NCBI GenBank assembly: GCA_030599585.1
Contig: JAUVNS010000006.1
Coordinates: forward strand, 160,001-224,000
Origin: Promethearchaeota archaeon
GTDB lineage: Archaea > Asgardarchaeota > Lokiarchaeia > Sigyniarchaeales > SOKP01
Reading direction: 5' to 3'
DNA length: 64,000 nt
Part shown: positions 1 to 64,000 of the stretch, one piece after another
How positions within the stretch are numbered: position 1 is the first letter of the stretch
Layout of the letters: every line of letters begins with the position of its first letter
The notes under the pieces: generated by a model
The model's input: only the letters and a program-made list of their open reading frames with translations
The model's database searches: none
Told to the model about the DNA's origin: nothing
Program-made: the position numbers and the translations under genes

Positions 1-423
1 GTTTAATTCTGTAAACGCATATTTAAGCACTAATTGAGCGGCTTCACCTACTATGCCCTTCCCCCAATAATCCGGTTCACCAATCATTGCAAAGATATTA
101 GCATGACGACTTACCCAATCAATGCGGTTTAATCCAACCTCTCCAATTGGACGCTTATCGCGTTTGTGATAGATAACAAATCCTGCATAATCTCTGATAT
201 GTCCATGTCCATGTCCATCTGGAACGGCCTCAAGCCTTTTTTTCATATCATCCAGACTCCTTGGCCACATGTTTCTTGAATACCGTCGTACTTTTGGATC
301 GTTTTTCCATTTACATCTGAGTGCCGCCCATTTGGAGTTTTGTACGACTAAATCAATGGTTTCTCCTTCAATGAAAGGAAAAACTTCTATCTCTTCTTCC
401 TTCTTTTCTTTTTCTTCTGTCAT
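1..423 (-). CDS. GNAT N-acetyltransferase, RimJ/RimL family (3' end runs off the window; not in the ORF track)
   Basis: Manual translation from ATG at 423 gives MTEEKEKKEEEIEVFPFIEGETIDLVV...KRPIGEVGLNRIDWVSRHANIFAMIGEPDYWGKGIVGEAAQLVLKYAFTELN. The YWGKG acetyl-CoA motif and YAF.ELN are typical of RimJ/RimL. Confidence 0.88.
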   Translation of the reverse strand, partial: MTEEKEKKEEEIEVFPFIEGETIDLVVQNSKWAALRCKWKNDPKVRRYSRNMWPRSLDDMKKRLEAVPDGHGHGHIRDYAGFVIYHKRDKRPIGEVGLNRIDWVSRHANIFAMIGEPDYWGKGIVGEAAQLVLKYAFTELN

Positions 424-677
424 TTTGATTACCTAAAATTTAAAAAGTTTTCATCAATCTGAATATGAGAAAATAACGAAAAATGGCATTAAAATTTTTC
501 TATTTATCAATAAGAGGCTTTAATTTGAGTTGATCTTCAATTTAAAACAAAATATACCACGATACCTTGCTCAAAGAGATTATTATTAGTAAAAAATACA
601 TAAAAAATTAAAGATTCTTCATTCTCTAATAAAAAGTGAAAAAAAAATAAAAAAAATTTTAAAATACGTAAAAATAA

Positions 678-890
678 TTACATCAATTTCATAGCCAAGT
701 CCATATCGTTAGCAGTTAATTTCTTTCGACCGGCGTGACGAGTCATTTCAAGAGCTTTATTTGTTACTCCTCGGGCAGCTTTTTCAAGATAATCGATTAA
801 TGCATCGACTGCTTCACGAGCTACCATTTCAGCGCCGTTATCTTTCATTAACTTTCTAACTGGAGACCAGGCAAATACTTTTTTAGCCAT
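678..890 (-). CDS. Archaeal histone (HMf-like histone fold)
   Basis: 70 aa with SPVRKLMK..GAEMV....HAGRKKLTANDM, the archaeal histone-fold pattern. No N-terminal tail. Confidence 0.92.
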   Translation of the reverse strand: MAKKVFAWSPVRKLMKDNGAEMVAREAVDALIDYLEKAARGVTNKALEMTRHAGRKKLTANDMDLAMKLM

Positions 891-1342
891 TATTTTATTC
901 CTCCACTTTTAATTTAGTAATATTTTTTATAAAGTTCCTATGTTTAACTTTGAACTTTATTATATTATATATCTTCATTCAAATATTTAAAAGTTGCTGA
1001 AATTTTTCGATAGGATATGTTTCGGTTAATAATTTCGTCCGATCGACAAAATTGCGATGTGAGAGAAGAAAGGCGATAAGCACACTGCTGAGCTTTTAGA
1101 TCAGAGATTTTTTTTGATTTTGAAATATGTACTAGGATTAATTCAGTTTGATAAAATGCTATACCAACTTATTAAATACCTATTAACGGTATCATATTTC
1201 TCTTGATAAGAAAAATTTGATGATAGAATAAAGCTTTATTTATTGGATAGCACATTGTAAGCATCAATTGTTAAATTTAGAATAAAATGAACTCTAATTT
1301 CTTACCAAAAAAAAGAGAATTAATCAACATTTAATTTGTTCA

Positions 1343-1621
1343 TTACTTTAACTTTCTTCCAATCCAACGAATACCTATATAGCCAATCGCGCCTAGTACA
1401 CCATAAGTGGCACCGTTAATCAGTCCACCCCAGAGGTTGTTAATGGGAATTTCTACCATAATACATGTGAGTTCACAAACCTCGATATATTTAGGAAATA
1501 TTAAGCTTCCTGGCCAGATATTCATTGGAGCAATAAATGTTATAAATAAAACTCCAGTAAAGACGATAAAAATAGTTAGGGTAAAAAATAGATTAAAATA
1601 ACTATCAGCAGGTGACGACAT
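1343..1621 (-). CDS. Small hypothetical membrane protein (2 TM)
   Basis: Likely start is ATG 1621 (MSSPADSYFNLFF...), because the longer track ORF overlaps leuB. Two hydrophobic segments and a basic C-terminus. Confidence 0.55.
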   Translation of the reverse strand: MSSPADSYFNLFFTLTIFIVFTGVLFITFIAPMNIWPGSLIFPKYIEVCELTCIMVEIPINNLWGGLINGATYGVLGAIGYIGIRWIGRKLK

Positions 1622-1728
1622 TTTTACTAACCATGAATATAAGTTTACACAAGAAGAATTAAGAATACTATTTAAATCTTCTATTATAAATACTAAGTAA
1701 ATTTCTAAAAATATACTTGGTAATTGGT

Positions 1729-2793
1729 ATGAAGAAAATAATAGCAATCACTCGTGGCGATGGTTGCGGTCCCGAAGTTGTGAACGAAGGAATTAAAATT
1801 CTCAAGATCGTTTCAGAGTTCACTGACTATGATTTTGAATTTAATGACGCTCCAGCAGGAGGTGAAGTTTGGAAAGTATTTGGTACCAATCTTCCTGAGA
1901 AATCGTTTGATACAATTAAAAAATCTGATGCGCTATTGTTTGGCGCTATTGGTTTGCCTGATTTGCCCCCCGGTGTAGCAGAAAGTGCTATTATGAAAAT
2001 TCGGCAAGGTTTAGATTTATATATTAATTTGAGGCCCGTTAAATTATATGATGTACTTCGCGAGAAATGTCCTTTAAAAAGCGAATTTATAGGAAAGGGT
2101 ATTGATATTACTTTTGTGAGGGAAAATACCGAAGGACTCTATAAGAACATAGGAAAATTGGGAGAAGACTCAGCAGAGAACCTAATGGTTTACTCCAGAG
2201 AGGGTTGTGAGCGAATTATTAAGTTTGCGTTTGAATTTGCAAAAAAAAATCGTCATAAAATTGTTACCTCCGTTGATAAGGCTAATATTTTGAACACAAG
2301 TAAACTATGGAGAAAAATCTTTCACGAAATGAGTGGAGACTATTCAAATATTGAAACAGAAGATATATACATAGATGCATTTACCCAGTGGCTAATAAGA
2401 GCACCTCATAGATTTCAAACTGTAGTCACAGGAAATATGTTTGGGGATATTATTAGCGACGAAGGCGCTTTCCTTGTAGGAAGTCTGGGAATGGGCCCGA
2501 GTGGAAATATTCATCCCGGAAAAGTGTCGATGTACGAACCAATTCACGGCTCGGCCCCCGACATTGCAGGAAAAGGAATTGCTAATCCTATAGGCACTAT
2601 TTTAAGTGTAAAGTTAATGTTCGAAGAATCGTTTCACTCGTCTGAAATAGGAAAGAAAATTGATACTGCAGTTGAAGAGGCTCTATTAGAGGGAAGGACT
2701 ACTGACATTAAAAGCGATAGCTTAAAAACCCTTACTACGATAAAAATGGGTGATCTGATTTCTAGTAAACTTAAAAATAAGCTAAAAGCGTAA
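1729..2793 (+). CDS. leuB: 3-isopropylmalate dehydrogenase (isocitrate/isopropylmalate dehydrogenase family)
   Basis: Motifs GDGCGPEV, LDLYINLRP, RENTEGLY, VDKANIL, NMFGDIISD and YEPIHGSAPDIAGKGIANP. Exact substrate specificity is not provable from sequence. Confidence 0.75.
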   Translation: MKKIIAITRGDGCGPEVVNEGIKILKIVSEFTDYDFEFNDAPAGGEVWKVFGTNLPEKSFDTIKKSDALLFGAIGLPDLPPGVAESAIMKIRQGLDLYINLRPVKLYDVLREKCPLKSEFIGKGIDITFVRENTEGLYKNIGKLGEDSAENLMVYSREGCERIIKFAFEFAKKNRHKIVTSVDKANILNTSKLWRKIFHEMSGDYSNIETEDIYIDAFTQWLIRAPHRFQTVVTGNMFGDIISDEGAFLVGSLGMGPSGNIHPGKVSMYEPIHGSAPDIAGKGIANPIGTILSVKLMFEESFHSSEIGKKIDTAVEEALLEGRTTDIKSDSLKTLTTIKMGDLISSKLKNKLKA

Positions 2794-2800
2794 ATATCTA

Positions 2801-4363
2801 TTATTTTAATTTTCTCGTGGTAACAATAACATCTAGCATTAGTTTCAAATGTTCATATATTTTTTCTCTATAATCTGGACCAATTTTTAGGAATAGAACT
2901 GACACAACTTTCTCTTCTAAATCCTCATCGATTAAAAATTCTTCCATTAACTGAGACCAGTTTTTGTCGTCAGATACTCGAATACCTACAATTACAGCGC
3001 GTTTCTTTCTCACTTTTCTAATAATGTTGATAAGTATATCCTTCCATTTAGGATCAATGTGCTCCCTATCGCGAGCATCGAATATGCAGAAAACTCCATC
3101 CGAATTAGATAGAATAAAATCATCGTAGGCAAAGCTACTTAAAATTAGACCGTTCTTATACGGGTATAATTTTTCTTTAATACTATCTTTTAACTTTGAA
3201 TATTCACCGAGGTTTTCTAAGTTCAAGATCGTTTGGAAGCCCGGATCCCAACTCATGCTTTCAGAGATGAATGTTAATTCTAAGATAACAAGTTCCTTTA
3301 AGGTTGAAAGAATAGCTTCAACTAATTCTTCCCGGATTACATCTTTTTCTTTTTTCTTGGTTTTAATGATGTAGTGATAAGCAATTAATTCAAAAGCGTT
3401 GATCACATTTTCACCGGAGAGAGCACTGGTTTCTATGTAGGATATACCCGTTTCTGATAGAGATTTCGCTAATTCCTCTCCTTCAACTGTGGATACTACT
3501 CTTTGCTTGGATAAATCGACTTTATTTCCCACGATAACCATAGGGATATTTTTTTCATCAATGAGCTGATTTATCTCTTCATGCCAATCTTTGATTTTCT
3601 CAAATGATTCTCTGTTAGTAATATCAAAAACAATAAAGGCCGCTTCTGCGCCCTTGTAGTATATCTTGCGAAATCTTTTGAAATATTGCTGCGCACCTAT
3701 GTCCCATAACTGAACTGAGATTTCGTTTCCTTGAAAGTCAAAATTATGAGCAAAGATGTTAAGGCCAATAGTGGCTCGATAGTCGTGAGAAAACTTTCTT
3801 TCTACGAATTGTCGGATTAGAGAAGTTTTTCCTACCTCGTGGTTTCCTATGATAACAAATTTAAAGTTGTAATTTGCACATTCATCCAATGCTGATTGAC
3901 AAATAGATTCTTTAAGCTTTTCATGCCTTTCTGTTTCAGAATCAAAATCGGGGATATCTAGCTGTATTAATTCGTCCCCATGCATGTGAAGAAGTTGTGC
4001 AACTTTTTCTGCAAGGAAGTACGTATATGGGGCAACTTTTTCAACTGATGCCATGCTATTAAAAACTAAGCTTAAAATTCTTTCTTCGTCAATTGTAATA
4101 AACAATAAGCGATACTCATCCGTATCGAACGAAGCAGTTCCAAATTTCTTGAAGGCAAATTCGTTCCTTATCCTTTCTAAAACGGGATTTATCAGGGTCG
4201 TTAATACTGATACAAGTTCTAGATCACTTTCAGTGTTTTTTTTTTTTTCTCCCGCGATCACGAAACCTTCATGATCTGAAACTATAATTGCCTCAACATC
4301 AGTAAATCTTCCTAGAAAATTGTTAAGAATCTCATCGAACAGTCGTTTTCTATTAACTAACAA
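2801..4363 (-). CDS. Roadblock/LC7 domain + Rab-like small GTPase + degenerate C-terminal GTPase-like domain (paralog 1)
   Basis: N-terminal VEAIIVSDHEGFVIAG roadblock pattern. G1 GNHEVGKTS, G2 ATIG, G3 WDIGAQ, G4 GNKVD, G5 ETSAL. Confidence 0.85.
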   Translation of the reverse strand: MLVNRKRLFDEILNNFLGRFTDVEAIIVSDHEGFVIAGEKKKNTESDLELVSVLTTLINPVLERIRNEFAFKKFGTASFDTDEYRLLFITIDEERILSLVFNSMASVEKVAPYTYFLAEKVAQLLHMHGDELIQLDIPDFDSETERHEKLKESICQSALDECANYNFKFVIIGNHEVGKTSLIRQFVERKFSHDYRATIGLNIFAHNFDFQGNEISVQLWDIGAQQYFKRFRKIYYKGAEAAFIVFDITNRESFEKIKDWHEEINQLIDEKNIPMVIVGNKVDLSKQRVVSTVEGEELAKSLSETGISYIETSALSGENVINAFELIAYHYIIKTKKKEKDVIREELVEAILSTLKELVILELTFISESMSWDPGFQTILNLENLGEYSKLKDSIKEKLYPYKNGLILSSFAYDDFILSNSDGVFCIFDARDREHIDPKWKDILINIIRKVRKKRAVIVGIRVSDDKNWSQLMEEFLIDEDLEEKVVSVLFLKIGPDYREKIYEHLKLMLDVIVTTRKLK

Positions 4364-4490
4364 ACGGATACACCTTCAATTTTGAATTAAATCAAGAAGA
4401 AAATATTCTTATCATAATTATAATATAACTTGCTTTTAAAAGTAGTCATTTGAAAATATTAGATTTTGGAGTAAATAATAACGCTGAGTT

Positions 4491-6056
4491 TTACGAATTA
4501 ATCATAGTACTAAACATCACATCAAGCTGATCGTATATTTCCAGTCTATACTCGAAACCAATCTTAAAGAATAGAAGTGAGACCATTTTTTCTTCCAAAT
4601 ATTCATTAATATTAAATTGTTCCATTATATTAGACCAATCGGTTTCATCTGATACTCTTACACCAATTAGAGCAACTTTATTTTCTTTTAAATTGCTTAT
4701 AATGTTCACAACCACATCTTTCCATTTAGGATCGATATTCTTATTGTCCCGTGCGTCAAAGATAACAAAAACACCATCAGAATCTGCAATATCAATATTA
4801 TCAAAAAGAAAATTCTTTACTAGCAATCCATTGGAGTATTGGTACAATCTTTTTTCTTTGTCATCTATTATTTTATCACATTCGCATAAACTATTAACCT
4901 CATTTAAGATTTGTAACCCTGGGCTCCAAAAGGGGTTTTCGGTTATAAATGTGATTACTAATTTCTTATTCTTGTTTAAAATCGAATTAATCTGAATCAT
5001 TAAATTTTCTTTTAATTTTTGTTCTTCTCTTTCTTTACTCTTTATAATATAATGATATGCTATTAGGCTAAACGAATCTTTAATATTTTCACCGGTCAAA
5101 GCGCTGGTTTCAATATAGGAAAAATCGCTATCAGTATTTTCTCGTGTAAGTTCGTCAACTAGCGCCATTCCATCTTTATATTGAACCTTTCTCTGGTCAG
5201 ACAAATCAATTTTATTACCTACAATTACTATTGGTATATTTTTTTTATGGAGAAAATCTTTAAGTTCTTGATACCATACTTTCACATTTGCGAAGGAATC
5301 TCTTTTGCAAACATCGAACACGATGAAAGCAGCTTGAGCGCCTACATAATAAGTCTTTCTAAATCGTTTGAAATATTCTTGTCCACCAAGATCCCAAAGC
5401 GAAAAGTAGACTTCATTTCCATAAAAGCGTATTGAATGAGAGAGGACATTTAAGCCAAGAGTAGACCTATAATCAAGAGAAAATCTATTTTCTACAAATC
5501 TTCTTACAATCGAAGATTTTCCAACAGCTTTATCGCCCACTATTATAAATTTAAACTTATAGATTCCTCCTGAATCTAAACGTAATTGATAAATTTGATC
5601 TTTTATTCTATTGATACTATCAGAAGTATTAGATTCTATTTCGAAATTCGGTATATTGACTTGAATTAAATCGCCTTCGTTTGCAAATATGATTTGAGCT
5701 GTTTTTTCTGCTAGAAAATAAGCGTAAGGGCTAATTTTATCAACAGAAGCTAAAGTGTCTAAAACTACGCTAAGAGTGATATTCTCGTCTATAGAAATAA
5801 AGAGTAATCGATTTTTTTCGGTGTCAAAACTAGCTGATCCAAACTTTTTGAAGGCAAATTCTTCCCGTATTCTTTCTAAAAGTGGATTTATTAATGCGGT
5901 TAATACTGATACTAATTCCATATCAGTGTTTGCTTTTTTTTGGCCAGCTATAATAAATCCTTCTTGATCAGATACAATTAAAGCCTCTACATCATCATTA
6001 ACAAGCAGAAAATTAGTAAGAAGTTCATTAAAAAGTCGTTTTTTGTTTATTGACAT
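4491..6056 (-). CDS. Roadblock/LC7 domain + Rab-like small GTPase + degenerate C-terminal GTPase-like domain (paralog 2)
   Basis: VEALIVSDQEGFIIAG roadblock pattern. G1 GDKAVGKSS, G3 WDLGGQE, G4 GNKID, G5 ETSAL. Colinear with 2801-4363 over its full length. Confidence 0.85.
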   Translation of the reverse strand: MSINKKRLFNELLTNFLLVNDDVEALIVSDQEGFIIAGQKKANTDMELVSVLTALINPLLERIREEFAFKKFGSASFDTEKNRLLFISIDENITLSVVLDTLASVDKISPYAYFLAEKTAQIIFANEGDLIQVNIPNFEIESNTSDSINRIKDQIYQLRLDSGGIYKFKFIIVGDKAVGKSSIVRRFVENRFSLDYRSTLGLNVLSHSIRFYGNEVYFSLWDLGGQEYFKRFRKTYYVGAQAAFIVFDVCKRDSFANVKVWYQELKDFLHKKNIPIVIVGNKIDLSDQRKVQYKDGMALVDELTRENTDSDFSYIETSALTGENIKDSFSLIAYHYIIKSKEREEQKLKENLMIQINSILNKNKKLVITFITENPFWSPGLQILNEVNSLCECDKIIDDKEKRLYQYSNGLLVKNFLFDNIDIADSDGVFVIFDARDNKNIDPKWKDVVVNIISNLKENKVALIGVRVSDETDWSNIMEQFNINEYLEEKMVSLLFFKIGFEYRLEIYDQLDVMFSTMINS

Positions 6057-6158
6057 AATCAGTTCAGTGTAATACGAATATATTAGAGTGAAATATTAAA
6101 AACCACATATACTTAAAAGTGATAATTTTATAATTTATTAAATAGTTTTCTGATTGAC

Positions 6159-6734
6159 ATGGTTAGTTGTATAATTTGTCATTTGGGTATTATTGAAGGC
6201 GTAGATTCGTCTCACAATTGTCCGAATGGGCATCAAGCTCACACTGAATGTTTAAAGGAGTGGATACTTCATTCTTCTAATTGTCCAGTATGTAGAGAAC
6301 CGTATTCAAAAGAAGTGCTTGACAAGTTCAAAGATTTTATAAAACTTAGAGAGAATGAAAAGCTAGAAGCATTAGATAACGATCTCAGAATAGATGAGTT
6401 AAAAAAAATGGAAAAAATTGCCTCGAAAATGTCCTTTCTAAAATTTATCGAGTCAATCGATATTCTGATCAACGAACAAGAATATGACTACGCTTTATCA
6501 CGGTTAGACTTACATAATAACGGTAGTAACTCAATCCAAAAGGGCCAAAATATTTTATTTTTAAAAGGTAAGATTAATTACATGAGAGGGCGTTATGATC
6601 TGGCAATTAATCTATTATTTAAATTAGTAAAAGAAAAATACGACCATTCCGAAGGATTCCTTTTCCTTGGAAAGGCATATGAAGCCTTAGGTTTAGATGA
6701 TAAAGCAAAATGGGCGTATGAAAGAGTTAAATAA
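6159..6734 (+). CDS. RING-H2 finger + TPR protein (putative E3 ubiquitin ligase)
   Basis: C-x2-C...CPNGHQAHTEC...W......CPVCR (C3H2C3 with RING Trp and Pro). C-terminal TPR-like helices (LKGKINYMRGRYDLAI; FLGKAYEALG...A...YER). Confidence 0.8.
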   Translation: MVSCIICHLGIIEGVDSSHNCPNGHQAHTECLKEWILHSSNCPVCREPYSKEVLDKFKDFIKLRENEKLEALDNDLRIDELKKMEKIASKMSFLKFIESIDILINEQEYDYALSRLDLHNNGSNSIQKGQNILFLKGKINYMRGRYDLAINLLFKLVKEKYDHSEGFLFLGKAYEALGLDDKAKWAYERVK

Positions 6735-6760
6735 GCTTCTATTTTTACTAATAATATACT

Positions 6761-8167
6761 ATGAAACCTTTTTGTTTAACCATTGCTGGTTCTGATCCTA
6801 CTTCTGGTGCCGGAATTCAAGCTGATATCAGAACTTTTGACAGAATTGGAGTTCATCCTTTCTCTGCAATTACCGCAATTACATATCAAACAGCTACAGA
6901 TTTCTATGGGTTTAAATCGCTCTCAGAGGAATTAGGCGAGCAACTTGACGCTATTTTGAATTCATACCCCATCAAATATGTTAAGATAGGGATGATCCCA
7001 GATAATAAATCCTTAGATATAATAAAAAACGCGATTCTAACTCATAATTTAATTGCTGTTTTAGACCCTGTTAATACATCTAGTGTTGGTGAAAGACTAT
7101 CGAGCGAAGGTCTTGAAATTGAAATTGAAAGAGATATTTTTCCTTTAGTAACTGTTTTAACTCCAAATCTAAATGAAGCAAGTTATTACGCTAATAAAGA
7201 ACTTAAAAATATTACTTCAGATGACTTTAGATCACTCAAAGATGCAGCAGAGATTATCATTAGGAAAATGTATGTAGATCAAGAAATTTCCAAAATTCAG
7301 AAAGCTATTGTAATCAAAAGTGGAGGAAAGGATCAGAATAGCATATTTGACTTGGTTTGTTTGAGTAAGTTAACAAATTCTAAAGAAATTCTCGATTTCA
7401 AGATATTCAAAAAGCGGAAAATATCACTTCAAGGAAACGTACACGGAACAGGATGTGTATTTTCTTCAGCTATTACCGCTTATCTTTCATTAGGAAACCC
7501 TTTAATAACATCTATAGAAAAAACAGAAGCTTTTTTTAACCGTAATTTTCTTAAATTTATAGAATTACCACAAATGGGAAAGATTTTAGATTTAACATTG
7601 GAAACAGAACAGATCGAGGTTATTAATCAGATAAAAGAGATTTATAATTATGTTTCCAACAATACGAAATTTAGGAAGTTAATACCTGAAGTAAGAATGA
7701 ATATTTCGGGTTCTTTACCTAATGCAACTAGTAAAGAAGAAGTAGCGGGAATTGAAGGAAGAATAACAATTATAGGGGGGTATCCACATGCTTCCGGAGA
7801 TGTAAAATTTAATGTATCAGATCATACTGCCCGACTGATTCTTTCAGCAAAAGAATTTGACAACTCGATTAACTTTGTTACAAATCTACGATATAAAGAT
7901 AAGTATGTAAAAAGAATTCAAGAAGAGACAAACTTAAAGACATTTGAATTTTTGAGGCAATCGCAACCAGACGCCATTAAACATGAGGAACGATCTACCA
8001 TGAGATGGCTAATTGAAGAAAGCATAAATAAAATGGGCGAGATACCCGATCTTATTTGGGACAAAGGATCGATCGGTAAAGAACCAATGATTAGGTTGTT
8101 TAGCAAAACTTCCAAGGATATGATTGAAAAATTGATTAAAATTGTAAATGTTATAAATAATGAGTAA
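6761..8167 (+). CDS. thiDN: Bifunctional HMP/HMP-P kinase ThiD fused to thiamine-phosphate synthase ThiN
   Basis: ThiD motifs LTIAGSDPTSGAGIQAD, LTPNLNEA and HGTGC. ThiN motifs LIPEVRMN, GRIT, SDHTAR and GKEPMI. Confidence 0.9.
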   Translation: MKPFCLTIAGSDPTSGAGIQADIRTFDRIGVHPFSAITAITYQTATDFYGFKSLSEELGEQLDAILNSYPIKYVKIGMIPDNKSLDIIKNAILTHNLIAVLDPVNTSSVGERLSSEGLEIEIERDIFPLVTVLTPNLNEASYYANKELKNITSDDFRSLKDAAEIIIRKMYVDQEISKIQKAIVIKSGGKDQNSIFDLVCLSKLTNSKEILDFKIFKKRKISLQGNVHGTGCVFSSAITAYLSLGNPLITSIEKTEAFFNRNFLKFIELPQMGKILDLTLETEQIEVINQIKEIYNYVSNNTKFRKLIPEVRMNISGSLPNATSKEEVAGIEGRITIIGGYPHASGDVKFNVSDHTARLILSAKEFDNSINFVTNLRYKDKYVKRIQEETNLKTFEFLRQSQPDAIKHEERSTMRWLIEESINKMGEIPDLIWDKGSIGKEPMIRLFSKTSKDMIEKLIKIVNVINNE

Positions 8168-8215
8168 TAATGTTGTAATATAGAAATAAGGTTACTGGCG
8201 TCAAAACACAAGATT

Positions 8216-9115
8216 TTAACTCATAAGATTTGAAGAGTATTGCTGGACTAAATACTCGATTTTTTCAGCATCTAATTGTTCCTGTTCAAGTTCAGGGCAC
8301 ATGTGTTCAAGATGTGAAAGTAATTCGCTTAATCCTATCTCTGCTTCTTTTATATTGTCACTATCCTCTTCTCTGAGAACTATCGATCCCATTAGGTGGT
8401 CAGTTCGTTTAAAAATTATAATATTACCTTCAAGCCTAATTTGATTTAGTTCAGAGTTAAATGATTCTTTAGCGTATTGGGTAATAGCAGCAAATAAACC
8501 ACCATGCAAAATATCTTGATTGGAAGAAGACGTTAATGGTACTCCGCCTCTATCAAAAACTGTTAATGCTTTAGGAGTTGCCGCATTACCTATCCGTTTT
8601 CCAGTTAGTTTGTAATAAATTTTCGTGAATGCAGGCACAATACCAAATCCTGTTTTGCAGGAAATAGGTAGTATTTCAAATGTGTCAATTTTATGCAAGT
8701 CTAATGCTTTTATAATATCGCCCATGGAAGCTACTGGGGACATGTCAATCTTGTTTGTTAACACAATTAATGGTTTCTTCTTAAAAACTGATGATAGTTT
8801 CCATAATTCATCTTTCGCTTCGTTGAATCTTTCCCGGGCGTAAGCGTCTATCATAAAAATGACACATGAAGCGTTTGAGAGTTCTCCTAACCACATATCT
8901 CTAAAATCTTTTTGACCACCCATGTCCATAAGATTTATAGGAATACCTTGAACTTCTAGCTTAGTTAGCTCCTTTCCCATAGTTGGAGTATGCTTAACGA
9001 ATGTTCCACTTTGGAGAAAACTTACTAAAGTACTTTTTCCTGCATTATCCAACCCACAAATTACAATTTTTTTTTCTTTAGCGAAAAGTTTTTGTAAAAC
9101 ATTTTTAACGCCCAT
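8216..9115 (-). CDS. Arf-like small GTPase fused to a C-terminal longin-like domain (cassette copy 1)
   Basis: MG + amphipathic helix, GLDNAGKST, PTMG, DMGGQxxxRxxW, RERFNEAKDEL, NKID, SCKTG. C-terminal VFDRGGVPL...GGLFAAITQYAKESF longin-type pattern. Confidence 0.88.
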   Translation of the reverse strand: MGVKNVLQKLFAKEKKIVICGLDNAGKSTLVSFLQSGTFVKHTPTMGKELTKLEVQGIPINLMDMGGQKDFRDMWLGELSNASCVIFMIDAYARERFNEAKDELWKLSSVFKKKPLIVLTNKIDMSPVASMGDIIKALDLHKIDTFEILPISCKTGFGIVPAFTKIYYKLTGKRIGNAATPKALTVFDRGGVPLTSSSNQDILHGGLFAAITQYAKESFNSELNQIRLEGNIIIFKRTDHLMGSIVLREEDSDNIKEAEIGLSELLSHLEHMCPELEQEQLDAEKIEYLVQQYSSNLMS

Positions 9116-9162
9116 AGTCCCTCACATTATTTGTTTATATGATAATTTTTATTCTTAGTCCC

Positions 9163-9223
9163 TTATCCCTTAGACGAGAGATATCTATTAAATAGTAATA
9201 GATTTAATATTTAAACTTAAGTT
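9163..9223 (-). promoter_or_regulatory. Promoter/operator element upstream of the Arf-longin gene; repeated at 11109-11169
   Basis: Ungapped 49/61-nt match (hand count) to 11109-11169. Contains TTTAAATA (TATA-like) and CTAAGGGATAA on the minus strand. Confidence 0.7.
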
Positions 9224-9265
9224 AATTAAAAGAGTTAAAGAATATCTACATAATATAGGATACTT

Positions 9266-9916
9266 TTATTTCTTAGCTGTCAGTTTTGATATCCAAGCAT
9301 TCTGAATTTTTTCTTTTTCATCTTTATCGTGGAAAAGGTGCTTATCGAAAAACTCTAAAACTGCTAAAGTGGAGATAATTATTCCGATAATTCTTAATAT
9401 CTCAGGTATGATTGGAACTTGAAGCATTTTACCTAATCCATATATTAGAAAGAATAATCCAAGTCCAAAGGCAAGCCCATTACGTGTTTTTCTACCTTCT
9501 CTTAACAATATAACTGGAATAATAAAACCGATTATTACAGCATAAGAAATAAATAATATTAGAGTATCATTTATATAAAGCCCAAAACCTATGTAGAAAC
9601 TGGCAACTAATGGAAGCCAATACAATTTCTTCAACTTCTTAAGATAGAAGAAGAAGCGCAATTGAATGCTGAAAATTAATAGGGCAATAATGTTTGATAA
9701 GCTTAATCTGATACCTAAAACCAAATCTAAATCGATGAAAAATAGATTAGTAAGCCGAAAAATTGAATTAAAAAGCATTGCAGCAAAGAAAACTATTAAT
9801 CCAAGATAAATTGATTCCTTAATCTCCAAATAAGTTCTGATAATAATCAGTATTGTAATGACGCAAAAAATCAAAAAAACAATTTCTAGTATTAAAGGGA
9901 ACAACAAATCACTCAT
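9266..9916 (-). CDS. 7-TM membrane protein B (cassette copy 1)
   Basis: Likely start ATG 9916 (MSDLLFP...), overlapping the upstream stop by 8 nt. Seven hydrophobic segments. Homologous to 22328-22978 (GRK.RNGLA.G.GLFF; KI...WI.KL tail). Confidence 0.8.
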   Translation of the reverse strand: MSDLLFPLILEIVFLIFCVITILIIIRTYLEIKESIYLGLIVFFAAMLFNSIFRLTNLFFIDLDLVLGIRLSLSNIIALLIFSIQLRFFFYLKKLKKLYWLPLVASFYIGFGLYINDTLILFISYAVIIGFIIPVILLREGRKTRNGLAFGLGLFFLIYGLGKMLQVPIIPEILRIIGIIISTLAVLEFFDKHLFHDKDEKEKIQNAWISKLTAKK

Positions 9917-10562
9917 TTTGCTCAACCACACCTGCTTTAAATAATTTGAAATAACCAAGGGCGAAAATTAACCCAAAAATAGGATACACTAAACTTAAAA
10001 TCTGTCCAACTATTGTTTTTTCTGCTATTAGGGTTGGAAAAACAAGAGTAGCAAAGACAGCCAACCCTAATGAGCTATTATCTTTTAATTTAAATCCAGT
10101 GGCAAATAAAAACACAACTGCTATTACTCCACCCGCAAAAACATAAGGAAGAAGAAAAATAACTATTTCAGTTACCAAAAATACAATAAACATTCCTGCG
10201 AATATAAAAAAGGATAGAAAATAGAGCGATTCCCATCGATTTATATAACTCACCATTGATAGAGCTAGAGTGATCATTAATCCTAAGCCAAAACTATAAA
10301 ACGAAAATGTGTTAATTGAGATTATTAATTCTGCGTTGAGAACATCGCTGAGCGGTGTGCTTTCATAAAGAAACTCCCATATTAGGAGCCAGGAAAGCGA
10401 TAAGAAAATGCAGAATATAATAAATCTAATCATATTAAGTTTTTTTATTTGTCTTCTTTCTAATATTACTTTTCTACCTAATATTATCGTCATAATTGGA
10501 ATAATAATAATTCCAAGAAAATTTGCCACAAGTTCTATTATATCAGCTGTTTGTCCTAACAT
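9909..10562 (-). CDS. 7-TM membrane protein A (cassette copy 1)
   Basis: Seven hydrophobic segments. Homologous to 22980-23621 (IR.IIF; YINRWE.L.FS; FAGMF; KDN..LG.AVF). TAATG overlap with the upstream gene. Confidence 0.8.
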   Translation of the reverse strand: MLGQTADIIELVANFLGIIIIPIMTIILGRKVILERRQIKKLNMIRFIIFCIFLSLSWLLIWEFLYESTPLSDVLNAELIISINTFSFYSFGLGLMITLALSMVSYINRWESLYFLSFFIFAGMFIVFLVTEIVIFLLPYVFAGGVIAVVFLFATGFKLKDNSSLGLAVFATLVFPTLIAEKTIVGQILSLVYPIFGLIFALGYFKLFKAGVVEQNE

Positions 10563-11065
10563 TAGAAAAAACTACCTCGTACTTCAGGTCTAGATTTAAA
10601 TAATTTTGATTTTATATCTTTAAAAATGATCGATAGATCGATAGGAGCACCATCGATTAATATTAATTTTTCTTCGTTAATACCATTATAAATAGTTTGA
10701 ATATAGTCTGTTAAAACTTTTTCAGTTAGCAGGTCGCAATATTTCAATGTAGAAATAATGTTCTCTAAAACTGGTTTGTAAATATCAACATTTAACTTTT
10801 TCTTTATAAGAATAGAAATCGTTAATAAATCGTTTCTTTCTTCTTCATGTTCTATTTTGAATGCATACGACAAAACATTACACTTACTATATTTGCTTAC
10901 TGAGAAATCTCCACTATTAATACCTGTTGGAAGACATTTAGAAAGTAAGTCCTCTGATTCACTAAGAGTAGGATCAAGAGTAGGATAGGATATGACGATC
11001 TCTGGACTAGATAAATCGTAACCTCCTAATTTACATAGTATATACCGTTCTGTATTTTCAATCAT
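10562..11065 (-). CDS. Longin/uDENN-like domain protein (cassette copy 1)
   Basis: CKLGGY...PEIVISYP...LLSKCLPTG recalls the P.I...YP and C[FL]P.G motifs of uDENN-type longin domains. Homolog at 23623-24123. The fold call is an inference. Confidence 0.6.
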   Translation of the reverse strand: MIENTERYILCKLGGYDLSSPEIVISYPTLDPTLSESEDLLSKCLPTGINSGDFSVSKYSKCNVLSYAFKIEHEEERNDLLTISILIKKKLNVDIYKPVLENIISTLKYCDLLTEKVLTDYIQTIYNGINEEKLILIDGAPIDLSIIFKDIKSKLFKSRPEVRGSFF

Positions 11066-11108
11066 AAAAATGGTATTGATTTAATTAGAATTCCTTAAAC
11101 CTTAGCTA

Positions 11109-11169
11109 TTATCCCTTAGCTAATAGCGATCTAATAAATAGTAAAAGTTTGATTATTTAAATTTAAGTT
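11109..11169 (-). promoter_or_regulatory. Promoter/operator element upstream of the uDENN-7TM-7TM genes; repeated at 9163-9223
   Basis: 49/61-nt ungapped match to 9163-9223, at a similar distance from the start codon (44 vs 48 nt). Confidence 0.7.
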
Positions 11170-11227
11170 TAGCAAACTAATAATATAATATCTAAGTCGT
11201 ATCTATAAACGGTTACTAAAAAATGAT

Positions 11228-12541
11228 CTATACTATTTTTTTTGAAGCAGTTTTGTCTAATGCGTCCTGCAGGATTTTAATTGCGCAAAATTCCCCACAC
11301 ATGCTACAAACATCATTCTCTATTTTTCCGTTTCGAAAGTGAATCTCCCGAGATAATTCGGGATCAATCGAATGCTTTATCATTCCTTCCCAGTCTAGAT
11401 TCTTTCGAGCTATATCCATTTTTAAATCCCAGTCTGATGCTCTTTTGCCGTATTTGGCTATATTTACTGCGTGAGCCGCGATTTTTGAGGCAATCACACC
11501 TCTTTTTACATCTTCCTTGTTCGGTAATGCTAAGTGTTCAGAGGGGGTAACATAACAGAGATAGTCAGCTCCCGCTAATCCCGCCATAACACCACCGATA
11601 GCGCTTACAATGTGATCGTATCCAGGAGCAATATCAGTTACTAAAGGGCCTAACACGTAAAAGGGTGCGTTATTGCATAATGATTTCATAATTTTAATAT
11701 TTCTTTCAATTTCGTTAGCGGGTATGTGACCCGGACCCTCTACTATAACTTGCACATCTTGGGTCCAAGCGTGCTTTACTAATTTCGATATTTCTATAAG
11801 TTCTTGAATCTGTGCGTAATCTGTTGAATCAAAGATACTTCCTGGTCTCATACCATCACCAAGCGAAAGTGTAAAATCATACTCCTTAGCCATATCTAGC
11901 AAATAATCGTAATTACTATTGAAGGGATTTTCTAAATCATTCTCCAAAATCCAAGCTGCTAAAAAAGTTCCTCCACGAGATACGACTCCAGCTGTTCTCG
12001 GATGGTCTTTCAGATAATTAACAATTTCTTTCGTGATGCCAACATGGATTGTAAAGAAATCGACTCCTTCTTTAGCTTGCTCTTCTATAACGTTAAATAG
12101 GTCATCTTCATCAAAATTTATTACAGCTCCTTTCTTCTCTAACGCTATTAAAGCCGATTGGTAGATAGGAACTGTCCCAATTGGGACATTTATTTCGTTT
12201 AAAATTTGTCTTCGAATGTTTTTAACATCTGCTTCAGTTACTCCAGTGCTTAAATCCATAACAGTATCTGCCCCAAACTTCACCGCTATCTTTGCTTTTT
12301 CTAATTCTTCTTCAATGTCGCATACTCGTTTACTAGAACCTACATTAGCGTTAATTTTTACGAGTAAGCCCTCTCCTATCCCCATGGGCTCAGTTTTACG
12401 TTGGTTGGATTTTGGAATAACAATACGTCCTTGTGCTATTCCCTTACGGATGAATTCTACATCAACTTGCTCTTTTTTAGCAACAAATTTCATTTCTTCA
12501 GTTATTTTACCCTCACGCGCTATTTTCATTAGTGTAGACAA
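11228..12541 (-). CDS. thiC: Phosphomethylpyrimidine synthase
   Basis: Motifs KINANVG, GADTVMDLSTG, VSRGG, SLGDGMRPG, EGPGH, APFYVLGPLVTDIAPGYDH and CSMCGEFC. Confidence 0.97.
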   Translation of the reverse strand: MSTLMKIAREGKITEEMKFVAKKEQVDVEFIRKGIAQGRIVIPKSNQRKTEPMGIGEGLLVKINANVGSSKRVCDIEEELEKAKIAVKFGADTVMDLSTGVTEADVKNIRRQILNEINVPIGTVPIYQSALIALEKKGAVINFDEDDLFNVIEEQAKEGVDFFTIHVGITKEIVNYLKDHPRTAGVVSRGGTFLAAWILENDLENPFNSNYDYLLDMAKEYDFTLSLGDGMRPGSIFDSTDYAQIQELIEISKLVKHAWTQDVQVIVEGPGHIPANEIERNIKIMKSLCNNAPFYVLGPLVTDIAPGYDHIVSAIGGVMAGLAGADYLCYVTPSEHLALPNKEDVKRGVIASKIAAHAVNIAKYGKRASDWDLKMDIARKNLDWEGMIKHSIDPELSREIHFRNGKIENDVCSMCGEFCAIKILQDALDKTASKKIV

Positions 12542-12749
12542 ATTTTTAACCCTTCTCGTAATGTCATTAAACGTAATTTATAATTTAATATCGAATGCCT
12601 AATGCAAATTAGTAATATTTGAATTAAATTGTTTTGTTTAATAAAAAATAATGAATCTCCCATCCAATAATATTTTAATAGAATTAGAAATAACTACTAT
12701 CACTAATGTTATTAAATTCCATTGAAATTCCGTTAATAGGTGAGATTAA

Positions 12750-13646
12750 ATGGTAAGTAGAGGTATGAAAAGTGTTATAAAAATTCTAAAAGAAAAGAGA
12801 GAGAAGGAGATAAAGAAAAGAGTAAAAGAGGGTCGAGCGGGAATATTAGAACTGGCACGATTAGCACCTCTTCATAAAGATACTAAATTAGAGAATGTCG
12901 ATGCTGGCGGAGTCCCCGCTGCTTGGATGATTACACCAGAGGTTGCTAAAGACCGTGCGATATTGTATTTACATGGAGGGGGGTATGTTCAAGGTTCGAT
13001 TACTTCTCATCAAGATTTAGCTCAAAGAATTTCTATAGCCTCAAAAACAAAATTGTTGATATTAGATTACCGATTAGCTCCAGAACATCCATTTCCTGCT
13101 GCTTTAGAAGATTCAGTCCGAGCTTATGAATGGTTAATTAATAATGAGGGGTATGATCCAAAAGATTTAATTATTGCTGGAGATTCTGCTGGGGGTGGGT
13201 TAACACTTGCTACGCTTGTAAAACTACGAGATCAAGAAGTTCAATTACCCGCTGCTGCGGTTTGTCTTTCACCTTGGACAGATTTAGCGTTAACTGGAGA
13301 TTCATTGAAGCTTAAAATTCACGAAGATCCCTTCGTATCCCCAGACAGATTAATGTTCTCTGCGGGATTGTATTTAGGAAAAACGGACCCAAAAAATCCA
13401 TTCGCATCACCTTTATACGCCGATTTCAAAGGGTTTCCACCGCTCTGTATTCAAGTTGGAAGCGCAGAAATTTTGCTTGACGATGCTACTCGGCTAGCAA
13501 AACGAGCTAAAAAGGCAGGTATTGAAGTACAGTTAGATATTTGGGAAGATATGATTCACGTGTTTCAAGCGTTTGCTGTTATGGCACCTGAAGGTACAGA
13601 AGGGATCAATAAAATAGGAGAATTCATTAAAAAAGTCTTTAAATAG
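12750..13646 (+). CDS. Alpha/beta hydrolase, HSL-family esterase/lipase
   Basis: YLHGGGY, DYRLAPEHPFPAA, GDSAGG nucleophile motif, C-terminal HVF. Confidence 0.93.
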   Translation: MVSRGMKSVIKILKEKREKEIKKRVKEGRAGILELARLAPLHKDTKLENVDAGGVPAAWMITPEVAKDRAILYLHGGGYVQGSITSHQDLAQRISIASKTKLLILDYRLAPEHPFPAALEDSVRAYEWLINNEGYDPKDLIIAGDSAGGGLTLATLVKLRDQEVQLPAAAVCLSPWTDLALTGDSLKLKIHEDPFVSPDRLMFSAGLYLGKTDPKNPFASPLYADFKGFPPLCIQVGSAEILLDDATRLAKRAKKAGIEVQLDIWEDMIHVFQAFAVMAPEGTEGINKIGEFIKKVFK

Positions 13647-13672
13647 AAATAGAAAAAAAAAGAATTTAAAGT

Positions 13673-14011
13673 TTATACTTCTGGTGCAGTCATACCTAAG
13701 ATTTTATAAGCTTCTGTGAAATCCAAAAAGATTTCTGCTTTATATTTAAGTCCATCAATTTTTGAAGCCATGAATAAGTTTTGTTGAGTTGTCCGCTTTA
13801 GGGCTTCGCTTTCCATGCCTTTCATTATCTCACCAATACCATAAACTAAAAGAGTTCCATCTTCGTCGGAACCGACAGCTATGGCGATAGTTTTTTCAAT
13901 TGTTTTATCAGGGGGATTATCTTTTAAAAAATCAACATATGCTTTTGCTACTTTATTTGATTGATCAGGTGGAAACCAAACTCGAGATACTAGGAGTGTT
14001 ATTATAATCAC
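13673..14011 (-). CDS. Hypothetical protein
   Basis: 112-aa ORF filling the intergenic space, with protein-like composition and no recognised motif. Confidence 0.7.
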   Translation of the reverse strand: MIIITLLVSRVWFPPDQSNKVAKAYVDFLKDNPPDKTIEKTIAIAVGSDEDGTLLVYGIGEIMKGMESEALKRTTQQNLFMASKIDGLKYKAEIFLDFTEAYKILGMTAPEV

Positions 14012-14114
14012 ATCGTTTTTTTAATTAAATTAGATTTCGTTACAAATCTAAATTAGATGATGAGACATATAAATCTTCACTTTTTTGTCAGAAGGAAGGA
14101 TTAAGGATTAATAA

Positions 14115-14582
14115 TTAATAACCTACTTTCAATTGTTTTAAAAGCTCTATTAATGATACGGACAACTTATAATTTTTTAATTCGTCAAAAAGCACAAATT
14201 TAGCGTCTAGGGCATCGGAATCGGGTATAGGAAGTTGGTCCTCATCACCTTCAATTTGTTCTACAAAATAATTTATTAATACATAATGGTATTCAAGTTT
14301 ACCCTTATCGTCATACATAATTTTGTCTATGATACCCGCTAATTTAGTTACTCGCACTTTAAAACCGGTTTCTTCAAAACCCTCTCTTTCTGCAGCACTT
14401 TCAATCTTTTCGCCCAGATCCAAGTGTCCTCCAGGAATTGACCAATAACCGGCATCGGGTTCATATTTCCTTTTCACTAACAATAAAGAATTATTCCGGG
14501 TTAGCAATACGCCAACACCTATTAAAGGAACAATGGGATAGCGTCGTAATTCAAAAGGTTTTAATCTTTCTTTATTTGTCAT
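14115..14582 (-). CDS. NUDIX hydrolase (ADP-ribose pyrophosphatase-like)
   Basis: Nudix box PGGHLDLGEKIESAAEREGFEETG. Confidence 0.92.
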   Translation of the reverse strand: MTNKERLKPFELRRYPIVPLIGVGVLLTRNNSLLLVKRKYEPDAGYWSIPGGHLDLGEKIESAAEREGFEETGFKVRVTKLAGIIDKIMYDDKGKLEYHYVLINYFVEQIEGDEDQLPIPDSDALDAKFVLFDELKNYKLSVSLIELLKQLKVGY

Positions 14583-14670
14583 TATTAATAAGCTCTAAAT
14601 TGCATTAATTATTATTACTCTTTAAAGGTTTCAAAGATTTAAGATTAATTAAAAATACGAAAAGATTATT

Positions 14671-15162
14671 ATGGTTAGACCAAATTACTGGCCCATAAAT
14701 GGAATGCCTCATAAATCTGAACCATTTACTTGGATTGTGAGAGGGAAAATAGCAGCAAGTTGGTGGCCAGACCCGTCTGTAATCAAAAAATTTAAAGAAC
14801 AAAGTATATCTGTTGTTATAAACTGTTCAGAATTTGAAAACAGCAAAGAAATTAGAAATTCTTTTAAATTTTATCATATCAACGTTCCAGATTACGGATT
14901 ACCTACAGAAACTCAAATCGAAACTTTCTTAGCTATATGTGATAAACATGGGTTAAAGAATGAATCAATTGTAGTTCATTGTGTTGCAGGTTGTGGAAGA
15001 ACTGGACAATTTATAGTCGCTTGGGGAGCAAAGAACGGTTATATAGCAAAATCAATGGATCCCGTAAAATGGATAAGAAAGTACAGATCATGCAGCCTTG
15101 AGACCAAAGAACAAATGAATTTTGCTCGAAAAATGGCAAAAAAATATCAAATGATTCGATAA
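14671..15162 (+). CDS. Dual-specificity/tyrosine protein phosphatase
   Basis: Catalytic VHCVAGCGRTG (HCx5R), upstream VPDYGLP acid loop, ETKEQ Q-loop. Confidence 0.9.
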   Translation: MVRPNYWPINGMPHKSEPFTWIVRGKIAASWWPDPSVIKKFKEQSISVVINCSEFENSKEIRNSFKFYHINVPDYGLPTETQIETFLAICDKHGLKNESIVVHCVAGCGRTGQFIVAWGAKNGYIAKSMDPVKWIRKYRSCSLETKEQMNFARKMAKKYQMIR

Positions 15163-15273
15163 TTTTATTATGTAAAGTATTTATTGTACAAATTTTATTA
15201 TTTAGTAAATTTATGTTGCAATAAATCTAATTCTCTAAAATTAGATTAACAATTCTAACCGATAAGCGCTCTC

Positions 15274-16425
15274 ATGAACAAATCTGATTATGTTTATATG
15301 ATTTTAGATAATATACTGGTCTATAGTATTAATCTACCTCCAGAATTTCAGAACAATGGATTAGATGATCATCTTAATAATTTCGATGAGAACTATGTTA
15401 AAATCATTGCTGGATTTAATAAAAGCTTCTTGGAGCATTTCTTAACGGTTACGAAAGGGAAATCTCAGAAGGATGTAGCCGGTTTATTAAAGAAAATGGA
15501 AAAAATCGCCTATATGGTTGGTCCTATTGGGAATCTTAGCTATTTAGGAAGCGATCAAGTAGATCATCTTCTAACGAAAATAAATGATCTCAAGATCGAT
15601 GAAATAATCGAAGAAAAAATTAGTTTGCTAGCGGATGACCAATTGAGGCAGCAATTTGGTGGAAGCAATTACAACGCTTCAGAAGCATTAGAAAACCAAT
15701 TAGCAAGCGCTGCGTTTTTTTTAATGAACATGGGATATTCCCGAGAAGAAATTCAAGAAAAATTTAATGAAGTACGACAAGATCCTTCGAGATTAGATAC
15801 CTTGTTTAATACACAACAAAGAGAAATTTATAATTTACCAATGGAACTACAACAACCGTCCTCAACCTCCCCATCTAGGCCACAACAAACTTCGATAGAT
15901 CAAAGCAATGGTTTAAACGCATCAATTGCTCAACATATACAAACAATTCATCAAGAAATTACAGGAGAAAGAGCGGAAAAAGTTAAGGTTATTCTTGAAG
16001 AGATAAAAGCATATGTTAAAGATGACCTCTCCGAACTTCAAGAAAAAGTCTTCAGGCAAATGCACCCTGATAGATTAAAGCGCGCTCTGAAAATATTAAA
16101 AACAACAAAAAGAAAATCTAAAAGAATGAAACTTTATATTGAATGGTTTACAGATAGCTTGCTTTTATCAAAAATAGAGCTGAAGGTAGAACACTGGCAA
16201 GTCTCATCATCTGCAGACCACTCAAGTGCTGGAGTTTACACAGCCGGAATAGATTTTTCACGATATGACCCCATTATACGGGATTTTTCAGACGCTAAAT
16301 TAACTAAAGTTGTTAACATTAGTAGACGCATTTTACAGAAGCCATCTAAAAAAGCGATTCAGAAACTTGGTCAAGACCTCATAAGTGAAACTGGTTTCGA
16401 TGAACACCTTTATTTTACGGATTAG
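15274..16425 (+). CDS. Hypothetical protein with a central UBA-like MGY helix motif and a Q/S/P-rich linker
   Basis: 383-aa ORF. FLMNMGYSREEIQEKF resembles UBA domains. Confidence 0.7.
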   Translation: MNKSDYVYMILDNILVYSINLPPEFQNNGLDDHLNNFDENYVKIIAGFNKSFLEHFLTVTKGKSQKDVAGLLKKMEKIAYMVGPIGNLSYLGSDQVDHLLTKINDLKIDEIIEEKISLLADDQLRQQFGGSNYNASEALENQLASAAFFLMNMGYSREEIQEKFNEVRQDPSRLDTLFNTQQREIYNLPMELQQPSSTSPSRPQQTSIDQSNGLNASIAQHIQTIHQEITGERAEKVKVILEEIKAYVKDDLSELQEKVFRQMHPDRLKRALKILKTTKRKSKRMKLYIEWFTDSLLLSKIELKVEHWQVSSSADHSSAGVYTAGIDFSRYDPIIRDFSDAKLTKVVNISRRILQKPSKKAIQKLGQDLISETGFDEHLYFTD

Positions 16426-16539
16426 CTAGTATTAGAAACGTTGTTTATCTTTTTTTCTCCAAACAAGTATAAAATTTTTATTTATCCTTTTTAATATTAA
16501 TAATAAAACATTGAAATATATCAAAGAGAAGATTAGAAA

Positions 16540-16743
16540 GTGGGATTTTTAGAAAAATTAAAGGTTTTGTTGCTGGCTTTAAGTAGCGTATTCGTTTTTA
16601 TAGCGATCGCCGGGACAATTATTGCAAATTCTTTCTCTGCTTGAGGTAGTAGAATGAGCTATTATGACGGAATCTCAGGTATGGGTTATATAATTTCTGC
16701 ATTTTTAGTTGTGCTCTATTTAATTATCCCTGATAGAAAATAA
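16540..16743 (+). CDS. 2-TM microprotein with in-frame TGA at 16642-16644 (candidate selenoprotein, or a nonsense pseudogene)
   Basis: From GTG: VGFLEKLKVLLLALSSVFVFIAIAGTIIANSFSA-TGA-GSRMSYYDGISGMGYIISAFLVVLYLIIPDRK-TAA. One TM lies on each side of the TGA, in the same frame. Confidence 0.5.
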
Positions 16744-16756
16744 TTATCTTTTATAG

Positions 16757-16793
16757 ATGAGTCCATTAAAAAAAATTATAGTTAATGGAGGAT
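16757..16793 (+). promoter_or_regulatory. Putative eukaryote-type SECIS element
   Basis: ATGA-G-TCCATTAA-[AAAAAATTATAG]-TTAATGGA-G-GAT: AUGA/GA core, perfect 8-bp stem and A-rich loop, 13 nt after the stop of the TGA-containing ORF. Confidence 0.45.
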
Positions 16794-16880
16794 ACTTCCC
16801 GCGAGGAAGAAGAAGATTTGAATAAATAAAATGGTATTTCTAGAGGAAATCCTCGGGTACTAGAGAATTTACTGGAAGTT

Positions 16881-18500
16881 TTAACTTTGCATTTTGTAGG
16901 CAGTTTTGCCCCTAATAATGGTTTCCACAACTTGAATATTTCTAATTTCATCATTTGGAACTTCCAGGGGATTCCTATTTAATATTACAAAATCAGCGAG
17001 TTTTCCTATTTCTATACTTCCCTTAATATTTTCTTCAAAAGCACCATAAGCGGCATTGATAGTATATGTTTTTAAAGCTTCCTCAATACTTATGCGTTGT
17101 TCAGGAATAAAATCGTTTCTATGAACTAGAGCATGCAATCCCATTATAACGCTAGGGTCTTCAACGGGACAATCAGAACCTGAGATTAAAGTAACTCCAG
17201 CATCTAATATTGATTTCATGGGATAAGTATCCTTAAGTCGTTCCTTTCCTAAACGTTTCTCTAACCAATTAAATTCTGAATTGATGAAGGGAGGCTGACA
17301 TGAGGCAATAATCTTGTATTTTGCCATATCTTTCAATACATCTTGAGTTAAAATTGAAGCGTGTTCTATCCGATGTCTATGATCCTCTCGAGGTGATTCA
17401 TCCAACAATCGTTTATAGAGATCTACTGCTATCCGATTTCCTTTATCACCGATCGCGTGAATACAAATTTGAAATTCATTATCATGAGCAACTTTCATCT
17501 TCTGGTACAAGTCTTCAGTATCAACGACACAGAAACCACATTTTTCAGGTGCATCCGTAAAAGGTTCATACATGCAAGCTGTCTTGGCCCCGAACGTACC
17601 GTCAAGGAAAAACTTTGCACAACCTAATTTAAACTGACTGTCTGGCTTACCACCATCAAGAGGAGGTTTTTTAAGTCTTAATAACTTCTTAGGTCTTTCT
17701 GTATTCACCATGAGATACCAGTTATGTAAGATATCTGACTGGATTGATTTTAATAACGGTATCTCGACAACTCCAAAATCTCCAAATTCTCCTCCAGCAT
17801 CGGAATGTAAAATCCCGTGGAGAGAGGTTAATCCTTGAGATGCTAGATAATTAAAGGCTTTAGTTGTTGCGTTTTTTAATTCTACTCCTTTAGGAAACGA
17901 AACTTTATTTAGTATAGGTGAGACCGCTGTTTCAGTCAAAATTCCTGTTAATTCTCCTTTCTCGTTTTTCCTAATTTCTCCCCCTTCAGGAACGGGAGTG
18001 TTTTCGTCTATTCCCGCAATATCCAAGGCTTTCGTATTAGCAATTCCAATATGCCCGTCATATCTCAGCACAAAGATAGGGTGTTCAGGACACGCATCAT
18101 CGAGATCCCATCGAGTAGGCAAAACAGGATCATCAAATTTCTCTTCGGATAAATTCAAAGCTATTGTTAATTGATCTTTTGATTTACTCTCAACTGCTTC
18201 CTTTAAAACTTCTTTCAACTCACTAAGACTTGTTACTTCAGACACATTTGGACTCACTTGGTAGAAAACGAATAATATGGGATGTAAATGACAATCGATA
18301 AACCCGGGCAACAAGCTATTCCCTTCTAAATCTACAGAAATATAACCTTGTCCTAACATTTCTTTTACTGTATTCAATTTTCCAGTAGATATGATCTTTT
18401 CATTTAATATACCTATGGCTTCTATGCGTGGTTCTTTTTCATTCATCGTTATGATGGGACCGTTGAAAAACAGTGTATAGACCTTTGGTTCAGGCGGCAT
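16881..18500 (-). CDS. Amidohydrolase family 3 (YtcJ-like) metal-dependent hydrolase
   Basis: Motifs PGFIDCHLH, KFFLDG, HAIGD, RHRIEH, GSDCP and GSIEIGKLADFVIL. Confidence 0.93.
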   Translation of the reverse strand: MPPEPKVYTLFFNGPIITMNEKEPRIEAIGILNEKIISTGKLNTVKEMLGQGYISVDLEGNSLLPGFIDCHLHPILFVFYQVSPNVSEVTSLSELKEVLKEAVESKSKDQLTIALNLSEEKFDDPVLPTRWDLDDACPEHPIFVLRYDGHIGIANTKALDIAGIDENTPVPEGGEIRKNEKGELTGILTETAVSPILNKVSFPKGVELKNATTKAFNYLASQGLTSLHGILHSDAGGEFGDFGVVEIPLLKSIQSDILHNWYLMVNTERPKKLLRLKKPPLDGGKPDSQFKLGCAKFFLDGTFGAKTACMYEPFTDAPEKCGFCVVDTEDLYQKMKVAHDNEFQICIHAIGDKGNRIAVDLYKRLLDESPREDHRHRIEHASILTQDVLKDMAKYKIIASCQPPFINSEFNWLEKRLGKERLKDTYPMKSILDAGVTLISGSDCPVEDPSVIMGLHALVHRNDFIPEQRISIEEALKTYTINAAYGAFEENIKGSIEIGKLADFVILNRNPLEVPNDEIRNIQVVETIIRGKTAYKMQS

Positions 18501-18683
18501 GTTTATTATTCTCTTAACTTAAAGGTGAAAATTACATATTATGAATTTAAAATGATACATAAACCTTGATAAAACCGATTTCACTGAGATTTTAGTATAT
18601 GTGTGAAAAAGTTTAAAATAATTCAATCAATTTTTAGGAATATAAGTAAATAAATTTAGCAAACCTAATAAGGCGAATAGAAT

Positions 18684-21041
18684 ATGGTAAAGAAATCTGA
18701 CTTAAAGAAACTTAATTCCATCATGCAAGAAGGGAATGAATTTAAAAACCTCAGAGAATACAATAATGCTGTCGAAAAGTATTTGGAAGCTCTAAGATTT
18801 GTTGAAGAGAGAGTTAAAGAACCAGAGGAGCGCGTAGATGAAACAAGAAACATTAAATCCCAAATTGACCAAGTATATTCTGTAAAAATCATTGATATCA
18901 TTGACGAGGCAAGGAATTTCATAGAAAAGGAAGATTTTGATTCCGCCTTCAACACTTTCGACGAAGCGGCGAGAATTGCAGACAAAATAGTAGACAAAGA
19001 TATGAACGATTATGAAGTGAAAGAGATTAGTTATCTAATAAATAAAACAAAAATCGAAGAATCTCTCTTTCAAGCCGTCTTAGTGAAGAATAAGCAGGAG
19101 TTAGATAAAGCCATAAGCATGTTAAACGACACATTAGACGCTGCGAAAGATTTTTACATGGAAGATCTAGAAGATCAAATGATTAAAAAAATTGAAGATA
19201 CTATTAATCAAACTTACTCGTCAAAGGCTTCTACTGTAATGGAAAGAGCTAACCATTTTAAAAGTGATGGTAAAATTGATGACGCCCTTGAAGAATACCA
19301 GCTCGCTTTGGAATTAGTAGATAATTATTTTGATTCAGACTTAAAAAACACAGATAAACAGAATTTAATAAATTTGATTAATCAATTATACTCAGAAAAA
19401 ATAAATACAAGCATGGAAGCTGGTAAAAAACTATTTGAAGAAAGCACTTTTGAGGACGCTGCTGAAAAATTCGAAGAAGCTATAAGTATCTCTAAAAAAA
19501 TGTACGATACGGATTACAAGAAATCAGAAATACAGAGAGTCAATTCAATGGCATCAGTAGTGCTAAATCCTATCTATTTGGATAAAATTTATCCTCTCTT
19601 TAAAAAAGGTAAAGAACTAATAAGAAAGGATAACTTTGAAGAAGATATAGTTGTAGTGAATGAGGCATTAGACCTATTTGACAAGTCCTTAGAGTTGACA
19701 GAAAAAATGGCTGATTCAAACGAAAAGATCGAAGTTTTAAGTGAATTAACTGATTATATTAAAAAAACATGCAAAATTCGAATTAAATTTATTAAAGAAA
19801 AATCCATTCAAAAAATTGGGCAACGAGACTACGAAAAGGCTATTAATGATCTATATGCGGCAATTAGTGTAGCAAAAAGATTACCAATCTCTGGCGAAAC
19901 TAACGAAGATTTAGAAGATTTAAAAAATACAGTCAACAAAGTGTATTTAGCTCAAATAGAGGAAGTCGTTAGAGAGGGAAATGTTAAATTGAGGAACAAA
20001 AATTACGACGAAGCTATTAAAACCTTTAATAAAGCATTAGAAATGACTAATAAAATGTACCTCACTCAAGAAATGGAAGAAGAAATTAATAGAATAAAAG
20101 GTTTGGTATATCAAGCAGAATTAAAAGACTTAGTAGATCGTGGGGATTTATCTGAAGAACTCCAGAAATTTGAAAAGGAGTTAGATAAACTAAATAAAAA
20201 AATGGATTACGCACAAACAATAGATGACCCTACGCGTAGATTTCAAGAGATGGAGCAGATCAAGAAAACTATTGACGAGGTATTTTATTCCAAAATTAAA
20301 CTATTGGTCGAACAGGGCGTCCAACTAGCAGAAAGTGAAAATTTTAGTGAATCCTTTAAAAACTTTGAAAGCGCAATTAACATTAACGACTCAATAAAAA
20401 GTCCAGAATTTAAAAATCGTATCGCTATAAAATACGAATATAGATTGAAGTTGATAGATAAAGCAAAATTAGAAATTGAAAGGAAAATTTATGATACAGC
20501 AATTCTAGACTGTAATAAAGCTATAGAATTAGACAGTACACATATCGACGCATATTTTTATATCGGGATCGCAAATAACGAGAAAAAAGAATATAACAAA
20601 GCGATTGAGTACTTCAAAAAAGTGATCGATCTCAATCCGAACCACGCAAAGGCTTGGAACCACATGGGTTTTAGTTATGAAAAATTAGATCAATTTGATC
20701 AGGCAATAGATTCTTATAAAATAGCAGTTGGGTTTGATTCCACTTATACTTTAGCCCATTATAATTTGGCAAACGCGTATAAACACGAGAAACAATATGA
20801 AATAGCAATTGAATCCTATAAAATAGCAACAGAAATAGATCCGAACTATGCGCTAGCTTGGCTTTTTATGGGTTATACCTATTTAGATAAGAACGATTAC
20901 CATTCAGCACTTCAAAATCTCGAGAAAGCAATTGAAATTAACCCGAATCTTGGAAAAGAGATTAAATCCTCTATTGATACCATTAAGGATTCGGTAGGAA
21001 AGCTTCAAAAAGGTTTGTTAGAGAAGTTCAATAATAAATAA
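18684..21041 (+). CDS. Large TPR-repeat protein
   Basis: Canonical C-terminal TPRs (AWNHMGFSY, AHYNLANAY, AWLFMGYTY...AIEINP), with degenerate TPR-like helical repeats N-terminally. Confidence 0.9.
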   Translation: MVKKSDLKKLNSIMQEGNEFKNLREYNNAVEKYLEALRFVEERVKEPEERVDETRNIKSQIDQVYSVKIIDIIDEARNFIEKEDFDSAFNTFDEAARIADKIVDKDMNDYEVKEISYLINKTKIEESLFQAVLVKNKQELDKAISMLNDTLDAAKDFYMEDLEDQMIKKIEDTINQTYSSKASTVMERANHFKSDGKIDDALEEYQLALELVDNYFDSDLKNTDKQNLINLINQLYSEKINTSMEAGKKLFEESTFEDAAEKFEEAISISKKMYDTDYKKSEIQRVNSMASVVLNPIYLDKIYPLFKKGKELIRKDNFEEDIVVVNEALDLFDKSLELTEKMADSNEKIEVLSELTDYIKKTCKIRIKFIKEKSIQKIGQRDYEKAINDLYAAISVAKRLPISGETNEDLEDLKNTVNKVYLAQIEEVVREGNVKLRNKNYDEAIKTFNKALEMTNKMYLTQEMEEEINRIKGLVYQAELKDLVDRGDLSEELQKFEKELDKLNKKMDYAQTIDDPTRRFQEMEQIKKTIDEVFYSKIKLLVEQGVQLAESENFSESFKNFESAININDSIKSPEFKNRIAIKYEYRLKLIDKAKLEIERKIYDTAILDCNKAIELDSTHIDAYFYIGIANNEKKEYNKAIEYFKKVIDLNPNHAKAWNHMGFSYEKLDQFDQAIDSYKIAVGFDSTYTLAHYNLANAYKHEKQYEIAIESYKIATEIDPNYALAWLFMGYTYLDKNDYHSALQNLEKAIEINPNLGKEIKSSIDTIKDSVGKLQKGLLEKFNNK

Positions 21042-21160
21042 CTTTTTTCCATATATTATTTATTCTCATTTTGTGAAAAAAGCTATAATAAACACTAATT
21101 TAACGATTAAGTAGTTTATTAAATAAAAAGATTAGAAAAGAAAAAAAACTAAAAACAGAT

Positions 21161-22057
21161 TTATAACAGATTTGAAGCGTATTGATCTACCAAATACTCG
21201 ATTTTGCTAGAATCTAATTGATCTTTCTCGAGCTCAGGGCACATGTGCTCTAAATGGAGCAATAAATCATTTAATCCTGATTCTACTTCCGGGATATCTA
21301 TGTTATCGCTTTCGTTAACAACTATTGAGCCCATAAGATGTTTCGATCGTTTGAAGATGATAAGATGTCCACCCATTTTAAGTTGATCAAGTTCTGAATT
21401 AAAAGATTCCCTCACAAAATTATGGATGGCGGTAAACAACCCCCCTTGTAATATATCTTCATTTGAGGATGATGTTAAAGGAATTCCTCCCTGATCAAAA
21501 ACGGTAATCGCTCTAAGGTTTGTCTTTTGGGTAAGATGCTTACCAGTTAATTTATAATAGATCTTCATAAATGCTTTTACAATTCCATAGCCTGTTTTAC
21601 ATGAAATCGGTAATACTTCAAAAGAGGGTAAATCTTTCAAATTCAAAGCTTCGATAATTTCACTAATTGAAGCAACAGGCTGAAGATCGTATTTATTTGC
21701 TAGTATTATCAGAGGTTTCTTCTTAAAAATAGAAGATAACTTCCATAGCTCGTCTCTAGCTTCGTTGAATCTTTCTCGAGCGTATGCGTCGATCATAAAT
21801 ATTACACACTCAGCAGTCGAGGCTTCACCAATCCATAAATTTCTGAAGTCTTTTTGACCACCCATATCCATAACATTAATACGAATTCCTTGTACTTCAA
21901 TTTGGGATAATTCTTTACCCATTGTGGGTGCATGTTCCATAAATGTACCATTCTGTAGAAAGGAAATCATGGTGGTTTTGCCAGCACTGTCAAGTCCGGT
22001 TATAACAATCTTCTTTTCTTTGGTAAATACTCGTTTTAAAATATCTTTAACTCCCAT
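21161..22057 (-). CDS. Arf-like small GTPase fused to a longin-like domain (cassette copy 2)
   Basis: MGVKDILKRVF, GLDSAGKTT, DMGGQKDFRNLW, NKYD, SCKTG. C-terminal VFDQGGIPL...GGLFTAIHNFVRESF. Close paralog of 8216-9115. Confidence 0.88.
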   Translation of the reverse strand: MGVKDILKRVFTKEKKIVITGLDSAGKTTMISFLQNGTFMEHAPTMGKELSQIEVQGIRINVMDMGGQKDFRNLWIGEASTAECVIFMIDAYARERFNEARDELWKLSSIFKKKPLIILANKYDLQPVASISEIIEALNLKDLPSFEVLPISCKTGYGIVKAFMKIYYKLTGKHLTQKTNLRAITVFDQGGIPLTSSSNEDILQGGLFTAIHNFVRESFNSELDQLKMGGHLIIFKRSKHLMGSIVVNESDNIDIPEVESGLNDLLLHLEHMCPELEKDQLDSSKIEYLVDQYASNLL

Positions 22058-22327
22058 TTTACTCAGTCTTAGGTTATTTTACATATATATATAATAATAA
22101 AATTTATATCTTGAAACTATAATAAAACTTTTTAGTTAAAAACGAAAGGATTTATGCTTTTGTTTGTTATGTTGCTACAGAATTATTTTTTTATAGAATT
22201 CATTTTCAGATTTTTCAGTAGAACAAAAAGAATTTACTATAAAAGTGCAAAGTTAAAACTAGATTAAATTATTGTTGATTTCCCTGATTAGATTAAAATT
22301 AAAAGAAAAAAAGAAAAAAAATCGTTA

Positions 22328-22978
22328 TTATTCCTTTACTACCAATTTTGCAATCCAGGTTCCCATTATCTTCTGTTCTTCTTCGACATTGACAAATACA
22401 TATTTCTCATAAAAACCTTTTGTTCCTAATAAGAGTGCCAACATAGCAACTATTCTAAAACTAATAAAAACAATTTCAGCCTGAAATAGCTGCCCAAGTC
22501 CCCATATAAAAAAGAACAATCCCATACCAATAGCTAACCCATTACGACTTTTTCTTCCGTCTTTTATGAGAAAGTAGGAAGAACCATAACTTACAATCAT
22601 CGCATAAATTATAAAAGGCATTGGCGAGTCAACTAAAACTCTTCCGATTGCCAGGTAAAAACTGCAAAATAAGGGAAGAGTGTATAGTTTAGGTAAATTT
22701 TTTAAATAGAACATGAACTCCAATTGAATCGTAAATAATATGAACCCGAGAATCATTCCAATTGTGATTCCTCCAGCTACTTTGATATCTATATCCAAGT
22801 CAAACGAGTATATTGCAATATCGATAGTGGATCTAAACAATACGGCTACAACATAAATTAATGCCGCCAATAACATTCGGTTTTTATTCATCTTCCAGTG
22901 TTTTAATGTCGTAAGGATAGCAATCAATCCCATAGTAAAGTAAACGAGTTCCATAATCAATAAGCCAATTTCCGCCAT
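22328..22978 (-). CDS. 7-TM membrane protein B (cassette copy 2)
   Basis: Seven hydrophobic segments. Shares IQL.F.FYLK.L.KLY.LPL..SFY and GRK.RNGLA with 9266-9916. Confidence 0.8.
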   Translation of the reverse strand: MAEIGLLIMELVYFTMGLIAILTTLKHWKMNKNRMLLAALIYVVAVLFRSTIDIAIYSFDLDIDIKVAGGITIGMILGFILFTIQLEFMFYLKNLPKLYTLPLFCSFYLAIGRVLVDSPMPFIIYAMIVSYGSSYFLIKDGRKSRNGLAIGMGLFFFIWGLGQLFQAEIVFISFRIVAMLALLLGTKGFYEKYVFVNVEEEQKIMGTWIAKLVVKE

Positions 22979-22979
22979 T

Positions 22980-23621
22980 TTAAGTTTCTACCTCCTGTTT
23001 AAATATTCTAAACAATCCCAATGAGAAGATAACAATAAAAACAACATAACTTATAATGATTATTCTTGATAGCAATGCTTCGTGTATGAACTGAGTGCTA
23101 AATGCTAGGGTGAAAAAGACTGCTATACCAAGAGCGCCATTGTCCTTCATGCGGATCGCCGTAAAGTATAAAAAGATAATACTTGCTGCTCCTGCAATTT
23201 GTGTGTAATCCTCAAGCCAAGCGTAAAATCCGGTAAATATATAGAGGAAGAACATCCCTGCGAAAAAGAAAATAGCTGAGAAGTGTAAAACTTCCCATCT
23301 ATTAATATAAAATATCAAAGTAAGGCCCAGTGTCACCATGATGGCTACGGAGGTATTATAAATACCAAATTCAGCGCTAAATATTTCATCCATAAAGGGT
23401 GTAGTGAACGGTGTATTGCTCACAAGAAACTCGGTGATAGCTAGTATCGAGAAGTTAAGAAAAGTACTAAAAATAATTAATCGTATAATATTGTATTTTC
23501 CCGCTTCTTTCTTGTCTTTTTGAAGCTTCCAGCCTAAAATTAACGTCGCCATAGGTATGAATATTGCGCTCGAAAGATTAGCCACAATTCCAAGACTAGA
23601 TATAATTAAATCTTCTGCCAT
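22980..23621 (-). CDS. 7-TM membrane protein A (cassette copy 2)
   Basis: Seven hydrophobic segments. Shares YINRWE, FAGMF and KDN..LG.AVF with 9909-10562. 1-nt spacing to both neighbours. Confidence 0.8.
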   Translation of the reverse strand: MAEDLIISSLGIVANLSSAIFIPMATLILGWKLQKDKKEAGKYNIIRLIIFSTFLNFSILAITEFLVSNTPFTTPFMDEIFSAEFGIYNTSVAIMVTLGLTLIFYINRWEVLHFSAIFFFAGMFFLYIFTGFYAWLEDYTQIAGAASIIFLYFTAIRMKDNGALGIAVFFTLAFSTQFIHEALLSRIIIISYVVFIVIFSLGLFRIFKQEVET

Positions 23622-23622
23622 T

Positions 23623-24123
23623 TTACAAAAAACTTCCTTTTAGTTTTATTTCTGGTTTAAGTATTTTAGATTTAATTTCTTTAAAAATAGTAGAAAGATC
23701 AATTAAGATGTCATTTATAGTAATATTTTTTTCTTGGTTAATTCCTTCAAAGATGATTCTTTGATTCTTAGTTAATATATGCTCGTTTAAAAGCCCATTC
23801 TGTTCTAAAGTATCTATTAAACTTTGAAGCACAGGCTTATAAATTTCTACTTTGTCTTTTTTATGAAGGAGTACCGATAATGAGAAGAGATCATCTCTAG
23901 CAGCACTTTGATTTACCCTGAAAATATACGATAAAACACTGTATTTGCGGTATTTATCGATAGTGAAATCTCCTGTTTTGGAGCCTACTGGAAAACATTT
24001 TGATAGGATTTCTGACTCTACTGACTTTCCTAACGATGGATAGGAGCTAATAATCTCCGGATTAGAATTCACATATCCTCCGAGTTTACAAATTACACTA
24101 TAATCTGAAGCCATTATAATCAC
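23623..24123 (-). CDS. Longin/uDENN-like domain protein (cassette copy 2)
   Basis: CKLGGY...PEIISSYP...ILSKCFPVG; C-terminal KGSFL (RGSFF in copy 1). Confidence 0.6.
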   Translation of the reverse strand: MIIMASDYSVICKLGGYVNSNPEIISSYPSLGKSVESEILSKCFPVGSKTGDFTIDKYRKYSVLSYIFRVNQSAARDDLFSLSVLLHKKDKVEIYKPVLQSLIDTLEQNGLLNEHILTKNQRIIFEGINQEKNITINDILIDLSTIFKEIKSKILKPEIKLKGSFL

Positions 24124-24289
24124 ATGTCTTTTATTTTAAAGAAAATAAAAATAAATTATAATAACTACGTAAAAGTGTGGTAATAAAAATGGGAAGTTTT
24201 TCGGAATTTTATGTTCTGTTAGCACAAATGAACTTTTTTACACACAAATTGATTTTACTTTGATGTGAAATTATGTCTTTTAAAGTTTA

Positions 24290-25555
24290 CTAAAAACTCA
24301 TTGCTTTTAGAAACTTTGGCCATAGTGTTATTTTTGAAAGAACCGGTATTGTAGCGAATAGTTTTTCTCCTACAAATCTGTCGTTATCGGTGTTATGTTT
24401 TGATAAATCTTGGTTAATATGTGCTTCGTATACATATTTACGAACCGTCTTATTAGTGTTTAATAGGTTAGCATAAGAATTCCAAAGCGTTTTGCTAGAA
24501 GAACTCTCATTATAAAAGAGATATTCACAGGCATTACCATTTCTAAAATATGTGAATAAGATTCGAGCAACCTCGTCGTCGTATTTCTTTAATTCAGCCC
24601 TTGAAAAATTCGAATTATTTTCGAGTAAAGATTCTAACATGGTCGATGCTATATCAGCGCTAGCCAATCCACATAAGATTCCTTCGTAAAAAAATGCTGT
24701 AACTAATCCTGCTGCTTCGCCTAACACGATAACGCGATCTTTTGAAAAGGAGTTTATTGGATGTTTCGAAATACCTCCACTTACAAATGGATTAGATTCG
24801 TCCCATTTGATTCCTTTCATCAATGGTTGAATTATTTTATAATTCTTAAGGATTCTAATTAACTTACTTTTGAGCTCTGCTGGAGTTTCTCTATTCCCTA
24901 AATATCCAGTTGCAATTCTTCCTTTTCCGACATTAAAGAAAAAGGGACCGTTCTGACTAATGTTAGGGTTTAGATGGAACATGTATTGAAAATTAAAATT
25001 CTGATCTAATAGAGTTTCATCAGCATAAATATTAGTATAAATTCCCATAAAGGATTCAGGGACTCCAAATCCTAACGATTTTTGCAGAGGAAAGCCTCGA
25101 GAACCTGTGGCTAAAACAAGAAGTTTAGTAGAATAAGATTCTCCTTTTCTATTAATGAGTTCAATATAGTCCGTATGCCTTACAATTTTGGTTATATTCT
25201 CGTTAAATTGAGTAGTACCACCTTGGTCTCTAAATTTATCGATAAGCTTTTTAATTAATACTTCAGTATGAGATATTTTTCCGAGTGGTGCTCCAAATTC
25301 TTTAGAGTTTAACAATCCATCATATTTTTCGCTTTTGTAATTTAACTGAACAAATGGTCGCGGAAATATCGAATCGTCGTTCCAGAACATAGCGTCGACA
25401 AACGGTTTGTTATGTTCAGCAAATATGTTTGTTCTTACGGGTATTTCTCGATCGTAATCTTGTGCTTCTACAAGCAATGTTTTCGCGTATTTTGAAGCTT
25501 TGTAAGCAAAGGACACTCCGGAAATTCCAGCACCAATAACAATAAAATCATACAT
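24290..25555 (-). CDS. FAD-dependent oxidoreductase, geranylgeranyl-reductase-like family
   Basis: YDFIVIGAGISG Rossmann motif, LATG, and VLGEAAGLVTAFFYEGI (a variant of GDAAG...EGI). Confidence 0.8.
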   Translation of the reverse strand: MYDFIVIGAGISGVSFAYKASKYAKTLLVEAQDYDREIPVRTNIFAEHNKPFVDAMFWNDDSIFPRPFVQLNYKSEKYDGLLNSKEFGAPLGKISHTEVLIKKLIDKFRDQGGTTQFNENITKIVRHTDYIELINRKGESYSTKLLVLATGSRGFPLQKSLGFGVPESFMGIYTNIYADETLLDQNFNFQYMFHLNPNISQNGPFFFNVGKGRIATGYLGNRETPAELKSKLIRILKNYKIIQPLMKGIKWDESNPFVSGGISKHPINSFSKDRVIVLGEAAGLVTAFFYEGILCGLASADIASTMLESLLENNSNFSRAELKKYDDEVARILFTYFRNGNACEYLFYNESSSSKTLWNSYANLLNTNKTVRKYVYEAHINQDLSKHNTDNDRFVGEKLFATIPVLSKITLWPKFLKAMSF

Positions 25556-25645
25556 AAACTCCCAAAATCATTAACCATAAAAAAAGATTATTTTATTTTT
25601 CCGATTCTTAGAAGTCTGGTTAGTTATTAGAATTAATAAAAAAAA

Positions 25646-26398
25646 TCAAATGAGATTTTGAATTGTTTTTGTTATTTTTTCCAAATTTACTTCTGCCATC
25701 CCGAGAGGGACCGAAGACTCATATAACACGACTATCAATAATGGTTCTAATTTCCAAGGAATATCAATTATTCTCGAAAATACTTTTTGATTATTCTCCA
25801 AACTATAAAATGTTAAAGAGTATTCAGTGTTTGCAATGTGTCTGATTTCTAATTCTTTTAGAGAGGACAATAGGATATCTTGTGGTAAGGATGTAAAAAT
25901 TATCTTTCCATTTATAGAAAATAACGCTGCGGCTAATATCTCGTTTTCAAGGGTTAATCTTTTAATGAGATCAACTATCTTTTTATATAGAGGTTGACTT
26001 GAAGATAACTCATCGTCCCCTTTTATAATTGAAACAATTTTAGCATCAAATTCGCTATTATGGATTTCTTCGTAATCTTCAACAACATTATCCTCAAGGA
26101 ATTCTTTAAATACCTCTACAATGCTCGCCAATCTAGAGTTGATATACAAAATATTAGCGCTTGTATCGGCTAAAATCGCGTAAATATGCTCACCTTCAAC
26201 CTTAAATACAATTCTAAAACCGCCCATTTCGAGGACTTCGGGCGTTTCTTTAGAAATAACGCTTTCAGAAAACGAAAAAATAGCCGAGAAAAAGGGAGTT
26301 ATCAAATTTGGTTCGATATTCTCAAAATGTTCTGTAATATTTCTGCTGTAAAGACAAGCTCCGGCTTTCGTCAAAATAAAAAGTGAGTGTAACTTCAT
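25646..26398 (-). CDS. Longin domain + roadblock/profilin-like domain protein
   Basis: Likely start ATG 26398. Longin pattern LFILTKAGACLY...LITPFFSAIFSFSES, then a roadblock-like second domain ILAAALFSINGKII...VPLGMA. Confidence 0.72.
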   Translation of the reverse strand: MKLHSLFILTKAGACLYSRNITEHFENIEPNLITPFFSAIFSFSESVISKETPEVLEMGGFRIVFKVEGEHIYAILADTSANILYINSRLASIVEVFKEFLEDNVVEDYEEIHNSEFDAKIVSIIKGDDELSSSQPLYKKIVDLIKRLTLENEILAAALFSINGKIIFTSLPQDILLSSLKELEIRHIANTEYSLTFYSLENNQKVFSRIIDIPWKLEPLLIVVLYESSVPLGMAEVNLEKITKTIQNLI

Positions 26399-26585
26399 CT
26401 TGAACTCCACTGAAATATAATATAGAAAGATATAGAAATTTATGCTTTTAAGTATTGTTAAATAATGGTAGGAAAACACTAATCTTAATGAAAAATAGTT
26501 ACTTTAAAATTAGAGCTTATCTAGTTTTATTATTATTGAATATACTAATGAGAGATAAATATGAAAAATTTGGAGGATATGATGT

Positions 26586-26975
26586 ATGTTTGATGTTAAG
26601 GTGGAGAAGGCTAAGATAGTGCAACTGCTCCAGGCGAATGTAGATGCAGAAAATAGCGGTGACATCGAGGCGGTCTTAACAATTTATGACCAAGACTGTT
26701 ACACCCTTGCCCCCGGAACGAAGTTGATGAAAGGGCACAGCGACCTCCGAGGACTCTACCAAGTAATTTTAGAATCGTTGGTCCACATGGAGAATGAAGC
26801 TATAGATATAAATTTCTCAGAGAATGGCGATATGGCTTACTTGATCGCGAGTTATCATATGGTGTTGAAGGGAGACGAGGGGGATGTAGACCAAATTGGG
26901 AAGTTTCTTGGGGCTCTAAGTAAGAAGTCTGGCGAGTGGAAAATAGTAGCGATATCGTACAATACGGATGAATAA
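26586..26975 (+). CDS. NTF2-like / SnoaL-like (DUF4440-type) protein
   Basis: SGDIEAVLTIY...APG....GH..LR, GDMAY and GEWKIV. GGAGGA Shine-Dalgarno upstream. Confidence 0.85.
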   Translation: MFDVKVEKAKIVQLLQANVDAENSGDIEAVLTIYDQDCYTLAPGTKLMKGHSDLRGLYQVILESLVHMENEAIDINFSENGDMAYLIASYHMVLKGDEGDVDQIGKFLGALSKKSGEWKIVAISYNTDE

Positions 26976-27190
26976 AGTATTTTTTAAAATCCTTATTTTC
27001 TTCAAAATTCTGGAGTGTTGAATTTTAAGTATTTTTAAATGATGACTGGGTTCTAATTAGCATAAAAAAATCTTCTTCTTTTTCATAATCGTGATCTTTA
27101 AATAGAAGCTTAAATGATCCCATATAAGAAAGTTGTGTGGTTATGTAGAATTACTATCACAACTTAGAAAAAGATTAATATGCTAAGAAA

Positions 27191-27598
27191 ATGACTGAAA
27201 ACGACTTGAATAAAATTAGGCTAAAGAAGGCTGAAATGCTGTTAAAAGCTCAATCCATGCCAACAGATATTGTTAAAATCCATTCTGCAGAAGAATTTGA
27301 AAATCTGAAGAAGGAATATCCCGATAAGATTTTAATCGTAGACTTCTGGGCAGTATGGTGCAGCCCCTGCATGATGTTCGCTCCAGTATTCGAAAAAATA
27401 CAGAAGGAGCACTATCAAGAATTTATTTTTGTGAAAGTAAATGTTGACGAAGTTGGTTCTATTGCCCAAACTTATAGAATAACTGGAATCCCAACAACGC
27501 TGTTTATAAAAAGCGATGAAGTGATACATAAAGTTGTTGGTGCTGTTAACGAGGAATATATTAGGAAAGTTTTAGAGAAGTTAAGATCGTTTACTTAA
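27191..27598 (+). CDS. trxA: Thioredoxin
   Basis: VDFWAVWCSPCM, KVNVDE and GIPT. Confidence 0.9.
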   Translation: MTENDLNKIRLKKAEMLLKAQSMPTDIVKIHSAEEFENLKKEYPDKILIVDFWAVWCSPCMMFAPVFEKIQKEHYQEFIFVKVNVDEVGSIAQTYRITGIPTTLFIKSDEVIHKVVGAVNEEYIRKVLEKLRSFT

Positions 27599-27656
27599 TT
27601 TTTTTTTTTAATTTTGTAAGAAATAGTTATAAACTAATTATTATTGGTGAATATCC

Positions 27657-28103
27657 TTGGAAAGTATATCAAAACAATTAGAAGATATGGTAAAAGAGAA
27701 GAAAGTTTTCAAAAGTGGAAAGCTGTTTAAATGTATATTAGGACTAAACGTAATAGAATCAAATGTTTTTTCGTATTTATTAAAACACGACAACGTGACT
27801 ACTAAGGAATTGACGGGTGAATTTAAAAAAGATAGAAGTTCAATTCAAAGAGCTTTAATGCAGTTGAGTGCTCTCGATATTATAGAGAAGCGATCAATGT
27901 CGTTAAAAGAATTCAACGAGAAAGATGGTAAAGAAGGAACAAATAAACGCGGATACTTATATGTTTACGGTGCCAAAGATCTTGAAATTGTAAGAGTTCA
28001 ATTACGTGATTTACTTGACAGGTGGTATAAATCTATGGTAAACCATATTGAAAATTTAGATAGTATTTTTGATTGCTACGAAAAAGATGGTGAAACTTGC
28101 TAA
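27657..28103 (+). CDS. Winged-helix transcriptional regulator (TrmB/MarR-like)
   Basis: CILGLNVIE..VF..LL, HTH KDRSSIQRAL..L, wing RGYLYVY. Confidence 0.8.
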   Translation: MESISKQLEDMVKEKKVFKSGKLFKCILGLNVIESNVFSYLLKHDNVTTKELTGEFKKDRSSIQRALMQLSALDIIEKRSMSLKEFNEKDGKEGTNKRGYLYVYGAKDLEIVRVQLRDLLDRWYKSMVNHIENLDSIFDCYEKDGETC

Positions 28104-28198
28104 CCGGTATTTTATTAAATATCTTCTAACTAACCATATAGTCTAATGCAATATTTCCTTATTATTTTCTACTTAGGTCTAATTTAAAAAAAAAGAAG

Positions 28199-28600
28199 TT
28201 AGAATGGTAGAATTATTAAAGTTATACCTAATAATAAGCCAAGTAAATACGCCACAATAACATAGAGGATAAAAGCAAGGATGGTTACCCCTATTGCTCC
28301 AAAGATTCCAGTGTTATGTCTAGCACTAATTAACAACCACGATGCAATTAAGACAATTACCCACGCTACCCAAGTACCTAGGAACAAAAATGTTAGGGCA
28401 TAAATAACCGTTATTACAAAAGAAGTAAAAAATACTGATCCAAACTCCCTGTGCCTAGCACTACTGAAAAAGCTCAAAGCTATTTTAAGAAAAATGCCCA
28501 TTACTATCAGAAAGATCAAGTAGAGGAGAAGAAACCACATAATATCTTCAAGAGTGCCAAAGGTTTGAGCCCAATCTTCGTTAAAAATTTCAAATATCAT
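28199..28600 (-). CDS. Hypothetical membrane protein (about 4 TM)
   Basis: Highly hydrophobic 133-aa ORF. Confidence 0.75.
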   Translation of the reverse strand: MIFEIFNEDWAQTFGTLEDIMWFLLLYLIFLIVMGIFLKIALSFFSSARHREFGSVFFTSFVITVIYALTFLFLGTWVAWVIVLIASWLLISARHNTGIFGAIGVTILAFILYVIVAYLLGLLLGITLIILPF

Positions 28601-28696
28601 TATAAAACCTTATTTTTATTTATAATATTTCTTAGAATATCTTGAAATATTTATGTATTATTCATATTTTCTAGAAGTCTAATTTGATGAAAGTTG

Positions 28697-29032
28697 TTAC
28701 ATCCAAGAAGCAATTTTTGGAGTTTTAGCCAGAATGTCCACAAGATCCTCGTATTCAATGCATTTAATTCTAGGATCGACCGTACTAGGTTCAATTCCTC
28801 GTGCTAGAAGATCAGGTGTTATTGCAAATACAGATACTGAAAGACTTAACAATTTTTCTAATGAGCTTGGTATTGTACCACTTTGTGAGGTTCCTATTAC
28901 ACCATCGTGAATGAGAACGATTGCGATACTAGAACCATTATCAGTTTGGTCCTTTAGAATACTCAGCAGATTATCTAAATACGCCTGCTTTCTTGTACTA
29001 AAACCATATAAATACACTAATTCTTCTTTCAT
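28697..29032 (-). CDS. DsrH/TusB-family sulfur relay protein
   Basis: IVLIHDGV, DLLARGI and YEDLVDI...KIASW. Third gene of a DsrE-F-H-like operon. Confidence 0.8.
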   Translation of the reverse strand: MKEELVYLYGFSTRKQAYLDNLLSILKDQTDNGSSIAIVLIHDGVIGTSQSGTIPSSLEKLLSLSVSVFAITPDLLARGIEPSTVDPRIKCIEYEDLVDILAKTPKIASWM

Positions 29033-29056
29033 TTCTTTTATACGCCTCTTAGGATA

Positions 29057-29425
29057 TCAATACTTATACGTTACATCGGCTTCTAGAATAAATTTTGAAA
29101 TTTCCTTATTGCTTGCTACCTTTACATTGTCAAATTCGACTAAATCTGATTGTTTTATTCCCGCAATCTCTAACGCAGAGTCTAACACATACACATCCAG
29201 ATCAGAAAGTTCCATCATTCTAAATATGTTCGAAGGGACATCCATATTGACCTTCTCGGGGTCAAAATTCTTGGATAAAAAGTAAACTGAATCCCCCATA
29301 AAGATTATCTTACACTCTTCGAGATCGCCTACTGCCATAATTCCCGCGCCCATCCGGATTGCTTCGATAACTGAATTCTTCCCAATTGGAGAATCCAAGC
29401 ATAAAATTACTACTGATTTAACCAT
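29057..29425 (-). CDS. DsrF/TusC-like (DsrE family) protein
   Basis: Likely start ATG 29425. SPIG...EAIRMG, IFMGDSVY. Confidence 0.78.
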   Translation of the reverse strand: MVKSVVILCLDSPIGKNSVIEAIRMGAGIMAVGDLEECKIIFMGDSVYFLSKNFDPEKVNMDVPSNIFRMMELSDLDVYVLDSALEIAGIKQSDLVEFDNVKVASNKEISKFILEADVTYKY

Positions 29426-29429
29426 GCAT

Positions 29430-29798
29430 TCACCCTCCTGGACCAAATACTATTACTCTATCTGATTCTGCCATCCATTTTGACAAATCCCCTAATCCAA
29501 CTTGACTAGCATTCTCGATCAACTCGTCGGGTTTTAAACCAGTAAAGTTCATCCATGTACTACACGCAAAGAGTTTCATATTGTTCCCATCTATAAAATT
29601 CTCGAGACGTTTAGGTAAGTTTCTCATTGACGAGCTTAGTTTTAAGTCCCGTTTCGCACTATACACCCCGCTTCCATAAAAATATATACCTAATATTTGA
29701 TGGCCTTTCTTTAGGATTGCTTGTCCTAAGTTAAGCATCGTGTCTAGTGCTTCGAATTTATAAGGCTCAGCGCATACGACAAAGGTAAAAACAACCAT
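29430..29798 (-). CDS. DsrE/TusD-family sulfurtransferase
   Basis: EPY, KGHQILGIYFYGSGVY, conserved Cys in LFACST, GLGDLSKWMAESDRVIVF. Confidence 0.82.
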   Translation of the reverse strand: MVVFTFVVCAEPYKFEALDTMLNLGQAILKKGHQILGIYFYGSGVYSAKRDLKLSSSMRNLPKRLENFIDGNNMKLFACSTWMNFTGLKPDELIENASQVGLGDLSKWMAESDRVIVFGPGG

Positions 29799-29905
29799 AT
29801 TAACAAAATAAATTTTTTTGAATATATAGTTAATGCTAATATTTACATCAAAAAAAGGAAAAAAAATTGTTTAAACATTAAACTTGTTTTAAAAATAAGA
29901 GAATA

Positions 29906-30739
29906 TTAATCTCTCTGATCCTCATCAACCAAGCGGCTTCTGAAAATCAATAGAAATGCTAATAAAGCAGTAGCAAGCACTACTCCGATCAGATAATCGA
30001 GTGTAGATGTTCGAATAATCTGTGTTGGAATGTTAATCGTTATAATACTTAATGCTGAAACTAATGCTAGCCACCATCCACTCTTATTACGCTCTGCCAT
30101 CATAGGAATTGAAGCAAAAAGCATGAGAACAGCAATCCAGTTGATCTCACCGGACATTGTTAATATCCACCATTCTAAGCCATCGAAAAAAGGAGCCGCC
30201 AATCGTGTAAGCAACATTCTTTGTGCTCCAATGCCGATAACAAACGCGTGTGTAGCCAGCATGCCGACAAATGTGAATGTTATTAGGTTTCCTATTTTTT
30301 CAGAAGTGCTTTCATATCTATGTAACAGAAATACGCTCATGTAGCCCACTAATCCAACGAAGCAAATAAAGATAGGAATTGGGAGCCCTCCCACCCAACT
30401 TATGTAAGGGAGAAACATAAACATCCCACCAATGGATGGTACTGCATATGCAGTTAATTCGATCTTCATAGTCCATGCCTCACCTTTTAAGATGGAGGGT
30501 GTAATGGCTAATAGAACAATTCCCGCCACATATATTAGAGCTCGCCACAAAGGATAAAAGAAGGAGAATAAAGCAATTCCACTAGCAAATTTAGGTTCAG
30601 TTATAACGGTATCAACAATCTCAGCTAAGAGAGCTTCCAGAGATATCTGCACTAGAGTAGGCGCAACGAGAAGCATGAAGAGACCGACTGCTACAGCTAT
30701 TATACTTTTTATTATTTTTGGAATTTTAGATTTTTTCAT
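29906..30739 (-). CDS. Hypothetical multi-pass membrane protein
   Basis: About 8 hydrophobic segments; no motif recognised. Confidence 0.75.
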   Translation of the reverse strand: MKKSKIPKIIKSIIAVAVGLFMLLVAPTLVQISLEALLAEIVDTVITEPKFASGIALFSFFYPLWRALIYVAGIVLLAITPSILKGEAWTMKIELTAYAVPSIGGMFMFLPYISWVGGLPIPIFICFVGLVGYMSVFLLHRYESTSEKIGNLITFTFVGMLATHAFVIGIGAQRMLLTRLAAPFFDGLEWWILTMSGEINWIAVLMLFASIPMMAERNKSGWWLALVSALSIITINIPTQIIRTSTLDYLIGVVLATALLAFLLIFRSRLVDEDQRD

Positions 30740-31010
30740 TTATGTACCACGAAATTATGTTTTTTTTTGTTTTTATAATATAATTTTTGTTAAATATTTC
30801 GTTAAGGAGATAAATAAAGCTATTACTTTACCGGTAAAGTAATTTTAGTTAACTTGTTTTTAATATATTAAGTTCTGTAAATAAACGATACACTTGTCTA
30901 TAATTAGATTTTTTCATTATCCTTTATTTAAATATTTAAATTTCGCTTTTAGTTAATAAATTTTAACGATTTAAAAGAAATATCTTATTTCGAGTAAGAT
31001 TTCTTTTTTT

Positions 31011-31030
31011 ATATTAGATAAGCCTAATAT
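31011..31030. promoter_or_regulatory. Palindromic operator upstream of the iron permease (DtxR/IdeR-box-like)
   Basis: ATATTAG-ATAAGC-CTAATAT, with a TTAG.....CCTAA core, abutting a TTTAAAT TATA-like box about 100 nt before FTR1. Confidence 0.5.
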
Positions 31031-31126
31031 TTAAATCTTTAATTTATCTTAATTTTCATAAGAAACTTACTTTAAAATATTTAATATGGTGGTTAAATCA
31101 CGATAAATCAGATATCATTTGTTGAC

Positions 31127-31978
31127 TTGTCAATCCCGATGTTTCTAGCATTGAGGGAAGGGTTAGAAGCTGTCTTAGTTGTGGTAATAATTTTATTATA
31201 CTTAAAAAAAACCAACCAAAAGTTTTATTATAAGTATGTATATTTAGGAATTCTTTTAGCAACAATTGCAAGCGTCGTATTTGCTATCATCTTCTCAATA
31301 GCATTTGGAGGATTTACTGGCATACCTGAAAAAATATTTGAGGGGACAACATTTATCATTTCAGGCATTTTTATATTAACATTAGTTTTATGGGTGAGTA
31401 AGGAAGGTCCAAAGATGAAAGAGAACCTTGAAGGAAGATTAGAAGAATCTATTAATACGCAAAAGGTATTTTCGATTTCTATCACTACATTTATTATTAT
31501 AATTAGAGAAGGAATTGAATTAGTCCTACTCACAACAGGGGCTGCTTCTATAGGTTCTTTAAATCAAGGAAACGTTATATTAGGGTCTATCATTGGTTTA
31601 GCAATCTCGATTCTCATTGGATTTTTAATATTTTACAGTATAAAATCCATAAATTTGAGAACCTTTTTTAAAATAACAAATGTAATGCTAATATTATTCG
31701 CTGCTGGGTTAATTACGTATGGTATCCACGAATTTATTGAAGCGGGAATAATTAATCCGATTATTGAAGAAGTATGGAATATTAAGCATATTTTACCTGA
31801 AAAATTTCCCGATGGAAACCCCGCAACTCCTGAATTTTTAGAGATTATAGGCGCCCTACTAAAAGCTCTCTTTGGATATAATGCTAATCCTGCTTTGCTA
31901 GAAGTAATTATTTATCCGGTGTTATTAGTTTCAATAGGTATAATTTCAGCCCTGGTATGGAAACGTAATAACCATTAA
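31127..31978 (+). CDS. FTR1/EfeU-family high-affinity iron permease
   Basis: Two REGxE motifs (LREGLE, IREGIE), plus FAAGL...GIHEF.EAG and LFGY. Confidence 0.93.
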   Translation: MSIPMFLALREGLEAVLVVVIILLYLKKTNQKFYYKYVYLGILLATIASVVFAIIFSIAFGGFTGIPEKIFEGTTFIISGIFILTLVLWVSKEGPKMKENLEGRLEESINTQKVFSISITTFIIIIREGIELVLLTTGAASIGSLNQGNVILGSIIGLAISILIGFLIFYSIKSINLRTFFKITNVMLILFAAGLITYGIHEFIEAGIINPIIEEVWNIKHILPEKFPDGNPATPEFLEIIGALLKALFGYNANPALLEVIIYPVLLVSIGIISALVWKRNNH

Positions 31979-31992
31979 AAGAGCTTGTTTAT

Positions 31993-33051
31993 TTATTTCT
32001 TAATTTTACTCCCCATTTCGTTCAGAATAAGAAATCCAATAAAGAGCTCCATGAAAAAGAATAAGTCTGTAGCTTCAACAAACATGAAAGACGCACATAA
32101 TAAAACAAACACACCATAGCTAAGTTGCTTTATCATTTGATTTTTTCTTGTTTTGCCTATTATCCAAAGTAAATAAATACCGGTTGTTAACAGTCCTACG
32201 CTAATAATTGCCCAATTTAAAAGGATAAGGTTTGATCCTATATACGTAAATCCTAATACATATATTAATGTCCAGGCAAAAATATCCGAAGATCGAATAG
32301 AATGCTCTTCGGTTTCAATAGTAAAACCGGAGTCTACGAAACCCAATATAATGATAACTCCAACAAGAATAAAAATAAGAGGTAGTTTTCTTTTAATTCC
32401 TTTTATGTTGATTCTTTCCCTAAACATAAAGGGAAGAATGAAAATAAGAGGACAAAGAACTACAACGGACAAAACTTGTCCAATTTCGAAGAGTATTGAG
32501 TGAAATTCAGGCGGAATATTAAATACTGAGTTTAATGTAAAAAATAATTCGTGAATTAACGCAAAATCAAAGATAACAACAATCAATATCAAAATTGAAT
32601 TACTAATTATTGAAACTTTCAAGTTATCACCACTAATCTCTTTTGATTTTATCTTTTGAATAGTGAGAAGATTAATTATAAAACCACTTATCAAAAACCC
32701 AATAAATTGAAATAATAATGGAAATGATATTGGAAATGCTAGATTAATATAATAAAAAAGATAGCTTGTGGAAAAAAAGAAGAGTTCAAAGCCCAATAAA
32801 ATTTTATAAAAAAAATCGAATCGTTTTTTGTATAAAAAAAATCCCAACATTATGAAATTTAATAATACCATCATTATACGGGCTATTGCTCCTAGTACAT
32901 TTATAGCATAATAAAGATTTCCCAAGGAGAATGCCGTACCTACTCTATAAAATAATCTATCGATTAACACTTCGATTGTAATAGTTAATAAAAACACTTT
33001 TTGAATTTGATAAAACAAAGTTTTAGATTCGTTTGAGCTTTCTTGTTTCAT
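31993..33051 (-). CDS. Hypothetical multi-pass membrane protein (about 10 TM)
   Basis: Hydrophobic ORF directly downstream of, and co-oriented with, the heme-binding DOMON-like gene. Confidence 0.72.
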   Translation of the reverse strand: MKQESSNESKTLFYQIQKVFLLTITIEVLIDRLFYRVGTAFSLGNLYYAINVLGAIARIMMVLLNFIMLGFFLYKKRFDFFYKILLGFELFFFSTSYLFYYINLAFPISFPLLFQFIGFLISGFIINLLTIQKIKSKEISGDNLKVSIISNSILILIVVIFDFALIHELFFTLNSVFNIPPEFHSILFEIGQVLSVVVLCPLIFILPFMFRERINIKGIKRKLPLIFILVGVIIILGFVDSGFTIETEEHSIRSSDIFAWTLIYVLGFTYIGSNLILLNWAIISVGLLTTGIYLLWIIGKTRKNQMIKQLSYGVFVLLCASFMFVEATDLFFFMELFIGFLILNEMGSKIKK

Positions 33052-33131
33052 GAACTGATACCCTACTTATATTTTTATTCGTGTTGTACTTCTAAATTAA
33101 AAAAAAAAAAAAATTTTATTTCTATAATTTA

Positions 33132-34316
33132 TTACCTTTTACGTTTGACAACGCGTACGATAATTCCGATTGTTACTATCGATGCCATTCCTAACATAAT
33201 TACCGAAAACCCATCAATAAATGGAGGTTCTGTTGTAGGTGCCGTACTTAAATACAAAGTCTTCCATGCTGCCGTAATGTACTTAAATTCGTGGTCGTGG
33301 TCGTAATTTCCATCGTAAATTGAGAGGGCAAACTTTATTGTATCTCCAAGCGACATAGCCTTATCAATAACTGCGTTACTCACTGCTAAATCTCGTTCTA
33401 CCTCTAGACTCCAGCCAGCGCCATCGTGATTGGCTTTAGCTTCAATAAAGTATCGTTCTTCAGAACTAAGTGGTGATGGAAAGATTCCGAAAGCAGTATA
33501 TTCACTATCGCCAGATCTCTTTCGCGATTCTGTATCTAAATACTCGTTTTCAGCAAAAGAGAAATCATGTGAGATGACAGTTGCTGCTATAGCGCTGGTG
33601 TTCGTGCTAACAGACCATCTATATTTTCCTGTCGCATTAGCGACATAGTAGACTTGATCTCCTACAACACCACCCATATCTGAAAGGTCCCATATATCCC
33701 AATTAGAGCCTGTATAGTTTTCTTGATAGTAAATCGCTGTATGGGCTGCAACTGGAAGACCGTTGTAAGTTCCTGCACTATCTCCAGTATTAAAAGCAAC
33801 TCCATGTCGTGGAACAACTATGTGTTTTTCGCCTTCAGAATCTGTTCTTGCCGCTTTCCAATGCCAATGATCAGCCGTACCACTTGTTGTAGCGCCATTA
33901 GTCGATGTATTCATGCACGGAGCATCCATATCGTTTAAACCCTCTATAAGGATCATTGCAGATAAACGATCTTCATGACCTTCGATAGTATTATTCTCTG
34001 TTGGATCAGTCCAATTGAAAAAAAGTCTTATTTTAGTATCAGTGACAACAGCTTTCATTGTTACAATACGTTGGTTTACTGGCATTACTGTAGCACTTGG
34101 AGTAGCTGTCAATGAAAATGTCTGACTCGTTGCAGTTGACCAAAATGCTTCATTATCGAGACCATCAACAGTAATATCACCAGATACATAAGGTGCTGTG
34201 ATATTAGGTGATTGTGCTCCGACAAGAGCGGCATTTGAGACAAATAGAATCGTAGATATTCCGAATATCGCTAACAAGATTATACTAAATCTTTTATTTT
34301 TCATTTTCTTCAACAA
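33132..34316 (-). CDS. Exported ethylbenzene-dehydrogenase-type (EB_dh, DOMON-like) heme-binding protein with C-terminal membrane anchor
   Basis: Signal peptide, ITVDG..NE..W, FNWTDPT, EDRLS, ADHWHWKA and WSLEVER. C-terminal IDGF + TM + RKR sorting-type tail. Confidence 0.78.
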   Translation of the reverse strand: MLKKMKNKRFSIILLAIFGISTILFVSNAALVGAQSPNITAPYVSGDITVDGLDNEAFWSTATSQTFSLTATPSATVMPVNQRIVTMKAVVTDTKIRLFFNWTDPTENNTIEGHEDRLSAMILIEGLNDMDAPCMNTSTNGATTSGTADHWHWKAARTDSEGEKHIVVPRHGVAFNTGDSAGTYNGLPVAAHTAIYYQENYTGSNWDIWDLSDMGGVVGDQVYYVANATGKYRWSVSTNTSAIAATVISHDFSFAENEYLDTESRKRSGDSEYTAFGIFPSPLSSEERYFIEAKANHDGAGWSLEVERDLAVSNAVIDKAMSLGDTIKFALSIYDGNYDHDHEFKYITAAWKTLYLSTAPTTEPPFIDGFSVIMLGMASIVTIGIIVRVVKRKR

Positions 34317-34477
34317 AAATTTTTTTTAGTTTAAAATTTCTTAATTTAGAAGTTATAAAAGGAAAATATTTCCCTTTTATTTTGAAAATCATGAACAATA
34401 TTTAAGATTTTGTCTTTTGGGTAATTTTAAACTGCCAGATCGTTTCAAAGTTCAATTTTAAGCAATATTTTAATATT

Positions 34478-34494
34478 AGTTTCAATTTTAAACT
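34478..34494. promoter_or_regulatory. 17-bp quasi-palindromic operator candidate AGTTTCAATTTTAAACT
   Basis: Exact reverse complement at 35011-35027, 15/17 copy at 41674-41690, and 12-nt core at 39711-39722. Confidence 0.5.
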
Positions 34495-34606
34495 TACGAA
34501 TTATAGAATATATGGTTCACCACTAGTTTTATTATTCATATGTTCCTAAAAAAAGCACGAATTCAAAAACCAGCTTGATTTTTTAAAAAAAAAAGTTAAG
34601 GTATTC

Positions 34607-34864
34607 TCACACTGTTATTTCGAAAATGCTCACGCGCTTATCAATTATATCCTTGGATTTTTTAATAAAATTTTTCTCTTGGAGCTTCTTAAGAGCGTAG
34701 GCGGTTGTTCGTTTTGGAAGAAGTGTTTTTTCTATAATTTCTTGCTGTTTCAGAGGACCTCTTTGTTTCAAAAGATATAAAATAAATTTACTTGAGGGAG
34801 ATAATGAAAACAAATTGGTTCTTTGTTCGTAATCTCCGATGAAGTATTTGTCCTCTACAATCAT
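34607..34864 (-). CDS. MarR-like winged-helix regulator
   Basis: LSPSSKFILYLL...GPLKQQEI...TLLPKRTTAYALKKL...DKR. Confidence 0.85.
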   Translation of the reverse strand: MIVEDKYFIGDYEQRTNLFSLSPSSKFILYLLKQRGPLKQQEIIEKTLLPKRTTAYALKKLQEKNFIKKSKDIIDKRVSIFEITV

Positions 34865-35540
34865 GAAACCATCTAGATTAAAATTATTTGAATGTTTATT
34901 ATTTTGTTCAATTTATAATAAAGATTATGTATATTTAAGATTATGGCTAATTGATTAATAAGTTTTTCTAATTTAGCCCGTGTTTCAAATAGCTACAATT
35001 TTGAAAAAAAAGTTTAAAATTGAAACTTTTCAATTCTTCAAAATATTGATGAAAAAGAGAGTTATAGCACAATTAACAACATATTTAGCATGATCGAGTA
35101 CAATTCACCTAATAATAGTTTCTTACTGTCAAATTTTAAGTGTTTTTATTGTTTCTAGTAATATAATAGATTGAAATAAATTATTTGGTCCAGATTAAAG
35201 TGCGCATAAATCTTTTAGAACCGAATTTCCTTTCTTATCAGGTTAGAACTTTTCCTTAGTTTGGGAAAATCCGAGAGATTTATTATTTTTTTAATAAAAC
35301 AACAATTATGCAAAACTTGCACATATCTTTATAATGCTCCGTAATGTTTTCATTCTTCATAAAAGGAGAATATTAATTCAAATTAATCTTGAACTTCGCC
35401 CTTAGCATTATATTTTAAAAAAAACTAACTTCTTGCGATTACTTTTTATTTGAATTTAATTCTCCTTTACTCCTTTCTTATTCTGTTAATAGAAAGCTAA
35501 AAAAGTTAAAAATAGAATTTTAAACCATTGAAAATAATTA

Positions 35541-36920
35541 TTATTGGTAAAATTCACAATCGTTTAGGAGTTGGGATATGTCCATTACTTTTAGTGGGGA
35601 ATTATCTTCATTTGCTACTTGGAATAAGTTATTCTTACAAAATACGCATGAGCTCACTAAAACTTCGGCATTTGTTTCAACTGCTTCTTTCAATCTATCC
35701 TCACGAATTCTAATCATACAAGTACGAGTCTCAGCTATTCTATCTCTTCCTACCTCACCAGCAATGTCTCCATATAGCGCTTTAACTCCGCCCCCCGCCC
35801 CACAACACCAGGACATATCTCTATTATGTTTCATTTCGTATAATTTAACGCCTTCAATCATATTTATTAATTCTCTCGGTTCCTCAAACACGCCACAATA
35901 TCTCCCTAAATGGCACGGATCGTGATAAGTTATCAATAAGGGATTTTCTTTTGTTCGCTTGGTATATCTTATTTTAAGGTTTTTTTCCTTTACCTTTTTT
36001 AACACAAATTGAGTTAGATGGAAAATATCAAATCCTAGATTTCCACCAGCAAACTTAGAATATTCTAAAGTGAAAGTAGAAAAACAACCCGAGCAAGAAA
36101 AGACAACTTCAGAAACACCGCTTTCACGAATCATTTTATAATTATGTTTAATGAGCTCAATAGCCTCATCCTCTAAACCTGTGCGAAATAATACAGATCC
36201 GCAGCATCTTTCTTCTGGAAAAACATAAAATTCTATTCCTAGTTTTCCTAATACATCACTTGTAGCATTGACGAGTTCTCTATTTCGATAAGAGGAAGTA
36301 CAACCAATAAAATAGCCAACACTATCACTATTTCGTTTTCCTTTTTTTAAATCCTCAGATGAAAACTTTTCATCTATTAAATCAAGTTCCCGTTTTGTTC
36401 GTTCATAGGCTTGTTTACCAAATTCAGAACTCTCACACCAATTAAATCTATCACTATGATTTTCAAGATAAGGATTATTATTTTTAAGAATTGAATCTCG
36501 CATCCCTTTTAACCTGGCAGGTATAGCACCTCTTTTGACCACTGCTTTACGAAAATTTTGAAACACTTCAAGAGTATCGATTCCTACGGGACAAACAGTT
36601 TTACAATTCCCACAGAGCATACAGCGAAAAACAGAAGGTATTATCTCTTCCTTATCAAACTTAATATCCTTACGATCTAGTGCTTTGATAATTCTATTTC
36701 GCCCACCCGCATAATCAGTTTCTGACCAAGAGGTGTTATAAACTCTGCACACGTGACGACAATACCCACAATGAGTACAACGGTCATAACCGAATTTTTC
36801 TTCTTTTTCCTTTGTTTTTGGTTCAATTAGATTCTCTCTAGAAGGAGAAACTAAACCAGCAACGGGTGGACCTGTTGTAATTACATTTTTAATATCATTT
36901 TTTTCCTTGCCTTCACTCAT
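35541..36920 (-). CDS. (Fe-S)-binding protein of the HdrD/GlcF family (2x[4Fe-4S] + two CCG domains)
   Basis: CTHCGYCRHVC, CMLCGNCKTVCP, ERCCG, TYHDPCHLGR, WCCGAGGG and SSCVFC. Confidence 0.92.
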   Translation of the reverse strand: MSEGKEKNDIKNVITTGPPVAGLVSPSRENLIEPKTKEKEEKFGYDRCTHCGYCRHVCRVYNTSWSETDYAGGRNRIIKALDRKDIKFDKEEIIPSVFRCMLCGNCKTVCPVGIDTLEVFQNFRKAVVKRGAIPARLKGMRDSILKNNNPYLENHSDRFNWCESSEFGKQAYERTKRELDLIDEKFSSEDLKKGKRNSDSVGYFIGCTSSYRNRELVNATSDVLGKLGIEFYVFPEERCCGSVLFRTGLEDEAIELIKHNYKMIRESGVSEVVFSCSGCFSTFTLEYSKFAGGNLGFDIFHLTQFVLKKVKEKNLKIRYTKRTKENPLLITYHDPCHLGRYCGVFEEPRELINMIEGVKLYEMKHNRDMSWCCGAGGGVKALYGDIAGEVGRDRIAETRTCMIRIREDRLKEAVETNAEVLVSSCVFCKNNLFQVANEDNSPLKVMDISQLLNDCEFYQ

Positions 36921-37047
36921 ATTTTTATCCTCGGCTCTTTTTATTATTTACCAACTTTAAAAGATGGTTTCACGTAATTAATTTTAATTGTTATATTTTA
37001 TTTGAGATATAATTTTATGATATTTACTCGGTCTAACAAATATTCAA

Positions 37048-38562
37048 TTATTTTTTAAAAGATATTTTATACAATAATTTTGCTGTCGTAAAAAGTAATG
37101 AAATCCGCCAATGTTTCATTCTAGCTTTAACTAAACGATAGGAGTTAAACATATCTTTGGAGTCTAGCTTATTCTTCAATATTTTTCTATTTTTTACGAC
37201 TTCTCGTCTGTATTTTCGCAGATAAAAGGTATTAACAATCCCTATTGTGTAGAGACTATCTCCTTGTTTGAATGCTTCCTTGGACAAATCGTGCAAGAAT
37301 GCCTTGACGGTAAAAAATTCGATTGGTCTAGTAATATCTGAGAGACCAAATATTTTTACTCGGCTCCATCCCTCTTCCCCAGAAATCGTATAAGTTGCGA
37401 TAGGAAATTTATACTTACTGGCTCTTTTTATATAACTTTCATAAAAGGATAACAACCTTTCATTTGAAATCCAGTATTCTTGAAATATGATATTCCTACT
37501 TGTCCTTCCAATTGCTACTTCTGCATCGCTGATATCGCGCCATTTTTCTTTTAAATAAGAATCATCTATTCTAACACCTTTAAAATTTTGAGCTATTCTA
37601 TCAGACCATGAAACACTTCTAACTGTTTCTTCTGGATCATCATAAAAAACGGCCCAAACTAACCAATCTTGACTTGGAAAATTGATGTGTGCATATTGTT
37701 CAAACTTTCGTTCTGAAATTGAAAGAAAAAATGGTTTATCTTGTGGGTTACTTACTAAGGCTTTATAATAATTAATTGCATCTTCAAGAGAGGTAAAACC
37801 GTAGCCTTCAATTTCTAAAGAAGTTTTTAAATTTGTAAGAGATAACACTACCTCCGAGATAGCGCCGTATATACCATAAGTTCCAGTAATATCATCAAGC
37901 GATATTTCTCCATTCGAATCCTTCGAAATATGTTCGATTTTCCCATTAGGAAGAACTAAAGTTAACGATATTATTGAATCGGCCATTGTGCCATACTTTG
38001 GCACCCCAATTCCCGCTTTCCCAGGAGTTGCTATGAAACCACCAACACAAGAAGTTTTGAAGCTAGTAGGATAAGCTTTAGGTGCAAGTCCGTAATCTGA
38101 AAGGTTTTCCATTAAGTTTAACCATGATATTCCTGCCCCCACTCTGACCGTCATTTTTTCAGTGTCGACATGCTCAACTTTGTTAATGCGACGCATATCG
38201 ATTATCACTCCACCCTTTGCAGGAGTTGCTGAGGAAAAGCAAGATGTACCAGCAGCTCTTATTGTTATAGGTAATGAGAGTTCCCAACACTTCTTGATTA
38301 ATAGAGATAAGCTCTCTGTATCCGCGGGTCTAACAATGATGCTAGCAAGATAATTCTTTTTGAATTTGTAATGATAGGATGGTAAAGATGTAAGGTCAGC
38401 AGATGCTGATTCAAGCTCGTATCTATTAGTGCTTACATGGTATGGGGAAATGAATTCTTTAACTATTTCTTCGAAATTACGCTTTTTTCCCCTCTTCTTT
38501 ACTTTTTCTTGAGTTTGGGTTATCTTCCCGTTTATTTTTTCCTTGACTAATGTCTCATTCAT
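37048..38562 (-). CDS. FAD-binding oxidoreductase (GlcD / D-lactate dehydrogenase-like)
   Basis: VRP, RAAGTS, GGVIIDM.RIN, YPTS..TSCVGGFIAT and GTYGIYGAISEV. Upstream of the HdrD-like gene. Confidence 0.85.
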   Translation of the reverse strand: MNETLVKEKINGKITQTQEKVKKRGKKRNFEEIVKEFISPYHVSTNRYELESASADLTSLPSYHYKFKKNYLASIIVRPADTESLSLLIKKCWELSLPITIRAAGTSCFSSATPAKGGVIIDMRRINKVEHVDTEKMTVRVGAGISWLNLMENLSDYGLAPKAYPTSFKTSCVGGFIATPGKAGIGVPKYGTMADSIISLTLVLPNGKIEHISKDSNGEISLDDITGTYGIYGAISEVVLSLTNLKTSLEIEGYGFTSLEDAINYYKALVSNPQDKPFFLSISERKFEQYAHINFPSQDWLVWAVFYDDPEETVRSVSWSDRIAQNFKGVRIDDSYLKEKWRDISDAEVAIGRTSRNIIFQEYWISNERLLSFYESYIKRASKYKFPIATYTISGEEGWSRVKIFGLSDITRPIEFFTVKAFLHDLSKEAFKQGDSLYTIGIVNTFYLRKYRREVVKNRKILKNKLDSKDMFNSYRLVKARMKHWRISLLFTTAKLLYKISFKK

Positions 38563-38604
38563 TTTTTTAACACTTCCATTTAAAATTCTTGAATCTCATG
38601 CTTA

Positions 38605-39636
38605 TTACTTACTTTTCATTCTATTCTTACGCAATTTCGCTTCTACATACCACAATAAAACTCCTATTGATACAGGTATGATCAAACTCATTACAATGGG
38701 TAGAATGTTTATTATTAAATCATCTAAAGCTGGGGGAACTATTATAAGACCTAAAATGTATCCTGTCCACCAGCAAGCCAATGTAATATATCCCGTAAGT
38801 TTTGCATATTTACGCTCAGCTGCAATTCCAAACAACATACTAAGAAGCCCAGTAAATAATCCCGTAGCACCTAAAATGATATGGCTTACATGGACCCAAA
38901 AAGGCTCAAACGAAAACCAAATATCTATATTATTTAAATCAAATTGGTTAATCAAAGAAATAGCGTTGATCAGGGTTAATATCCAAGAGGCTCCACTAAA
39001 TATTCCGTGGATTTTCACAAATTTGTTTTCGTTTATTAATACGAGGATGGTTCCAACAGAAAGAAGTATCAAAGCAGACATACCGAGGAGTAATCCAAAG
39101 TGATCAAATATTTCGAACTCGGGTTCAGGTGGGGCAACACCTCCAACACTAAATCCAATTATAATATGAGAAAAAGCAGGTGCTCCACTTGCAGAATTGT
39201 TTCCTGCTAGAATGAAAAGATAGTAAAAACCGTCTGTTTCAGGAATCGTAATATTAAAAGTAATAATCATCGAGTTTGGATTCGAATCTTTATCTTCTCC
39301 AGAGCCATCCAATATTTTATCAGTAGTAGGAAGAATCTTTATATCCTTATTCTGCATTACGGTTGTGGTTTCATTAGGAGCTTGAACAAATAAAAAGGTT
39401 CCGGTAGCAGTTACATTAAAAATAATAACATCTGAAGTGGTTACATTAAAGATAATAGCATCCGAGGGATTTACGGTAGTGCCATTTATATCAGCTGAAA
39501 TTGTATATCCTCCGGGTACTGTATGACATATGTCATGGTCTAATACTTGGTCTGGAGTTGCTGTTCCATTCAGGACCAGTAAAAATATTGGTAGACTAAT
39601 AATTACGATAAATAGTACGAAAATTTTCTTTTTCAT
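38605..39636 (-). CDS. Exported HxxCH/beta-sandwich domain fused to a His-containing multi-TM (cytochrome b561-like) domain
   Basis: Signal peptide, then DHDICH and a beta-rich domain with a 10-aa duplication (SDAIIFNVTT/SDVIIFNVTA). About 5 TM follow, with KIHGIF and WVHVSHII His residues. Confidence 0.6.
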   Translation of the reverse strand: MKKKIFVLFIVIISLPIFLLVLNGTATPDQVLDHDICHTVPGGYTISADINGTTVNPSDAIIFNVTTSDVIIFNVTATGTFLFVQAPNETTTVMQNKDIKILPTTDKILDGSGEDKDSNPNSMIITFNITIPETDGFYYLFILAGNNSASGAPAFSHIIIGFSVGGVAPPEPEFEIFDHFGLLLGMSALILLSVGTILVLINENKFVKIHGIFSGASWILTLINAISLINQFDLNNIDIWFSFEPFWVHVSHIILGATGLFTGLLSMLFGIAAERKYAKLTGYITLACWWTGYILGLIIVPPALDDLIINILPIVMSLIIPVSIGVLLWYVEAKLRKNRMKSK

Positions 39637-39840
39637 TATCCTTACATTGTATTGTGATAATTTTAATTGATGTTATAAAACAATTAAAGGTTTTAATTAA
39701 GAATTATAAGTCAATTTTAAACATTGATGCTAAAATTGCACCTTTTTTCTAAATGCATCCATAAGAGAGAAAGAGTTAGGTTCTTGTTTATAAATTTTTA
39801 TGATAATCTTTTTTAACACTAGTTATTTCATTTTTTTATA

Positions 39841-41553
39841 ATGAAGTTTGATCACTATACACTCAAGAAGATATTTCTTATTGATTTAATAGTGATCCTA
39901 AGTGTTGTTATTGTTATTCCTCTCGTTTTAGATTTATTTGGGTTAAATGTCAAAATATTGGTCATTTCTTTTATAGGGAACCTTCTGATTATTTCAACTA
40001 TCATAATTACGATTTTTGATCTATTTTATCTTTTAAGGCTTAAACGAAACATTTATCTATTATCTTCTTTAAGCATGGCTTTGTCAATTTCTTTATTTTT
40101 CCTCCTTGAATATTGCTTTGTTAACGACTATTTTGATATAATATATGTTTGGAGCTATAATGAAACTACTCTCCCACTTGTATACAAATTTGTGGCAATT
40201 TGGGCTGGCGAAGCAGGTTCTATCATGACTTGGATGGTATTTAATACTATAGTTATTTTCTTCTATAGGCTCAAGAATCAAAATAGAGATGACACCGTCT
40301 TTATAATGTCAACTATAGTCTCAATGCTAATTTCTTCGGTCTTTCTCATAATTTTATTTTTCTATAACCCCTTTCAAACAGAGACCCCAATTATATTTCC
40401 TAACGGGAGAGGATTAAATTCACTTTTAATATCACCATTTATGATATGGCATCCATTATTTACATTTATTGCTTACGCAACTTTCTTAATTCCTTTTACT
40501 ATTTCAATTATTAGATTATTAAAACCAAACTTATCGCTACAAAATCCCTACCAAAAATCTTTTTACGATTTTAGCTTGAAGTTTGGATGGTTAGTTTTGA
40601 CTTTAAGTATTGGATTGGGAGCTTATTGGGCAAAAGTAGCGTTAACATGGGGTAGGTATTGGGGATGGGATCCTGTTGAGACTGTTTCTCTTATCCCATG
40701 GTTCCTTAGTACAGCTTACTTTCATACAATAACTTTTAAAAAGACTAATAGTAAACTAGTAAAAATTAATGGTATAATGATTTTTTTATCAATAATTTTT
40801 TCTACTTTAATAACGCGGGGAGGAGGTTTAACATCATTACATGCCTTTACAGGTGAAAGTAATCTCATTATCTTGACTTTAATAGTTGGTTCCATATTGG
40901 TTGTGTGTTCACTTTATGTGATTTATGAAACACTGAATTCTTTATCTGAAAATTACAAGAAAACAAGACTCTTTTTAGATTATTTAAGTTATTTATGTTT
41001 GGTTATGCTTGCCTTTGTTTGTATATTTGGCCTATTAATTTCTCCTCTTACATATTTCCTCTCTCTTTTTTCTAATATAAATGTCTTATATGTAGGAACG
41101 GACTACTTCATTTTAACAACATTGATTTTAGCTTCCGTATTGGTCATATCATTAGTTTTTTGTTCTTTTTATGGGACATATAAGCTTAAAGTAATAGCTA
41201 TTATATTAGTTATCGGAGTAATAGTACAAACTATACTCTCCTTTGTGTTATTTTCCATTTCCGGTGTCTGGATGAATCCAGTGATTTCTATATTTATTAT
41301 CGCATTACTATCTTCGATTCTGAGACTAATAAAAGATTTTGACATAAATACGGGTTTAAAGCAGTATTTAAGAATAAATTCGAAAACATATGTGCATATT
41401 GGTTTATCGTTAATTTTAATTGGGACGCTAATTAATCCAGGGATTTGGATATTTCAGGATATTTTCTACATTTCGGGGTTTATTTTTTTTATGAGCGGAA
41501 TAATTCCCTCTATTTTTATCTTTTTTTTTCTCAGAAGAAATAAGTTAAAGTGA
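39841..41553 (+). CDS. ccmF: Cytochrome c maturation heme lyase CcmF
   Basis: IWAGEAGS, GRGLNSLL, WHP, WGRYWGWDPVE (WWD domain), AYFH and TRGG..SLHAF. Confidence 0.92.
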   Translation: MKFDHYTLKKIFLIDLIVILSVVIVIPLVLDLFGLNVKILVISFIGNLLIISTIIITIFDLFYLLRLKRNIYLLSSLSMALSISLFFLLEYCFVNDYFDIIYVWSYNETTLPLVYKFVAIWAGEAGSIMTWMVFNTIVIFFYRLKNQNRDDTVFIMSTIVSMLISSVFLIILFFYNPFQTETPIIFPNGRGLNSLLISPFMIWHPLFTFIAYATFLIPFTISIIRLLKPNLSLQNPYQKSFYDFSLKFGWLVLTLSIGLGAYWAKVALTWGRYWGWDPVETVSLIPWFLSTAYFHTITFKKTNSKLVKINGIMIFLSIIFSTLITRGGGLTSLHAFTGESNLIILTLIVGSILVVCSLYVIYETLNSLSENYKKTRLFLDYLSYLCLVMLAFVCIFGLLISPLTYFLSLFSNINVLYVGTDYFILTTLILASVLVISLVFCSFYGTYKLKVIAIILVIGVIVQTILSFVLFSISGVWMNPVISIFIIALLSSILRLIKDFDINTGLKQYLRINSKTYVHIGLSLILIGTLINPGIWIFQDIFYISGFIFFMSGIIPSIFIFFFLRRNKLK

Positions 41554-41885
41554 AAATCTATGGAATAGATTAAGAAATGTATCTTTTTAGTAGTTCTCTT
41601 AATTTTAATTTAGATAAATCTCATAATATAATCGTTTGAAATTAATTCAAATTGAAACTCAATTATCGATCATAGTTTAAGAATGAAACTGTGGCCTATT
41701 TGATTGTTTAAATCAACCCAAATTAATAAAAGTTATAAATTATAACAAATTTTTTCAAATTAAGCAATTTTATAATATATTTGATAAGGTCAAATTCAAA
41801 ATGAACTTTATCAAACTATTAAAAAAATAGAAATACAACTAAAGAGCATTTAAATCTTTAGTTTTTTAGGGAAAAAGGGGTTTTA

Positions 41886-44800
41886 ATGAAAATAAACAAG
41901 AAAATTTCATCTTTTTTAATCACGACGATACTGTTTTTATCGATTACGGGGCTTGTAATAGCCAGAACGAGTCAATTTAGTGATTTTACAGGAGAAGGGC
42001 ATTCAAGCTGTCACGGAAATATAACAGAAAGCACAAGTGGGTATATTTCTTTATCGTCAAGTTCAGGATCATCTGTAGCGCCAAGTGAAACTTTTACAAT
42101 AACAATTCAAATATTAAGTTTTAGTGAGGCTCTCAATGAAAAAAAAAAAACTACAGTAGGGTTTCCAAGTGGATCTCCTGGTAGAGGAGATAATAAGGAT
42201 TTTTCCTTTAACACAACTCAAGAAGAAATCGATATAGATAGTTCTGGGAATTCAGTTACATTAGATTTTCAAGTTACAGCACCAGCAACTGAACAAACCT
42301 ATACTCTCCATTCTGATGCTATTTACAAAGGCGGCTCAACCTATTTTGCTCATGGTAATTTTACTGTTACTGTGGAAGTGCAAAATAATCCACCTCAATT
42401 TAGTAATATAGTTGAGAGTAGCGATCCTTTAGAATTTGGCCAACAAGAAACTTTTCAAGTCGATGTGACTGATTCTGAAACAAGTGTAGACACTGTCTTT
42501 ATTGAATTAGAAGGTACTAACTACACTATGTCTAATACTGTTGGAGATACATTCGAGTATAACTGGATTTCAAATACACTTGGCACAAAAAATTATGTTT
42601 TTTATGCAAATGATACAGATGGAAGTTGGAATTCAACAAGTGGAAATATAAATATAATTGATACTACTAATCCAACTTTGACAAATTTAATTGAAAGCGC
42701 CGATCCTTTAGAGTTAGGTCAAATAGAAACGATTCAAATCAATGCAACCGATTTGTCTGGTATCAGTCAAGTTATGATAGAGATTGAAAGTGCAAATTAC
42801 ACAATGGTAAATATTGGTGGAACTATATGGGAATACGACAGCTGGACTCCAGTTACCACCGGATTGAAACTATATACTATTTTTACGAACGATACTGAAG
42901 GTAATTGGAATTCTCTAAGTAATTCAATAACTGTTCAAGATACGGTACAACCCTCGTTGACAAGTCTAGTAGAAAGTGCAGACCCTTTAGAGTTAGGACA
43001 AACAGAAACGATCCAAATCAATGCAACAGATTTATCTGGTATTAGTCATGTTTTAATCGAAATCGCCAGCACGAATTACAGCATGAACCAAATTGATACA
43101 AACACTTACCAATTTAATACATGGAATCCGTCATCAGTGGGAGTAAAAGGTTACACCATTTATGCAAACGATTCTAAAGGAAATTGGAATTCTCTAAGTA
43201 ATTCAATAACGGTTCAAGATACTACTCTTCCATCTCTTTTTAATTTAGTTGAAATTACTGATCCTATAGAGATAGGCCAAACAGAAACGATTCAAATTAA
43301 CGCAACTGATTTATCTGGTATTAGTCATGTGCTTATAGAAATTGGTGGTATAAATTATACGATGACAAAAATCAGTAGCGCAACTTGGGAATACAATAGT
43401 TGGACGCCGTTGTCTGCCGGTTTAAAATCTTATAAGATTTTTGTGAATGATACTGAAGGCAATTGGAACTCTTTAAACGATTCAATAACCGTTCAAGACA
43501 CAAATCAACCTTTGTTAACGAATTTGGTAGAAAGTGCTGACCCTTTAGAGTTAGGACAAACAGAAACAATCCAAATCAATGCAACTGATTTATCTGGTAT
43601 TAGTCATGTGTTTATCGAAATTGGTGGTATAAATTATACATTAACAAAAATCAATAGCGCAACTTGGGAATACAATAGTTGGATACCAACAACAGTAGGA
43701 TTAAAATCTTATACTATTTATGCTAATGACACTGAAGGTAATTGGAATTCAGTATTAAACGATATCACAGTAGAAGACACAAAAGCACCGAAATATTCCG
43801 ATTTAATTGAAAGTGCTGATCCACTCCCATATGGTCAGAATGAAACAATTTCCATTAATGTTTATGATAATCCAGGTTCTGGAGTGAAGGAAGTAATTCT
43901 TGAATATAACAATATTAATCACACGATGATTTTTATGGGATTCAGCACCTGGTCATGGCCAAATTGGAAACCATCATCCACAGGAACCTTTAATTATACC
44001 ATTTACATGATAGATAATAGCGATAATTTAAATACGACAACAGGTTCTATTGAAGTTATCATATCTTCGGGTCCGACAATTCAAAACATATCTAAAAGTG
44101 CAGATCCTTTAGAGCTAGGCCAAATAGAAACTATTCAGGTTGATGTTAATGATACTGATGGAATTAGTGTTGTATTTATAGAAATCGGGGGACAGAACTA
44201 TACGATGGGAAACATTGGTGGAAGTACATATGAATATTCCTGGTCACCTAATTTAACTGGGACAAAATTGTTTACAGTATACGCTAATGATTCTTTAAAT
44301 AATTGGAATCAATTAAGTAACAGCATCTATGTTCAAGACACAATACCTCCAAATTACGCAAATTTAATAGAAAATAGCGATCCTGTTGAATTGGGAAATA
44401 GCGTAACAATTTCTATTGACGCTACAGACTTATCAGGCATAAATCAAGTTAAAATTGAATTTGATGGCGTGAATTATACTATGTCTAATCTAGGAGGAAA
44501 TATGTGGTCAAACGATACTTGGATTCCTGGGACTGTTGATGTCTTTTCATACACTATATTTATTCAAGATAAATCAAATAATTGGAATAGCACAAGTGGA
44601 AGTATTGAAGTAATAGACACAATATCGCCTGAATTATCAAATTTATATGAGGAATACGAACCAATAGAATTAGGCCAGAGTCAAACGATTCAGGTTAATA
44701 TCAGTGACTTAGCTTCTATAAGTTTAGTACTACTTGAATTTCAGGGAGTAAATTATACTATGACAAAAATAGGTAGCCAAACTTGGGAATACAACAACTT

Positions 44801-46427
44801 AATTCCAATTGGAATAGGTTTAAAAGTCTATTCAATTTACGCAAATGATTCGAGTAATAACTGGATTTCTTTAACTGCCAATTTTACAGTTGTAGATACT
44901 AATGCTCCTGTATTATCTAATTTATTTGAAAATGCAGATCCACTGGAACTAGGACAGACGGTTACAATTCAAATCACTGCAACTGATTTATCTGGTATTA
45001 GCTACGTACTAATAGAGCTTGATAGCGTGAATTATACCATGGCATTTATAGGTGGCAACACATGGGAGTATAATAGTTGGACGCCAATTACCTCCGGATT
45101 AAAATTGTATACTATTTACGCAAATGATACTAACGGAAATTGGAATTCTTTCAATAGCGATATTACTATAGTAGATTCGAGTGGACCATCTTTAGGTAGT
45201 TTGTCCGAAAGTGCAGATCCACTAGAACTAGGACAGACAGTAACAATTCAAATCAATGCTACTGATTCATCTGGTATCAGTCATGTGCTAATAGAACTGG
45301 ATAGCGTGAATTATACCATGGCATTTTTAGGTGGCAACACATGGGAATATAATAGTTGGACTCCAAGTACTACGGGATTGAAATTGTATACAATTTACGC
45401 AAATGACACGGAAGGAAATTGGAATTTATTAATCGATTCAATAACAGTTCAAGATACAATAATACCGGTCTTATCAACCCTTATAGAAAGTGCTGATCCA
45501 TTAGAACTAGGGGAGACAGAAACTATTCAAATTAATGCAACTGATTTATCTGGTATTAGCTACGTGCTAATAGAGCTTGATGGTGTGAATTATACCATGG
45601 CATTTATAGGTGGCAACATATGGGAATATAATAGTTGGACACCAATTACCTCCGGATTAAAACTGTATACAATTTACGCAAATGATACTAACGGAAATTG
45701 GAATTCTTTCAATAGCGATATTACTATAGTAGATTCGAGTGGACCATCTTTAAGTAATTTATTTGAGAATGCGGACCCGTTAGAATTAGGACGGACGGAA
45801 ACTATTCAAATTGATGTTAATGATTTATCAGGAATCAGTCATGTGTTAATAGAAATCAGTGGTTTAAATTACACGATGACAAACATCAGTAGCGCAACTT
45901 GGGAATACAATAGTTGGACGCCGTTGTTTACCGGTTTAAAATCTTATAAGATTTTTGTGAATGATACTGAAGGTAATTGGAACACTTTAAGCGATTTTAT
46001 CACCGTTCGAGACACAAATCAACCTTTGTTAACGAATTTGGTAGAAAGTGCAGACCCTTTAGAGTTAGGACAAACAGAAACAATCCAAATCAATGCAACT
46101 GATCTATCTGGTATCAGTCACGTGCTAATTGAAATCAGTGGTTTAAATTACACGATGACGAAAATTAGTAGTGCAACCTGGGAATATAATAATTGGATAC
46201 CAACAAAAGAAGGATTAAAATCTTATACTATTTATGCTAATGACACTGAAGGTAATTGGAATTCAGAAAGTGATACAATTATGGTGAATACGCAAGGTGG
46301 TAATGAGAATACCGGTATGTCTGAGGAATTTCTTGATTTAATTGTTATATTTAGTACATTCGGTAGTTTAGGCGTTTTTTCGTTAGTCTTAGTGATTAAA
46401 CTAAGACCTAAACGTTTTATTAAGTAA
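41886..46427 (+). CDS. Giant surface protein: N-terminal HxxCH (Reeler-like) domain, 14 Ig-like repeats, C-terminal TM anchor
   Basis: Signal peptide, GHSSCHG, 14 copies of an ESADPLELGQ...NATDLSGI...NYTM...W...YANDT.GNWN repeat, then a C-terminal TM and basic tail. Confidence 0.85.
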   Translation: MKINKKISSFLITTILFLSITGLVIARTSQFSDFTGEGHSSCHGNITESTSGYISLSSSSGSSVAPSETFTITIQILSFSEALNEKKKTTVGFPSGSPGRGDNKDFSFNTTQEEIDIDSSGNSVTLDFQVTAPATEQTYTLHSDAIYKGGSTYFAHGNFTVTVEVQNNPPQFSNIVESSDPLEFGQQETFQVDVTDSETSVDTVFIELEGTNYTMSNTVGDTFEYNWISNTLGTKNYVFYANDTDGSWNSTSGNINIIDTTNPTLTNLIESADPLELGQIETIQINATDLSGISQVMIEIESANYTMVNIGGTIWEYDSWTPVTTGLKLYTIFTNDTEGNWNSLSNSITVQDTVQPSLTSLVESADPLELGQTETIQINATDLSGISHVLIEIASTNYSMNQIDTNTYQFNTWNPSSVGVKGYTIYANDSKGNWNSLSNSITVQDTTLPSLFNLVEITDPIEIGQTETIQINATDLSGISHVLIEIGGINYTMTKISSATWEYNSWTPLSAGLKSYKIFVNDTEGNWNSLNDSITVQDTNQPLLTNLVESADPLELGQTETIQINATDLSGISHVFIEIGGINYTLTKINSATWEYNSWIPTTVGLKSYTIYANDTEGNWNSVLNDITVEDTKAPKYSDLIESADPLPYGQNETISINVYDNPGSGVKEVILEYNNINHTMIFMGFSTWSWPNWKPSSTGTFNYTIYMIDNSDNLNTTTGSIEVIISSGPTIQNISKSADPLELGQIETIQVDVNDTDGISVVFIEIGGQNYTMGNIGGSTYEYSWSPNLTGTKLFTVYANDSLNNWNQLSNSIYVQDTIPPNYANLIENSDPVELGNSVTISIDATDLSGINQVKIEFDGVNYTMSNLGGNMWSNDTWIPGTVDVFSYTIFIQDKSNNWNSTSGSIEVIDTISPELSNLYEEYEPIELGQSQTIQVNISDLASISLVLLEFQGVNYTMTKIGSQTWEYNNLIPIGIGLKVYSIYANDSSNNWISLTANFTVVDTNAPVLSNLFENADPLELGQTVTIQITATDLSGISYVLIELDSVNYTMAFIGGNTWEYNSWTPITSGLKLYTIYANDTNGNWNSFNSDITIVDSSGPSLGSLSESADPLELGQTVTIQINATDSSGISHVLIELDSVNYTMAFLGGNTWEYNSWTPSTTGLKLYTIYANDTEGNWNLLIDSITVQDTIIPVLSTLIESADPLELGETETIQINATDLSGISYVLIELDGVNYTMAFIGGNIWEYNSWTPITSGLKLYTIYANDTNGNWNSFNSDITIVDSSGPSLSNLFENADPLELGRTETIQIDVNDLSGISHVLIEISGLNYTMTNISSATWEYNSWTPLFTGLKSYKIFVNDTEGNWNTLSDFITVRDTNQPLLTNLVESADPLELGQTETIQINATDLSGISHVLIEISGLNYTMTKISSATWEYNNWIPTKEGLKSYTIYANDTEGNWNSESDTIMVNTQGGNENTGMSEEFLDLIVIFSTFGSLGVFSLVLVIKLRPKRFIK
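42385..46290 (+). repeat. Intragenic tandem repeat: 14 units of about 279 nt (93 aa)
   Basis: GAAAGCGCCGATCC at 42693 and GAAAGTGCAGACCC at 42972 are 279 nt apart. 14 DPLE-like motifs counted. Boundaries are approximate. Confidence 0.9.
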
Positions 46428-46495
46428 TAATTACTTTTTATTTTTTTAATTACAATTTTTATTGAGTCTTAAATTAACCTTTATTATAGTTAATT

Positions 46496-47209
46496 ATGAA
46501 TTCCTCTAAAACGATTTTATTAGAATGTGAAAACATTTCTAAACAATATGGTTTTTTCTTCGCTCTGAACAAAATATCTTTTATTTTAGACGAGAACTCC
46601 ATTTTGGGGGTAATTGGTGCTAATGGTGCAGGAAAAACGACTCTTATTAGAATCTTATCTGGTCTGACTTCTCCAACATCTGGTACAATTGCCATAAAAG
46701 GAAGGAATTATAAGACAGATACTAAACGTATCAAACAAATTATTGGAACAATCACTGACAAATCGTTTTTATATGAAGAGCTAACAATTTATGAAAACCT
46801 AAAATTCTACAGTAAATTGTACTCCATGTACAATAAAAATGAATTTAAAGAAAAAATTGAACATTACGCAAAGAAATTTAATCTTTCTGACTGGATTTTT
46901 GAACCAATTAGTAACTTATCAACTGGAATGAAACAAAAAGTGGAAATAATCCGAAGTTTGATCCACAATCCATCAATCTTGCTTTTAGATGAGCCGTTTT
47001 CTGGACTAGACTTTACTACCATAAAATTATTGATAAAAATTTTAACAGAATTAAAAGAAAAAGAAAATTTAACATTAATTATAGCAACTCATAAAATTGA
47101 GGTAGTTCAGGAGATCAGCGACACAATTTTAATTTTAAAAAAGGGTAAGATAAGTAAATTTGCTCCAAAAAACGAGATAGATATAAGTAAAATTGAATCC
47201 TACTTTTGA
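46496..47209 (+). CDS. ccmA: Heme exporter ABC ATPase CcmA
   Basis: GANGAGKTT, LYEELTIYENL, LSTGMKQK and LLLDEPFSGLD, in a ccm context. Confidence 0.85.
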   Translation: MNSSKTILLECENISKQYGFFFALNKISFILDENSILGVIGANGAGKTTLIRILSGLTSPTSGTIAIKGRNYKTDTKRIKQIIGTITDKSFLYEELTIYENLKFYSKLYSMYNKNEFKEKIEHYAKKFNLSDWIFEPISNLSTGMKQKVEIIRSLIHNPSILLLDEPFSGLDFTTIKLLIKILTELKEKENLTLIIATHKIEVVQEISDTILILKKGKISKFAPKNEIDISKIESYF

Positions 47210-47221
47210 GGTGTGAATTGA

Positions 47222-47947
47222 GTGAAAAACAAAAAAAGAACTGCTAAATCTGGCTTAAAACTCTTCATAACAATTCTGCAAAAGGATATTAAATCCGAAA
47301 TTAGGCAAGTCAATGACATCTTTTCGATTATTTTGTTTGGAGTTATTTCAATATTTATTTTTTCTTCCTCATATAACACAATTAATCTAGGTGGTATGAT
47401 GCCTATTGAGATATTTGTTATTCAAATATGGCTAATTATTTTCTTTACACTTATTTTTATTATGATCAAGCTATTTGTTCAAGAAAAAGAGAAAGGAACG
47501 CTGGACGGACTTACAACTTCTCCAGTTTCTAATACTATTCTTCTGATTAGTAAAGTGGTTTTTTGTTTTATTTTATTAAGCCTGATTGAATTGATATTAC
47601 TCCTTTTTAGCTTTTTTATCTCTGTTCCTTCGGTTCAAGCTTTGAATATTAATGAATTTCTGTATTACGTTATGATAGGAATTGTGTTACCTACTCTGGA
47701 CATATCTATTTGTGGAACCTTAGTTTCCGCTTTATCAATGTATTCAAAAAATAAGTCTTTCGTCTTACCTTTATTACTATTCCCAATAATACTTCCAATA
47801 ACATCTCCCATAATATCGCTAAATATAAAACTATTAGAAGGTGAACTAATTTCAATGGTATTTATTGAAATTTTGTTTTTAGTGGCTCACGCTATGCTGA
47901 TGTTTTCGATTTTAGTATTAGTTTCGGAAGAACTATTATCGGAATAG
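47222..47947 (+). CDS. ccmB: Heme exporter permease CcmB
   Basis: KDIKSEIR, FVQEKEKGTLDGL..SP and LPLLLFPIILP. Confidence 0.87.
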   Translation: MKNKKRTAKSGLKLFITILQKDIKSEIRQVNDIFSIILFGVISIFIFSSSYNTINLGGMMPIEIFVIQIWLIIFFTLIFIMIKLFVQEKEKGTLDGLTTSPVSNTILLISKVVFCFILLSLIELILLLFSFFISVPSVQALNINEFLYYVMIGIVLPTLDISICGTLVSALSMYSKNKSFVLPLLLFPIILPITSPIISLNIKLLEGELISMVFIEILFLVAHAMLMFSILVLVSEELLSE

Positions 47948-47953
47948 TATAAA

Positions 47954-48301
47954 TTAACTACATTGCACAAGAATTTGTGTTGCGTTTAAGTATAATAATG
48001 AGTTAAACAAGCCCATTACAACTACTTGAATCCCATCCTCTACATCATCAGGAACAGTAATATCTGAAACATCAATAAGAATCTTATCGTCACCTTGTGT
48101 TAAGTTAAAATTTCCCCCGGAATACCCTTCTACTATTCCAATTACTTGAATCTCTTGATTATGGTATCTTGAAGGATCTTCAAGAACTTGGGAAATTTGA
48201 AGATAGGGTCTGAAATTAAAAATCAAAATTACCGTAATGATGCTGATAGCTCCAATGATCCCTAAACCTGCAATAATACGCGATTTTTTCACAATTAACA
48301 C
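47954..48301 (-). CDS. ccmE: Heme chaperone CcmE (Cys-type, ending ...QILVQCS)
   Basis: N-terminal TM, PYLQISQV, OB-fold pattern (IQVIGIV; PD....G.QVVVMG) and ATQILVQC, matching the A..IL.KC motif of Cys-type CcmE. Confidence 0.8.
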   Translation of the reverse strand: MLIVKKSRIIAGLGIIGAISIITVILIFNFRPYLQISQVLEDPSRYHNQEIQVIGIVEGYSGGNFNLTQGDDKILIDVSDITVPDDVEDGIQVVVMGLFNSLLYLNATQILVQCS

Positions 48302-48304
48302 TGA

Positions 48305-48448
48305 TTATTTACTTTGATTTAATCTCTTAAGCCTTTTTTCTATTTTTCTTTTTGACAATTTAGGATACAAGATTAGAATTATGATTATTAACCAAAATAA
48401 CACGTAGCTTATGCTTATTGTGGTTATATCTAAGATTAACTCGCTCAT
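48305..48448 (-). CDS. ccmD: CcmD-like small membrane protein (not in the ORF track)
   Basis: MSELILDITTISISYVLFWLIIIILILYPKLSKRKIEKRLKRLNQSK: one TM plus a basic tail. ATGA overlap with the ccmC stop, and located between ccmC and ccmE. Confidence 0.75.
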   Translation of the reverse strand: MSELILDITTISISYVLFWLIIIILILYPKLSKRKIEKRLKRLNQSK

Positions 48449-49152
48449 CTTCCTTCCTCCATTTTAATATATAAAATTTCTTGTAATTTTTCTTTTGCTA
48501 TATCTAACTCCTTCAATTCACGAATCAAGTAGATAAATAGTAGAGTCATAGCAATTAAGTTAAAAAATAGAATGAAAAGTTTAATAGAATCCCAATAAAT
48601 ATTTCCTGGTTCCCCGGGATTTGGATTTATGAGGGGATGTAAACTTGTGAAAAGAATTGCTGAGAGATAACTTAAAGGGACGGTCGGAAAAAAAACAATT
48701 CCTAAAATCGCAGAAAGTTTAGCCTTTTTCTCCCTTTCTTCGATAAAGTTTCTAAATATTAAATATGCGACATAGGAGAAGAATAATATGAGCGTTGTAG
48801 TTTGTCTGGCATCACTCCACTGCCAGTATATATTATTATATGAGCCCGAAGTCGCATTAAACCACAGTGACCCCGTTATTAACGTAAAGGCAACAAAAAA
48901 AACTCCAACTATTATGCTATTTTTTCCTAAATTACTCCAGTTCATCTTTTTTTGTTTAAGATATAATAGATGACCTATCAGGCTTACACCGAATGAAAAG
49001 TAAGACAACCAAGCAGCTGATACATGATAAAAAAATATTATATATATAATTCTTTGAAACGATGCTAAACCTAATATTAAGAATAAATTGAGTATTAATA
49101 ACATTAAAGAAACTATAAGAAGATATGAATTTTTTTTTAATTTATAATTCAA
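48445..49152 (-). CDS. ccmC: Heme exporter/lyase subunit CcmC
   Basis: FFYHVSAAW, TGSLW...YWQWSDARQTT (variant WWD) and SLHP. Confidence 0.87.
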   Translation of the reverse strand: MNYKLKKNSYLLIVSLMLLILNLFLILGLASFQRIIYIIFFYHVSAAWLSYFSFGVSLIGHLLYLKQKKMNWSNLGKNSIIVGVFFVAFTLITGSLWFNATSGSYNNIYWQWSDARQTTTLILFFSYVAYLIFRNFIEEREKKAKLSAILGIVFFPTVPLSYLSAILFTSLHPLINPNPGEPGNIYWDSIKLFILFFNLIAMTLLFIYLIRELKELDIAKEKLQEILYIKMEEGR

Positions 49153-49244
49153 TATTAGAAAACCTCACTTTTTTGGCTCTTGAGTTTGAATTCAGTCTAT
49201 TAGTAAAATTAAATCATGGAGCAAAATTGTAATATTCCAATTAG

Positions 49245-49808
49245 TTAGAAGTTACCACATCCATCGCATTTACCGTCAAGATAGGCTTCACAGTCAACGC
49301 AGATATTACCGCAATTGTGCTCATTACTTTCGTTGCTAAAAAGATTAAGGGGTAAATATTTTGGTCTGATAAAATCCGAACCGAAGATTAATGCTGAATG
49401 TAATAATCCTTTTTTATTAGTTGGGCCGCAATGATTTACATATCTGTGTAGGACATCTAAACTCTGTCCTATGATCCCCATTATTAAATTGTATTGTCCC
49501 GTGACTTGTGCTAACAAAAAAACTCTTGGACATTCAGAATAGGAGTTAACAATATTTCTTATTTCCTCATAATTGCCCCATTCCATGAGTATAAACAGTG
49601 TTTTATAATTTACTTTGTTAATATTGATATTACCTTGAACCTTAAGAATGCCTTTATTTTCTAACTTTGCAATTCTTTTAGCGATTCCGGTATGGCTCAT
49701 AGTTTCATCGTCTTTTTTGAAGATAATATCTTTTAAACTTGTTAAACTCTCTCGACCGCTTTTAAAGAGCGCTTTTACAATTTGTTTATCTACGTTATCA
49801 AATTCCAT
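49245..49808 (-). CDS. Lrp/AsnC-family regulator with a Cys-rich C-terminal tail
   Basis: DNVDKQIV..L...GR, KRIAKLE..GIL, VTGQYNL, and C-terminal CGNICVDC.....KCDGC. Confidence 0.85.
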   Translation of the reverse strand: MEFDNVDKQIVKALFKSGRESLTSLKDIIFKKDDETMSHTGIAKRIAKLENKGILKVQGNININKVNYKTLFILMEWGNYEEIRNIVNSYSECPRVFLLAQVTGQYNLIMGIIGQSLDVLHRYVNHCGPTNKKGLLHSALIFGSDFIRPKYLPLNLFSNESNEHNCGNICVDCEAYLDGKCDGCGNF

Positions 49809-50022
49809 AATTTAATTTTGTTTAAAACTTAGTTTAATTCCTTTGTGATTGTTTATTCTTGAATCATTTAATTAATTTTTCCTTAAATTTTAAAAATAAA
49901 TTCATAATCTACCTTTAAATACATCTAAAATTACAATTTATTAAGTTGAAGATTATACAAGGTCAAAACCCATCTAAACTCTTCTCTTCTTGTAGTGAAA
50001 ATTAAATTTTTTAGTGGGTTTC

Positions 50023-50961
50023 CTATTTAGAATAATGTTCTGATTCAGGATGTACTTCTTGTATAAATTTAAAATCAAAAATATCACTGCTTCTAAGATT
50101 TTCTTTAATATAGCCCAAATCTTTGAGTGTCCTCACGAATTCCATTGTGGATTTAACATATCCTTCTGAAAGAGCTATACAATATTTAGGTGAAATTTCT
50201 AAGACTGCTGAAACATAATTTTGAGTCAAGATCTCAAAAGTGGTTGATATAATTTCAGCAGCTCTGGTGGGAGATTCCCTAAGCATTAAAGAAGCGATCT
50301 TATTGTGATTTAAGAATTTTAATACTATTTCAGGCTCTTTTTCTATAATATCCTCATGAAAGAAGATTCCATAACTTGGATTATTCTTCCATAGAACTTC
50401 TGGAGGGATGATCAAGTGAGAATCAAAAATTGTTGAAGCGAAAACCGCTAAAGCTGGAGTTCCAACACCTCCTTCCAAAATTCCTTTTTGCATATCTGTA
50501 GCGATAAATTCTGCCTGTTTATAATGTTTTACTTCAACATCATCTAATAAATTATATTTTTTTAAATAAAAATTAAGAATTACATCATGGATCGATCCTT
50601 TACTTGGAACTCCAATAGTATATCCTTTAAATTGAGTAAAAGCTTCTGAGAGATCATTATTGAGGTAAGACATTGTTTTATATGCTTTGCTAGCTACCAT
50701 AATAGTCCCTTCTATGTGACCTCCCGCTACACACTTGATTGGAGCCCCCTTATCAATACCAATAATTGCAGGGGGTAATCCCATATAGCCAATATCTAAC
50801 TTCTTATTTTGAAATGCCTTAACCATTGCTGGACCTGTACCAAACAATTTCCATCGAAGATCTAGATTAAAATCATTAGTTAAGTCTTTTTTTCCCATTA
50901 ATATGAAATTCGCATGGTAGGCTGTAGAGAGATGCCCTATCCTTAATTTATTTTTTCTAAT
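50023..50961 (-). CDS. NitT/TauT (NMT1/THI5-like) substrate-binding-fold protein without signal peptide
   Basis: GTGPAMVKAF, DIGYMGLPPAI, GGHIEG and PSKGSIHDV. The frame is open upstream of ATG 50898 through RIGHLSTAYH to ATT 50961, so the start is uncertain. Confidence 0.78.
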   Translation of the reverse strand: MRKNKLRIGHLSTAYHANFILMGKKDLTNDFNLDLRWKLFGTGPAMVKAFQNKKLDIGYMGLPPAIIGIDKGAPIKCVAGGHIEGTIMVASKAYKTMSYLNNDLSEAFTQFKGYTIGVPSKGSIHDVILNFYLKKYNLLDDVEVKHYKQAEFIATDMQKGILEGGVGTPALAVFASTIFDSHLIIPPEVLWKNNPSYGIFFHEDIIEKEPEIVLKFLNHNKIASLMLRESPTRAAEIISTTFEILTQNYVSAVLEISPKYCIALSEGYVKSTMEFVRTLKDLGYIKENLRSSDIFDFKFIQEVHPESEHYSK

Positions 50962-51102
50962 TTAGAACACCGATTTGATTAATATGTAATCGCACTAAGA
51001 ATATTATATTTTCAATTTATAACCAAAATAATTAATTTATTATAATTTTTTTATGTTAATGAATATAATATTAATACTATAAAAAAAACTAACATTATCC
51101 AG

Positions 51103-51390
51103 ATGATTGATGTAAAAATAAATTTCTTATCGTTATTAGCGGATATAACTAAAATTAAAGAATTAAATATGTCAGTTCAAGACGACTCTACAATTAAAGA
51201 GATTTTAGAAAGACTAATTTCTAAATTTGGAAAGGATTTCGAAAGAAAGATATTAGATTCCCCGGATTCTTTAAGTAAATACATAATTTTAGGTTTAAAC
51301 GGTAAGGATATTCGTACACTTGAAAATTTAGATACAGTTGTCAGTCATCACGACGAAATCTTGCTTTTACCAGCAATAGCTGGAGGATAA
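51103..51390 (+). CDS. MoaD/ThiS/SAMP-family ubiquitin-like sulfur carrier
   Basis: LNGKDI...LDT.V...DEILLLPAIAGG with C-terminal GG. Confidence 0.92.
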   Translation: MIDVKINFLSLLADITKIKELNMSVQDDSTIKEILERLISKFGKDFERKILDSPDSLSKYIILGLNGKDIRTLENLDTVVSHHDEILLLPAIAGG

Positions 51391-51446
51391 ATAGAATCTG
51401 GTTAAGAGAGTATCTCACTTTTTGTTATCCTACATTTAATATCGAA

Positions 51447-52484
51447 CTATAGAAGGTAGGGTATTAAAAATTCTTGAGTTGCTTTTTCCACGGTTAAATG
51501 CTCATTTAGGAGATTAGATTCTCTACCATATATCACTTCTCCTCGCGGTTTTAAAGCATCTGAATATCTCAATGTCAATCTCGCAGCAAATTTTATTACG
51601 GCCGCTTCAATATTCCCCTGAATAAGTGTTATTGGTCCCTTTACATTGGAAGCTTCCATTACAATTTCATCTGTTCCCTTTAGATGAACTAAAAAATTAT
51701 TCTCTATCTCATTTCTTCCCACAATAATTTTAGCTCCATTAAATCTGAAGTGTCTACCATACTTTAGAAGTTTTACTCCTTCCATAGTAGGATTTTTACT
51801 AAATTTAAGATAATCTCTCATTCTGTTAGCAAATTCTTTTTCTGTAAGGAGACATCCTCCACATGCATTGTATTCGTTTAAAATTCCATGAGTTCTCGCG
51901 AGTTCTAACTGCTTTTTTCTACTCCTCCCTTGAATCCCTAATAGCTTTGATCTATCTATTAAGCCTTTTTCTTCTAAAATAGTTGGTTTTAACATTAGAG
52001 CAGATAAAGGCCTAAGCAATTTTCCTTTAAGATTTGATTCTTCCTCGATTATTCTTAACGCTTTAAGATTTTGAGACTTAGGTCTTTGATCTATGACTTC
52101 GCCAGTAAAAATGAAATCAGCATTAATTTTTTCAGCGAATAATTTTGCCTTCTTTAAAATGTAAATCCTACAATCAATACACGGATTCAAATTTTTTCCG
52201 TAGCCAAATTTAGGATTTCGAATTATTTCTAGGTAATCATCTTCTTTTTGTAGAAAATAGGTTTTTATTCCTAACTTATCGTAATAGAGATTTAATCCGC
52301 ATTCTGCGTTTTTATACGCCTTATCACAGATGCAAAACGGAGATTTAAAATTTAATCCAATCACTTCAATATTCTGTAACTTTAAAACCAAACAAGCAAT
52401 TAAACTATCTAAACCACCAGAAATCAGACCCAAACCAATAGGGGGATTATTTTTAATATCGTTCAAGATTTTGTTCACTGTCAT
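51447..52484 (-). CDS. PP-loop tRNA thiolase-like protein (ThiI/MnmA-related)
   Basis: GLISGGLDS, NPCIDCR, TGEVIDQRPKSQ, CGGCLLT and GRHFR. Confidence 0.8.
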   Translation of the reverse strand: MTVNKILNDIKNNPPIGLGLISGGLDSLIACLVLKLQNIEVIGLNFKSPFCICDKAYKNAECGLNLYYDKLGIKTYFLQKEDDYLEIIRNPKFGYGKNLNPCIDCRIYILKKAKLFAEKINADFIFTGEVIDQRPKSQNLKALRIIEEESNLKGKLLRPLSALMLKPTILEEKGLIDRSKLLGIQGRSRKKQLELARTHGILNEYNACGGCLLTEKEFANRMRDYLKFSKNPTMEGVKLLKYGRHFRFNGAKIIVGRNEIENNFLVHLKGTDEIVMEASNVKGPITLIQGNIEAAVIKFAARLTLRYSDALKPRGEVIYGRESNLLNEHLTVEKATQEFLIPYLL

Positions 52485-52748
52485 TCATAGCTTTTTCAAT
52501 ATCATTATCCATTCCGGTCTATCAGAATCGTGTTCCTTTATTTCTAATAATTCAGCAATATTTTGTCTTCTACAATTTTCGGGAACATTCTTGAGAGCCG
52601 CAGGGAAATCTAAATATACTTCTAGTATCTTACCCTTCTTTAGTTTTTCTAGCGCTAATTTAGTGTAAACAAATGTTAATGGACAAACTTTACCTCGAAT
52701 ATCTAATTGAGTGCTTTTTTTATAATACGGTTTATTTATACTAGTCAT
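52485..52748 (-). CDS. TusA/SirA-family sulfurtransferase
   Basis: LDIRGKVCPLT motif. Likely start ATG 52748, overlapping the stop of the MoeB-like gene. Confidence 0.88.
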   Translation of the reverse strand: MTSINKPYYKKSTQLDIRGKVCPLTFVYTKLALEKLKKGKILEVYLDFPAALKNVPENCRRQNIAELLEIKEHDSDRPEWIMILKKL

Positions 52749-53550
52749 TACAACCATCAAAGCCCCCATAATTTGATTCTTTAACTAAATCCTTAGCATC
52801 ATCCCCACAAGCCATGCATTTGTTATCTCTGTGTACCTCGATAGAATCAAAACTGTTTCTTAAAAGATCAACATACATTATTTGATTTGTTAGTAAATCG
52901 CCTATATTTAGTAAGCATTTCAGCGCTTCATTGGCTTCCAAGCAACCTAAAACTCCCGGAACGAAACCAATTACTCCCGCCTGAGAACACGACATACTTG
53001 AATCCCCCTCGGTAATATCACCGAACACGCACCTATAACACGAAGTCTTCTTTTCTGGAACAACAGTCATAATTTGTCCGTGGAATCTCAATACACCCGC
53101 AATCGTGAAAGGGATTTTTAAACTAATACATGTATCGTTTATAAGCATTTTGGTCGGAAGGTTATCAGAGCCTTCAATAACAAAATCCGAGTCTTTGAGT
53201 AATTCTTTTGAGTTTCTAGGCGTAATCGTATCGTTGATTATTTCAAGAGTACAATCGGGATTTAAAGAATTTAGTTTTTCTGAGGCACTCATAGTTTTCT
53301 TACTGTCAATATCCTTCGTAAAATGAAGTATTTGCCTATGTAAATTTGATATTTCAACAGTGTCGAAGTCTATTATTTGTAGAGTTCCAACACCCGCAGC
53401 AGCTAAATAGTAAGCCGCAGAGGATCCGAGAGCACCCAATCCGATTAACGAAACTTTGGAATTCAAAAGCTTCTTTTGTCCTATTCCTCCAACTTCCTTT
53501 AGCACAATCTGCCGTGAATACCTATTAATTTGTTCTTCAGTTAAATCCAT
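52741..53550 (-). CDS. ThiF/MoeB/UbaA-family E1-like adenylyltransferase
   Basis: RYSRQI, GLGALGS, DFDTVEISNLHRQ, CYRC, SCSQAGV and CMAC. Confidence 0.93.
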   Translation of the reverse strand: MDLTEEQINRYSRQIVLKEVGGIGQKKLLNSKVSLIGLGALGSSAAYYLAAAGVGTLQIIDFDTVEISNLHRQILHFTKDIDSKKTMSASEKLNSLNPDCTLEIINDTITPRNSKELLKDSDFVIEGSDNLPTKMLINDTCISLKIPFTIAGVLRFHGQIMTVVPEKKTSCYRCVFGDITEGDSSMSCSQAGVIGFVPGVLGCLEANEALKCLLNIGDLLTNQIMYVDLLRNSFDSIEVHRDNKCMACGDDAKDLVKESNYGGFDGCND

Positions 53551-53835
53551 TTGTGTTCATCTAAAAAAAATATCTAAGAGTCAAAATGTTTATGATTATA
53601 TTTAAAAAAAACTGCAATTATTACATTATTATTTATGGTAATTATACTATCTCGAAAAAATTAGCATGCTGTATGTACACCTCCAAGTATACAGAGGACC
53701 TGTATGTTCAGATAACCCTCTTAACTATTTATTCGTCTTTTTTGCTTAAACATAAGTTTAAATTAGCCGTACAGATTATTTAATTATATGAAAATTATGA
53801 TTAAAAATGCTCACATAATTAACTGGGTTTAGATA

Positions 53836-56673
53836 ATGGAAGTATTCTTAAAAAGAGCTGAAGGTTCTTTTAGAAAAAAAATAGGTGAAAACAAAACAAC
53901 CTCTATTTTAAACAATATAAAAAAATCTATCAACGAAATTCCAGCAAAATTCAGAAGAGTTTTTGCTTCAGAAATACCAAGATTCTTATTCACCTACTCA
54001 CAAGAGATTGAGGATGTATCACCAGCGATTACTCAGGGTGTTTTGATTCATATTTTCATATTTGCAGAGTCATTGAAATCTCTTGTTAATATGGATAGAA
54101 ATCAAGTAAATCATATGTTAATAAAAAGAAGTAATAGTTCAATGCGAAATCTTTCTGATTTATTAAATGCATTTGTCGAAAGAGCAAAAAATGGTGCTGA
54201 GATAGAGAATCTCGAAACATTTGAAGATTTATTGACATATATGGTTGGTGGAAATGCAGAGATAACTCAGTTAAGTGATGTTGAGTTGTTTATTAAGCGT
54301 GCTGAAAAAAATTTTTCAGAAAAATTAGGAGAAGATAAATCCCAAAAATACTCAGTAAAAATAAAGAAATCATTTGAAGAAATAGATGCATCTCATCGGG
54401 ATTATCTGAGCTCTGAAGTGTCAAAATATTTACTTACATTTTCACAACACCTTGATAGGTTATCGAATGAAACTTTAGAAGAAATATTAACTAATAGTTT
54501 AGTATTTTTAAGTTCAATAACAGATTTAGATGGAAAAAATAGAGATCAAATTAATCAAGAAATAAGAAAAAGAAGTGATAATGAAAGAGGATCTTTGCTA
54601 GATTTATTCAAAGCTTCTATTAAGGAAGCTAAAGAAAATAATTTATTAAATAATAGCAAAAATTTTAAAGATATTTTAACTTGTTTATTTGGAGAAGAGG
54701 AAGAACGTGTTCAATTTACAGATGTGGCAGCTTTTTTAAAAAGAACAGAAAAAAAGTATTCGCTTATTCTTGGACAAGATATGATTCGAATGCTTATGGA
54801 GGAACTATTAGATGCGTTTGATCAAATACCAGAACATCATAGAGCGTATCTTGGTTCGGATATAGCAAAATATTTATTTAAATATTCAGAAACAGCTTCA
54901 TATCATGAACCAGAAAAAGTTGAATTAGTATTTAATGGAGCTATCATGTTCGCCAATTCTTTAGTAGATATTGGTGATTTAAATAAAGCAGAGATTAATC
55001 AATTCATTATAAACAGATCTAATCATAAAATCCGTGGATTATTTGATTTATATCTAGCATTTCTGAAAAAAATTGAAATTCGTATGCCTTTTTCTTTAGT
55101 GCCCAATTTTGATGAAATTCTTGTTCATACGCTAGGGAGATATAGTGGTCCCAAAGATTTGGAACAAGGAGGGTTAATTCATGATTTATTGTCAGATCAT
55201 CATGAAGAAATTCCATTAGCGATCGAGCACTCAAATTGGGCTAAGGCTTTAATTGAAATAATCCCTCGTTATTTAGATATTCTTCCAAAGGCTGAAGGAG
55301 ATCGAGTATTAGACTTTTTATGGGAAAATAAATTTCCAGAGGAACAAATCGTCGAAAAATATAGATTAAAAATTTCTGAAATGCCAAGAGAAAAAGAAAA
55401 AAGATTCATGTTTAGATTAATGAATATGTTAACAAATCAAATTTTAATTGATATGGAGAAAGATAAAGTATTAGCAGGAGCTTTGGCTCTTAGAATCCTT
55501 GGAGGGATATTTGTAGAAATTTTTGGTGGACGGAATGCTCAAATAAGAGCAATTCGACTCAATCAATTATTAAAAGATAGAAAAGTTTCAAATATCGAAA
55601 ATAAGAAGAAAATTGATGAGCACATTAATAGAATACTTGAAGAAGATTTGAAGGCTATTCAAAAAAGAACTATGACAATAAACACTTTAATTCCTATATT
55701 AAGTAAAAAAAGATATTTTATTAAAACATACGATATCGTTACTAAAGATTTCCCAGAATTTATTGTAAAAATGATAACTGTTCGAGAGGAAGATAAGTTA
55801 AAGGATGTTGGTGATGAATATAAAAACCCAAGTGTTACAGGGGAGCTTATACCTCTTGTTAATAATTTTTTGATGGATCTTGATTTAGCAAGAAGATTTT
55901 ATAAAAAATATTTTGAAGAAATGTACAAAATAGCTTCTGATGCTCAAAAAAATATGTTATTTATTAGAAAATTCTTTAAATCATTAATAGAACTTAGTGA
56001 GAACATGGATGCTATTGAGTTTTTTGAAAGACCTATAGCAAATACAGAACATATAATTTATATTTCGTTATTAAAGTATTTGTTTGATTGTCTACCAGAG
56101 GTGTTTGAGATAACTCGAACCATTCTTGATGAACAAGAATATCAAAGAAGAATAATGAAATTAGATACTTATCTAAGTAATTGGAAATTAGAACAACTAA
56201 ATTTAGAAATTAGTGAAACTGAAAACAAAATTAAGGAATATGAAGGAATGGAAGAGTGGGATACAACAGATAAGTTAAGAAATTTAACTAAATTTCTTAA
56301 TCGGGATAAAAATGAGCTCAAATTCTATAAAATTATGTTTAAACTCCTTAATGAGATAGAGAAAAACGATAGAATTTTAAAAAAAAGATTAGATTTTTCG
56401 AAAAGTTTTTTGGAATATTCTAAATCATTAAAAAAGGTACATCCAAATCTTCCAGCAGCTTTACATGACTACTTAGAAAATTTTAATAATTTCACTATAG
56501 AAATAGATAAAATCATTGAAGAATTAAAAAAGAAAAGCACATCTGGTATTATCTCCCCTTTTGATTTTAGAGAGAGATATGAAATAGCAGAAATGTCAAA
56601 AAAAGAGTTATTATCCCTCTGTTCAAATGAAGATTTTATGAATCACATTAAATCCTTGTTGGAATTTCATTGA
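53836..56673 (+). CDS. Large helical hypothetical protein with three ~148-aa N-terminal repeats
   Basis: Repeats begin EVFLKRAE, ELFIKRAE and AAFLKRTE. Coiled-coil-like C-terminus. Confidence 0.8.
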   Translation: MEVFLKRAEGSFRKKIGENKTTSILNNIKKSINEIPAKFRRVFASEIPRFLFTYSQEIEDVSPAITQGVLIHIFIFAESLKSLVNMDRNQVNHMLIKRSNSSMRNLSDLLNAFVERAKNGAEIENLETFEDLLTYMVGGNAEITQLSDVELFIKRAEKNFSEKLGEDKSQKYSVKIKKSFEEIDASHRDYLSSEVSKYLLTFSQHLDRLSNETLEEILTNSLVFLSSITDLDGKNRDQINQEIRKRSDNERGSLLDLFKASIKEAKENNLLNNSKNFKDILTCLFGEEEERVQFTDVAAFLKRTEKKYSLILGQDMIRMLMEELLDAFDQIPEHHRAYLGSDIAKYLFKYSETASYHEPEKVELVFNGAIMFANSLVDIGDLNKAEINQFIINRSNHKIRGLFDLYLAFLKKIEIRMPFSLVPNFDEILVHTLGRYSGPKDLEQGGLIHDLLSDHHEEIPLAIEHSNWAKALIEIIPRYLDILPKAEGDRVLDFLWENKFPEEQIVEKYRLKISEMPREKEKRFMFRLMNMLTNQILIDMEKDKVLAGALALRILGGIFVEIFGGRNAQIRAIRLNQLLKDRKVSNIENKKKIDEHINRILEEDLKAIQKRTMTINTLIPILSKKRYFIKTYDIVTKDFPEFIVKMITVREEDKLKDVGDEYKNPSVTGELIPLVNNFLMDLDLARRFYKKYFEEMYKIASDAQKNMLFIRKFFKSLIELSENMDAIEFFERPIANTEHIIYISLLKYLFDCLPEVFEITRTILDEQEYQRRIMKLDTYLSNWKLEQLNLEISETENKIKEYEGMEEWDTTDKLRNLTKFLNRDKNELKFYKIMFKLLNEIEKNDRILKKRLDFSKSFLEYSKSLKKVHPNLPAALHDYLENFNNFTIEIDKIIEELKKKSTSGIISPFDFRERYEIAEMSKKELLSLCSNEDFMNHIKSLLEFH

Positions 56674-56674
56674 A

Positions 56675-57220
56675 CTATTTTCTTACCAATACTCCAATTT
56701 TCCCCCCAATTTTTTGCCTTGAGTTGCCTTCCGCTACATCAAATACATTTTCGTCAATGAGATCGTAAATTGAATGTTTTAGAGTAATTAAAGGTATTTT
56801 TTGAATTTCATTTATTTCAATTAACTCATCTATCGTAATAGATTCTCCTGGAGATATAAGAGACTTAATAAACTTCTTGATTTCAGCTAAATCTGTTGTA
56901 ACGGTTAAGATATCGCGGCCATTTTTTTTCATTACAGACACCTTCGATACGCTAATTTCTGACATCAAAAATTTGACCTGCTCTTCAATTAATTTAACTC
57001 TCCCTTTTAACTCTGAAATCACATCTTGGTTTGTCTTTTTCGGTGTGGATTTTTGCCCGTAATATTTTTGTACTAATCGATCAAGCCTCAGTTCTTCAAG
57101 ACCAGCGCTTTTGATTTTAGCAATCTTATCTGGTTTCTTATCTCTTTTGTTAAATTTGATTCCTATTTCCTTTGCCAATTTATCCAGTAAAGGAACGGTT
57201 AGATCGCTCACATTCGCCAT
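56675..57220 (-). CDS. Hypothetical protein (HeH/Rho-N-like N-terminus, coiled coil, winged-helix-like C-terminus)
   Basis: LTVPLLDKLAKEIGI...KK.DKI and GESITIDEL...LKHSIYDLIDENVF. Confidence 0.65.
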   Translation of the reverse strand: MANVSDLTVPLLDKLAKEIGIKFNKRDKKPDKIAKIKSAGLEELRLDRLVQKYYGQKSTPKKTNQDVISELKGRVKLIEEQVKFLMSEISVSKVSVMKKNGRDILTVTTDLAEIKKFIKSLISPGESITIDELIEINEIQKIPLITLKHSIYDLIDENVFDVAEGNSRQKIGGKIGVLVRK

Positions 57221-57524
57221 ACTAATTCATCCATCAAAATTTGGTGTTAGTAATATAATCTGGGTTTAGGGAGTTATTATTTAAAATCAAATCTCATATA
57301 TAACTTTTTAATCTCGATTTTAAAACTTTGATTCTTAAATTAATAAAATTGCAAAGAGATCAAACAAAATCTATTTCTACAACTTTCTTATAATCAAATT
57401 TAACAAGATTTATTATTAATGGTTGTTACATCAAAGGTGAAGAGTATGGATATAGTGAAATACTCTTTAAGTTTCAAAAAATAAGTTGAACAATAAATAA
57501 TTAGTAATAAAATGTGTATTTGAA

Positions 57525-57776
57525 ATGGTAAAAGGAACCGTAAAATGGTTTGACTCTAGAAAAGGATATGGTTTCATAACTCGTGAAGATGGTTCTGGTG
57601 ATATTTTCGTCCATTTTTCCGCAATTAAAGGAGACGACGAAGAATTTAAAATCATCTATGAAGGAGATGTTGTGGAATTTGAAGTTACCGATGGTGCCAA
57701 AGGACCCCAAGCAACAGATTTAGTTGTAACGGAAAAAGGCCCCCGCCAGAGTTATAGATCTGAAAGTCGTTATTAA
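57525..57776 (+). CDS. Cold-shock domain protein
   Basis: [24 protein letters not shown] and KGPQA. Confidence 0.95.
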
Positions 57777-57978
57777 AAATTAATGTATAATTAATTTAGA
57801 ACGTGTAAGAAAGAAATATTTTAGGAAATGTCAGAAAGATAGAAACGCATAAAATGCCCAATGGGAAGAGATTTTTACTTTTTATTAGTTTTGATTTTTC
57901 CCTTTTTTTTTATTTTTTAATTAATCATTAGGATAAAGTAAAATTATATATGACTAAACTTCTATTATTGAAAGTGAA

Positions 57979-59007
57979 ATGGTAATCCTTTTCGAATCCT
58001 TTGGCAATTTTACTACGGGACAAACCTCCTATATAGCACTTGTCTCAAAAAAGTCCAGGGGTACCATTACTTTAACAGAAAAAGAGTTTTTGTTTAAATC
58101 TGTAAAAGATAAAATTACATTCCACTTGAGAATTAGCGATATTCAAAATTTCGCTATGAAATCGAGATTTCAGCTTCCGACTATTGAACTATTAAGCATT
58201 CAAGGAATAATATATACATTTTATCCTCATAAGAAAGAAGGAAGTTCACTTGCAACCTCCAAGAAAGCTACTACAGATCTTTTTAGACAGTTGACAAGAT
58301 CGACATTCAAAAAAGAGAGTCCGATATTGTTCGAAACAATAGGTAGCTTTAGAGATTACGATTTGAAAGAAAAAGGGGTGTTATCAGAATCTCTAAGGGG
58401 TATGATATTTTTAAATGAAGATTATTTATCTTTTAAACCGTTTACAGAAAAATCTATTTATCAAATACCAATATTGAACATTCTTAAAATTATAATTGAC
58501 ACTTCAAATATCGGACCAGCAGTAAACGTTCAAACAAAAGAGGGTAAGTCTTACACTTTGATGGCACTCAAAAAACAATTAAAGATGTATGCTAAAGACA
58601 AGTCAAAAACCGGTAAACTTTACGAACTCTTAAACCAAGCTAAAATATATAAATCCTCTGAGCAAATCCGTCTAGAAAAGGATGAGCAGGAAAAAATTGA
58701 ACGGATAAAGTCGATGATGGAAGTTTCTAATCGTTTAAGACTTGACATGATTAGAGTTGCTTTAGACATGGATGAAAAATCATTCACTCAAAAGGTTTTC
58801 CAATGGGCTAAAGAATTTAACTTTTTAATCGACGGAGATTATTTGATTATTAACCAAGATACTGCTATGGAATTTATAGAAGACTTATCAGTGGGAGCGA
58901 ATATCTTATCGCGTAAGGGGTTAAAAATAAAATGTCGATTTTGTGAGAAGTTGATTGAATATGGCGCTAAAATATGTCCTCATTGTGGAAGGGACACAAC
59001 TAATTAG
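57979..59007 (+). CDS. Tandem PH/GRAM-like domains + winged-helix-like domain + zinc ribbon
   Basis: Duplicated LFE..G.F / RG.I.L.E....FK / I.I..I pattern, and C-terminal CRFC...CPHCG. Confidence 0.65.
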   Translation: MVILFESFGNFTTGQTSYIALVSKKSRGTITLTEKEFLFKSVKDKITFHLRISDIQNFAMKSRFQLPTIELLSIQGIIYTFYPHKKEGSSLATSKKATTDLFRQLTRSTFKKESPILFETIGSFRDYDLKEKGVLSESLRGMIFLNEDYLSFKPFTEKSIYQIPILNILKIIIDTSNIGPAVNVQTKEGKSYTLMALKKQLKMYAKDKSKTGKLYELLNQAKIYKSSEQIRLEKDEQEKIERIKSMMEVSNRLRLDMIRVALDMDEKSFTQKVFQWAKEFNFLIDGDYLIINQDTAMEFIEDLSVGANILSRKGLKIKCRFCEKLIEYGAKICPHCGRDTTN

Positions 59008-60375
59008 TTAGTCTCCCCATTGAACAAGACGTCGTTCACCTTCAAGAGATCTTAACCGAGAAAGTTCTTGAGAAACTTCTAACGTTCCAACATATTTTCC
59101 AGCGTCATCATGCATAGCGAAATATCTAATCATTATGAAAGCTTCCCCTGCTTGAATCCAAAATTCTGCTACTTTTTTTTCTCCTGATTTAAACTTCTCT
59201 AAAATATCCTCTACGACATCCACACTATTGGGAGGATGGCATTTTTGAACGCTTCGACCAATAACTCCCCGACTCCTTGGAAATATTCGATCTTCTGTAT
59301 CAGAATAATATGCTACTTTATCGTTCTCGTTTACAAAACTTAAATCTAAGGGTAGGGTTTTCAACATGATATTGATTTGTTCTATGGTTAAATTTCCGAT
59401 GTCAAGGTTGAGAATACCCTCTACTTTTGCAGTTTTCGTTGGGAGAGGTTTATGAAGATCGACAGCAGAAACTGGCTTCCATTGGTCGCCGGGCGTAATT
59501 CCAAATACAAAGCCTATTTCTTCTTCGCCTTCACGAACATTTGTCCAATCAGGCTCGCTAAAAAACTCTAATGTCATTGGAAATAGAATATGTTCCTCTT
59601 TGTAAATCATATCCTCTATTTTTTGTAATGCTAATAGTATTTCTTCACTTTGTGTTGTTTTTAGCAATGGGCGTATCTCATCGTGAACAGCCCACATGAC
59701 TTGTGGTGGCCCAGAAATTCCATGTTTCTCAAGGATTGGAAATAATTGGTTTTCTTTTCGGGCATAATGTATAGTAATCGCCCCTAATTTACGAAATAGT
59801 TCAACTTTATCGGATTCCGGGGCTGATCTAATTTGTCGTATTAAATTTGCAATTTCTAAGTTTTCTTGTAAATAGGTATGGATTGGATGTCCAGGGATCG
59901 TTTCGTACTCTTCTTTCATATTTAAAGAATCTCTAAATAATTCAACGTGTAAATCGCTTAACTTTGTGATCTCTTTCGGATCTAAATGTCCTTCGTCTAT
60001 AAGTTGCTGCTCCAACTGAGCAATTTCATACGATGTTATGTCGCCGACAGCGTCTTTAAATTGAGCTTTTAATATATCAATTTCGACACCTTTATGCATA
60101 TCAAGTAATAGTTTTTTCAACATTTCTTTTCGATCTTTCTCTGGAGGTATATCAGCACTGGCTTCAATAGCACTCTTAACGGTTGATATTATTCGTTCTA
60201 AAGAAACTTCTAATATTACCGCAACCATTTCTAGAGTTGCTTTTTTTCCTATCGTTTTCCTTACGATTGGATTTTTAAATCTCTTAGCTTTAGTAGAAAG
60301 TTTATACAATTCATCGTAAACTAATGGATATTTATCAATTAAAGGAAGTATTTTGGTTGAGTTATTTATTTCCAT
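59008..60375 (-). CDS. DUF438 / hemerythrin-like / PAS_10 domain protein
   Basis: GHPIHTY..EN, HYARKENQLFP, VMWAVHDEIR, KEEHILFP and RIFPR...VIGR.V.KCHPP. Confidence 0.88.
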   Translation of the reverse strand: MEINNSTKILPLIDKYPLVYDELYKLSTKAKRFKNPIVRKTIGKKATLEMVAVILEVSLERIISTVKSAIEASADIPPEKDRKEMLKKLLLDMHKGVEIDILKAQFKDAVGDITSYEIAQLEQQLIDEGHLDPKEITKLSDLHVELFRDSLNMKEEYETIPGHPIHTYLQENLEIANLIRQIRSAPESDKVELFRKLGAITIHYARKENQLFPILEKHGISGPPQVMWAVHDEIRPLLKTTQSEEILLALQKIEDMIYKEEHILFPMTLEFFSEPDWTNVREGEEEIGFVFGITPGDQWKPVSAVDLHKPLPTKTAKVEGILNLDIGNLTIEQINIMLKTLPLDLSFVNENDKVAYYSDTEDRIFPRSRGVIGRSVQKCHPPNSVDVVEDILEKFKSGEKKVAEFWIQAGEAFIMIRYFAMHDDAGKYVGTLEVSQELSRLRSLEGERRLVQWGD

Positions 60376-60504
60376 TTTTATTCTACTCTTAAACTATATA
60401 TTGTGAGTTGTGTTAACGCTATATACAATTCATATTTCTTTATGAACATTTTCCTAAAAAATAATAAATAAAAAAAAAGTTGGATTATAGAAGTTTTACC
60501 TTAG

Positions 60505-61413
60505 TTATAAGTCTATTTTGCTTAAAATAGCTTTATAGAGATCGTTAGCAAATTCTGGTTGATATTTTAGAATTTTGTAAGAATCCAAAGTTAAGATTCG
60601 AAATTTTAAGATAATTTCATTGCTGTATTCTTGAACGTGAAATCTTGGTCTTGTTCCAAAAATATCGGCATATTTCGCGCAAAGTTCGTTAATTTTATCA
60701 ATTATAATGCGGAAGTGAGTATAAGGTACTCTCATTTTAAAATTGTAGGTGTGTACGATATCTTGGTCGTTCTCAGAGAACGATGTAAAGAAGTTTTTTA
60801 TATCTGTTTCTTCTTGTTTTCTAATCTCTTCGTTGTATACATCAATATCCAACCTTGCATTTCCTATATCTTGAGGAGCCCGAGTTTGTCTTTTGAAATG
60901 GATGTATTTCTTCCTCGATGAGAGCTTTATTGTATAGTTTAAAACTATTGAGGATACAACGTCAGAATTAGAAATTTCGACAATGATACGATCCATAGTT
61001 TCAATAACTACTTTTGTAAGTGTAATAGATTTTATTATGCCTTTATGGCCACTTATTTTAACTACATCGCCAATGTCGAAAGGATCTACTATCCATATTA
61101 GCAATCCGGCTACAAAATTAGAAAACACGCCGCTGAATATAAATGCTAACGCTGTGCTTACTGCCCCAGTTATTATTGCGGAATACTCTGCAGGAAGGGT
61201 AGTAAAAGAAGGAAATCCATTAATTATGAGATATAATAAAATTAAAATTGAGATTATTCTGAAAGCGAATAAAATTTTATTCTTCCTTGCTATTGGGATT
61301 CTTCCTATCCGATTAAATAGAATTGAGAGAAGCTTGTTAAAAATATATAACAAAAAAGCAATTAACACTACAACAATGAGTGCGAGAATGTCATTTTCAA
61401 AAAGAGACTCTAT
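60505..61413 (-). CDS. MscS-family mechanosensitive channel (paralog 2)
   Basis: SNFVAGLLI....PFDIGDVVKI....G.I. The 5' end is uncertain: GTG 61368 or ATA 61413. Confidence 0.85.
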   Translation of the reverse strand: MESLFENDILALIVVVLIAFLLYIFNKLLSILFNRIGRIPIARKNKILFAFRIISILILLYLIINGFPSFTTLPAEYSAIITGAVSTALAFIFSGVFSNFVAGLLIWIVDPFDIGDVVKISGHKGIIKSITLTKVVIETMDRIIVEISNSDVVSSIVLNYTIKLSSRKKYIHFKRQTRAPQDIGNARLDIDVYNEEIRKQEETDIKNFFTSFSENDQDIVHTYNFKMRVPYTHFRIIIDKINELCAKYADIFGTRPRFHVQEYSNEIILKFRILTLDSYKILKYQPEFANDLYKAILSKIDL

Positions 61414-62357
61414 TTTTCATCACCCTCGCTCTCTAATTTTGTTTCAGGGAGACTTTTTTGATATTCTTCCCAGTCTCTATAGATTCTATCAGGGTACAAC
61501 GTAAATAGAATATCTCTTAAAAGTGAATCCAAATAATTCAAAATGATCGTAGGATTACTTGATTTCACATACAGGCGAATACGAACACGTCCGAATCTAG
61601 TAGTGTCAATGGCATAATCGGGCATAATCCCGAATATTGGTTCATAAACTTTAAAAACATTATTTAACATTTCATCAAGAAGGTTAGGATTCAAACGCCC
61701 CAACAGTTCTAACTTCTTAACATAAGTAGTTGTCTTTATTTTGGCAGATAGAATTCTATTAATAAGCTTAATGTATTCTTTGTAATGACGTTTTTTGCGA
61801 AACTCTTCCCTTGTTAATGGTTCAAATATCTTAAATTTGTCGTGAGTAAATTTGACTGTGGTAAAACCATATACATTACTGTTGGGTATAATTATATCCA
61901 CTCCATCAAACTCCCTTATTTTGGTGTAATTTAAATTGATTTCTCTTACAATTCCTTGAATTTCATTTGTTTCGATTAGATCTCCAATCTCAAATTGGTC
62001 CGATGATAATAACAGCGCTCCTGAAACCATATTATTAATAATATTTTTAAAATTTAAGGAAACAGCTACTACTATGAACGGCACTATGGCAAAAAACAGT
62101 GGACGATCAAACTCTATAAGAAACCAGAATAAAAATATGCTCCAAATTATATTTACAATAAGAGATACAATCATTCGATAAGAACGCTTTTTAGATACAA
62201 ACGCAATAATGCTGCTGAGAGGTTTACGTATTATATAAACGAATATATTTATTAGGATTAAAATTTTGACAATTTGCTTCCATGTAGAGAGGTAAATTAC
62301 TAGAATCGCAACGATAATAAGAATTAAATATATAACGAAATAGTATTTTTTCTTCAT
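61410..62357 (-). CDS. MscS-family mechanosensitive channel (paralog 1)
   Basis: NNMVSGALL....FEIGDLIE....GIVREINLNYTKIREFDG....IPNS. Confidence 0.87.
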   Translation of the reverse strand: MKKKYYFVIYLILIIVAILVIYLSTWKQIVKILILINIFVYIIRKPLSSIIAFVSKKRSYRMIVSLIVNIIWSIFLFWFLIEFDRPLFFAIVPFIVVAVSLNFKNIINNMVSGALLLSSDQFEIGDLIETNEIQGIVREINLNYTKIREFDGVDIIIPNSNVYGFTTVKFTHDKFKIFEPLTREEFRKKRHYKEYIKLINRILSAKIKTTTYVKKLELLGRLNPNLLDEMLNNVFKVYEPIFGIMPDYAIDTTRFGRVRIRLYVKSSNPTIILNYLDSLLRDILFTLYPDRIYRDWEEYQKSLPETKLESEGDEK

Positions 62358-62489
62358 AATTCTATATCTTGATTTCTCGTTTATAAACAATTTTTTTTCG
62401 TGGACGAATAAACTATAAATTCTAATCTAGCGTAAGTTTTATTTAACCGAGAATCACAATTCTGTAAAAAATATGAGGCGTACGAGTAA

Positions 62490-62903
62490 ATGATGTATAA
62501 TAATTTAGATGACTTATCACCAGAACATGAAGAGGAACTTAATCTTTTGGAAACACACATTTCAGAATTATTCACACGTCTGGAAAAAAGTGAAATTCAA
62601 ATAGAACTGTTAAAAGATGAGAATTTCCAACTAAAAGCTCAAATCCAAAAATTGCAGCAACAATCAAAACAAGCTCAATATAAAAGCCCTCGAGCTGAAA
62701 CCATTAGAATCCCTAAAGATATTATTCCTACTGTTTCTTCTTCTGATACAAATGTAAGGCAAAATAAAAGAAAATGTCCAAATTGTGGTGCGTCGGGTTT
62801 TTCCATTAAAGAAGTGGACGATAAGACTCGTATTATTACTTATGTCCCAAGAAAAATTTACATGAAAAAGAAAGTATGTACCAAGTGTAGATTTGAGTTC
62901 TAA
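62490..62903 (+). CDS. Hypothetical coiled-coil + C4 zinc-ribbon protein
   Basis: Heptad-rich N-terminus; CPNCG...CTKC. Confidence 0.75.
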   Translation: MMYNNLDDLSPEHEEELNLLETHISELFTRLEKSEIQIELLKDENFQLKAQIQKLQQQSKQAQYKSPRAETIRIPKDIIPTVSSSDTNVRQNKRKCPNCGASGFSIKEVDDKTRIITYVPRKIYMKKKVCTKCRFEF

Positions 62904-62936
62904 ACCCTTATTCCTTTACTACTGAAGAATATTCTT

Positions 62937-63665
62937 CTAAAATCCTAATGAATTTTTATTTTTCCACCAATAAGGATTAGGGATAGCGTGAAATCGATCT
63001 CTATCAAATAACTTTATTTTGTTTTCGGTTAAAACAAAAGCAACACCACCCAAGAAAGGAACCCAATCTTGGTCCGGAGGTAACCCAAACCACCCATATT
63101 TTAACGCTATTAGAAAGATATCGTGCGTGACATGGATATCTATCCCTCCTTCTTGAGCATCGTTGATTCCGTTCCAAATAACATCTGCCGCATTTTGACA
63201 GTATGATTGAAATGGGAAAATTTTATCAGGAGAATAGAAACCAACTGCCCAACGATACAAAAATTCAAGGGGATTTTCATTTTTAAAAAGATTTAAAAAG
63301 AATTTTGGAGCAGTTCCCGCATGAAATAGCGGAGTTAGCACTCCATTCAAGGTTCCTTCCCCTCCAACGCTTCCAAATCCCGTCAAAATGTCTTCGGCTG
63401 TTTCTTGACAACGTTCGACAACACTATGAAACAATCTAATTGATCTTGATGTAGGTAACTTTTGACCAAAAATTGTAGCGACTTGATGTCCTTGAGGCGT
63501 TAATTTTAACTCAAACATCTTTTCAGACGCTGTAGGATTATTTCTGTGCGAATGTCGCAGAAGTAGAATTATTTTAGAGTTCTCTGGGAATTCCTTGAGA
63601 GCTTTAATAATATTGCGCGTTTGTAATGTCCATTCGGCATTTTCCCAAATGTTTACCCCTTCCAT
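62937..63665 (-). CDS. Histidine phosphatase superfamily protein
   Basis: LLRHSHR, LTPQG, HS...RCQETA and VTHD. Confidence 0.85.
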   Translation of the reverse strand: MEGVNIWENAEWTLQTRNIIKALKEFPENSKIILLLRHSHRNNPTASEKMFELKLTPQGHQVATIFGQKLPTSRSIRLFHSVVERCQETAEDILTGFGSVGGEGTLNGVLTPLFHAGTAPKFFLNLFKNENPLEFLYRWAVGFYSPDKIFPFQSYCQNAADVIWNGINDAQEGGIDIHVTHDIFLIALKYGWFGLPPDQDWVPFLGGVAFVLTENKIKLFDRDRFHAIPNPYWWKNKNSLGF

Positions 63666-63734
63666 CTTATAAAATTAAAAGATACACTACTAAAAAAGTT
63701 AATTTAAGCTTAAAAGAAAAATTGAGATTATATT

Positions 63735-64000
63735 CTATCTCGTAGGTGGCTGAATATCACCATAAATCAACAATTTATCGACTATAGTTTGAAATAGCAA
63801 ATCCACATTTTCTCCGGTTTTTGAAGAACATTCGAGGTAATCGAATTCTTCCATTACTGTAAGATAAGTTTCTATATCCTTTTTATTAAAAGACCTTTGT
63901 TCTTCTAAGTCTAACTTTCCAGCAACAATAAGCACAGGAAATTTTGGGTTTCTAATATTCGATCCCTCGTTAAATTTCAAAAGCCATTTATCTATATTTG
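63735..64000 (-). CDS. Small Rab-like GTPase, C-terminal part only (5' end outside the window)
   Basis: PVLIVAGKLD (G4 variant) and ECSSKTGENVDLLF (G5). The frame is open to the window edge. Confidence 0.8.
   Translation of the reverse strand, partial: NIDKWLLKFNEGSNIRNPKFPVLIVAGKLDLEEQRSFNKKDIETYLTVMEEFDYLECSSKTGENVDLLFQTIVDKLLIYGDIQPPTR

Follow-up and report, generated by a model that had tools for sequence, protein, structure and literature searches.

Introduction

The GATOR1/Rag system works on a membrane, where it is tied to the polytopic proteins SLC38A9 and LYCHOS/GPR155. In GATOR1/SEACIT (PDB 6ces, 7t3b, 8adl), the NPRL2-NPRL3 pair is an arginine-finger GTPase-activating protein (GAP) for RagA of the Rag/Gtr GTPases, and in C9orf72-SMCR8-WDR41 (acting on Arf1) and the Avl9/DENND6/DENND11 "DENN GAPs" a longin domain gives the arginine to an Arf-family GTPase. 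SMCR8 uses the conserved arginine finger Arg147 (PMC12290439), and the Avl9 preprint (10.64898/2026.01.05.697756) puts the finger of its candidate monomeric DENN-type Arf GAPs in the β4-β5 loop of the longin subdomain. Asgard Arf proteins have a very low intrinsic GTPase activity and their GAP is not known (PMC11914678). Asgard longins carrying the finger arginine were predicted in a Traffic 2025 paper to act, possibly, on ArfR or Rag. The studied Asgard ArfR/AArf proteins (HodArfR1, GerdArfR1; 8oul, 8ouk, 8oum, 8oun) come mainly from Heimdall-group lineages and lack large flanking domains, and their regulators or gene neighborhoods were not reported. Prokaryotic operons that combine a small GTPase with a regulator of the roadblock/longin superfamily are represented by MglA-MglB and by the Asgard LAMTOR1-like/Rab-like/DENN operon (Liu et al. 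2021).

The locus described here follows the same principle but differs from the last two in that their GTPases are MglA or Rab-like, their regulators are a roadblock dimer or a full DENN protein, and membrane proteins are absent. One Loki-type Asgard archaeon carries two copies of what is, by predicted folds, a conserved module of an Arf GTPase, a longin protein and 7TM proteins. No published description of this operon was found in the literature. The module offers a candidate, open to experimental test, for the native regulators of Arf GTPases in archaea.

Results and Discussion

A Duplicated Four-Gene Block

The window (the whole stretch of DNA analysed, 64,000 nucleotides) contains two four-gene blocks on the minus strand, copy 1 at 8216-11065 and copy 2 at 21161-24123. 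The first-pass annotation had reported four genes occurring twice in the same order and on the same strand, and the ORF list agrees, with all eight ORFs of both copies present at the coordinates below on the minus strand.

S1: 10562-11065, minus strand, ORF of 167 aa, predicted soluble NPRL2-like longin protein, first gene of copy 1
MB1: 9909-10562, minus strand, ORF of 217 aa, predicted seven-helix membrane protein
MA1: 9266-9916, minus strand, ORF of 216 aa counted from ATG, predicted polytopic membrane protein
G1: 8216-9115, minus strand, ORF of 299 aa, Arf-family GTPase with a C-terminal domain
S2: 23623-24123, minus strand, ORF of 166 aa from GTG, paralogue of S1
MB2: 22980-23621, minus strand, ORF, paralogue of MB1
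MA2: 22328-22978, minus strand, ORF, paralogue of MA1, oligo-T run after the gene
G2: 21161-22057, minus strand, ORF, paralogue of G1, oligo-T run after the gene
Promoter/leader-like element upstream of G1: 9163-9248, minus strand, TTTAAATA box on the coding strand, part of an 86-nt direct repeat
Second copy of the promoter/leader-like element, upstream of S1: 11109-11194, minus strand, from the direct repeat and the alignment of the four upstream regions

The ATG was taken as the start of MA1, for which the ORF list has a longer version (TTG at 9958); the likely true start of S2 is the ATG at 24114, favored by the orthologues over the GTG. Read from the sequence, the S1/MB1 junction is TAATG (1-nt overlap) and the MB1/MA1 junction is ATGAGTGA (8-nt overlap), and TAAAATG occurs at both S2/MB2 and MB2/MA2, leaving a 1-nt gap each time, exactly the overlaps and gaps that had been claimed. 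MA and G are separated by 150 nt in the first copy and by 270 nt in the second. The two parts of the 86-nt repeat are 76% identical, and the alignment of the four upstream regions gave no counterpart of the element in copy 2. G1 has its own promoter-like leader.

The similarity between copies is far above chance for all four genes (BLASTP: G, 68% identity, E 3e-164; S, 48%, E 2e-51; MB, 39%, E 3e-46; MA, 37%, E 8e-46). Upstream of copy 1 lies a ThiC-like gene and upstream of copy 2 an FAD/geranylgeranyl-reductase-like gene, both annotated by eye from their translations. Because the flanks of the two copies differ, the duplicated unit is exactly the four genes. The genome has only two S copies, those of the blocks.

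Distribution and Evolution of the Block

A survey of 400 Asgard genomes, in which adjacency was scored wherever the coordinates of both genes were listed, found S and MB side by side in 45 of the 54 genomes carrying either one, so that the co-occurrence sought across Asgard genomes as a check on the first-pass annotation was recovered. These 54 genomes all fall within a single order of Lokiarchaeia. The gene order is S-MB-MA-G in the genus of our archaeon and G-S-MB-MA in other families of the order; as G can stand at either end of the block while the genes stay linked, the linkage is selected. Whole-block duplications recur, in tandem in one genome (L048) and divergently in another (L049). 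These observations support the four genes as a real, conserved and duplicated unit.

The rate of evolution of the membrane genes is 4-5 times that of G, and, while the G, S and MA trees group copy 2 (W2) with L022/L027, the MB tree places MB2 with L023/L024 (support 100/99), a position at odds with its three neighbors that points to gene replacement by recombination. S is patchily present (22/41 genomes of the genus), and the absence of the module from about half of these genomes, nearly complete ones among them, indicates that it is dispensable. Patchiness, repeated duplication and recombination within the block would also be expected of an accessory island, for example a mobile or defense-related cassette, in which genes cluster without sharing a function. 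We find this scarcely credible, as the genes remain linked across families although their order changes, three of them show translational coupling, the block gave neither a PADLOC nor a mobile-element signature, and the pairing of S-like proteins with Arf GTPases reaches other Asgard classes.

G Is an Arf-Type GTPase

The G domain of G1 occupies residues 1-170 and is followed by a C-terminal domain of ~125 residues (about 175-299). With Pfam Arf (PF00025), residues 5-166 score 119 bits (cut-off 22.3). In the PDB, 8oul and 8oun match best (E 2e-24), followed by Arl3 and Arf1. The two top entries were deposited as "Arf GTPase"/"GTP-binding protein" and are read here, following a preprint, as Asgard ArfR proteins; 8oum is GerdArfR1 according to the same preprint. 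Measured against the Arf motif set (P-loop GLDxxGK(S/T), switch I PTxG, switch II DxGGQxxxRxxW, NKxD), G has GLDNAGKS, PTMG, DMGGQKDFRDMW (DMGGQ..FR..W) and NKID, and the key residues of its P-loop, switch I, DxGGQ and NKID motifs are invariant in 18 sequences. The N-terminus presents Gly2 and a 13-residue basic/hydrophobic stretch that is not clearly amphipathic, its hydrophobic moment of 0.34-0.49 being matched by 17-31% of shuffles. The P-loop and switch motifs, and possibly the N-terminal features, are common to G and the Asgard ArfRs, the proteins to which its G domain is most similar; G differs in its extra 125-residue C-terminal domain and in coming from Lokiarchaeia.

Two other assignments were rejected. 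The Gtr1_RagA profile scores 26 bits (23 for copy 2; cut-off 22), ~90 bits under Arf, and all motifs are Arf-type, which excludes a Rag-type G domain. For Gα, the Pfam G-alpha score (31 bits, cut-off 48.8) covers the switch region only and the helical-domain insertion is absent.

The C-terminal domain gives sub-threshold matches to LAMTOR3 (MAPKK1_Int, E 0.005), Fuz_longin_1 (E 0.006) and LAMTOR5 and a sub-threshold ESM score of 0.84-0.85; no profile similarity between this tail and S was detected. The description of G as an Arf-like GTPase with a longin tail therefore stands, firmly for the G domain and through weak matches for the tail, and the sequence comparisons support an architecture of an Arf-family G domain plus a C-terminal domain, putatively of the longin/roadblock superfamily.

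S Resembles the Longin Lobe of NPRL2

The AF2 model of S1 (pLDDT 87) has the order ββαβββααα followed by a hairpin and a helix. Its best structural match is the N-terminal longin lobe of NPRL2 (Z 12.8-14.3, rmsd 3.4-4.0 over 144-158 residues; Foldseek E 2e-5 to 8e-4), the top match (Z 14.3) covering 157 of the 167 residues, with model residues 3-167 aligned to NPRL2 5-174. NPRL3 (Z 11.5), DENND1 (9.5) and FLCN (9.2) score lower, and SRX is among the weak longin matches. The small protein had been labeled "uDENN-like"; the structural scores revise this to a stand-alone longin. A DENN-module protein was rejected, since the chain ends after the longin lobe with no core DENN or d-DENN, and DENND1 is matched through its longin part only; nearly all of the 121 clusters of the S family are 155-180 aa long.

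The likeness to NPRL2 is one of predicted fold: hhalign gave a probability of 0.1%, a PDB profile search did not return NPRL2, and no Pfam NPR2 match was obtained. The locus also differs from GATOR1 in that S, at 167 aa, has no counterpart of the remaining parts of NPRL2, genes resembling NPRL3 or DEPDC5 are missing from the four-gene block, the GTPase is Arf-type and not Rag-type, and the partners share one operon with two 7TM proteins. What the two systems have in common, beside the whole-length superposition on the NPRL2 lobe, is a GTPase with a C-terminal domain, in G putatively of longin/roadblock type, and an arginine in the same loop at a near-equal residue number; the eukaryotic system, too, is associated with polytopic membrane proteins.

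The invariant residues of S are L13, G15, S19, P46, G48, Y67, F69, R77, D79 and L80. Arg77, invariant in 37 sequences and in distant S-like proteins, lies between β4 (62-72) and β5 (78-88). NPRL2 has its arginine finger at Arg78 and a GP motif at 20-21 (sequence verified against 6ces_N); the equivalence of Arg77 and Arg78 is drawn from collinear structural ranges, not from a residue-level superposition. The GP motif is only approximated in S, where the family consensus before β2 is G-S-N-P-E (SSPE in S1) with the Gly not adjacent to the Pro; Pro21 is aligned to NPRL2 Pro21 in a non-significant hhalign and is replaced in 3/17 sequences of alignment A1. The β4-β5 loop is also the source of the arginine in the DENN GAPs, a site that S Arg77 is predicted to share, although S has neither the DENN/d-DENN part nor a WDR41-like partner and is less similar to SMCR8, C9orf72 and DENND1 (Z 7.5-9.5) than to NPRL2.

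A "longin/DENN regulator", implying an exchange factor, had been proposed for the locus; in the model, the position of the invariant arginine points to a GAP instead. Among longin domains, exchange factors and scaffolds outnumber GAPs. S could accordingly be an exchange factor (GEF) or a passive dimerization scaffold, as in Mon1-Ccz1, TRAPP, the DENN longins or Ragulator/roadblock, with a structural arginine and no GAP activity. This would fit the imperfect GP motif, the matches of S to the DENND1, Mon1-Ccz1, Fuzzy-Inturned and adaptin sigma/zeta longins (Z 7.5-9.5), and the fact that most characterised longin platforms are GEFs or scaffolds (PMC12290439). It is quite unlikely, as NPRL2 outscores the GEF-type longins by 3-5 Z units with the whole of S covered, the invariant arginine sits at the finger site of NPRL2 and of the proposed DENN-type Arf GAPs, and Asgard Arfs, with their very low intrinsic GTPase activity, have no known GAP (PMC11914678). 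By analogy with these systems, S probably acts as a GAP on G, switching it off.

In two further Asgard families, f13 and f18, S-like proteins that retain the arginine directly adjoin plain GTPases of the Arf family (Pfam Arf 6e-42), with no membrane genes present, and a G-S pair without MA/MB also occurs in a further genome (L037). These arrangements suggest that S and G form the core pair of the module.

MB and MA Are Predicted Membrane Proteins with a Conserved Cytoplasmic Face

The AF2 model of MB1 (pLDDT 88, pTM 0.84) has seven TM helices. The predicted topology is N-out/C-in, with 11 Lys+Arg in the cytoplasmic loops against 1 outside. Conservation is higher in the cytoplasmic loops (2.44 bits) than outside (1.62), peaking in ICL3 (3.02), which contains a motif around K160-D161; ICL2, ICL3 and the C-tail are the most conserved parts. 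The external loops are 4-19 residues long, and the alignment shows no conserved polar or charged residue inside the bundle. MA1 is polytopic by hydropathy and has a conserved C-terminal stretch (I204, W208, I209) that is predicted to be cytoplasmic. An hhalign comparison of MB and MA (probability 92%, E 5e-7, 108 columns in register) identifies MA as a distant paralogue of MB. The 7-TM architecture given in the first-pass annotation is supported for MB, with seven predicted helices and GPCR-like folds nearest, and is plausible for MA, which is linked to MB.

Neither protein has a Pfam (including the 7tm families) or NCBIfam match, and the 168 relatives in the databases are all unnamed proteins from Asgard archaea that carry no Pfam domain. 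A microbial rhodopsin was rejected, since both TM7 of MB (residues 184-201) and the final TM segment of MA lack a Lys; the Foldseek match of MB to cyanorhodopsin is weak (E 0.013, TM 0.39).

The best 50 VIA-align matches of MB are all GPCR-type 7TM folds or designed copies, among them adhesion, secretin, class C, F, T and A receptors and LYCHOS (Z 9.5). The top match, ADGRL3, has a Z of 15.4 (rmsd 3.6 over 186 residues), just above the level that helical bundles can reach without relatedness (about 13-14). Among small GTPases, the Arf family is considered to be nearest to Gα. The module could work as a receptor and transducer in the manner of GPCRs and G proteins, the MA-MB heterodimer binding a ligand within its helical bundle and serving as the exchange factor that loads G with GTP while S is an RGS-like off-switch. 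The N-out/C-in topology, the conservation of ICL2, ICL3 and the C-tail (the regions of GPCRs that contact G proteins), and an Arf-type GTPase and a GAP-like protein encoded beside MB all agree with this, and fast evolution of the membrane genes with a recombination swap would suit an environment-facing specificity subunit. We consider it rather unlikely, given that the resemblance lies close to the helical-bundle background, no Foldseek match reached E <= 1e-3 (best E 0.013), no Pfam 7tm or other sequence match was found, the bundle lacks conserved polar residues and the external loops are short, and G-S pairs do without MA/MB in other lineages. GPCR motifs, an ectodomain, a Gα helical domain and βγ subunits are also missing here. 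The stricter form, a heterodimeric GPCR-fold receptor directly controlling the nucleotide state of an Arf-type G with a longin arginine-finger off-switch, is distinctly doubtful; if true, it would be an analogue, possibly a relative, of GPCR-Gα-RGS and of the lysosomal LYCHOS/GATOR1/Rag axis, pre-dating eukaryotes in Asgard archaea. The suggestion that the module is a precursor of 7TM/G-protein signaling is unproven; the membrane genes are restricted to one Lokiarchaeia order, and no GPCR-family motif could be detected in their sequences.

MA and MB could instead be clients of G-S, such as a transporter, a lipid-handling protein or another membrane machine whose insertion, localization or activity the switch would control, comparable to SRβ-SRX at the ER or Arf-controlled cargo. 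G does match Pfam SRPRB (26 bits, cut-off 25), SRX is among the weak matches of S, the G-S core is found alone, and the ESM features of MA put it close (score 0.94) to clusters of uncharacterised membrane proteins from bacteria and Nitrososphaerota. This is very unlikely, as transporters and enzymes do not feature among the best 50 structural matches of MB, the membrane-embedded part has no conserved charged or polar residues, and the translational coupling of S, MB and MA suggests a stoichiometric complex over an enzyme-substrate relation.

A Proposed Membrane-Docked Arf Switch

We favor a model, with a probability of roughly 0.55, where the module encodes an Arf switch docked at the membrane and turned off by a longin GAP. 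What the analysis itself shows is the linkage, the predicted folds, the conserved residues and the topology. MA and MB, as paralogous seven-helix proteins, would form a probable heterodimer with its conserved surface on the cytoplasmic side, and translational coupling would provide S in fixed proportion to them. S would regulate G, most likely as a GAP, by inserting Arg77 from the longin β4-β5 loop beside the catalytic Gln68 of G, as NPRL2 does with RagA, FLCN with RagC, and both SMCR8 and Avl9 with Arf1. The likely partner of the C-terminal domain of G is the S longin or the 7TM cytoplasmic face, a contact that would hold the switch at the membrane. As the 7TM pair has almost no extracellular mass, any signal sensed would lie within or across the membrane; if sensing, the pair would set how much G remains GTP-bound. 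All physical contacts, the activity of S as a GAP, the signal and any effectors downstream are what we infer.

In one genome (L050), S and the tail of G are fused in frame (S-Gc) at the orthologous locus, a single case that could be a deletion scar and that would be consistent with S contacting this tail. In family f4, MA has an extra C-terminal Cys/His-rich tail on the cytoplasmic side.

Two copies of a four-gene block

The first-pass annotation had reported the same four genes twice in the window, and both blocks were indeed found, each on the minus strand. They encode a small longin protein (S), two paired membrane proteins (MB and MA) and an Arf-type GTPase with a C-terminal domain (G, with its tail Gc), the suffix 1 or 2 giving the copy:

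10562-11065, minus strand: S1, small longin protein
9909-10562, minus strand: MB1, membrane protein
9266-9916, minus strand: MA1, membrane protein
8216-9115, minus strand: G1, Arf-type GTPase with C-terminal domain
23623-24123, minus strand: S2, small longin protein
22980-23621, minus strand: MB2, membrane protein
22328-22978, minus strand: MA2, membrane protein
21161-22057, minus strand: G2, Arf-type GTPase with C-terminal domain

In copy 1 the S/MB junction reads TAATG and the MB/MA junction ATGAGTGA, in copy 2 both read TAAAATG, and S, MB and MA are thus translationally coupled, as the annotation had also claimed. MA and G are 150 nt apart in copy 1 and 270 nt in copy 2, where oligo-T runs lie 3' of both MA and G. 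The two copies are old paralogues, with identities of 68% for G, 48% for S, 39% for MB and 37% for MA (E from about 3e-46 to 3e-164). Their flanks are unlike, with a ThiC-like gene beside copy 1 and a FAD/geranylgeranyl-reductase-like gene beside copy 2 (both named by eye), and the 4.85-Mb source assembly holds these two copies only. The G+C content of the window is ~32%, and among the database relatives of its proteins those with names belong to MAGs of Lokiarchaeota/Promethearchaeota and Sigynarchaeota, which marks the source as a Loki-type Asgard archaeon. Its longest ORF (1513 aa) is on the plus strand at 41886-46427.

At 9163-9248 and 11109-11194, at equal distance upstream of G1 and S1, stands a direct repeat of 86 nt whose copies are 76% identical, with a TTTAAATA box. 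Judged from sequence, it suggests co-regulation of the two transcription units of copy 1. A shared promoter as a general feature of the module was rejected, since copy 2 has no counterpart of the repeat, which is hence a peculiarity of copy 1.

Linkage and distribution across Asgard archaea

S was searched in 40 relatives, and all eight proteins were then compared by tblastn with 20 fetched loci. The four-gene synteny, for which the annotation had proposed a search across Asgard genomes, is present in other genomes. The order is S-MB-MA-G in the source genus and G-S-MB-MA, with G at the front, in other families of its order within Lokiarchaeia, including a closed 6.04-Mb genome (locus L041); the block is duplicated at two further loci, in tandem (L048) and divergently (L049). 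A linkage that outlasts changes in gene order is good evidence of selection on co-location.

Across 400 sampled genomes of the phylum, full-length S matches (E <= 1e-27) were confined to three families of the source order. S was found in 51 genomes of this order, two partial or contig-end matches included, and MB (E <= 1e-5) in 48, all in the same three families and none elsewhere at that threshold. Both were present in 45 genomes, S alone in six (two of them partial matches at or near a contig end, and one an S-Gc fusion) and MB alone in three; MB directly follows S in all genomes for which both coordinates are listed. About half of the source genus, including genomes estimated to be 99-100% complete, is without the module, which is therefore dispensable. 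That the genes are merely co-located, to be weighed between this patchy presence and the conserved linkage, is hardly credible. No support was found for a defence or mobile island, and S, MA and MB were all without a match in PADLOC, Pfam and NCBIfam.

The GTPase and its C-terminal domain

Residues 5-166 of G match Pfam Arf at 119 bits (cut-off 22.3), with Ras, Roc, Gtr1_RagA, SRPRB and G-alpha scoring far below. Arf-type motifs are present (GLDNAGKS, PTMG, DMGGQKDFRDMW and NKID), their key residues invariant in 18 orthologues, which together with the Pfam score bears out the Arf-like GTPase of the annotation. The closest PDB entries are 8oul, 8oun, 8ouk and 8oum (E about 2e-24), deposited as 'Arf GTPase' or 'GTP-binding protein' and followed by Arl3 and Arf1. 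As 8oum is named GerdArfR1 in the available part of the ArfR preprint, we read all four as Asgard ArfR structures. The N-terminus, MGVKNVLQKLFAKE, with Gly2, resembles the Arf membrane helix, but its hydrophobic moment is not significant against shuffles.

The second domain of G (~175-299) is well conserved, its invariant residues including G191, P193, G205, A210, I211, G243 and H268-L269-E270. Its profile matches are all sub-threshold, to LAMTOR3/MAPKK1_Int, LAMTOR5, Fuz_longin_1 and Intu_longin_1, and ESM Atlas scores were 0.84-0.85 (leads only). The Gc HMM also matches the N-terminal domains of nearby multi-domain proteins, themselves weakly longin-matching. On these weak matches we call the tail a longin/roadblock-superfamily domain, without assigning a subtype, so that the longin tail of the annotation is backed at superfamily level. 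The tail as a paralogue of S was rejected as unsupported (hhalign probability 0.3%). From its sequence, G would be an Arf-type G domain in a Rag-like layout, in agreement with the fusions of GTPases to longin or roadblock domains that the portion available of Tran et al. 2024 (PMC10933270) describes for MK-D1.

S as a stand-alone NPRL2-type longin lobe

The AF2 model of S (37-sequence alignment; pLDDT 87, pTM 0.80) shows β1-β2-α1-β3-β4-β5-α2-α3, the longin order, then a helix, a hairpin and a last helix. Foldseek placed Npr2/NPRL2 chains of SEAC and GATOR1 on top (E 2e-5 to 8e-4), and VIA-align gave Z 12.8-14.3 for NPRL2 (157/167 residues, model 3-167 on NPRL2 5-174), then 11.5 for NPRL3, 11.1 for the Lokiarchaeal longin 8yqg, 9.5 for DENND1, 9.2 for FLCN and 8-9 for adaptin sigma/zeta. 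By its predicted structure S is a stand-alone NPRL2-type longin lobe; the 'uDENN-like' label of the annotation was right as to fold class, although NPRL2 describes it better than DENND1. S fits the asCOG class 'NPRL2-like longin domain' of Asgards, as described in the parts available of Liu et al. and Rodrigues-Oliveira et al. The family comprises 121 clusters among 1.84 billion representatives, nearly all of 155-180 aa; the idea that S is usually fused to other domains was rejected, as it is almost only stand-alone there. At sequence level, the S profile gave noise only against PDB sequences and an hhalign probability of 0.1% against the verified NPRL2 15-88 fragment, and the S-NPRL2 link is therefore structural only.

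Ten residues are invariant in the S family, among them Arg77 in the loop between β4 (62-72) and β5 (78-88). Human NPRL2 has G20-P21 and Arg78 (verified in the PDB sequence 6ces_N), and Pro21 and Arg77 of the S model are predicted to lie at places matching NPRL2 Pro21 and Arg78, judged from collinear structural ranges. In the available text of the Avl9 preprint, candidate DENN-type Arf GAPs carry their arginine finger in the longin subdomain, between β4 and β5; that of a 2025 article in Traffic (PMC12290439) describes Asgard longins with an Arg finger and a GP motif, asking whether ArfR or Rag GTPases are their partners. The 'GP' motif of S is G-S-N-P in the family consensus and incompletely conserved. 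That S is a GEF or a scaffold, a reading to be set between this incomplete motif and the invariant Arg77, seems distinctly unlikely.

S and Arf-family GTPases apart from the membrane genes

Two further families of the phylum (f13 and f18) have S-like proteins (E 1e-7 to 1e-23) whose immediate neighbour is a plain Arf-family GTPase of ~180-210 aa (Pfam Arf 6e-42). MA and MB are missing there, and the S-like proteins retain the Arg with the flanking motif SY.F.I....R(D/N). These pairs are at the following loci of related Asgard genomes:

L042:4428-5609, S-like/Arf pair
L043:4870-6023, S-like/Arf pair
L044:4477-5545, S-like/Arf pair
L045:4440-5469, S-like/Arf pair

Two loci inside the source order (L037 and L035) likewise carry G-S pairs without membrane genes. 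Such pairs point to S-Arf as the old core and to the 7TM pair as an order-specific addition. At L042 and L045, proteins of 465-471 aa with an Intu_longin_1-like N-terminal domain were also seen ~1.1-1.8 kb off on the same strand.

At L050:4673-5500, minus strand (genome G280, contig C8), S and the G tail form an in-frame fusion of 275 aa, and MB, MA and the G domain are missing. This locus is orthologous to copy 2, having the same FAD-reductase-like neighbour. Known from this one genome only, it could be a Rosetta-stone fusion, hinting at a direct relationship of S with the tail, or else the scar of a deletion. In the source order, one genome of high G+C has an S-family protein without G, MA or MB (L040:3876-4376); ~2 kb from it lies a small GTPase of 360 aa that is much extended at its C-terminus and looks Rag-like in layout by eye (L040:6578-7660).

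The membrane proteins MA and MB

MA and MB have 85 and 83 relatives, all unnamed Asgard proteins without annotation, and searching ESM Atlas with MA returned only its own cluster and unnamed membrane-protein clusters (leads only). The two profiles align in register over 108 columns (probability 92%, E 5e-7), with matching motifs after the fifth helix (RxGxKxRNGLAFG in MA, GxKxKDNxxLGLA in MB). On this profile evidence MA and MB are distant paralogues, a kinship that suggests a heterodimer. Seven TM helices are seen in the AF2 model of MB (pLDDT 88, pTM 0.84), as the annotation had stated. Lys and Arg number 11 in its predicted cytoplasmic loops and tail vs 1 outside, giving an N-out/C-in orientation, and its external loops of 19, 5 and 4 residues are so short that MB would have no ectodomain. 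The cytoplasmic loops are the best conserved parts (2.44 bits; ICL3 3.02) and the external ones the least (1.62), and in MA a cytoplasmic C-terminal stretch is conserved (I204, W208, I209). MA of family f4 (L033:1779-2711, L034:3249-4193, L036:2267-3232) is ~100 residues longer at its cytoplasmic C-terminus, the extension being Cys/His-rich (CPxC ... C.H) and looking like a zinc ribbon.

Foldseek with the MB model gave no match at E <= 1e-3. In a Foldseek-independent search of 48,161 chains, the best 50 were all GPCR-type 7TM folds or designed copies, led by ADGRL3 (Z 15.4, rmsd 3.6, 186 residues, in a tool with which unrelated helical bundles may score about 13-14 Z) and followed by designed GPCR-like folds, class B, C, F, T and A receptors and LYCHOS. 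MB is thus predicted to have a GPCR-like seven-helix topology, read as topology and not as homology. TM7 has no Lys, which rules out rhodopsin identity, and the bundle interior has no conserved polar residue.

A proposed membrane-docked Arf switch

We favour, at a probability of about 55%, a module acting as a membrane-docked Arf switch. MA and MB would form a membrane platform through their conserved cytoplasmic face; S, as a longin-type protein, would regulate G, most probably as a GAP with Arg77 for its arginine finger; and the C-terminal domain of G would be the docking part, to S or to the MA-MB platform. A true receptor-GEF system of the GPCR kind, for which the predicted topology of MB speaks more readily than its short external loops, is unlikely. 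Very improbable is a reading in which MA and MB are clients and not regulators; the S-Arf pairs free of membrane genes would suit it better than does the coupled translation of the first three genes. The 7TM genes are limited to one order of Lokiarchaeia, and the module is unlikely to be a precursor of GPCR/G-protein signalling by direct ancestry, as the first-pass annotation had entertained.

Arf- and Rag-like GTPases are numerous in Asgard archaea, as are longin proteins; to our knowledge, regulators and GTPases have yet to be matched to each other. The parts of the module are of known kinds, the available portions of earlier work describing Asgard ArfR GTPases (Vargová et al.; Zhu et al.), GTPase-longin/roadblock fusions (Tran et al.) and NPRL2-like longins (Liu et al.). 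In the literature searched we found no description of the four-gene operon, of an Arg-bearing longin paired with an Arf-type GTPase, or of two GPCR-fold membrane proteins as partners. In the cultured Lokiarchaeon MK-D1, genes for small GTPases generally lie outside operons with longin/roadblock genes, according to the available part of Tran et al. 2024 (PMC10933270), and native Arf GEFs and GAPs are given as unidentified in that of Zhu et al. 2025 and native Asgard Arf regulators as unknown in that of PMC11914678. A 2026 preprint, in its accessible part, refers to Asgard '7TM proteins' and to GPCR-like structural clusters without gene context; these clusters may include MA or MB.

A concrete, testable candidate, the pairing of an NPRL2-like longin and an Arf-type GTPase, comes from this module as well as from the smaller S-like/Arf pairs of other Asgard classes. 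Should S prove to be a GAP, the arginine-finger mechanism of longin-type GAPs would have served Arf-family switches before eukaryotes arose. The two GPCR-fold membrane proteins are a possible membrane input; if this were confirmed, no earlier prokaryotic example would be known of a 7TM protein connected to a small G protein. With four small proteins and a closed 6.04-Mb genome of the order that carries the module, experiments are practical.

Evolution within the module

Maximum-likelihood trees were built for each of the four proteins from 18 modules. Copy 1 and its orthologue in one sister genome form a separate long-branched clade in all four, indicating that the whole block was duplicated. 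Median terminal branch lengths were 0.12 (G), 0.24 (S), 0.48 (MA) and 0.54 (MB), MA and MB changing 4-5 times faster than G. G, S and MA of copy 2 group with loci L022 and L027 (supports 100/100, 98/95 and 98/97), whereas MB2 (22980-23621) groups instead with L023 and L024 (100/99), a conflict that points to replacement of MB2 by recombination inside the module. Fast, exchangeable membrane subunits on a slow cytoplasmic core are only suggestive of a specificity or environment-facing role, fast evolution being common in membrane proteins anyway. The FAD-dependent geranylgeranyl-reductase-like gene lies upstream of copy 2 (24290-25555) and upstream of the fusion as well (L050:5644-6912); this common neighbour places copy 2 at the ancestral locus of the genus and makes copy 1, beside its ThiC-like gene, the derived one.

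Follow-up and report, generated by a model that had tools for sequence, protein, structure and literature searches.

An in-frame TGA codon followed closely by a hairpin with an AUGA/GA core raises the question of whether the codon terminates a short peptide or is decoded as selenocysteine (Sec) within a longer protein. The locus lies in a window of 64,000 nucleotides (the whole stretch of DNA that was analysed) on contig 21 of the assembly of a Loki-type Asgard archaeon of the Promethearchaeia (G000; 4.85 Mb in 52 contigs). We conclude, with a probability of about 0.88, that the locus is a genuine SECIS-dependent selenoprotein gene, and that it belongs to a new, narrowly distributed family of two-helix membrane proteins. 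On the plus strand, positions 16540-16743 of the window comprise a GTG codon, 33 sense codons, TGA, 32 sense codons and TAA (67 codons and a stop), of which the ORF listing of the window shows just the 34-residue stump at 16540-16644. A 67-codon frame missed by the ORF track was what the initial annotation had described, and it proved exact to the base; all of the coordinates and distances given there were right when rechecked on the window sequence. The gene and the RNA element behind it are laid out as follows.

16468-16475, plus strand: putative archaeal TATA box, TATAAAAT, ~70 nt upstream of the GTG start
16540-16743, plus strand: coding sequence of the proposed 67-residue selenoprotein, with GTG start, Sec codon 35 and TAA at 16741-16743
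16642-16644, plus strand: in-frame TGA, proposed to be read as Sec (U35), motif A-U-G, at the tip of the predicted helical hairpin
16746-16752, plus strand: 5' strand of the SECIS lower helix, AUCUUUU, pairing with 16811-16817
16757-16792, plus strand: SECIS core, consisting of AUGA, G.G, 8-bp stem, 12-nt loop and GA
16757-16760, plus strand: AUGA, beginning 13 nt past the stop and 112 nt past the TGA
16761/16790, plus strand: G.G position above the core
16762-16769 with 16782-16789, plus strand: perfect 8-bp stem
16770-16781, plus strand: apical loop AAAAAATTATAG, 12 nt, A-rich and ending in AG
16791-16792, plus strand: GA of the 3' side of the core
16795-16809, plus strand: second hairpin of the SECIS, CUUCC-CGCGA-GGAAG, the third arm of the junction
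16811-16817, plus strand: 3' strand of the SECIS lower helix, AGAAGAU, pairing with 16746-16752

Translation gives ...ANSFSA-U-GSRMSYYDG... between two hydrophobic stretches, the layout that had been reported for the frame. The GTG start corresponds in the alignment to GTG or ATG in the orthologues and is preceded, at a distance of two codons, by a TAG. The putative TATA box suggests that the selenoprotein gene has its own promoter, and a TATAAA(A/G)T motif occurs at the matching place in the G002- and G024-type orthologues.

AlphaFold2, run with the family alignment and with Sec written as Cys, predicts a helix at residues 3-32, a loop at residues 33-39 that contains Sec35 and a second helix at residues 40-62, with a mean pLDDT of 89. 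On this model the product is a membrane hairpin of 67 residues with Sec in the turn. A Foldseek search of the PDB with the predicted hairpin returned generic helical hairpins only, with no match at E below 2, and the protein (P0001) has no Pfam family at E ≤ 0.01. Counts of K/R against D/E residues in 12 members of the family are 21:6 at the N-terminus, 12:15 in the loop and 18:16 at the C-terminus. Judged by these charges and the positive-inside rule, both termini would be cytoplasmic and the loop outside, and the A-U-G-x-R...F-D loop with its Sec probably lies at the outer face of the membrane.

The initial annotation had also drawn attention to an ATGAG..GGAT hairpin with a perfect 8-bp stem and an A-run in its loop, 13 nt past the stop and 112 nt past the UGA, and all of these properties were confirmed. 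A lower helix, which had not been seen there, does exist: it has 7 bp (16746-16752 with 16811-16817) and closes a three-way junction, which over its whole length (16746-16817) comprises the lower helix, the core stem and a second hairpin whose loop fits the family consensus YGCRA. As for the designation as a eukaryote-type SECIS, the AUGA/GA core stood, but the element as a whole is a lokiSECIS without a match to the eukaryotic Rfam SECIS families. A search of the whole window with Rfam at gathering score gave no match, and at E ≤ 10 positions 16640-16900 gave no SECIS family, only chance matches to Flavo-1 and a miRNA. With the eukaryotic SECIS (RF00031 and related models) the element shares the AUGA...GA core, possible U.U, G.A and A.G pairs (UGA opposite GAU), unpaired adenines in the loop and the location in the 3'-UTR, whereas its upper stem is shorter and an extra hairpin stands between the 3' strand of the core and the lower helix.

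Existing SECIS models gave no match to Loki elements (Mariotti et al. 2016, PMC4989117), for which the lokiSECIS was defined by AUGA, a stem of nine positions, a loop of ~11 nt that starts with A and ends in (A)G, and GA/AA (PMC4989117). Also termed the Asgard type I eSECIS-like element, it serves the HdrA-VhuD/FrhD, VhuU/FrhA and PrxL genes (PMC4989117; PMC11227280). The window element is a standard element of this Loki type. It has AUGA directly 5' of the main stem (16757-16760) and GA directly 3' of it (16791-16792), eight Watson-Crick pairs plus the G.G as the nine positions, and a loop, AAAAAAUUAUAG, that starts with A and ends in AG, and like the elements of HdrA-VhuD, VhuU and PrxL it lies just past the stop codon. 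It differs from the published elements in that the loop has 12 rather than 11 nt, one A more than the loop of its orthologues, and in that U rather than C follows the GA. The G-G pair above the core, which had been raised as a caveat, is there, but does not count against the element since the VhuU, HdrA and VhuD SECIS of the same genome are also mismatched at this position (A-C, A-G, A-A).

A pattern scan of the genome for AUGA, a 9-nt stem, an A-rich loop ending in G and GA/AA gave 14 matches, and 7/14 follow known selenoprotein genes, namely VhuU, HdrA, four VhuD and PrxL. These seven elements share a lower helix, 3-5 unpaired nucleotides, AUGA, a stem whose first position is often mismatched, an apical loop, GA/AA, a small GC-rich hairpin and the 3' strand of the lower helix. 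None of these parts is missing from the window element. All of those parsed (C20:52503, C20:389154, C24:310415, C24:250883, C26:120384, C26:75979 and C50:64939) are three-way junctions. The small GC-rich hairpin, whose loop is often YGCRA, stands between the 3' GA and the lower helix in the Loki-type SECIS of this genome, and is additional to the stem, internal loop and lower stem of the lokiSECIS as published. Lower helices and second hairpins were parsed by a script that is strict and misses helices visible by eye or with RNAfold, for example CCGAA/UUCGG in G019.

Since MAFFT misaligned the full-length SECIS elements, the covariance model built from this genome (R1) covers the core only. It is based on six SECIS (VhuU, HdrA, three VhuD and one PrxL) with the window element left out. 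Scoring the hairpin with a model of Loki SECIS had been put forward in the initial annotation as a check, and R1 gives it 27.9 bits, with E-values, by a rough calibration, of ~4e-4 in the window and ~0.02 in the 4.85-Mb genome. Among the 150 of 5954 first-look candidates that were scored, the element ranks 11th genome-wide, the next match having 20.5 bits, and 11/11 top matches sit just downstream of ORFs that contain a TGA, in the case of the window element 13 nt past the stop. A second R1 match in the window (54461-54521, 22 bits) was rejected as a chance match, as it falls within an ordinary ORF and fits the model only with an insertion of 16 nt. Elsewhere in the genome, a 40-bit SECIS at C26:110505-110550 (plus strand) stands behind a second Prx-like selenoprotein gene (FFRGNW-U-SHC) of a known family. 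A 36.7-bit SECIS at C26:252448-252494 stands behind a zinc-ribbon ORF (CxxC...CxxC) of 37 codons at C26:252301-252411 (plus strand; L037:2848-2958) that ends in ...RFK-TGA-TAG and may encode a protein with a C-terminal Sec.

Six-frame searches of relatives, with the read-through protein first and with family profiles next, yielded homologues that are 22-54% identical (alignment A7). At least 16 genes, distributed over 14 genomes of two genera in one family of the Promethearchaeia (Lokiarchaeia), have the TGA in one and the same alignment column. The Sec-type members are found in G000, G002, G031, G024, G019, G062, G065 and G018 of genus g1 and in G123, G141, G151, G109 (several copies), G101 and G115 of genus g28; 12/12 Sec-type rows of A7 have the TGA in this column, as have further members and two metagenome contigs. 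Nothing credible was found in other families among 400 sampled genomes of the phylum. The motif is (A/S/L/V/G)-U-(G/R/N), with Gly after Sec except in G115 (Arg) and in a divergent copy of G109 (Asn), and the Ala and Gly codons that flank the TGA vary synonymously (GCT/GCA, GGT/GGA/GGG). Three TGAs occur within six codons in G065 and G018, which read L-Q-(L/V)-U-G-U-G-G-U-Y-Y. In all members the frame stays open for ~30 codons past the TGA and insertions and deletions comprise whole codons; the UGA is conserved at one position, with coding sequence beyond it. The half that follows the TGA is better conserved than the half that precedes it (pN 0.17-0.25 versus 0.31-0.38). Among the codon positions the second is the least variable, which is what hydrophobic helices would predict, and dN/dS between close orthologues is near 1, a value that is uninformative for sequences so short and hydrophobic. 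From these comparisons, what appears to be under constraint is hydrophobicity, together with a few positions, and not the sequence as such.

The RNA element is conserved together with the codon. R1 gives 17.5-41.8 bits for the 15 other elements of the family and finds a match for every Sec-type gene that has its own 3' region. In an alignment of the 16 family elements, which was fitted to the model and hence favours pairing, the helix is 95.3% paired, compensatory changes on both sides are seen at 5/8 pairs and the covariation score is reached by 0/500 shuffles. Covariation is likewise seen in the lower helices (CCGA/UCGG, UCCAAG/CUUGGA, GCUCGA/UCGAGC and CCCGA/UCGGG), and the second hairpin is present in 15/16 family elements as well as in 7/7 parsed known SECIS of G000. 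The weakest element, that of G019 (17.5 bits), has AAAA/AAUG in place of AUGA, but its junction, loop and GA are retained. The AUGA of the G151 SECIS overlaps the stop codon, whose TGA supplies part of it, and in G141 the ORF runs into the stem because AUGA became AGGA. On the minus strand of G109:C99, at ~63600-65100 (L056/L088), a tandem array was observed that consists of three intact TM-U-TM genes, each with a SECIS; one of the intact copies is quite divergent (...PMLS-U-NIIY...), and one or two more copies seem to be frameshifted or to share a downstream SECIS. Homologues that keep the TGA together with a conserved SECIS had been named beforehand as support for Sec, and at least 16 genes in 14 genomes provide it.

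Some relatives lack Sec. Gly, encoded by GGA and one base from TGA, occupies the Sec column in G114 (L061:1489-1680) and GCA_022866525.1 (L091:528-725), which keep a nearly intact SECIS downstream with one stem mismatch each; either the loss is recent or the SECIS does something besides Sec insertion. The loop is deleted in G011, G035 and P0008. In G011, where the Sec loop is gone, AUGA is altered to ACGA and the element is no longer among the R1 matches, a coupled loss of codon and SECIS. Homologues without Sec or Cys at this codon, which the initial annotation had regarded as evidence against Sec, exist to the extent of these two Gly and three loop-deleted relatives, but at least 16 genes keep both TGA and SECIS, and the Gly and loop-deleted forms appear to have arisen by secondary loss and not to be ancestral. 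Sec is dispensable in some lineages, or the copies without Sec have changed or lost their function. No homologue with Cys at the Sec position was found in the 400 genomes of the phylum or in 1.84 billion protein representatives. Cys forms exist for most selenoprotein families but are not obligatory. The Sec-less relatives and the lack of a Cys form call for caution regarding the role of Sec.

The same relatives bear on the possibility that termination is regulated, such that UGA35 mostly acts as a stop codon and yields a 34-residue peptide with one helix, while read-through to 67 residues takes place only when selenium is plentiful and the gene operates as a switch. Such a switch would suit the N-terminal 34 residues, which are a complete hydrophobic helix alone, as well as the generally low efficiency of Sec insertion and the existence of Sec-less relatives. 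However, it is the half after the UGA that is better conserved, and in the relatives without the loop the two helices are still joined in one protein, so that the product which is conserved is the one with two helices. In addition, the three close UGAs of G065 and G018 would make for a pointlessly costly switch. Regulated termination is, in our assessment, improbable, and decoding of UGA35 as Sec in a two-helix protein is preferred.

Two separate small genes, a 34-residue ORF that ends at the TGA and a second ORF that begins with the ATG of codon 39 (MSYYDG...), would be consistent with the ATG or GTG that G019 and the four closest orthologues have at codon 39, and gene callers do emit such C-terminal fragments (P0009 and P0010). 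Yet no conserved start is present there in G062, G065, G018 and several g28 members, G-N/S-R between the TGA and codon 39 is conserved in frame, and the SECIS and the triple-TGA variants would be left unexplained, so that this division of the locus is very unlikely.

The profile search of the 1.84 billion protein representatives gave 11 matches, five of which (P0002, P0003, P0005, P0006 and P0011, from short metagenome contigs) have W at the Sec column. For P0003 and P0006, the two with readable DNA, this W is a TGA translated under a code in which TGA specifies Trp, and P0002 has a second W where the G062 orthologue has its terminal TGA. No TGG occurs at the Sec column among homologues with readable DNA, which disposes of the TGG to TGA nonsense mutation that the initial annotation had offered as a simple alternative. 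More generally, gene calling with TGA read as Trp can give rise to a spurious Trp at sites of this kind in metagenomic protein databases. A pseudogene would require that a sense codon, TGG or another, had turned into TGA by mutation and that the hairpin was some unrelated structure of the 3' region, for example a terminator. The W in database homologues and the absence of the gene from many congeneric genomes might be cited in favour of a pseudogene. It is scarcely credible given that W is TGA under the TGA=W code wherever the DNA is readable (P0002 having its second W at the stop TGA of G062), that at least 16 genes, 22-54% identical, retain the TGA and stay open beyond it, and that the hairpin both covaries and fits the model of the bona fide SECIS of the genome.

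Decoding of UGA as Sec requires dedicated machinery, whose presence in the genome had been listed as a further check, and tRNA-Sec, PSTK, SepSecS, a SelB-like factor and two Sec-containing SelD were all found. SepSecS scores 377 bits and each of the two SelD genes has one in-frame TGA. The SelB-like factor, 5 kb from SepSecS, scores 232 bits, which is below the curated cut-off of a model built mainly on bacterial sequences, and PSTK is full length at 155 bits, also below the curated cut-off of its model. The tRNA-Sec gene is located directly upstream of SepSecS (G000:C28:16776-16922, plus strand) and contains two introns, one of 28 nt after the anticodon loop position and one of 30 nt in the T-loop. 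The spliced tRNA is identical to the tRNA-Sec of a relative at 81/89 positions (64 bits), forms a 9/4 cloverleaf with a UCA anticodon and shows compensating changes in the acceptor stem relative to that tRNA. Because of its two introns, this gene was found only by blastn with the tRNA-Sec of the relative. RF01852 found no tRNA-Sec in the genome, just a tRNA-Leu at 30 bits; two pattern searches for tRNA-Sec found nothing; and ARAGORN gave nothing credible, its 'tRNA-SeC' with an intron of 1245 nt being rejected as not believable. In 5/14 congeners a tRNA-Sec scores above the Rfam cut-off. As RF01852 and ARAGORN both miss the intron-split gene, calls of 'no tRNA-Sec' in Asgard metagenome-assembled genomes can be false negatives.

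We propose that positions 16540-16743 represent a real gene in which the UGA at codon 35 is decoded as Sec, and that, by analogy to the known system, the 3'-UTR SECIS at 16746-16817 would recruit a SelB/EFSec-type elongation factor carrying Sec-tRNA(Sec). The SECIS is a three-way junction comprised of an AUGA/GA kink-turn core, the 8-bp stem, the A-rich loop, the second hairpin and the lower helix. The same decoding machinery would serve the VhuU, HdrA-VhuD, PrxL and SelD genes of the genome. The resulting hairpin protein would expose one selenol at the outer face of the membrane, or three in the U-G-U-G-G-U variants.

The gene lies between a gene for a 383-residue protein without assigned identity and a convergent amidohydrolase gene, with a dual-specificity phosphatase further upstream. 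Promoter, gene and SECIS form a cassette of ~430 bp, which was compared between genomes over window positions 16426-16880. Among genomes that share the flanking genes, some carry the cassette and five (L113-L116 and L118) have 25-35 nt between the flanks and no remnant, that is, the cassette is a clean presence/absence polymorphism between congeneric genomes. Other members have different neighbours, and no partner is conserved across genomes, the phosphatase, amidohydrolase, PPIase, methyltransferase, GH31, NosD-like and E2-like genes varying by genome. Since the neighbours differ and the cassette is cleanly present or absent, the gene is a self-contained unit and its context offers no functional clue.

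Five families of Loki selenoproteins were described by Mariotti et al. 2016 (PMC4989117), seven Asgard families were found by homology by Huang, Xiao & Zhang 2024 (PMC11227280), and a 2026 review lists 11 archaeal families, including SelD, FrhA/VhuU, FrhD/VhuD, HdrA, PrxL, AhpF-N-like, DsbA-like and FdhA (PMC13188914). Almost all published archaeal families are soluble redox enzymes or hydrogenase/Hdr enzymes that were found by homology (PMC11227280, PMC13188914), and none among them is a small membrane hairpin (PMC4989117, PMC11227280, PMC13188914). A full-text search for literature on Asgard transmembrane selenoproteins with SECIS returned nothing relevant. With the AlphaFold2 hairpin, and with a protein that has no Pfam match, the initial description of a tiny selenoprotein with two transmembrane helices, unlike the known archaeal redox-enzyme selenoproteins, was supported. 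The genes that carry lokiSECIS elements (HdrA-VhuD, VhuU and PrxL) share with the window gene the type of RNA element, as is reflected in its R1 score, whereas the window protein shows no similarity to any of the listed families and forms a membrane hairpin that contains a single Sec and lacks a nearby Cys as redox partner. The recoding mechanism is known; what is new is the protein, its membrane location, the variants with several Sec and the absence of Cys forms.

In the eukaryotic SELENOK and SELENOS a single helix is combined with a disordered cytosolic tail, in which Sec is adjacent to the C-terminus. The window protein resembles them in kind only, in being very small and membrane-anchored, in lacking a recognisable enzyme domain and in depending on a 3'-UTR kink-turn SECIS; it has two helices rather than one, its Sec is in the short connecting loop and probably outside, and there is no sequence similarity (no Pfam match). 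As to function, we tentatively suggest, and hold only weakly, that the exofacial selenol takes part in redox exchange or binds soft metals or chalcogens, perhaps as a small subunit or an oligomer. A broader and more speculative proposal is that Loki-type Asgard archaea might possess a hidden set of very small membrane selenoproteins, among them this distinct two-helix family, whose one to three outer-face selenols might capture or relay selenium, sulfur species or soft metals, and whose cassette of ~430 bp might be gained and lost cleanly between the same two neighbours and expand to tandem arrays. Eukaryote-like membrane mini-selenoproteins, SELENOK/S-like in kind, might then already be present in the archaeal relatives of eukaryotes.

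A membrane mini-protein without a Cys homologue escapes homology searches, and in gene calls it is truncated at the UGA. If confirmed, the family would extend the Asgard selenoproteome in a new direction, would show the need for searches that start from the SECIS and would raise the question of what role a selenol plays at the archaeal cell surface. It would also provide a compact natural UGA and SECIS cassette (~280 nt from the start codon to the end of the SECIS) with which Loki-type Sec insertion can be tested.

A second unannotated small membrane selenoprotein gene was observed in the same genome at C34:226586-226777 (plus strand; L038:2801-2992). It encodes one helix followed by EETGGG-U-PSTC, and its SECIS is at C34:226780-226825 (R1, 43 bits). 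The two families occur in the same lineage and genome, are about equal in size, are cut at the UGA by gene callers and have the same type of SECIS, but Sec follows a single helix (GGG-U-PSTC) in one and lies between two helices in the other, and kinship between them was rejected (hhalign probability 1%). Homologues of the one-helix gene are found in 27/135 genomes of the taxonomic family, with a single TGA in 27/27. Within the genus it is the commoner of the two, being present in 25/41 genomes, as compared with 8 Sec-type and 2 loop-deleted members of the two-helix family in 42.

Follow-up and report, generated by a model that had tools for sequence, protein, structure and literature searches.

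The window (the whole stretch of DNA analysed, 64,000 nucleotides) belongs to a Promethearchaeota genome (Asgard, Lokiarchaeia-like), a 52-contig MAG of 4.85 Mb with 100% completeness and 8.9% contamination. The region considered here is an accessory island of that genome. Genes in the window were identified through Pfam and NCBIfam profile matches, and every open reading frame is intact. The relevant features are:

33132..34316, minus strand: exported EB_dh (DOMON-like haem b) protein, C-terminally anchored (Pfam EB_dh 5.6e-15; signal peptide and C-terminal TM in the translation)
34607..34864, minus strand: MarR-family regulator, a candidate for the island (Pfam MarR 2e-10)
35541..36920, minus strand: HdrD/GlcF-like Fe-S protein with two 4Fe-4S motifs and two CCG domains (Pfam CCG 8.9e-31, Fer4_8; NCBIfam TfrB/LdhH/GlpC/GlcF-like)
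37048..38562, minus strand: GlcD-like FAD-binding dehydrogenase (Pfam FAD_binding_4 1.3e-32; TIGR00387 glcD 4e-29, below its cut-off)
38605..39636, minus strand: membrane cytochrome candidate, 343 aa, with signal peptide, H-x2-CH Ig-like outer domain, four-helix TM bundle and extra C-terminal TM helix
39523..39537, minus strand: HDICH motif (cat-gac-ata-tgt-cat), residues 34-38 of the 343-aa ORF, His in place of the first Cys of CxxCH
39841..41553, plus strand: short-form haem lyase of the CcmF/NrfE family, 570 aa (Pfam Cytochrom_C_asm 6.9e-28; TIGR00353 nrfE/CcmF 5.5e-46)
41886..46427, plus strand: surface stalk protein, 1513 aa, with signal peptide, H-x2-CH domain (residues ~30-170), ~14 Big_7 Ig repeats and C-terminal TM anchor
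42000..42014, plus strand: HSSCH motif (cat-tca-agc-tgt-cac), residues 39-43 of the 1513-aa ORF
46496..47209, plus strand: CcmA-like ABC ATPase (Pfam ABC_tran 2.3e-33)
47222..47947, plus strand: CcmB (Pfam CcmB 1.2e-10)
47954..48301, minus strand: CcmE variant with a ...QCS-stop end (Pfam CcmE 6.9e-08)
48305..48448, minus strand: CcmD-like membrane peptide, 47 aa (Pfam CcmD 1.3e-05, 25.6 bits, exactly the cut-off)
48445..49152, minus strand: CcmC with altered WWD region (Pfam Cytochrom_C_asm 4.1e-18; TIGR01191 ccmC 6e-21)

The profile matches bear out an earlier note, made from the sequence alone, which placed two HxxCH proteins within a ccmF, ccmAB and ccmE-D-C cluster; its coordinates for both motifs are exact. 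The adjacency of the CcmA-like gene to ccmB is kept in related loci. The same note had seen no ccmH or ccdA in the cluster, and this absence extends genome-wide: neither CcmH nor CcdA/DsbD_TM was found in the 100%-complete (8.9% contaminated) genome. An objection to haem attachment in this organism is that it is also without HemB and HemC and would depend on imported haem.

The EB_dh protein also occurs in genome G228, whose related island has a complete Ahb haem operon, CcdA and a thioredoxin-like gene at its flanks. A 17-bp palindromic site, AGTTTCAATTTTAAACT, lies upstream of the EB_dh gene and is found at 34478, 35011 and 41674 (the last with two mismatches), against an expected 0.18; it is part of the evidence for the MarR-family protein as candidate regulator. 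The island also holds an FTR1 iron permease.

Two exported proteins sharing one domain

Both motifs lie about 10 residues past a K-rich, hydrophobic signal peptide. For the 343-aa protein we found 157 homologues, all in Asgard-type MAGs. Across 31 sequences, down to 47% identity, H34, C37, H38, H179, H210 and H252 are invariant, the last three being the invariant His of the four-helix TM bundle. Its AF2 model has a pLDDT of 76.6, with poor confidence at the motif itself (mean ~50 for residues 31-40). The 1513-aa protein, with its Big_7 repeats (Pfam 4.5e-33), has 67 relatives among 1.84 billion representatives.

The earlier note treated the two as otherwise dissimilar proteins, which does not hold: they have one Ig-like N-terminal domain in common (hhalign probability 96.7%, E 3.8e-10). 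Consequently, the shared substitution is no independent argument against decay; conservation across the sampled species genomes is the valid one. Fold searches returned only generic Ig-like sandwiches and four-helix bundles and no known cytochrome fold, and the domain shows no conserved Met or His that could act as distal ligand. The best explanation is that the substrate domains form an Asgard-specific Ig-like family with a single haem site ~10 residues past signal-peptide cleavage, though covalent haem binding has not been shown. A TM-only paralogue in this genome adjoins a haem o synthase gene, which, like the haem operon in G228, counts as a link to haem.

The placement of the two motifs is more than chance. 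Of the 7,969 ORFs (1.72 M residues) read from all six frames of the genome, 27 contain HxxCH, and in only two does it lie within 50 residues of a signal peptide, both in the single ccm cluster. None of the 38 CxxCH ORFs resembles an exported cytochrome, which widens the lack of exported CxxCH proteins noted earlier for the window to the 100%-complete genome. Most of the 38 were judged from N-termini and motif context alone. Those examined further are a ferric-reductase-like TM protein with an Fe-S domain, an HNH-like zinc-finger protein, a VWA protein, an ORF with three CxxCH motifs (C49:28389-29408) but neither Pfam hit nor signal peptide, and two small zinc-ribbon membrane proteins. In one zinc-ribbon membrane protein, of 128 aa, CIHCH comes directly after the hydrophobic segment. 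A multihaem cytochrome query taken from another Asgard ccm locus gave no match in 135 genomes of the family to which this genome belongs (f1).

Motif, domain and Ccm proteins across Asgard families

In the sister Asgard family f31, orthologues with the same architecture and neighbours as those of f1 carry C-x(2-5)-CH in 26/26 membrane-anchored proteins, against H-x2/x4-CH in 26 of the 28 from f1 (the other two have x-CH). Alignment A3 puts the His of H-x2/x4-CH in the column that holds Cys1 of C-x2/x4-CH and shows no variation in the CH. The HxxCH of the earlier note needs correction as conserved unit: C-H alone is invariant in the domain, whereas the spacing is not fixed, the conserved unit being H-x(2-7)-C-H. 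A minority of the family has no upstream His, or Cys at that place; neither residue precedes CH in P0166, P0173 and a 296-aa protein in L008, and distant relatives of the domain include CNNCH, CDTCH and CGACH. Being variable in spacing and absent in some members, the upstream His is not strictly required. That Cys was replaced by His in f1, rather than the reverse, is assumed from the canonical state elsewhere, without a rooted tree.

A survey of 400 Asgard genomes for CcmE and the domain confirmed the proposed co-occurrence with ccm, by genome as well as by contig. Both are present in 11 of 42 genomes of this genus (g1) with no discordant case, and in 18 genomes of g12 (one more has a domain fragment only); in f31 the domain is found in ~36 of 39 CcmE-positive genomes. 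The two genes almost always share a contig, with 1-25 kb between them. As an internal control, genomes that have the TM-only paralogue alone (G236, G237, G248, G249, G265 and G268) are without CcmE.

The Ccm proteins differ as well. In alignment, all 19 of the 19 f1 genomes have a CcmE ending in ...QCS-stop where f31, f16 and f32 have CPSKY, so that the haem-binding Cys is kept and the PSKY tail including its Tyr is missing; the end is set by three different stop codons (TGA, TAG or TAA). CcmF of f1 lacks a C-terminal outer domain of ~100 residues relative to f31, f32 and f16, while keeping WWD (WGWDPVET) and the conserved His. The WWD region of CcmC is altered (SGSYNNIYWQWSDARQT), with both conserved His retained. 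These differences track the substrate motif. The invariance of H34, C37 and H38 to 47% identity, together with the three CcmE stop codons, may be read as evidence for selection, and in the sampled f1 genomes neither CcmE nor the orthologous membrane-protein ORF is disrupted. A Ccm system dedicated to proteins with His for the first Cys, as proposed earlier, is therefore supported by the same-column C-x(2-5)-CH orthologues, the CcmE linkage, the lack of a canonical substrate and the changed machinery.

Explanations for the HxxCH motif

The best explanation is that the island encodes a co-adapted variant of archaeal System I (CcmABCDEF) plus its only substrates. We consider it likely, in the absence of biochemical evidence, that the HxxCH proteins are c-type cytochromes to which the co-adapted Ccm attaches haem by a single thioether, and which conduct electrons outward from a GlcD/HdrD-like dehydrogenase. 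Such a conduit is suggested by the conserved GlcD-like and HdrD-like neighbours (the HdrD/GlcF-like one recurs in f31 and g12 loci) and by a natural fusion, P0131, of the domain with a TM segment and 4Fe-4S/CCG domains. The HdrD/GlcF-like protein is proposed as cytoplasmic partner of the membrane cytochrome, its function being inferred.

It is conceivable, if rather unlikely, that the same system also bonds the His at the Cys1 position to a vinyl, giving one His-vinyl and one thioether bond; haem c doubly linked in this way would be a new class. The His stands exactly in the Cys1 column in the x2 and x4 spacing classes alike and never varies within the membrane-protein family. The missing CcmE Tyr tail and CcmF outer domain hint that the transfer step has changed, and covalent His-haem bonds are known chemistry (E. 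coli CcmE His130; PMC9084895). However, the x-CH members (two of the 28 f1 orthologues, and the three proteins named above) have no upstream His or Cys, the spacing runs from 2 to 7 residues, and sequence can neither demonstrate such a bond nor decide between it and one thioether alone. Improbable in our view is a motif without covalent haem, which binds Cu, Fe, Zn or reversible haem (for instance as haem-capture relay in an auxotroph) while Ccm is otherwise employed. His and Cys often serve as metal ligands, the organism is unable to make haem, FTR1 and the EB_dh haem b protein share the island, and the Ig-like sandwich, the fold class of the haem-binding NEAT domains, matched no cytochrome fold. 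Nevertheless, orthologues carry a bona fide CxxCH in the same position alongside multihaem cytochromes and Ccm, the domain tracks CcmE strictly whereas the TM-only paralogue does not, and the CcmF lyase would otherwise be without substrate in this genome.

Given that HemB, HemC, CcdA and CcmH are missing, that the island is patchy (11 of 42 genomes of the genus) and that relatives have a longer CcmE and CcmF, it might be argued that the cluster is a decaying remnant of a cytochrome c system after loss of haem synthesis, with truncated CcmE, shortened CcmF and mutated motifs. We regard this as very improbable: reading frames are intact in the window, as are the f1 membrane-protein orthologues and CcmE in the sampled genomes, the QCS end is uniform despite three different stop codons, H, C and H do not vary even at 47% identity, and in G228 this variant exists beside a full haem pathway. 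The sister family with unambiguous CxxCH multihaem cytochromes is equally without HemB (found in 1/86), which also weakens the objection to the main reading from missing haem synthesis. Hardly credible is the idea that Ccm matures ordinary CxxCH cytochromes encoded elsewhere, with the HxxCH proteins as bystanders. The fragmented, partly contaminated assembly and the CIHCH of the 128-aa protein leave some room for it, but the six-frame scan revealed no exported CxxCH protein, the multihaem query found nothing in 135 f1 genomes, and both phyletic and physical linkage point to the HxxCH domain.

Known systems and proposed haem transfer

The archaeal System I of Methanosarcina acetivorans consists of CcmABCEF without CcmH/I and has a CxxxY CcmE, a motif described as universal in archaeal CcmE (PMC9084895). 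The Asgard cluster resembles it in the set of CcmA, B, C, E and F, in lacking CcmH, in using Cys rather than His as CcmE haem-binding residue and in keeping WWD domains and conserved His in CcmC and CcmF. It differs in a CcmE that stops one residue past the Cys without a Tyr, a CcmF that consists of a single short protein and has no C-terminal outer domain, the presence of a CcmD-like ORF, the absence of CcdA and substrates in which the first Cys is missing. In Euglenozoa, the mitochondrial cytochromes c and c1 have AxxCH or FxxCH with a single thioether, giving a pyridine haemochrome alpha band at ~553 nm (PMC8262978). There too only the second Cys and the His remain of the motif, and the substitution persists throughout a lineage rather than turning up sporadically. 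The Asgard proteins, in contrast, carry His instead of Ala or Phe, would be matured by Ccm instead of HCCS-like KCCS, and combine an Ig-like sandwich (not a class I cytochrome c fold) with an archaeal host.

Dedicated lyases for non-standard motifs include NrfEFG for CxxCK and CcsA1 for CX15CH in MccA. As here, a specialised CcmF/CcsA-family lyase gene adjoins a substrate with a deviant motif; those lyases, however, work alongside a general CxxCH system and both motif Cys are kept, whereas the Asgard variant is the sole system in its genome and the first Cys is missing. Cyanobacterial GlbN has a covalent His-vinyl haem link and, like holo-CcmE His130, illustrates that a His side chain can bond a haem vinyl, as two bonds would need. 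The CcmE bond is a transient intermediate; a permanent one has not been demonstrated in the Asgard proteins, and we know of no c-type cytochrome with a permanent His-haem-vinyl link. Comparable modules are found in membrane-bound HdrDE-type and GlcDEF/Dld-type dehydrogenases, which likewise couple a cytoplasmic CCG/Fe-S subunit and flavoprotein to a His-bearing membrane helix bundle, and in DOMON-cytochrome b561 (CYBDOM) architectures, in which a beta-sandwich haem domain on the outside forms one protein with a transmembrane haem module. Compared with HdrE and cytochrome b561, the 343-aa protein shows no sequence or fold match; its bundle has four helices with three invariant His, and its outer domain would hold covalent haem.

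If the HxxCH proteins are indeed single-thioether cytochromes, we infer that scavenged haem (HemB and HemC being absent) would be moved outward by CcmABCD, loaded onto the penultimate Cys of the tail-less CcmE and passed to the short CcmF. CcmF would then join haem to the sole Cys in the motif by one thioether, the following His serving as proximal iron ligand. The upstream His would take the Cys1 place at the haem edge, where it may aid haem release from CcmE, be a recognition point for CcmF or bond the free vinyl. The 343-aa protein would connect the cytoplasmic GlcD-like flavoprotein and HdrD-like Fe-S protein to the outer haem domain through its His-bearing four-helix membrane bundle (likely with haem b or o), and the 1513-aa protein would present a second haem domain at the tip of a 14-repeat stalk. 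Together, the two would carry electrons between a 2-hydroxyacid-type oxidation and an external acceptor or syntrophic partner. We found no description of HxxCH haem attachment in the literature; His in place of the first Cys in ccm-linked surface proteins points to an undescribed mode of haem attachment, and such cytochromes would be invisible to standard CxxCH genome scans.

Gene content of the ccm cluster and search for canonical substrates

The genome under study (G000) comprises 4.85 Mb in 52 contigs with a G+C content of about 32% (completeness 100%, contamination 8.9%) and contains a single ccm cluster; the window is located on contig C21. CcmA, CcmB, CcmC, CcmE and CcmF were all matched in this cluster with Pfam/NCBIfam profiles; no family was assigned to the 343-aa protein or to the N-terminal domain that it has in common with the 1513-aa stalk protein.

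Genes of the ccm cluster, from the ORF map and Pfam/NCBIfam scans (window coordinates)
35541-36920, minus strand: HdrD/GlcF-like Fe-S protein
37048-38562, minus strand: GlcD-like flavoprotein
38605-39636, minus strand: 343-aa exported membrane protein (ORF map; no Pfam/NCBIfam family)
39841-41553, plus strand: CcmF
41886-46427, plus strand: 1513-aa exported protein with about 14 Big_7 repeats and a C-terminal anchor
46496-47209, plus strand: CcmA
47222-47947, plus strand: CcmB
47954-48301, minus strand: CcmE
48305-48448, minus strand: CcmD-like 47-aa ORF
48445-49152, minus strand: CcmC

The 343-aa and 1513-aa proteins both start with K-rich hydrophobic signal peptides (read without a dedicated predictor). 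The positions assigned in an earlier note to HDICH (39523-39537, minus strand) in the former and HSSCH (42000-42014) in the latter proved exact on re-check, and a canonical c-type motif with two Cys (CxxCH, CXnCH or CxxCK) is absent from both. In the six-frame set of the whole genome 27 ORFs contain HxxCH, but only the two in the ccm cluster have it directly after a signal peptide. The absence of exported CxxCH proteins, noted before for the window, extends to the genome: none of the 38 CxxCH ORFs in the same set is convincing as an exported cytochrome, although most were assessed on N-terminus and motif context alone and only a few candidates were checked more closely. The one multihaem cytochrome used as a query, taken from a different Asgard ccm locus, gave no match in 135 genomes of the same family (f1).

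Several ORFs were considered as canonical substrates and ruled out: a ferric-reductase-like transmembrane protein with 4Fe-4S (C4:27057-28250), an HExxH peptidase (C34:248066-250036), a VWA protein (C20:332624-333793), two small zinc-ribbon membrane proteins and an HNH-like zinc-finger protein with four CxxCH motifs and no signal peptide (C21:155544-156509), for which the Cytochrome_CBB3 match reached 17 bits against a cut-off of 27. One further ORF (C49:28389-29408) was set aside, having no Pfam match, no signal peptide and a zinc-ribbon-like context. Fusions of a ferric-reductase-like transmembrane part with a 4Fe-4S dicluster adjoin x-CH membrane proteins in two related loci (L008, 5635-6861; L022, 965-2251). 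In G000 this fusion type is the C4 protein, located away from the cluster; such fusions could add a further transmembrane electron module to the same network.

The region immediately upstream of the cluster (31127-34316) encodes an iron permease of the FTR1 family, a polytopic membrane protein of 352 aa (no Pfam match) and an exported protein with EB_dh, a DOMON-like haem b domain; EB_dh proteins also flank the related island of genome G228. The 17-bp palindrome-like site AGTTTCAATTTTAAACT occurs exactly at 34478-34494 and 35011-35027 and with 2 mismatches at 41674-41690 (chance expectation 0.18). The genes downstream of the copies are those for EB_dh, MarR and the stalk protein, which makes the site a candidate MarR operator that would co-regulate the island. 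A scan for sigma-70 promoters and terminators remained at shuffle level (the sigma-70 scan is inapplicable to archaea). A protein resembling Lrp/AsnC, with a C-terminal tail rich in Cys (49245-49808, minus strand; only weak Lrp matches), adjoins ccmC and has the same position in genome G263. As AhbA and AhbB, the siroheme decarboxylases, share this fold family, a haem-related role is possible by analogy.

The shared outer domain and its distribution alongside Ccm

The earlier note had described the two exported proteins as otherwise dissimilar. This does not hold: the two N-terminal parts are homologous by hhalign (96.7%, E 3.8e-10). With residues 1-175 of the stalk protein as query, HMMER was run in full against 1.84 billion representatives and yielded 67 relatives, most of them proteins of about 200 aa consisting of signal peptide, domain and C-terminal anchor. 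In an alignment of 49 of these, Cys42-His43 and one Phe are the only invariant residues. A His 2 to 7 residues ahead of the Cys is usual; a few relatives have Cys at the upstream position (CNNCH, CDTCH, CGACH or C-x-CH) and a few neither Cys nor His. In the 343-aa family (157 matches, all from Asgard-type MAGs), H34, C37 and H38 are invariant down to 47% identity, together with His179, His210 and His252 in the membrane bundle. HxxCH is therefore conserved in that family down to this identity; in the wider domain only C-H is invariant and the spacing varies. A single Cys-His (xxxCH) is present in both protein families, and a search for related loci with alignment A1 returned only Promethearchaeota MAG records.

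The AF2 model (pLDDT 76.6) consists of an Ig-like sandwich and helices. Its confidence is low near the motif, as is to be expected of an apo-model. Searches with this model (Foldseek against the PDB, VIA-align wide and ESM Atlas) did not go beyond generic Ig-like sandwiches and four-helix bundles, at Z values of about 10-12 that are in the noise range for helical bundles, and PDB profile searches with A1 and A2 (the alignment of the domain) found no relative. No link to a known cytochrome, cytochrome b561 or NEAT fold emerges from the fold searches, which exclude none of these; a reversible haem-binding domain of the NEAT type, with a YxxxY haem pocket, has no Pfam match either, and its absence from the fold matches does not rule it out.

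Two architectures deserve separate mention. A metagenomic protein of 815 aa (P0131) combines a signal peptide, an H-x3-CH domain, Ig repeats, one TM helix, 4Fe-4S and CCG, and is hence a direct fusion of the outer domain, with its putative haem, to an HdrD-like cytoplasmic module. In genus g12, locus L022 (G189:C1:3291000-3309000) encodes exported Ig-type proteins with CGSGH and CDTGH right after the signal peptide (ORFs 3713-5053 and 5284-7980). This is the opposite substitution, with the first Cys kept and the second gone. Beside them lie an x-CH membrane protein and two tandem CcmF paralogues (8047-9831 and 9861-11627), and C-x-x-G-H might represent another non-canonical motif, served by a lyase of its own.

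The distribution of the domain was compared with that of Ccm by searching CcmE and the domain (A2) in 400 Asgard genomes. The co-occurrence is exact in the genus of G000 (g1), where 11 of 42 genomes have CcmE and the same 11 have the domain, without discordant genomes. It is near-exact in g12 (the same 18 genomes for both, plus one with a domain fragment only) and in the CxxCH-bearing sister family f31 (39 genomes with CcmE, about 36 of these with the domain). Matches to CcmE and the domain are nearly always on the same contig, 1-25 kb apart. In families f16 and f32 CcmE is present, the domain was not found, and CxxCH cytochromes with 7-8 haems adjoin ccm. CcmE is absent from g1 genomes carrying only the TM-only paralogue (a relative of the membrane bundle without outer domain), which implies that Ccm tracks the outer domain and not the dehydrogenase module.

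The f31 loci repeat the arrangement seen here: the exported domain, in fusion with a four-helix bundle, lies beside GlcD-like and HdrD-like genes, and small proteins with one domain and an anchor are present together with ccmABC(D)E and ccmF. For a motif census we retrieved 30 loci per family and recovered the ORF of the membrane-anchored orthologue in 26 (f31) and 28 (f1). All 26 proteins from f31 have C-x(2-5)-CH; those from f1 have H-x2-CH or H-x4-CH (26/28) or x-CH (2/28). As the f1 His and the first Cys of f31 share one alignment column, and the x2 and x4 spacing classes exist in both families, we infer that the domain is a cytochrome c-type haem site in which the first Cys was exchanged for His in one lineage. 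This inference is made from alignments, without haem-attachment data or a rooted tree. The proposal that the Ccm system is dedicated to HxxCH proteins is thereby backed by comparative genomics, with the amendment that its substrates are homologous domains of variable spacing in which C-H alone is invariant.

Ccm machinery and haem supply

As in archaeal System I, the CcmABCEF set is present and CcmH (PF03918) was not found in G000. A difference from archaeal System I with CcdA and a thioredoxin-like reductant is that CcdA (PF02683) was not found in G000 either, so that the lack of ccmH and ccdA, noted before for the cluster, applies genome-wide; the related island in G228 contains both CcdA and a thioredoxin-like gene. 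The CxxxY motif of archaeal CcmE has been called universal in a study of M. acetivorans (PMC9084895), but CcmE of f1 lacks it: the protein ends in QCS-stop in 19/19 genomes examined, keeping the Cys without the Tyr, and the stop codons (TGA, TAG or TAA) give no sign of conserved read-through. In f31, f16 and f32 CcmE ends in the archaeal C-P-S-K-Y type motif. CcmF of f1 (570-594 aa) keeps the WWD motif (WGWDPVET in the window copy) and the conserved His columns and is without the outer domain of about 100 residues between the last helices that CcmF of f31, f32 and f16 has. CcmC of f1 has an insertion and substitutions in the WWD region; the window copy keeps both His and reads WQWSDARQT there, with a 4-5-residue insertion. 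Archaea are said to be without CcmD (PMC9084895); the membrane ORF between ccmE and ccmC scores exactly at the Pfam CcmD gathering cut-off.

It might be argued that an organism unable to make haem has no use for such a system, since HemB and HemC are absent from G000 and HemB is absent from 134/135 f1 genomes. However, HemB is likewise absent from 85/86 genomes of the CxxCH-bearing f31, and many f1 and f31 genomes without it carry Ccm and cytochromes. Apparently, both lineages are auxotrophic for haem (tetrapyrroles) and make haem proteins nonetheless. As this auxotrophy is general, it is no specific argument against haem use here, and we rejected it as decisive evidence. In G228, the single f1 genome with HemB, about 10 kb separate the ccm/H-x-CH island from a complete operon of the siroheme-dependent (Ahb) haem pathway (L029, G228:C2:44001-64000).

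A second GlcD-like/HdrD-like pair in G000 (L002, G000:C20:33832-37182) is accompanied by a 202-aa TM-only paralogue with the same invariant His and no outer domain. A haem o synthase (TIGR01473, 2.9e-63) directly adjoins this paralogue, a hint at haem b or o as the cofactor of the four-helix bundle.

Proposed function and significance

The adjacency of the membrane protein to the GlcD-like flavoprotein and the HdrD-like CCG/Fe-S protein is conserved in three lineages. Electrons might move between this cytoplasmic dehydrogenase and the outer haem by way of one or more haems on the invariant His of the four-helix bundle, and the stalk protein, which would keep another haem domain well away from the membrane, might act as a tethered carrier of electrons or as a point of contact with an external acceptor or partner.

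During maturation by canonical System I, haem is engaged by the second Cys together with the His, and the vinyl formerly held by CcmE goes to the first Cys. A His at the position of the first Cys could aid haem release from the CcmE thioether, be recognised by the short CcmF, or form a His-vinyl bond of its own. As x-CH members exist among the domain proteins, the upstream His is not indispensable in every protein. The most far-reaching reading is a lineage-wide class of Asgard haem proteins that have a thioether plus a His-vinyl bond, or a thioether with the His catalysing release from CcmE, and that are made by a re-engineered Ccm (tail-less CcmE, CcmF without outer domain). We put it forward as a possibility that we ourselves consider unlikely, and all claims of haem attachment to HxxCH proteins are inferred, without bench data.

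Otherwise, cytochromes with a single thioether are known from Euglenozoa and are the product of a different enzyme there (PMC8262978). The Asgard motif resembles these at the level of sequence, in that it keeps one Cys-His only, though the number of bonds cannot be deduced. It differs in that the domain is modelled as an Ig-like sandwich and the linked maturation genes are Ccm, in contrast to the class I fold and KCCS/HCCS of the euglenozoan proteins. Judging by a title alone (ref. 27 in PMC4158909), single-Cys variants are apparently not matured by E. coli Ccm, and a System I naturally serving single-Cys, His-substituted motifs would be at odds with this model behaviour. We found no description of an HXXCH haem motif in the literature, nor of this system in that on Asgard/Lokiarchaeota cytochrome c maturation, haem or extracellular electron transfer.

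Surveys of cytochromes c depend on CxxCH counts, as do inferences about respiration and extracellular electron transfer in uncultured archaea. Such counting would give this clade zero, despite an apparent dedicated maturation system and surface haem proteins. If the reading of a thioether plus His is true, it would represent a new covalent haem linkage and a sixth mode of cytochrome c maturation, hidden from every CxxCH-based census. A System I that serves such single-Cys motifs would offer a prokaryotic parallel to the long-standing puzzle of the euglenozoan single-Cys cytochromes, and the matched changes in CcmE, CcmF and CcmC would form a natural experiment on haem exit from CcmE and substrate recognition by CcmF. 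The host Asgard organisms have a syntrophic lifestyle. The GlcD/HdrD-like dehydrogenase, the membrane haem protein and the stalked surface haem protein together suggest a module for handing over electrons to partners or minerals, which, if the reading of a thioether plus His is true, would be an unrecognised route of extracellular electron transfer for Lokiarchaeia with cultured relatives.
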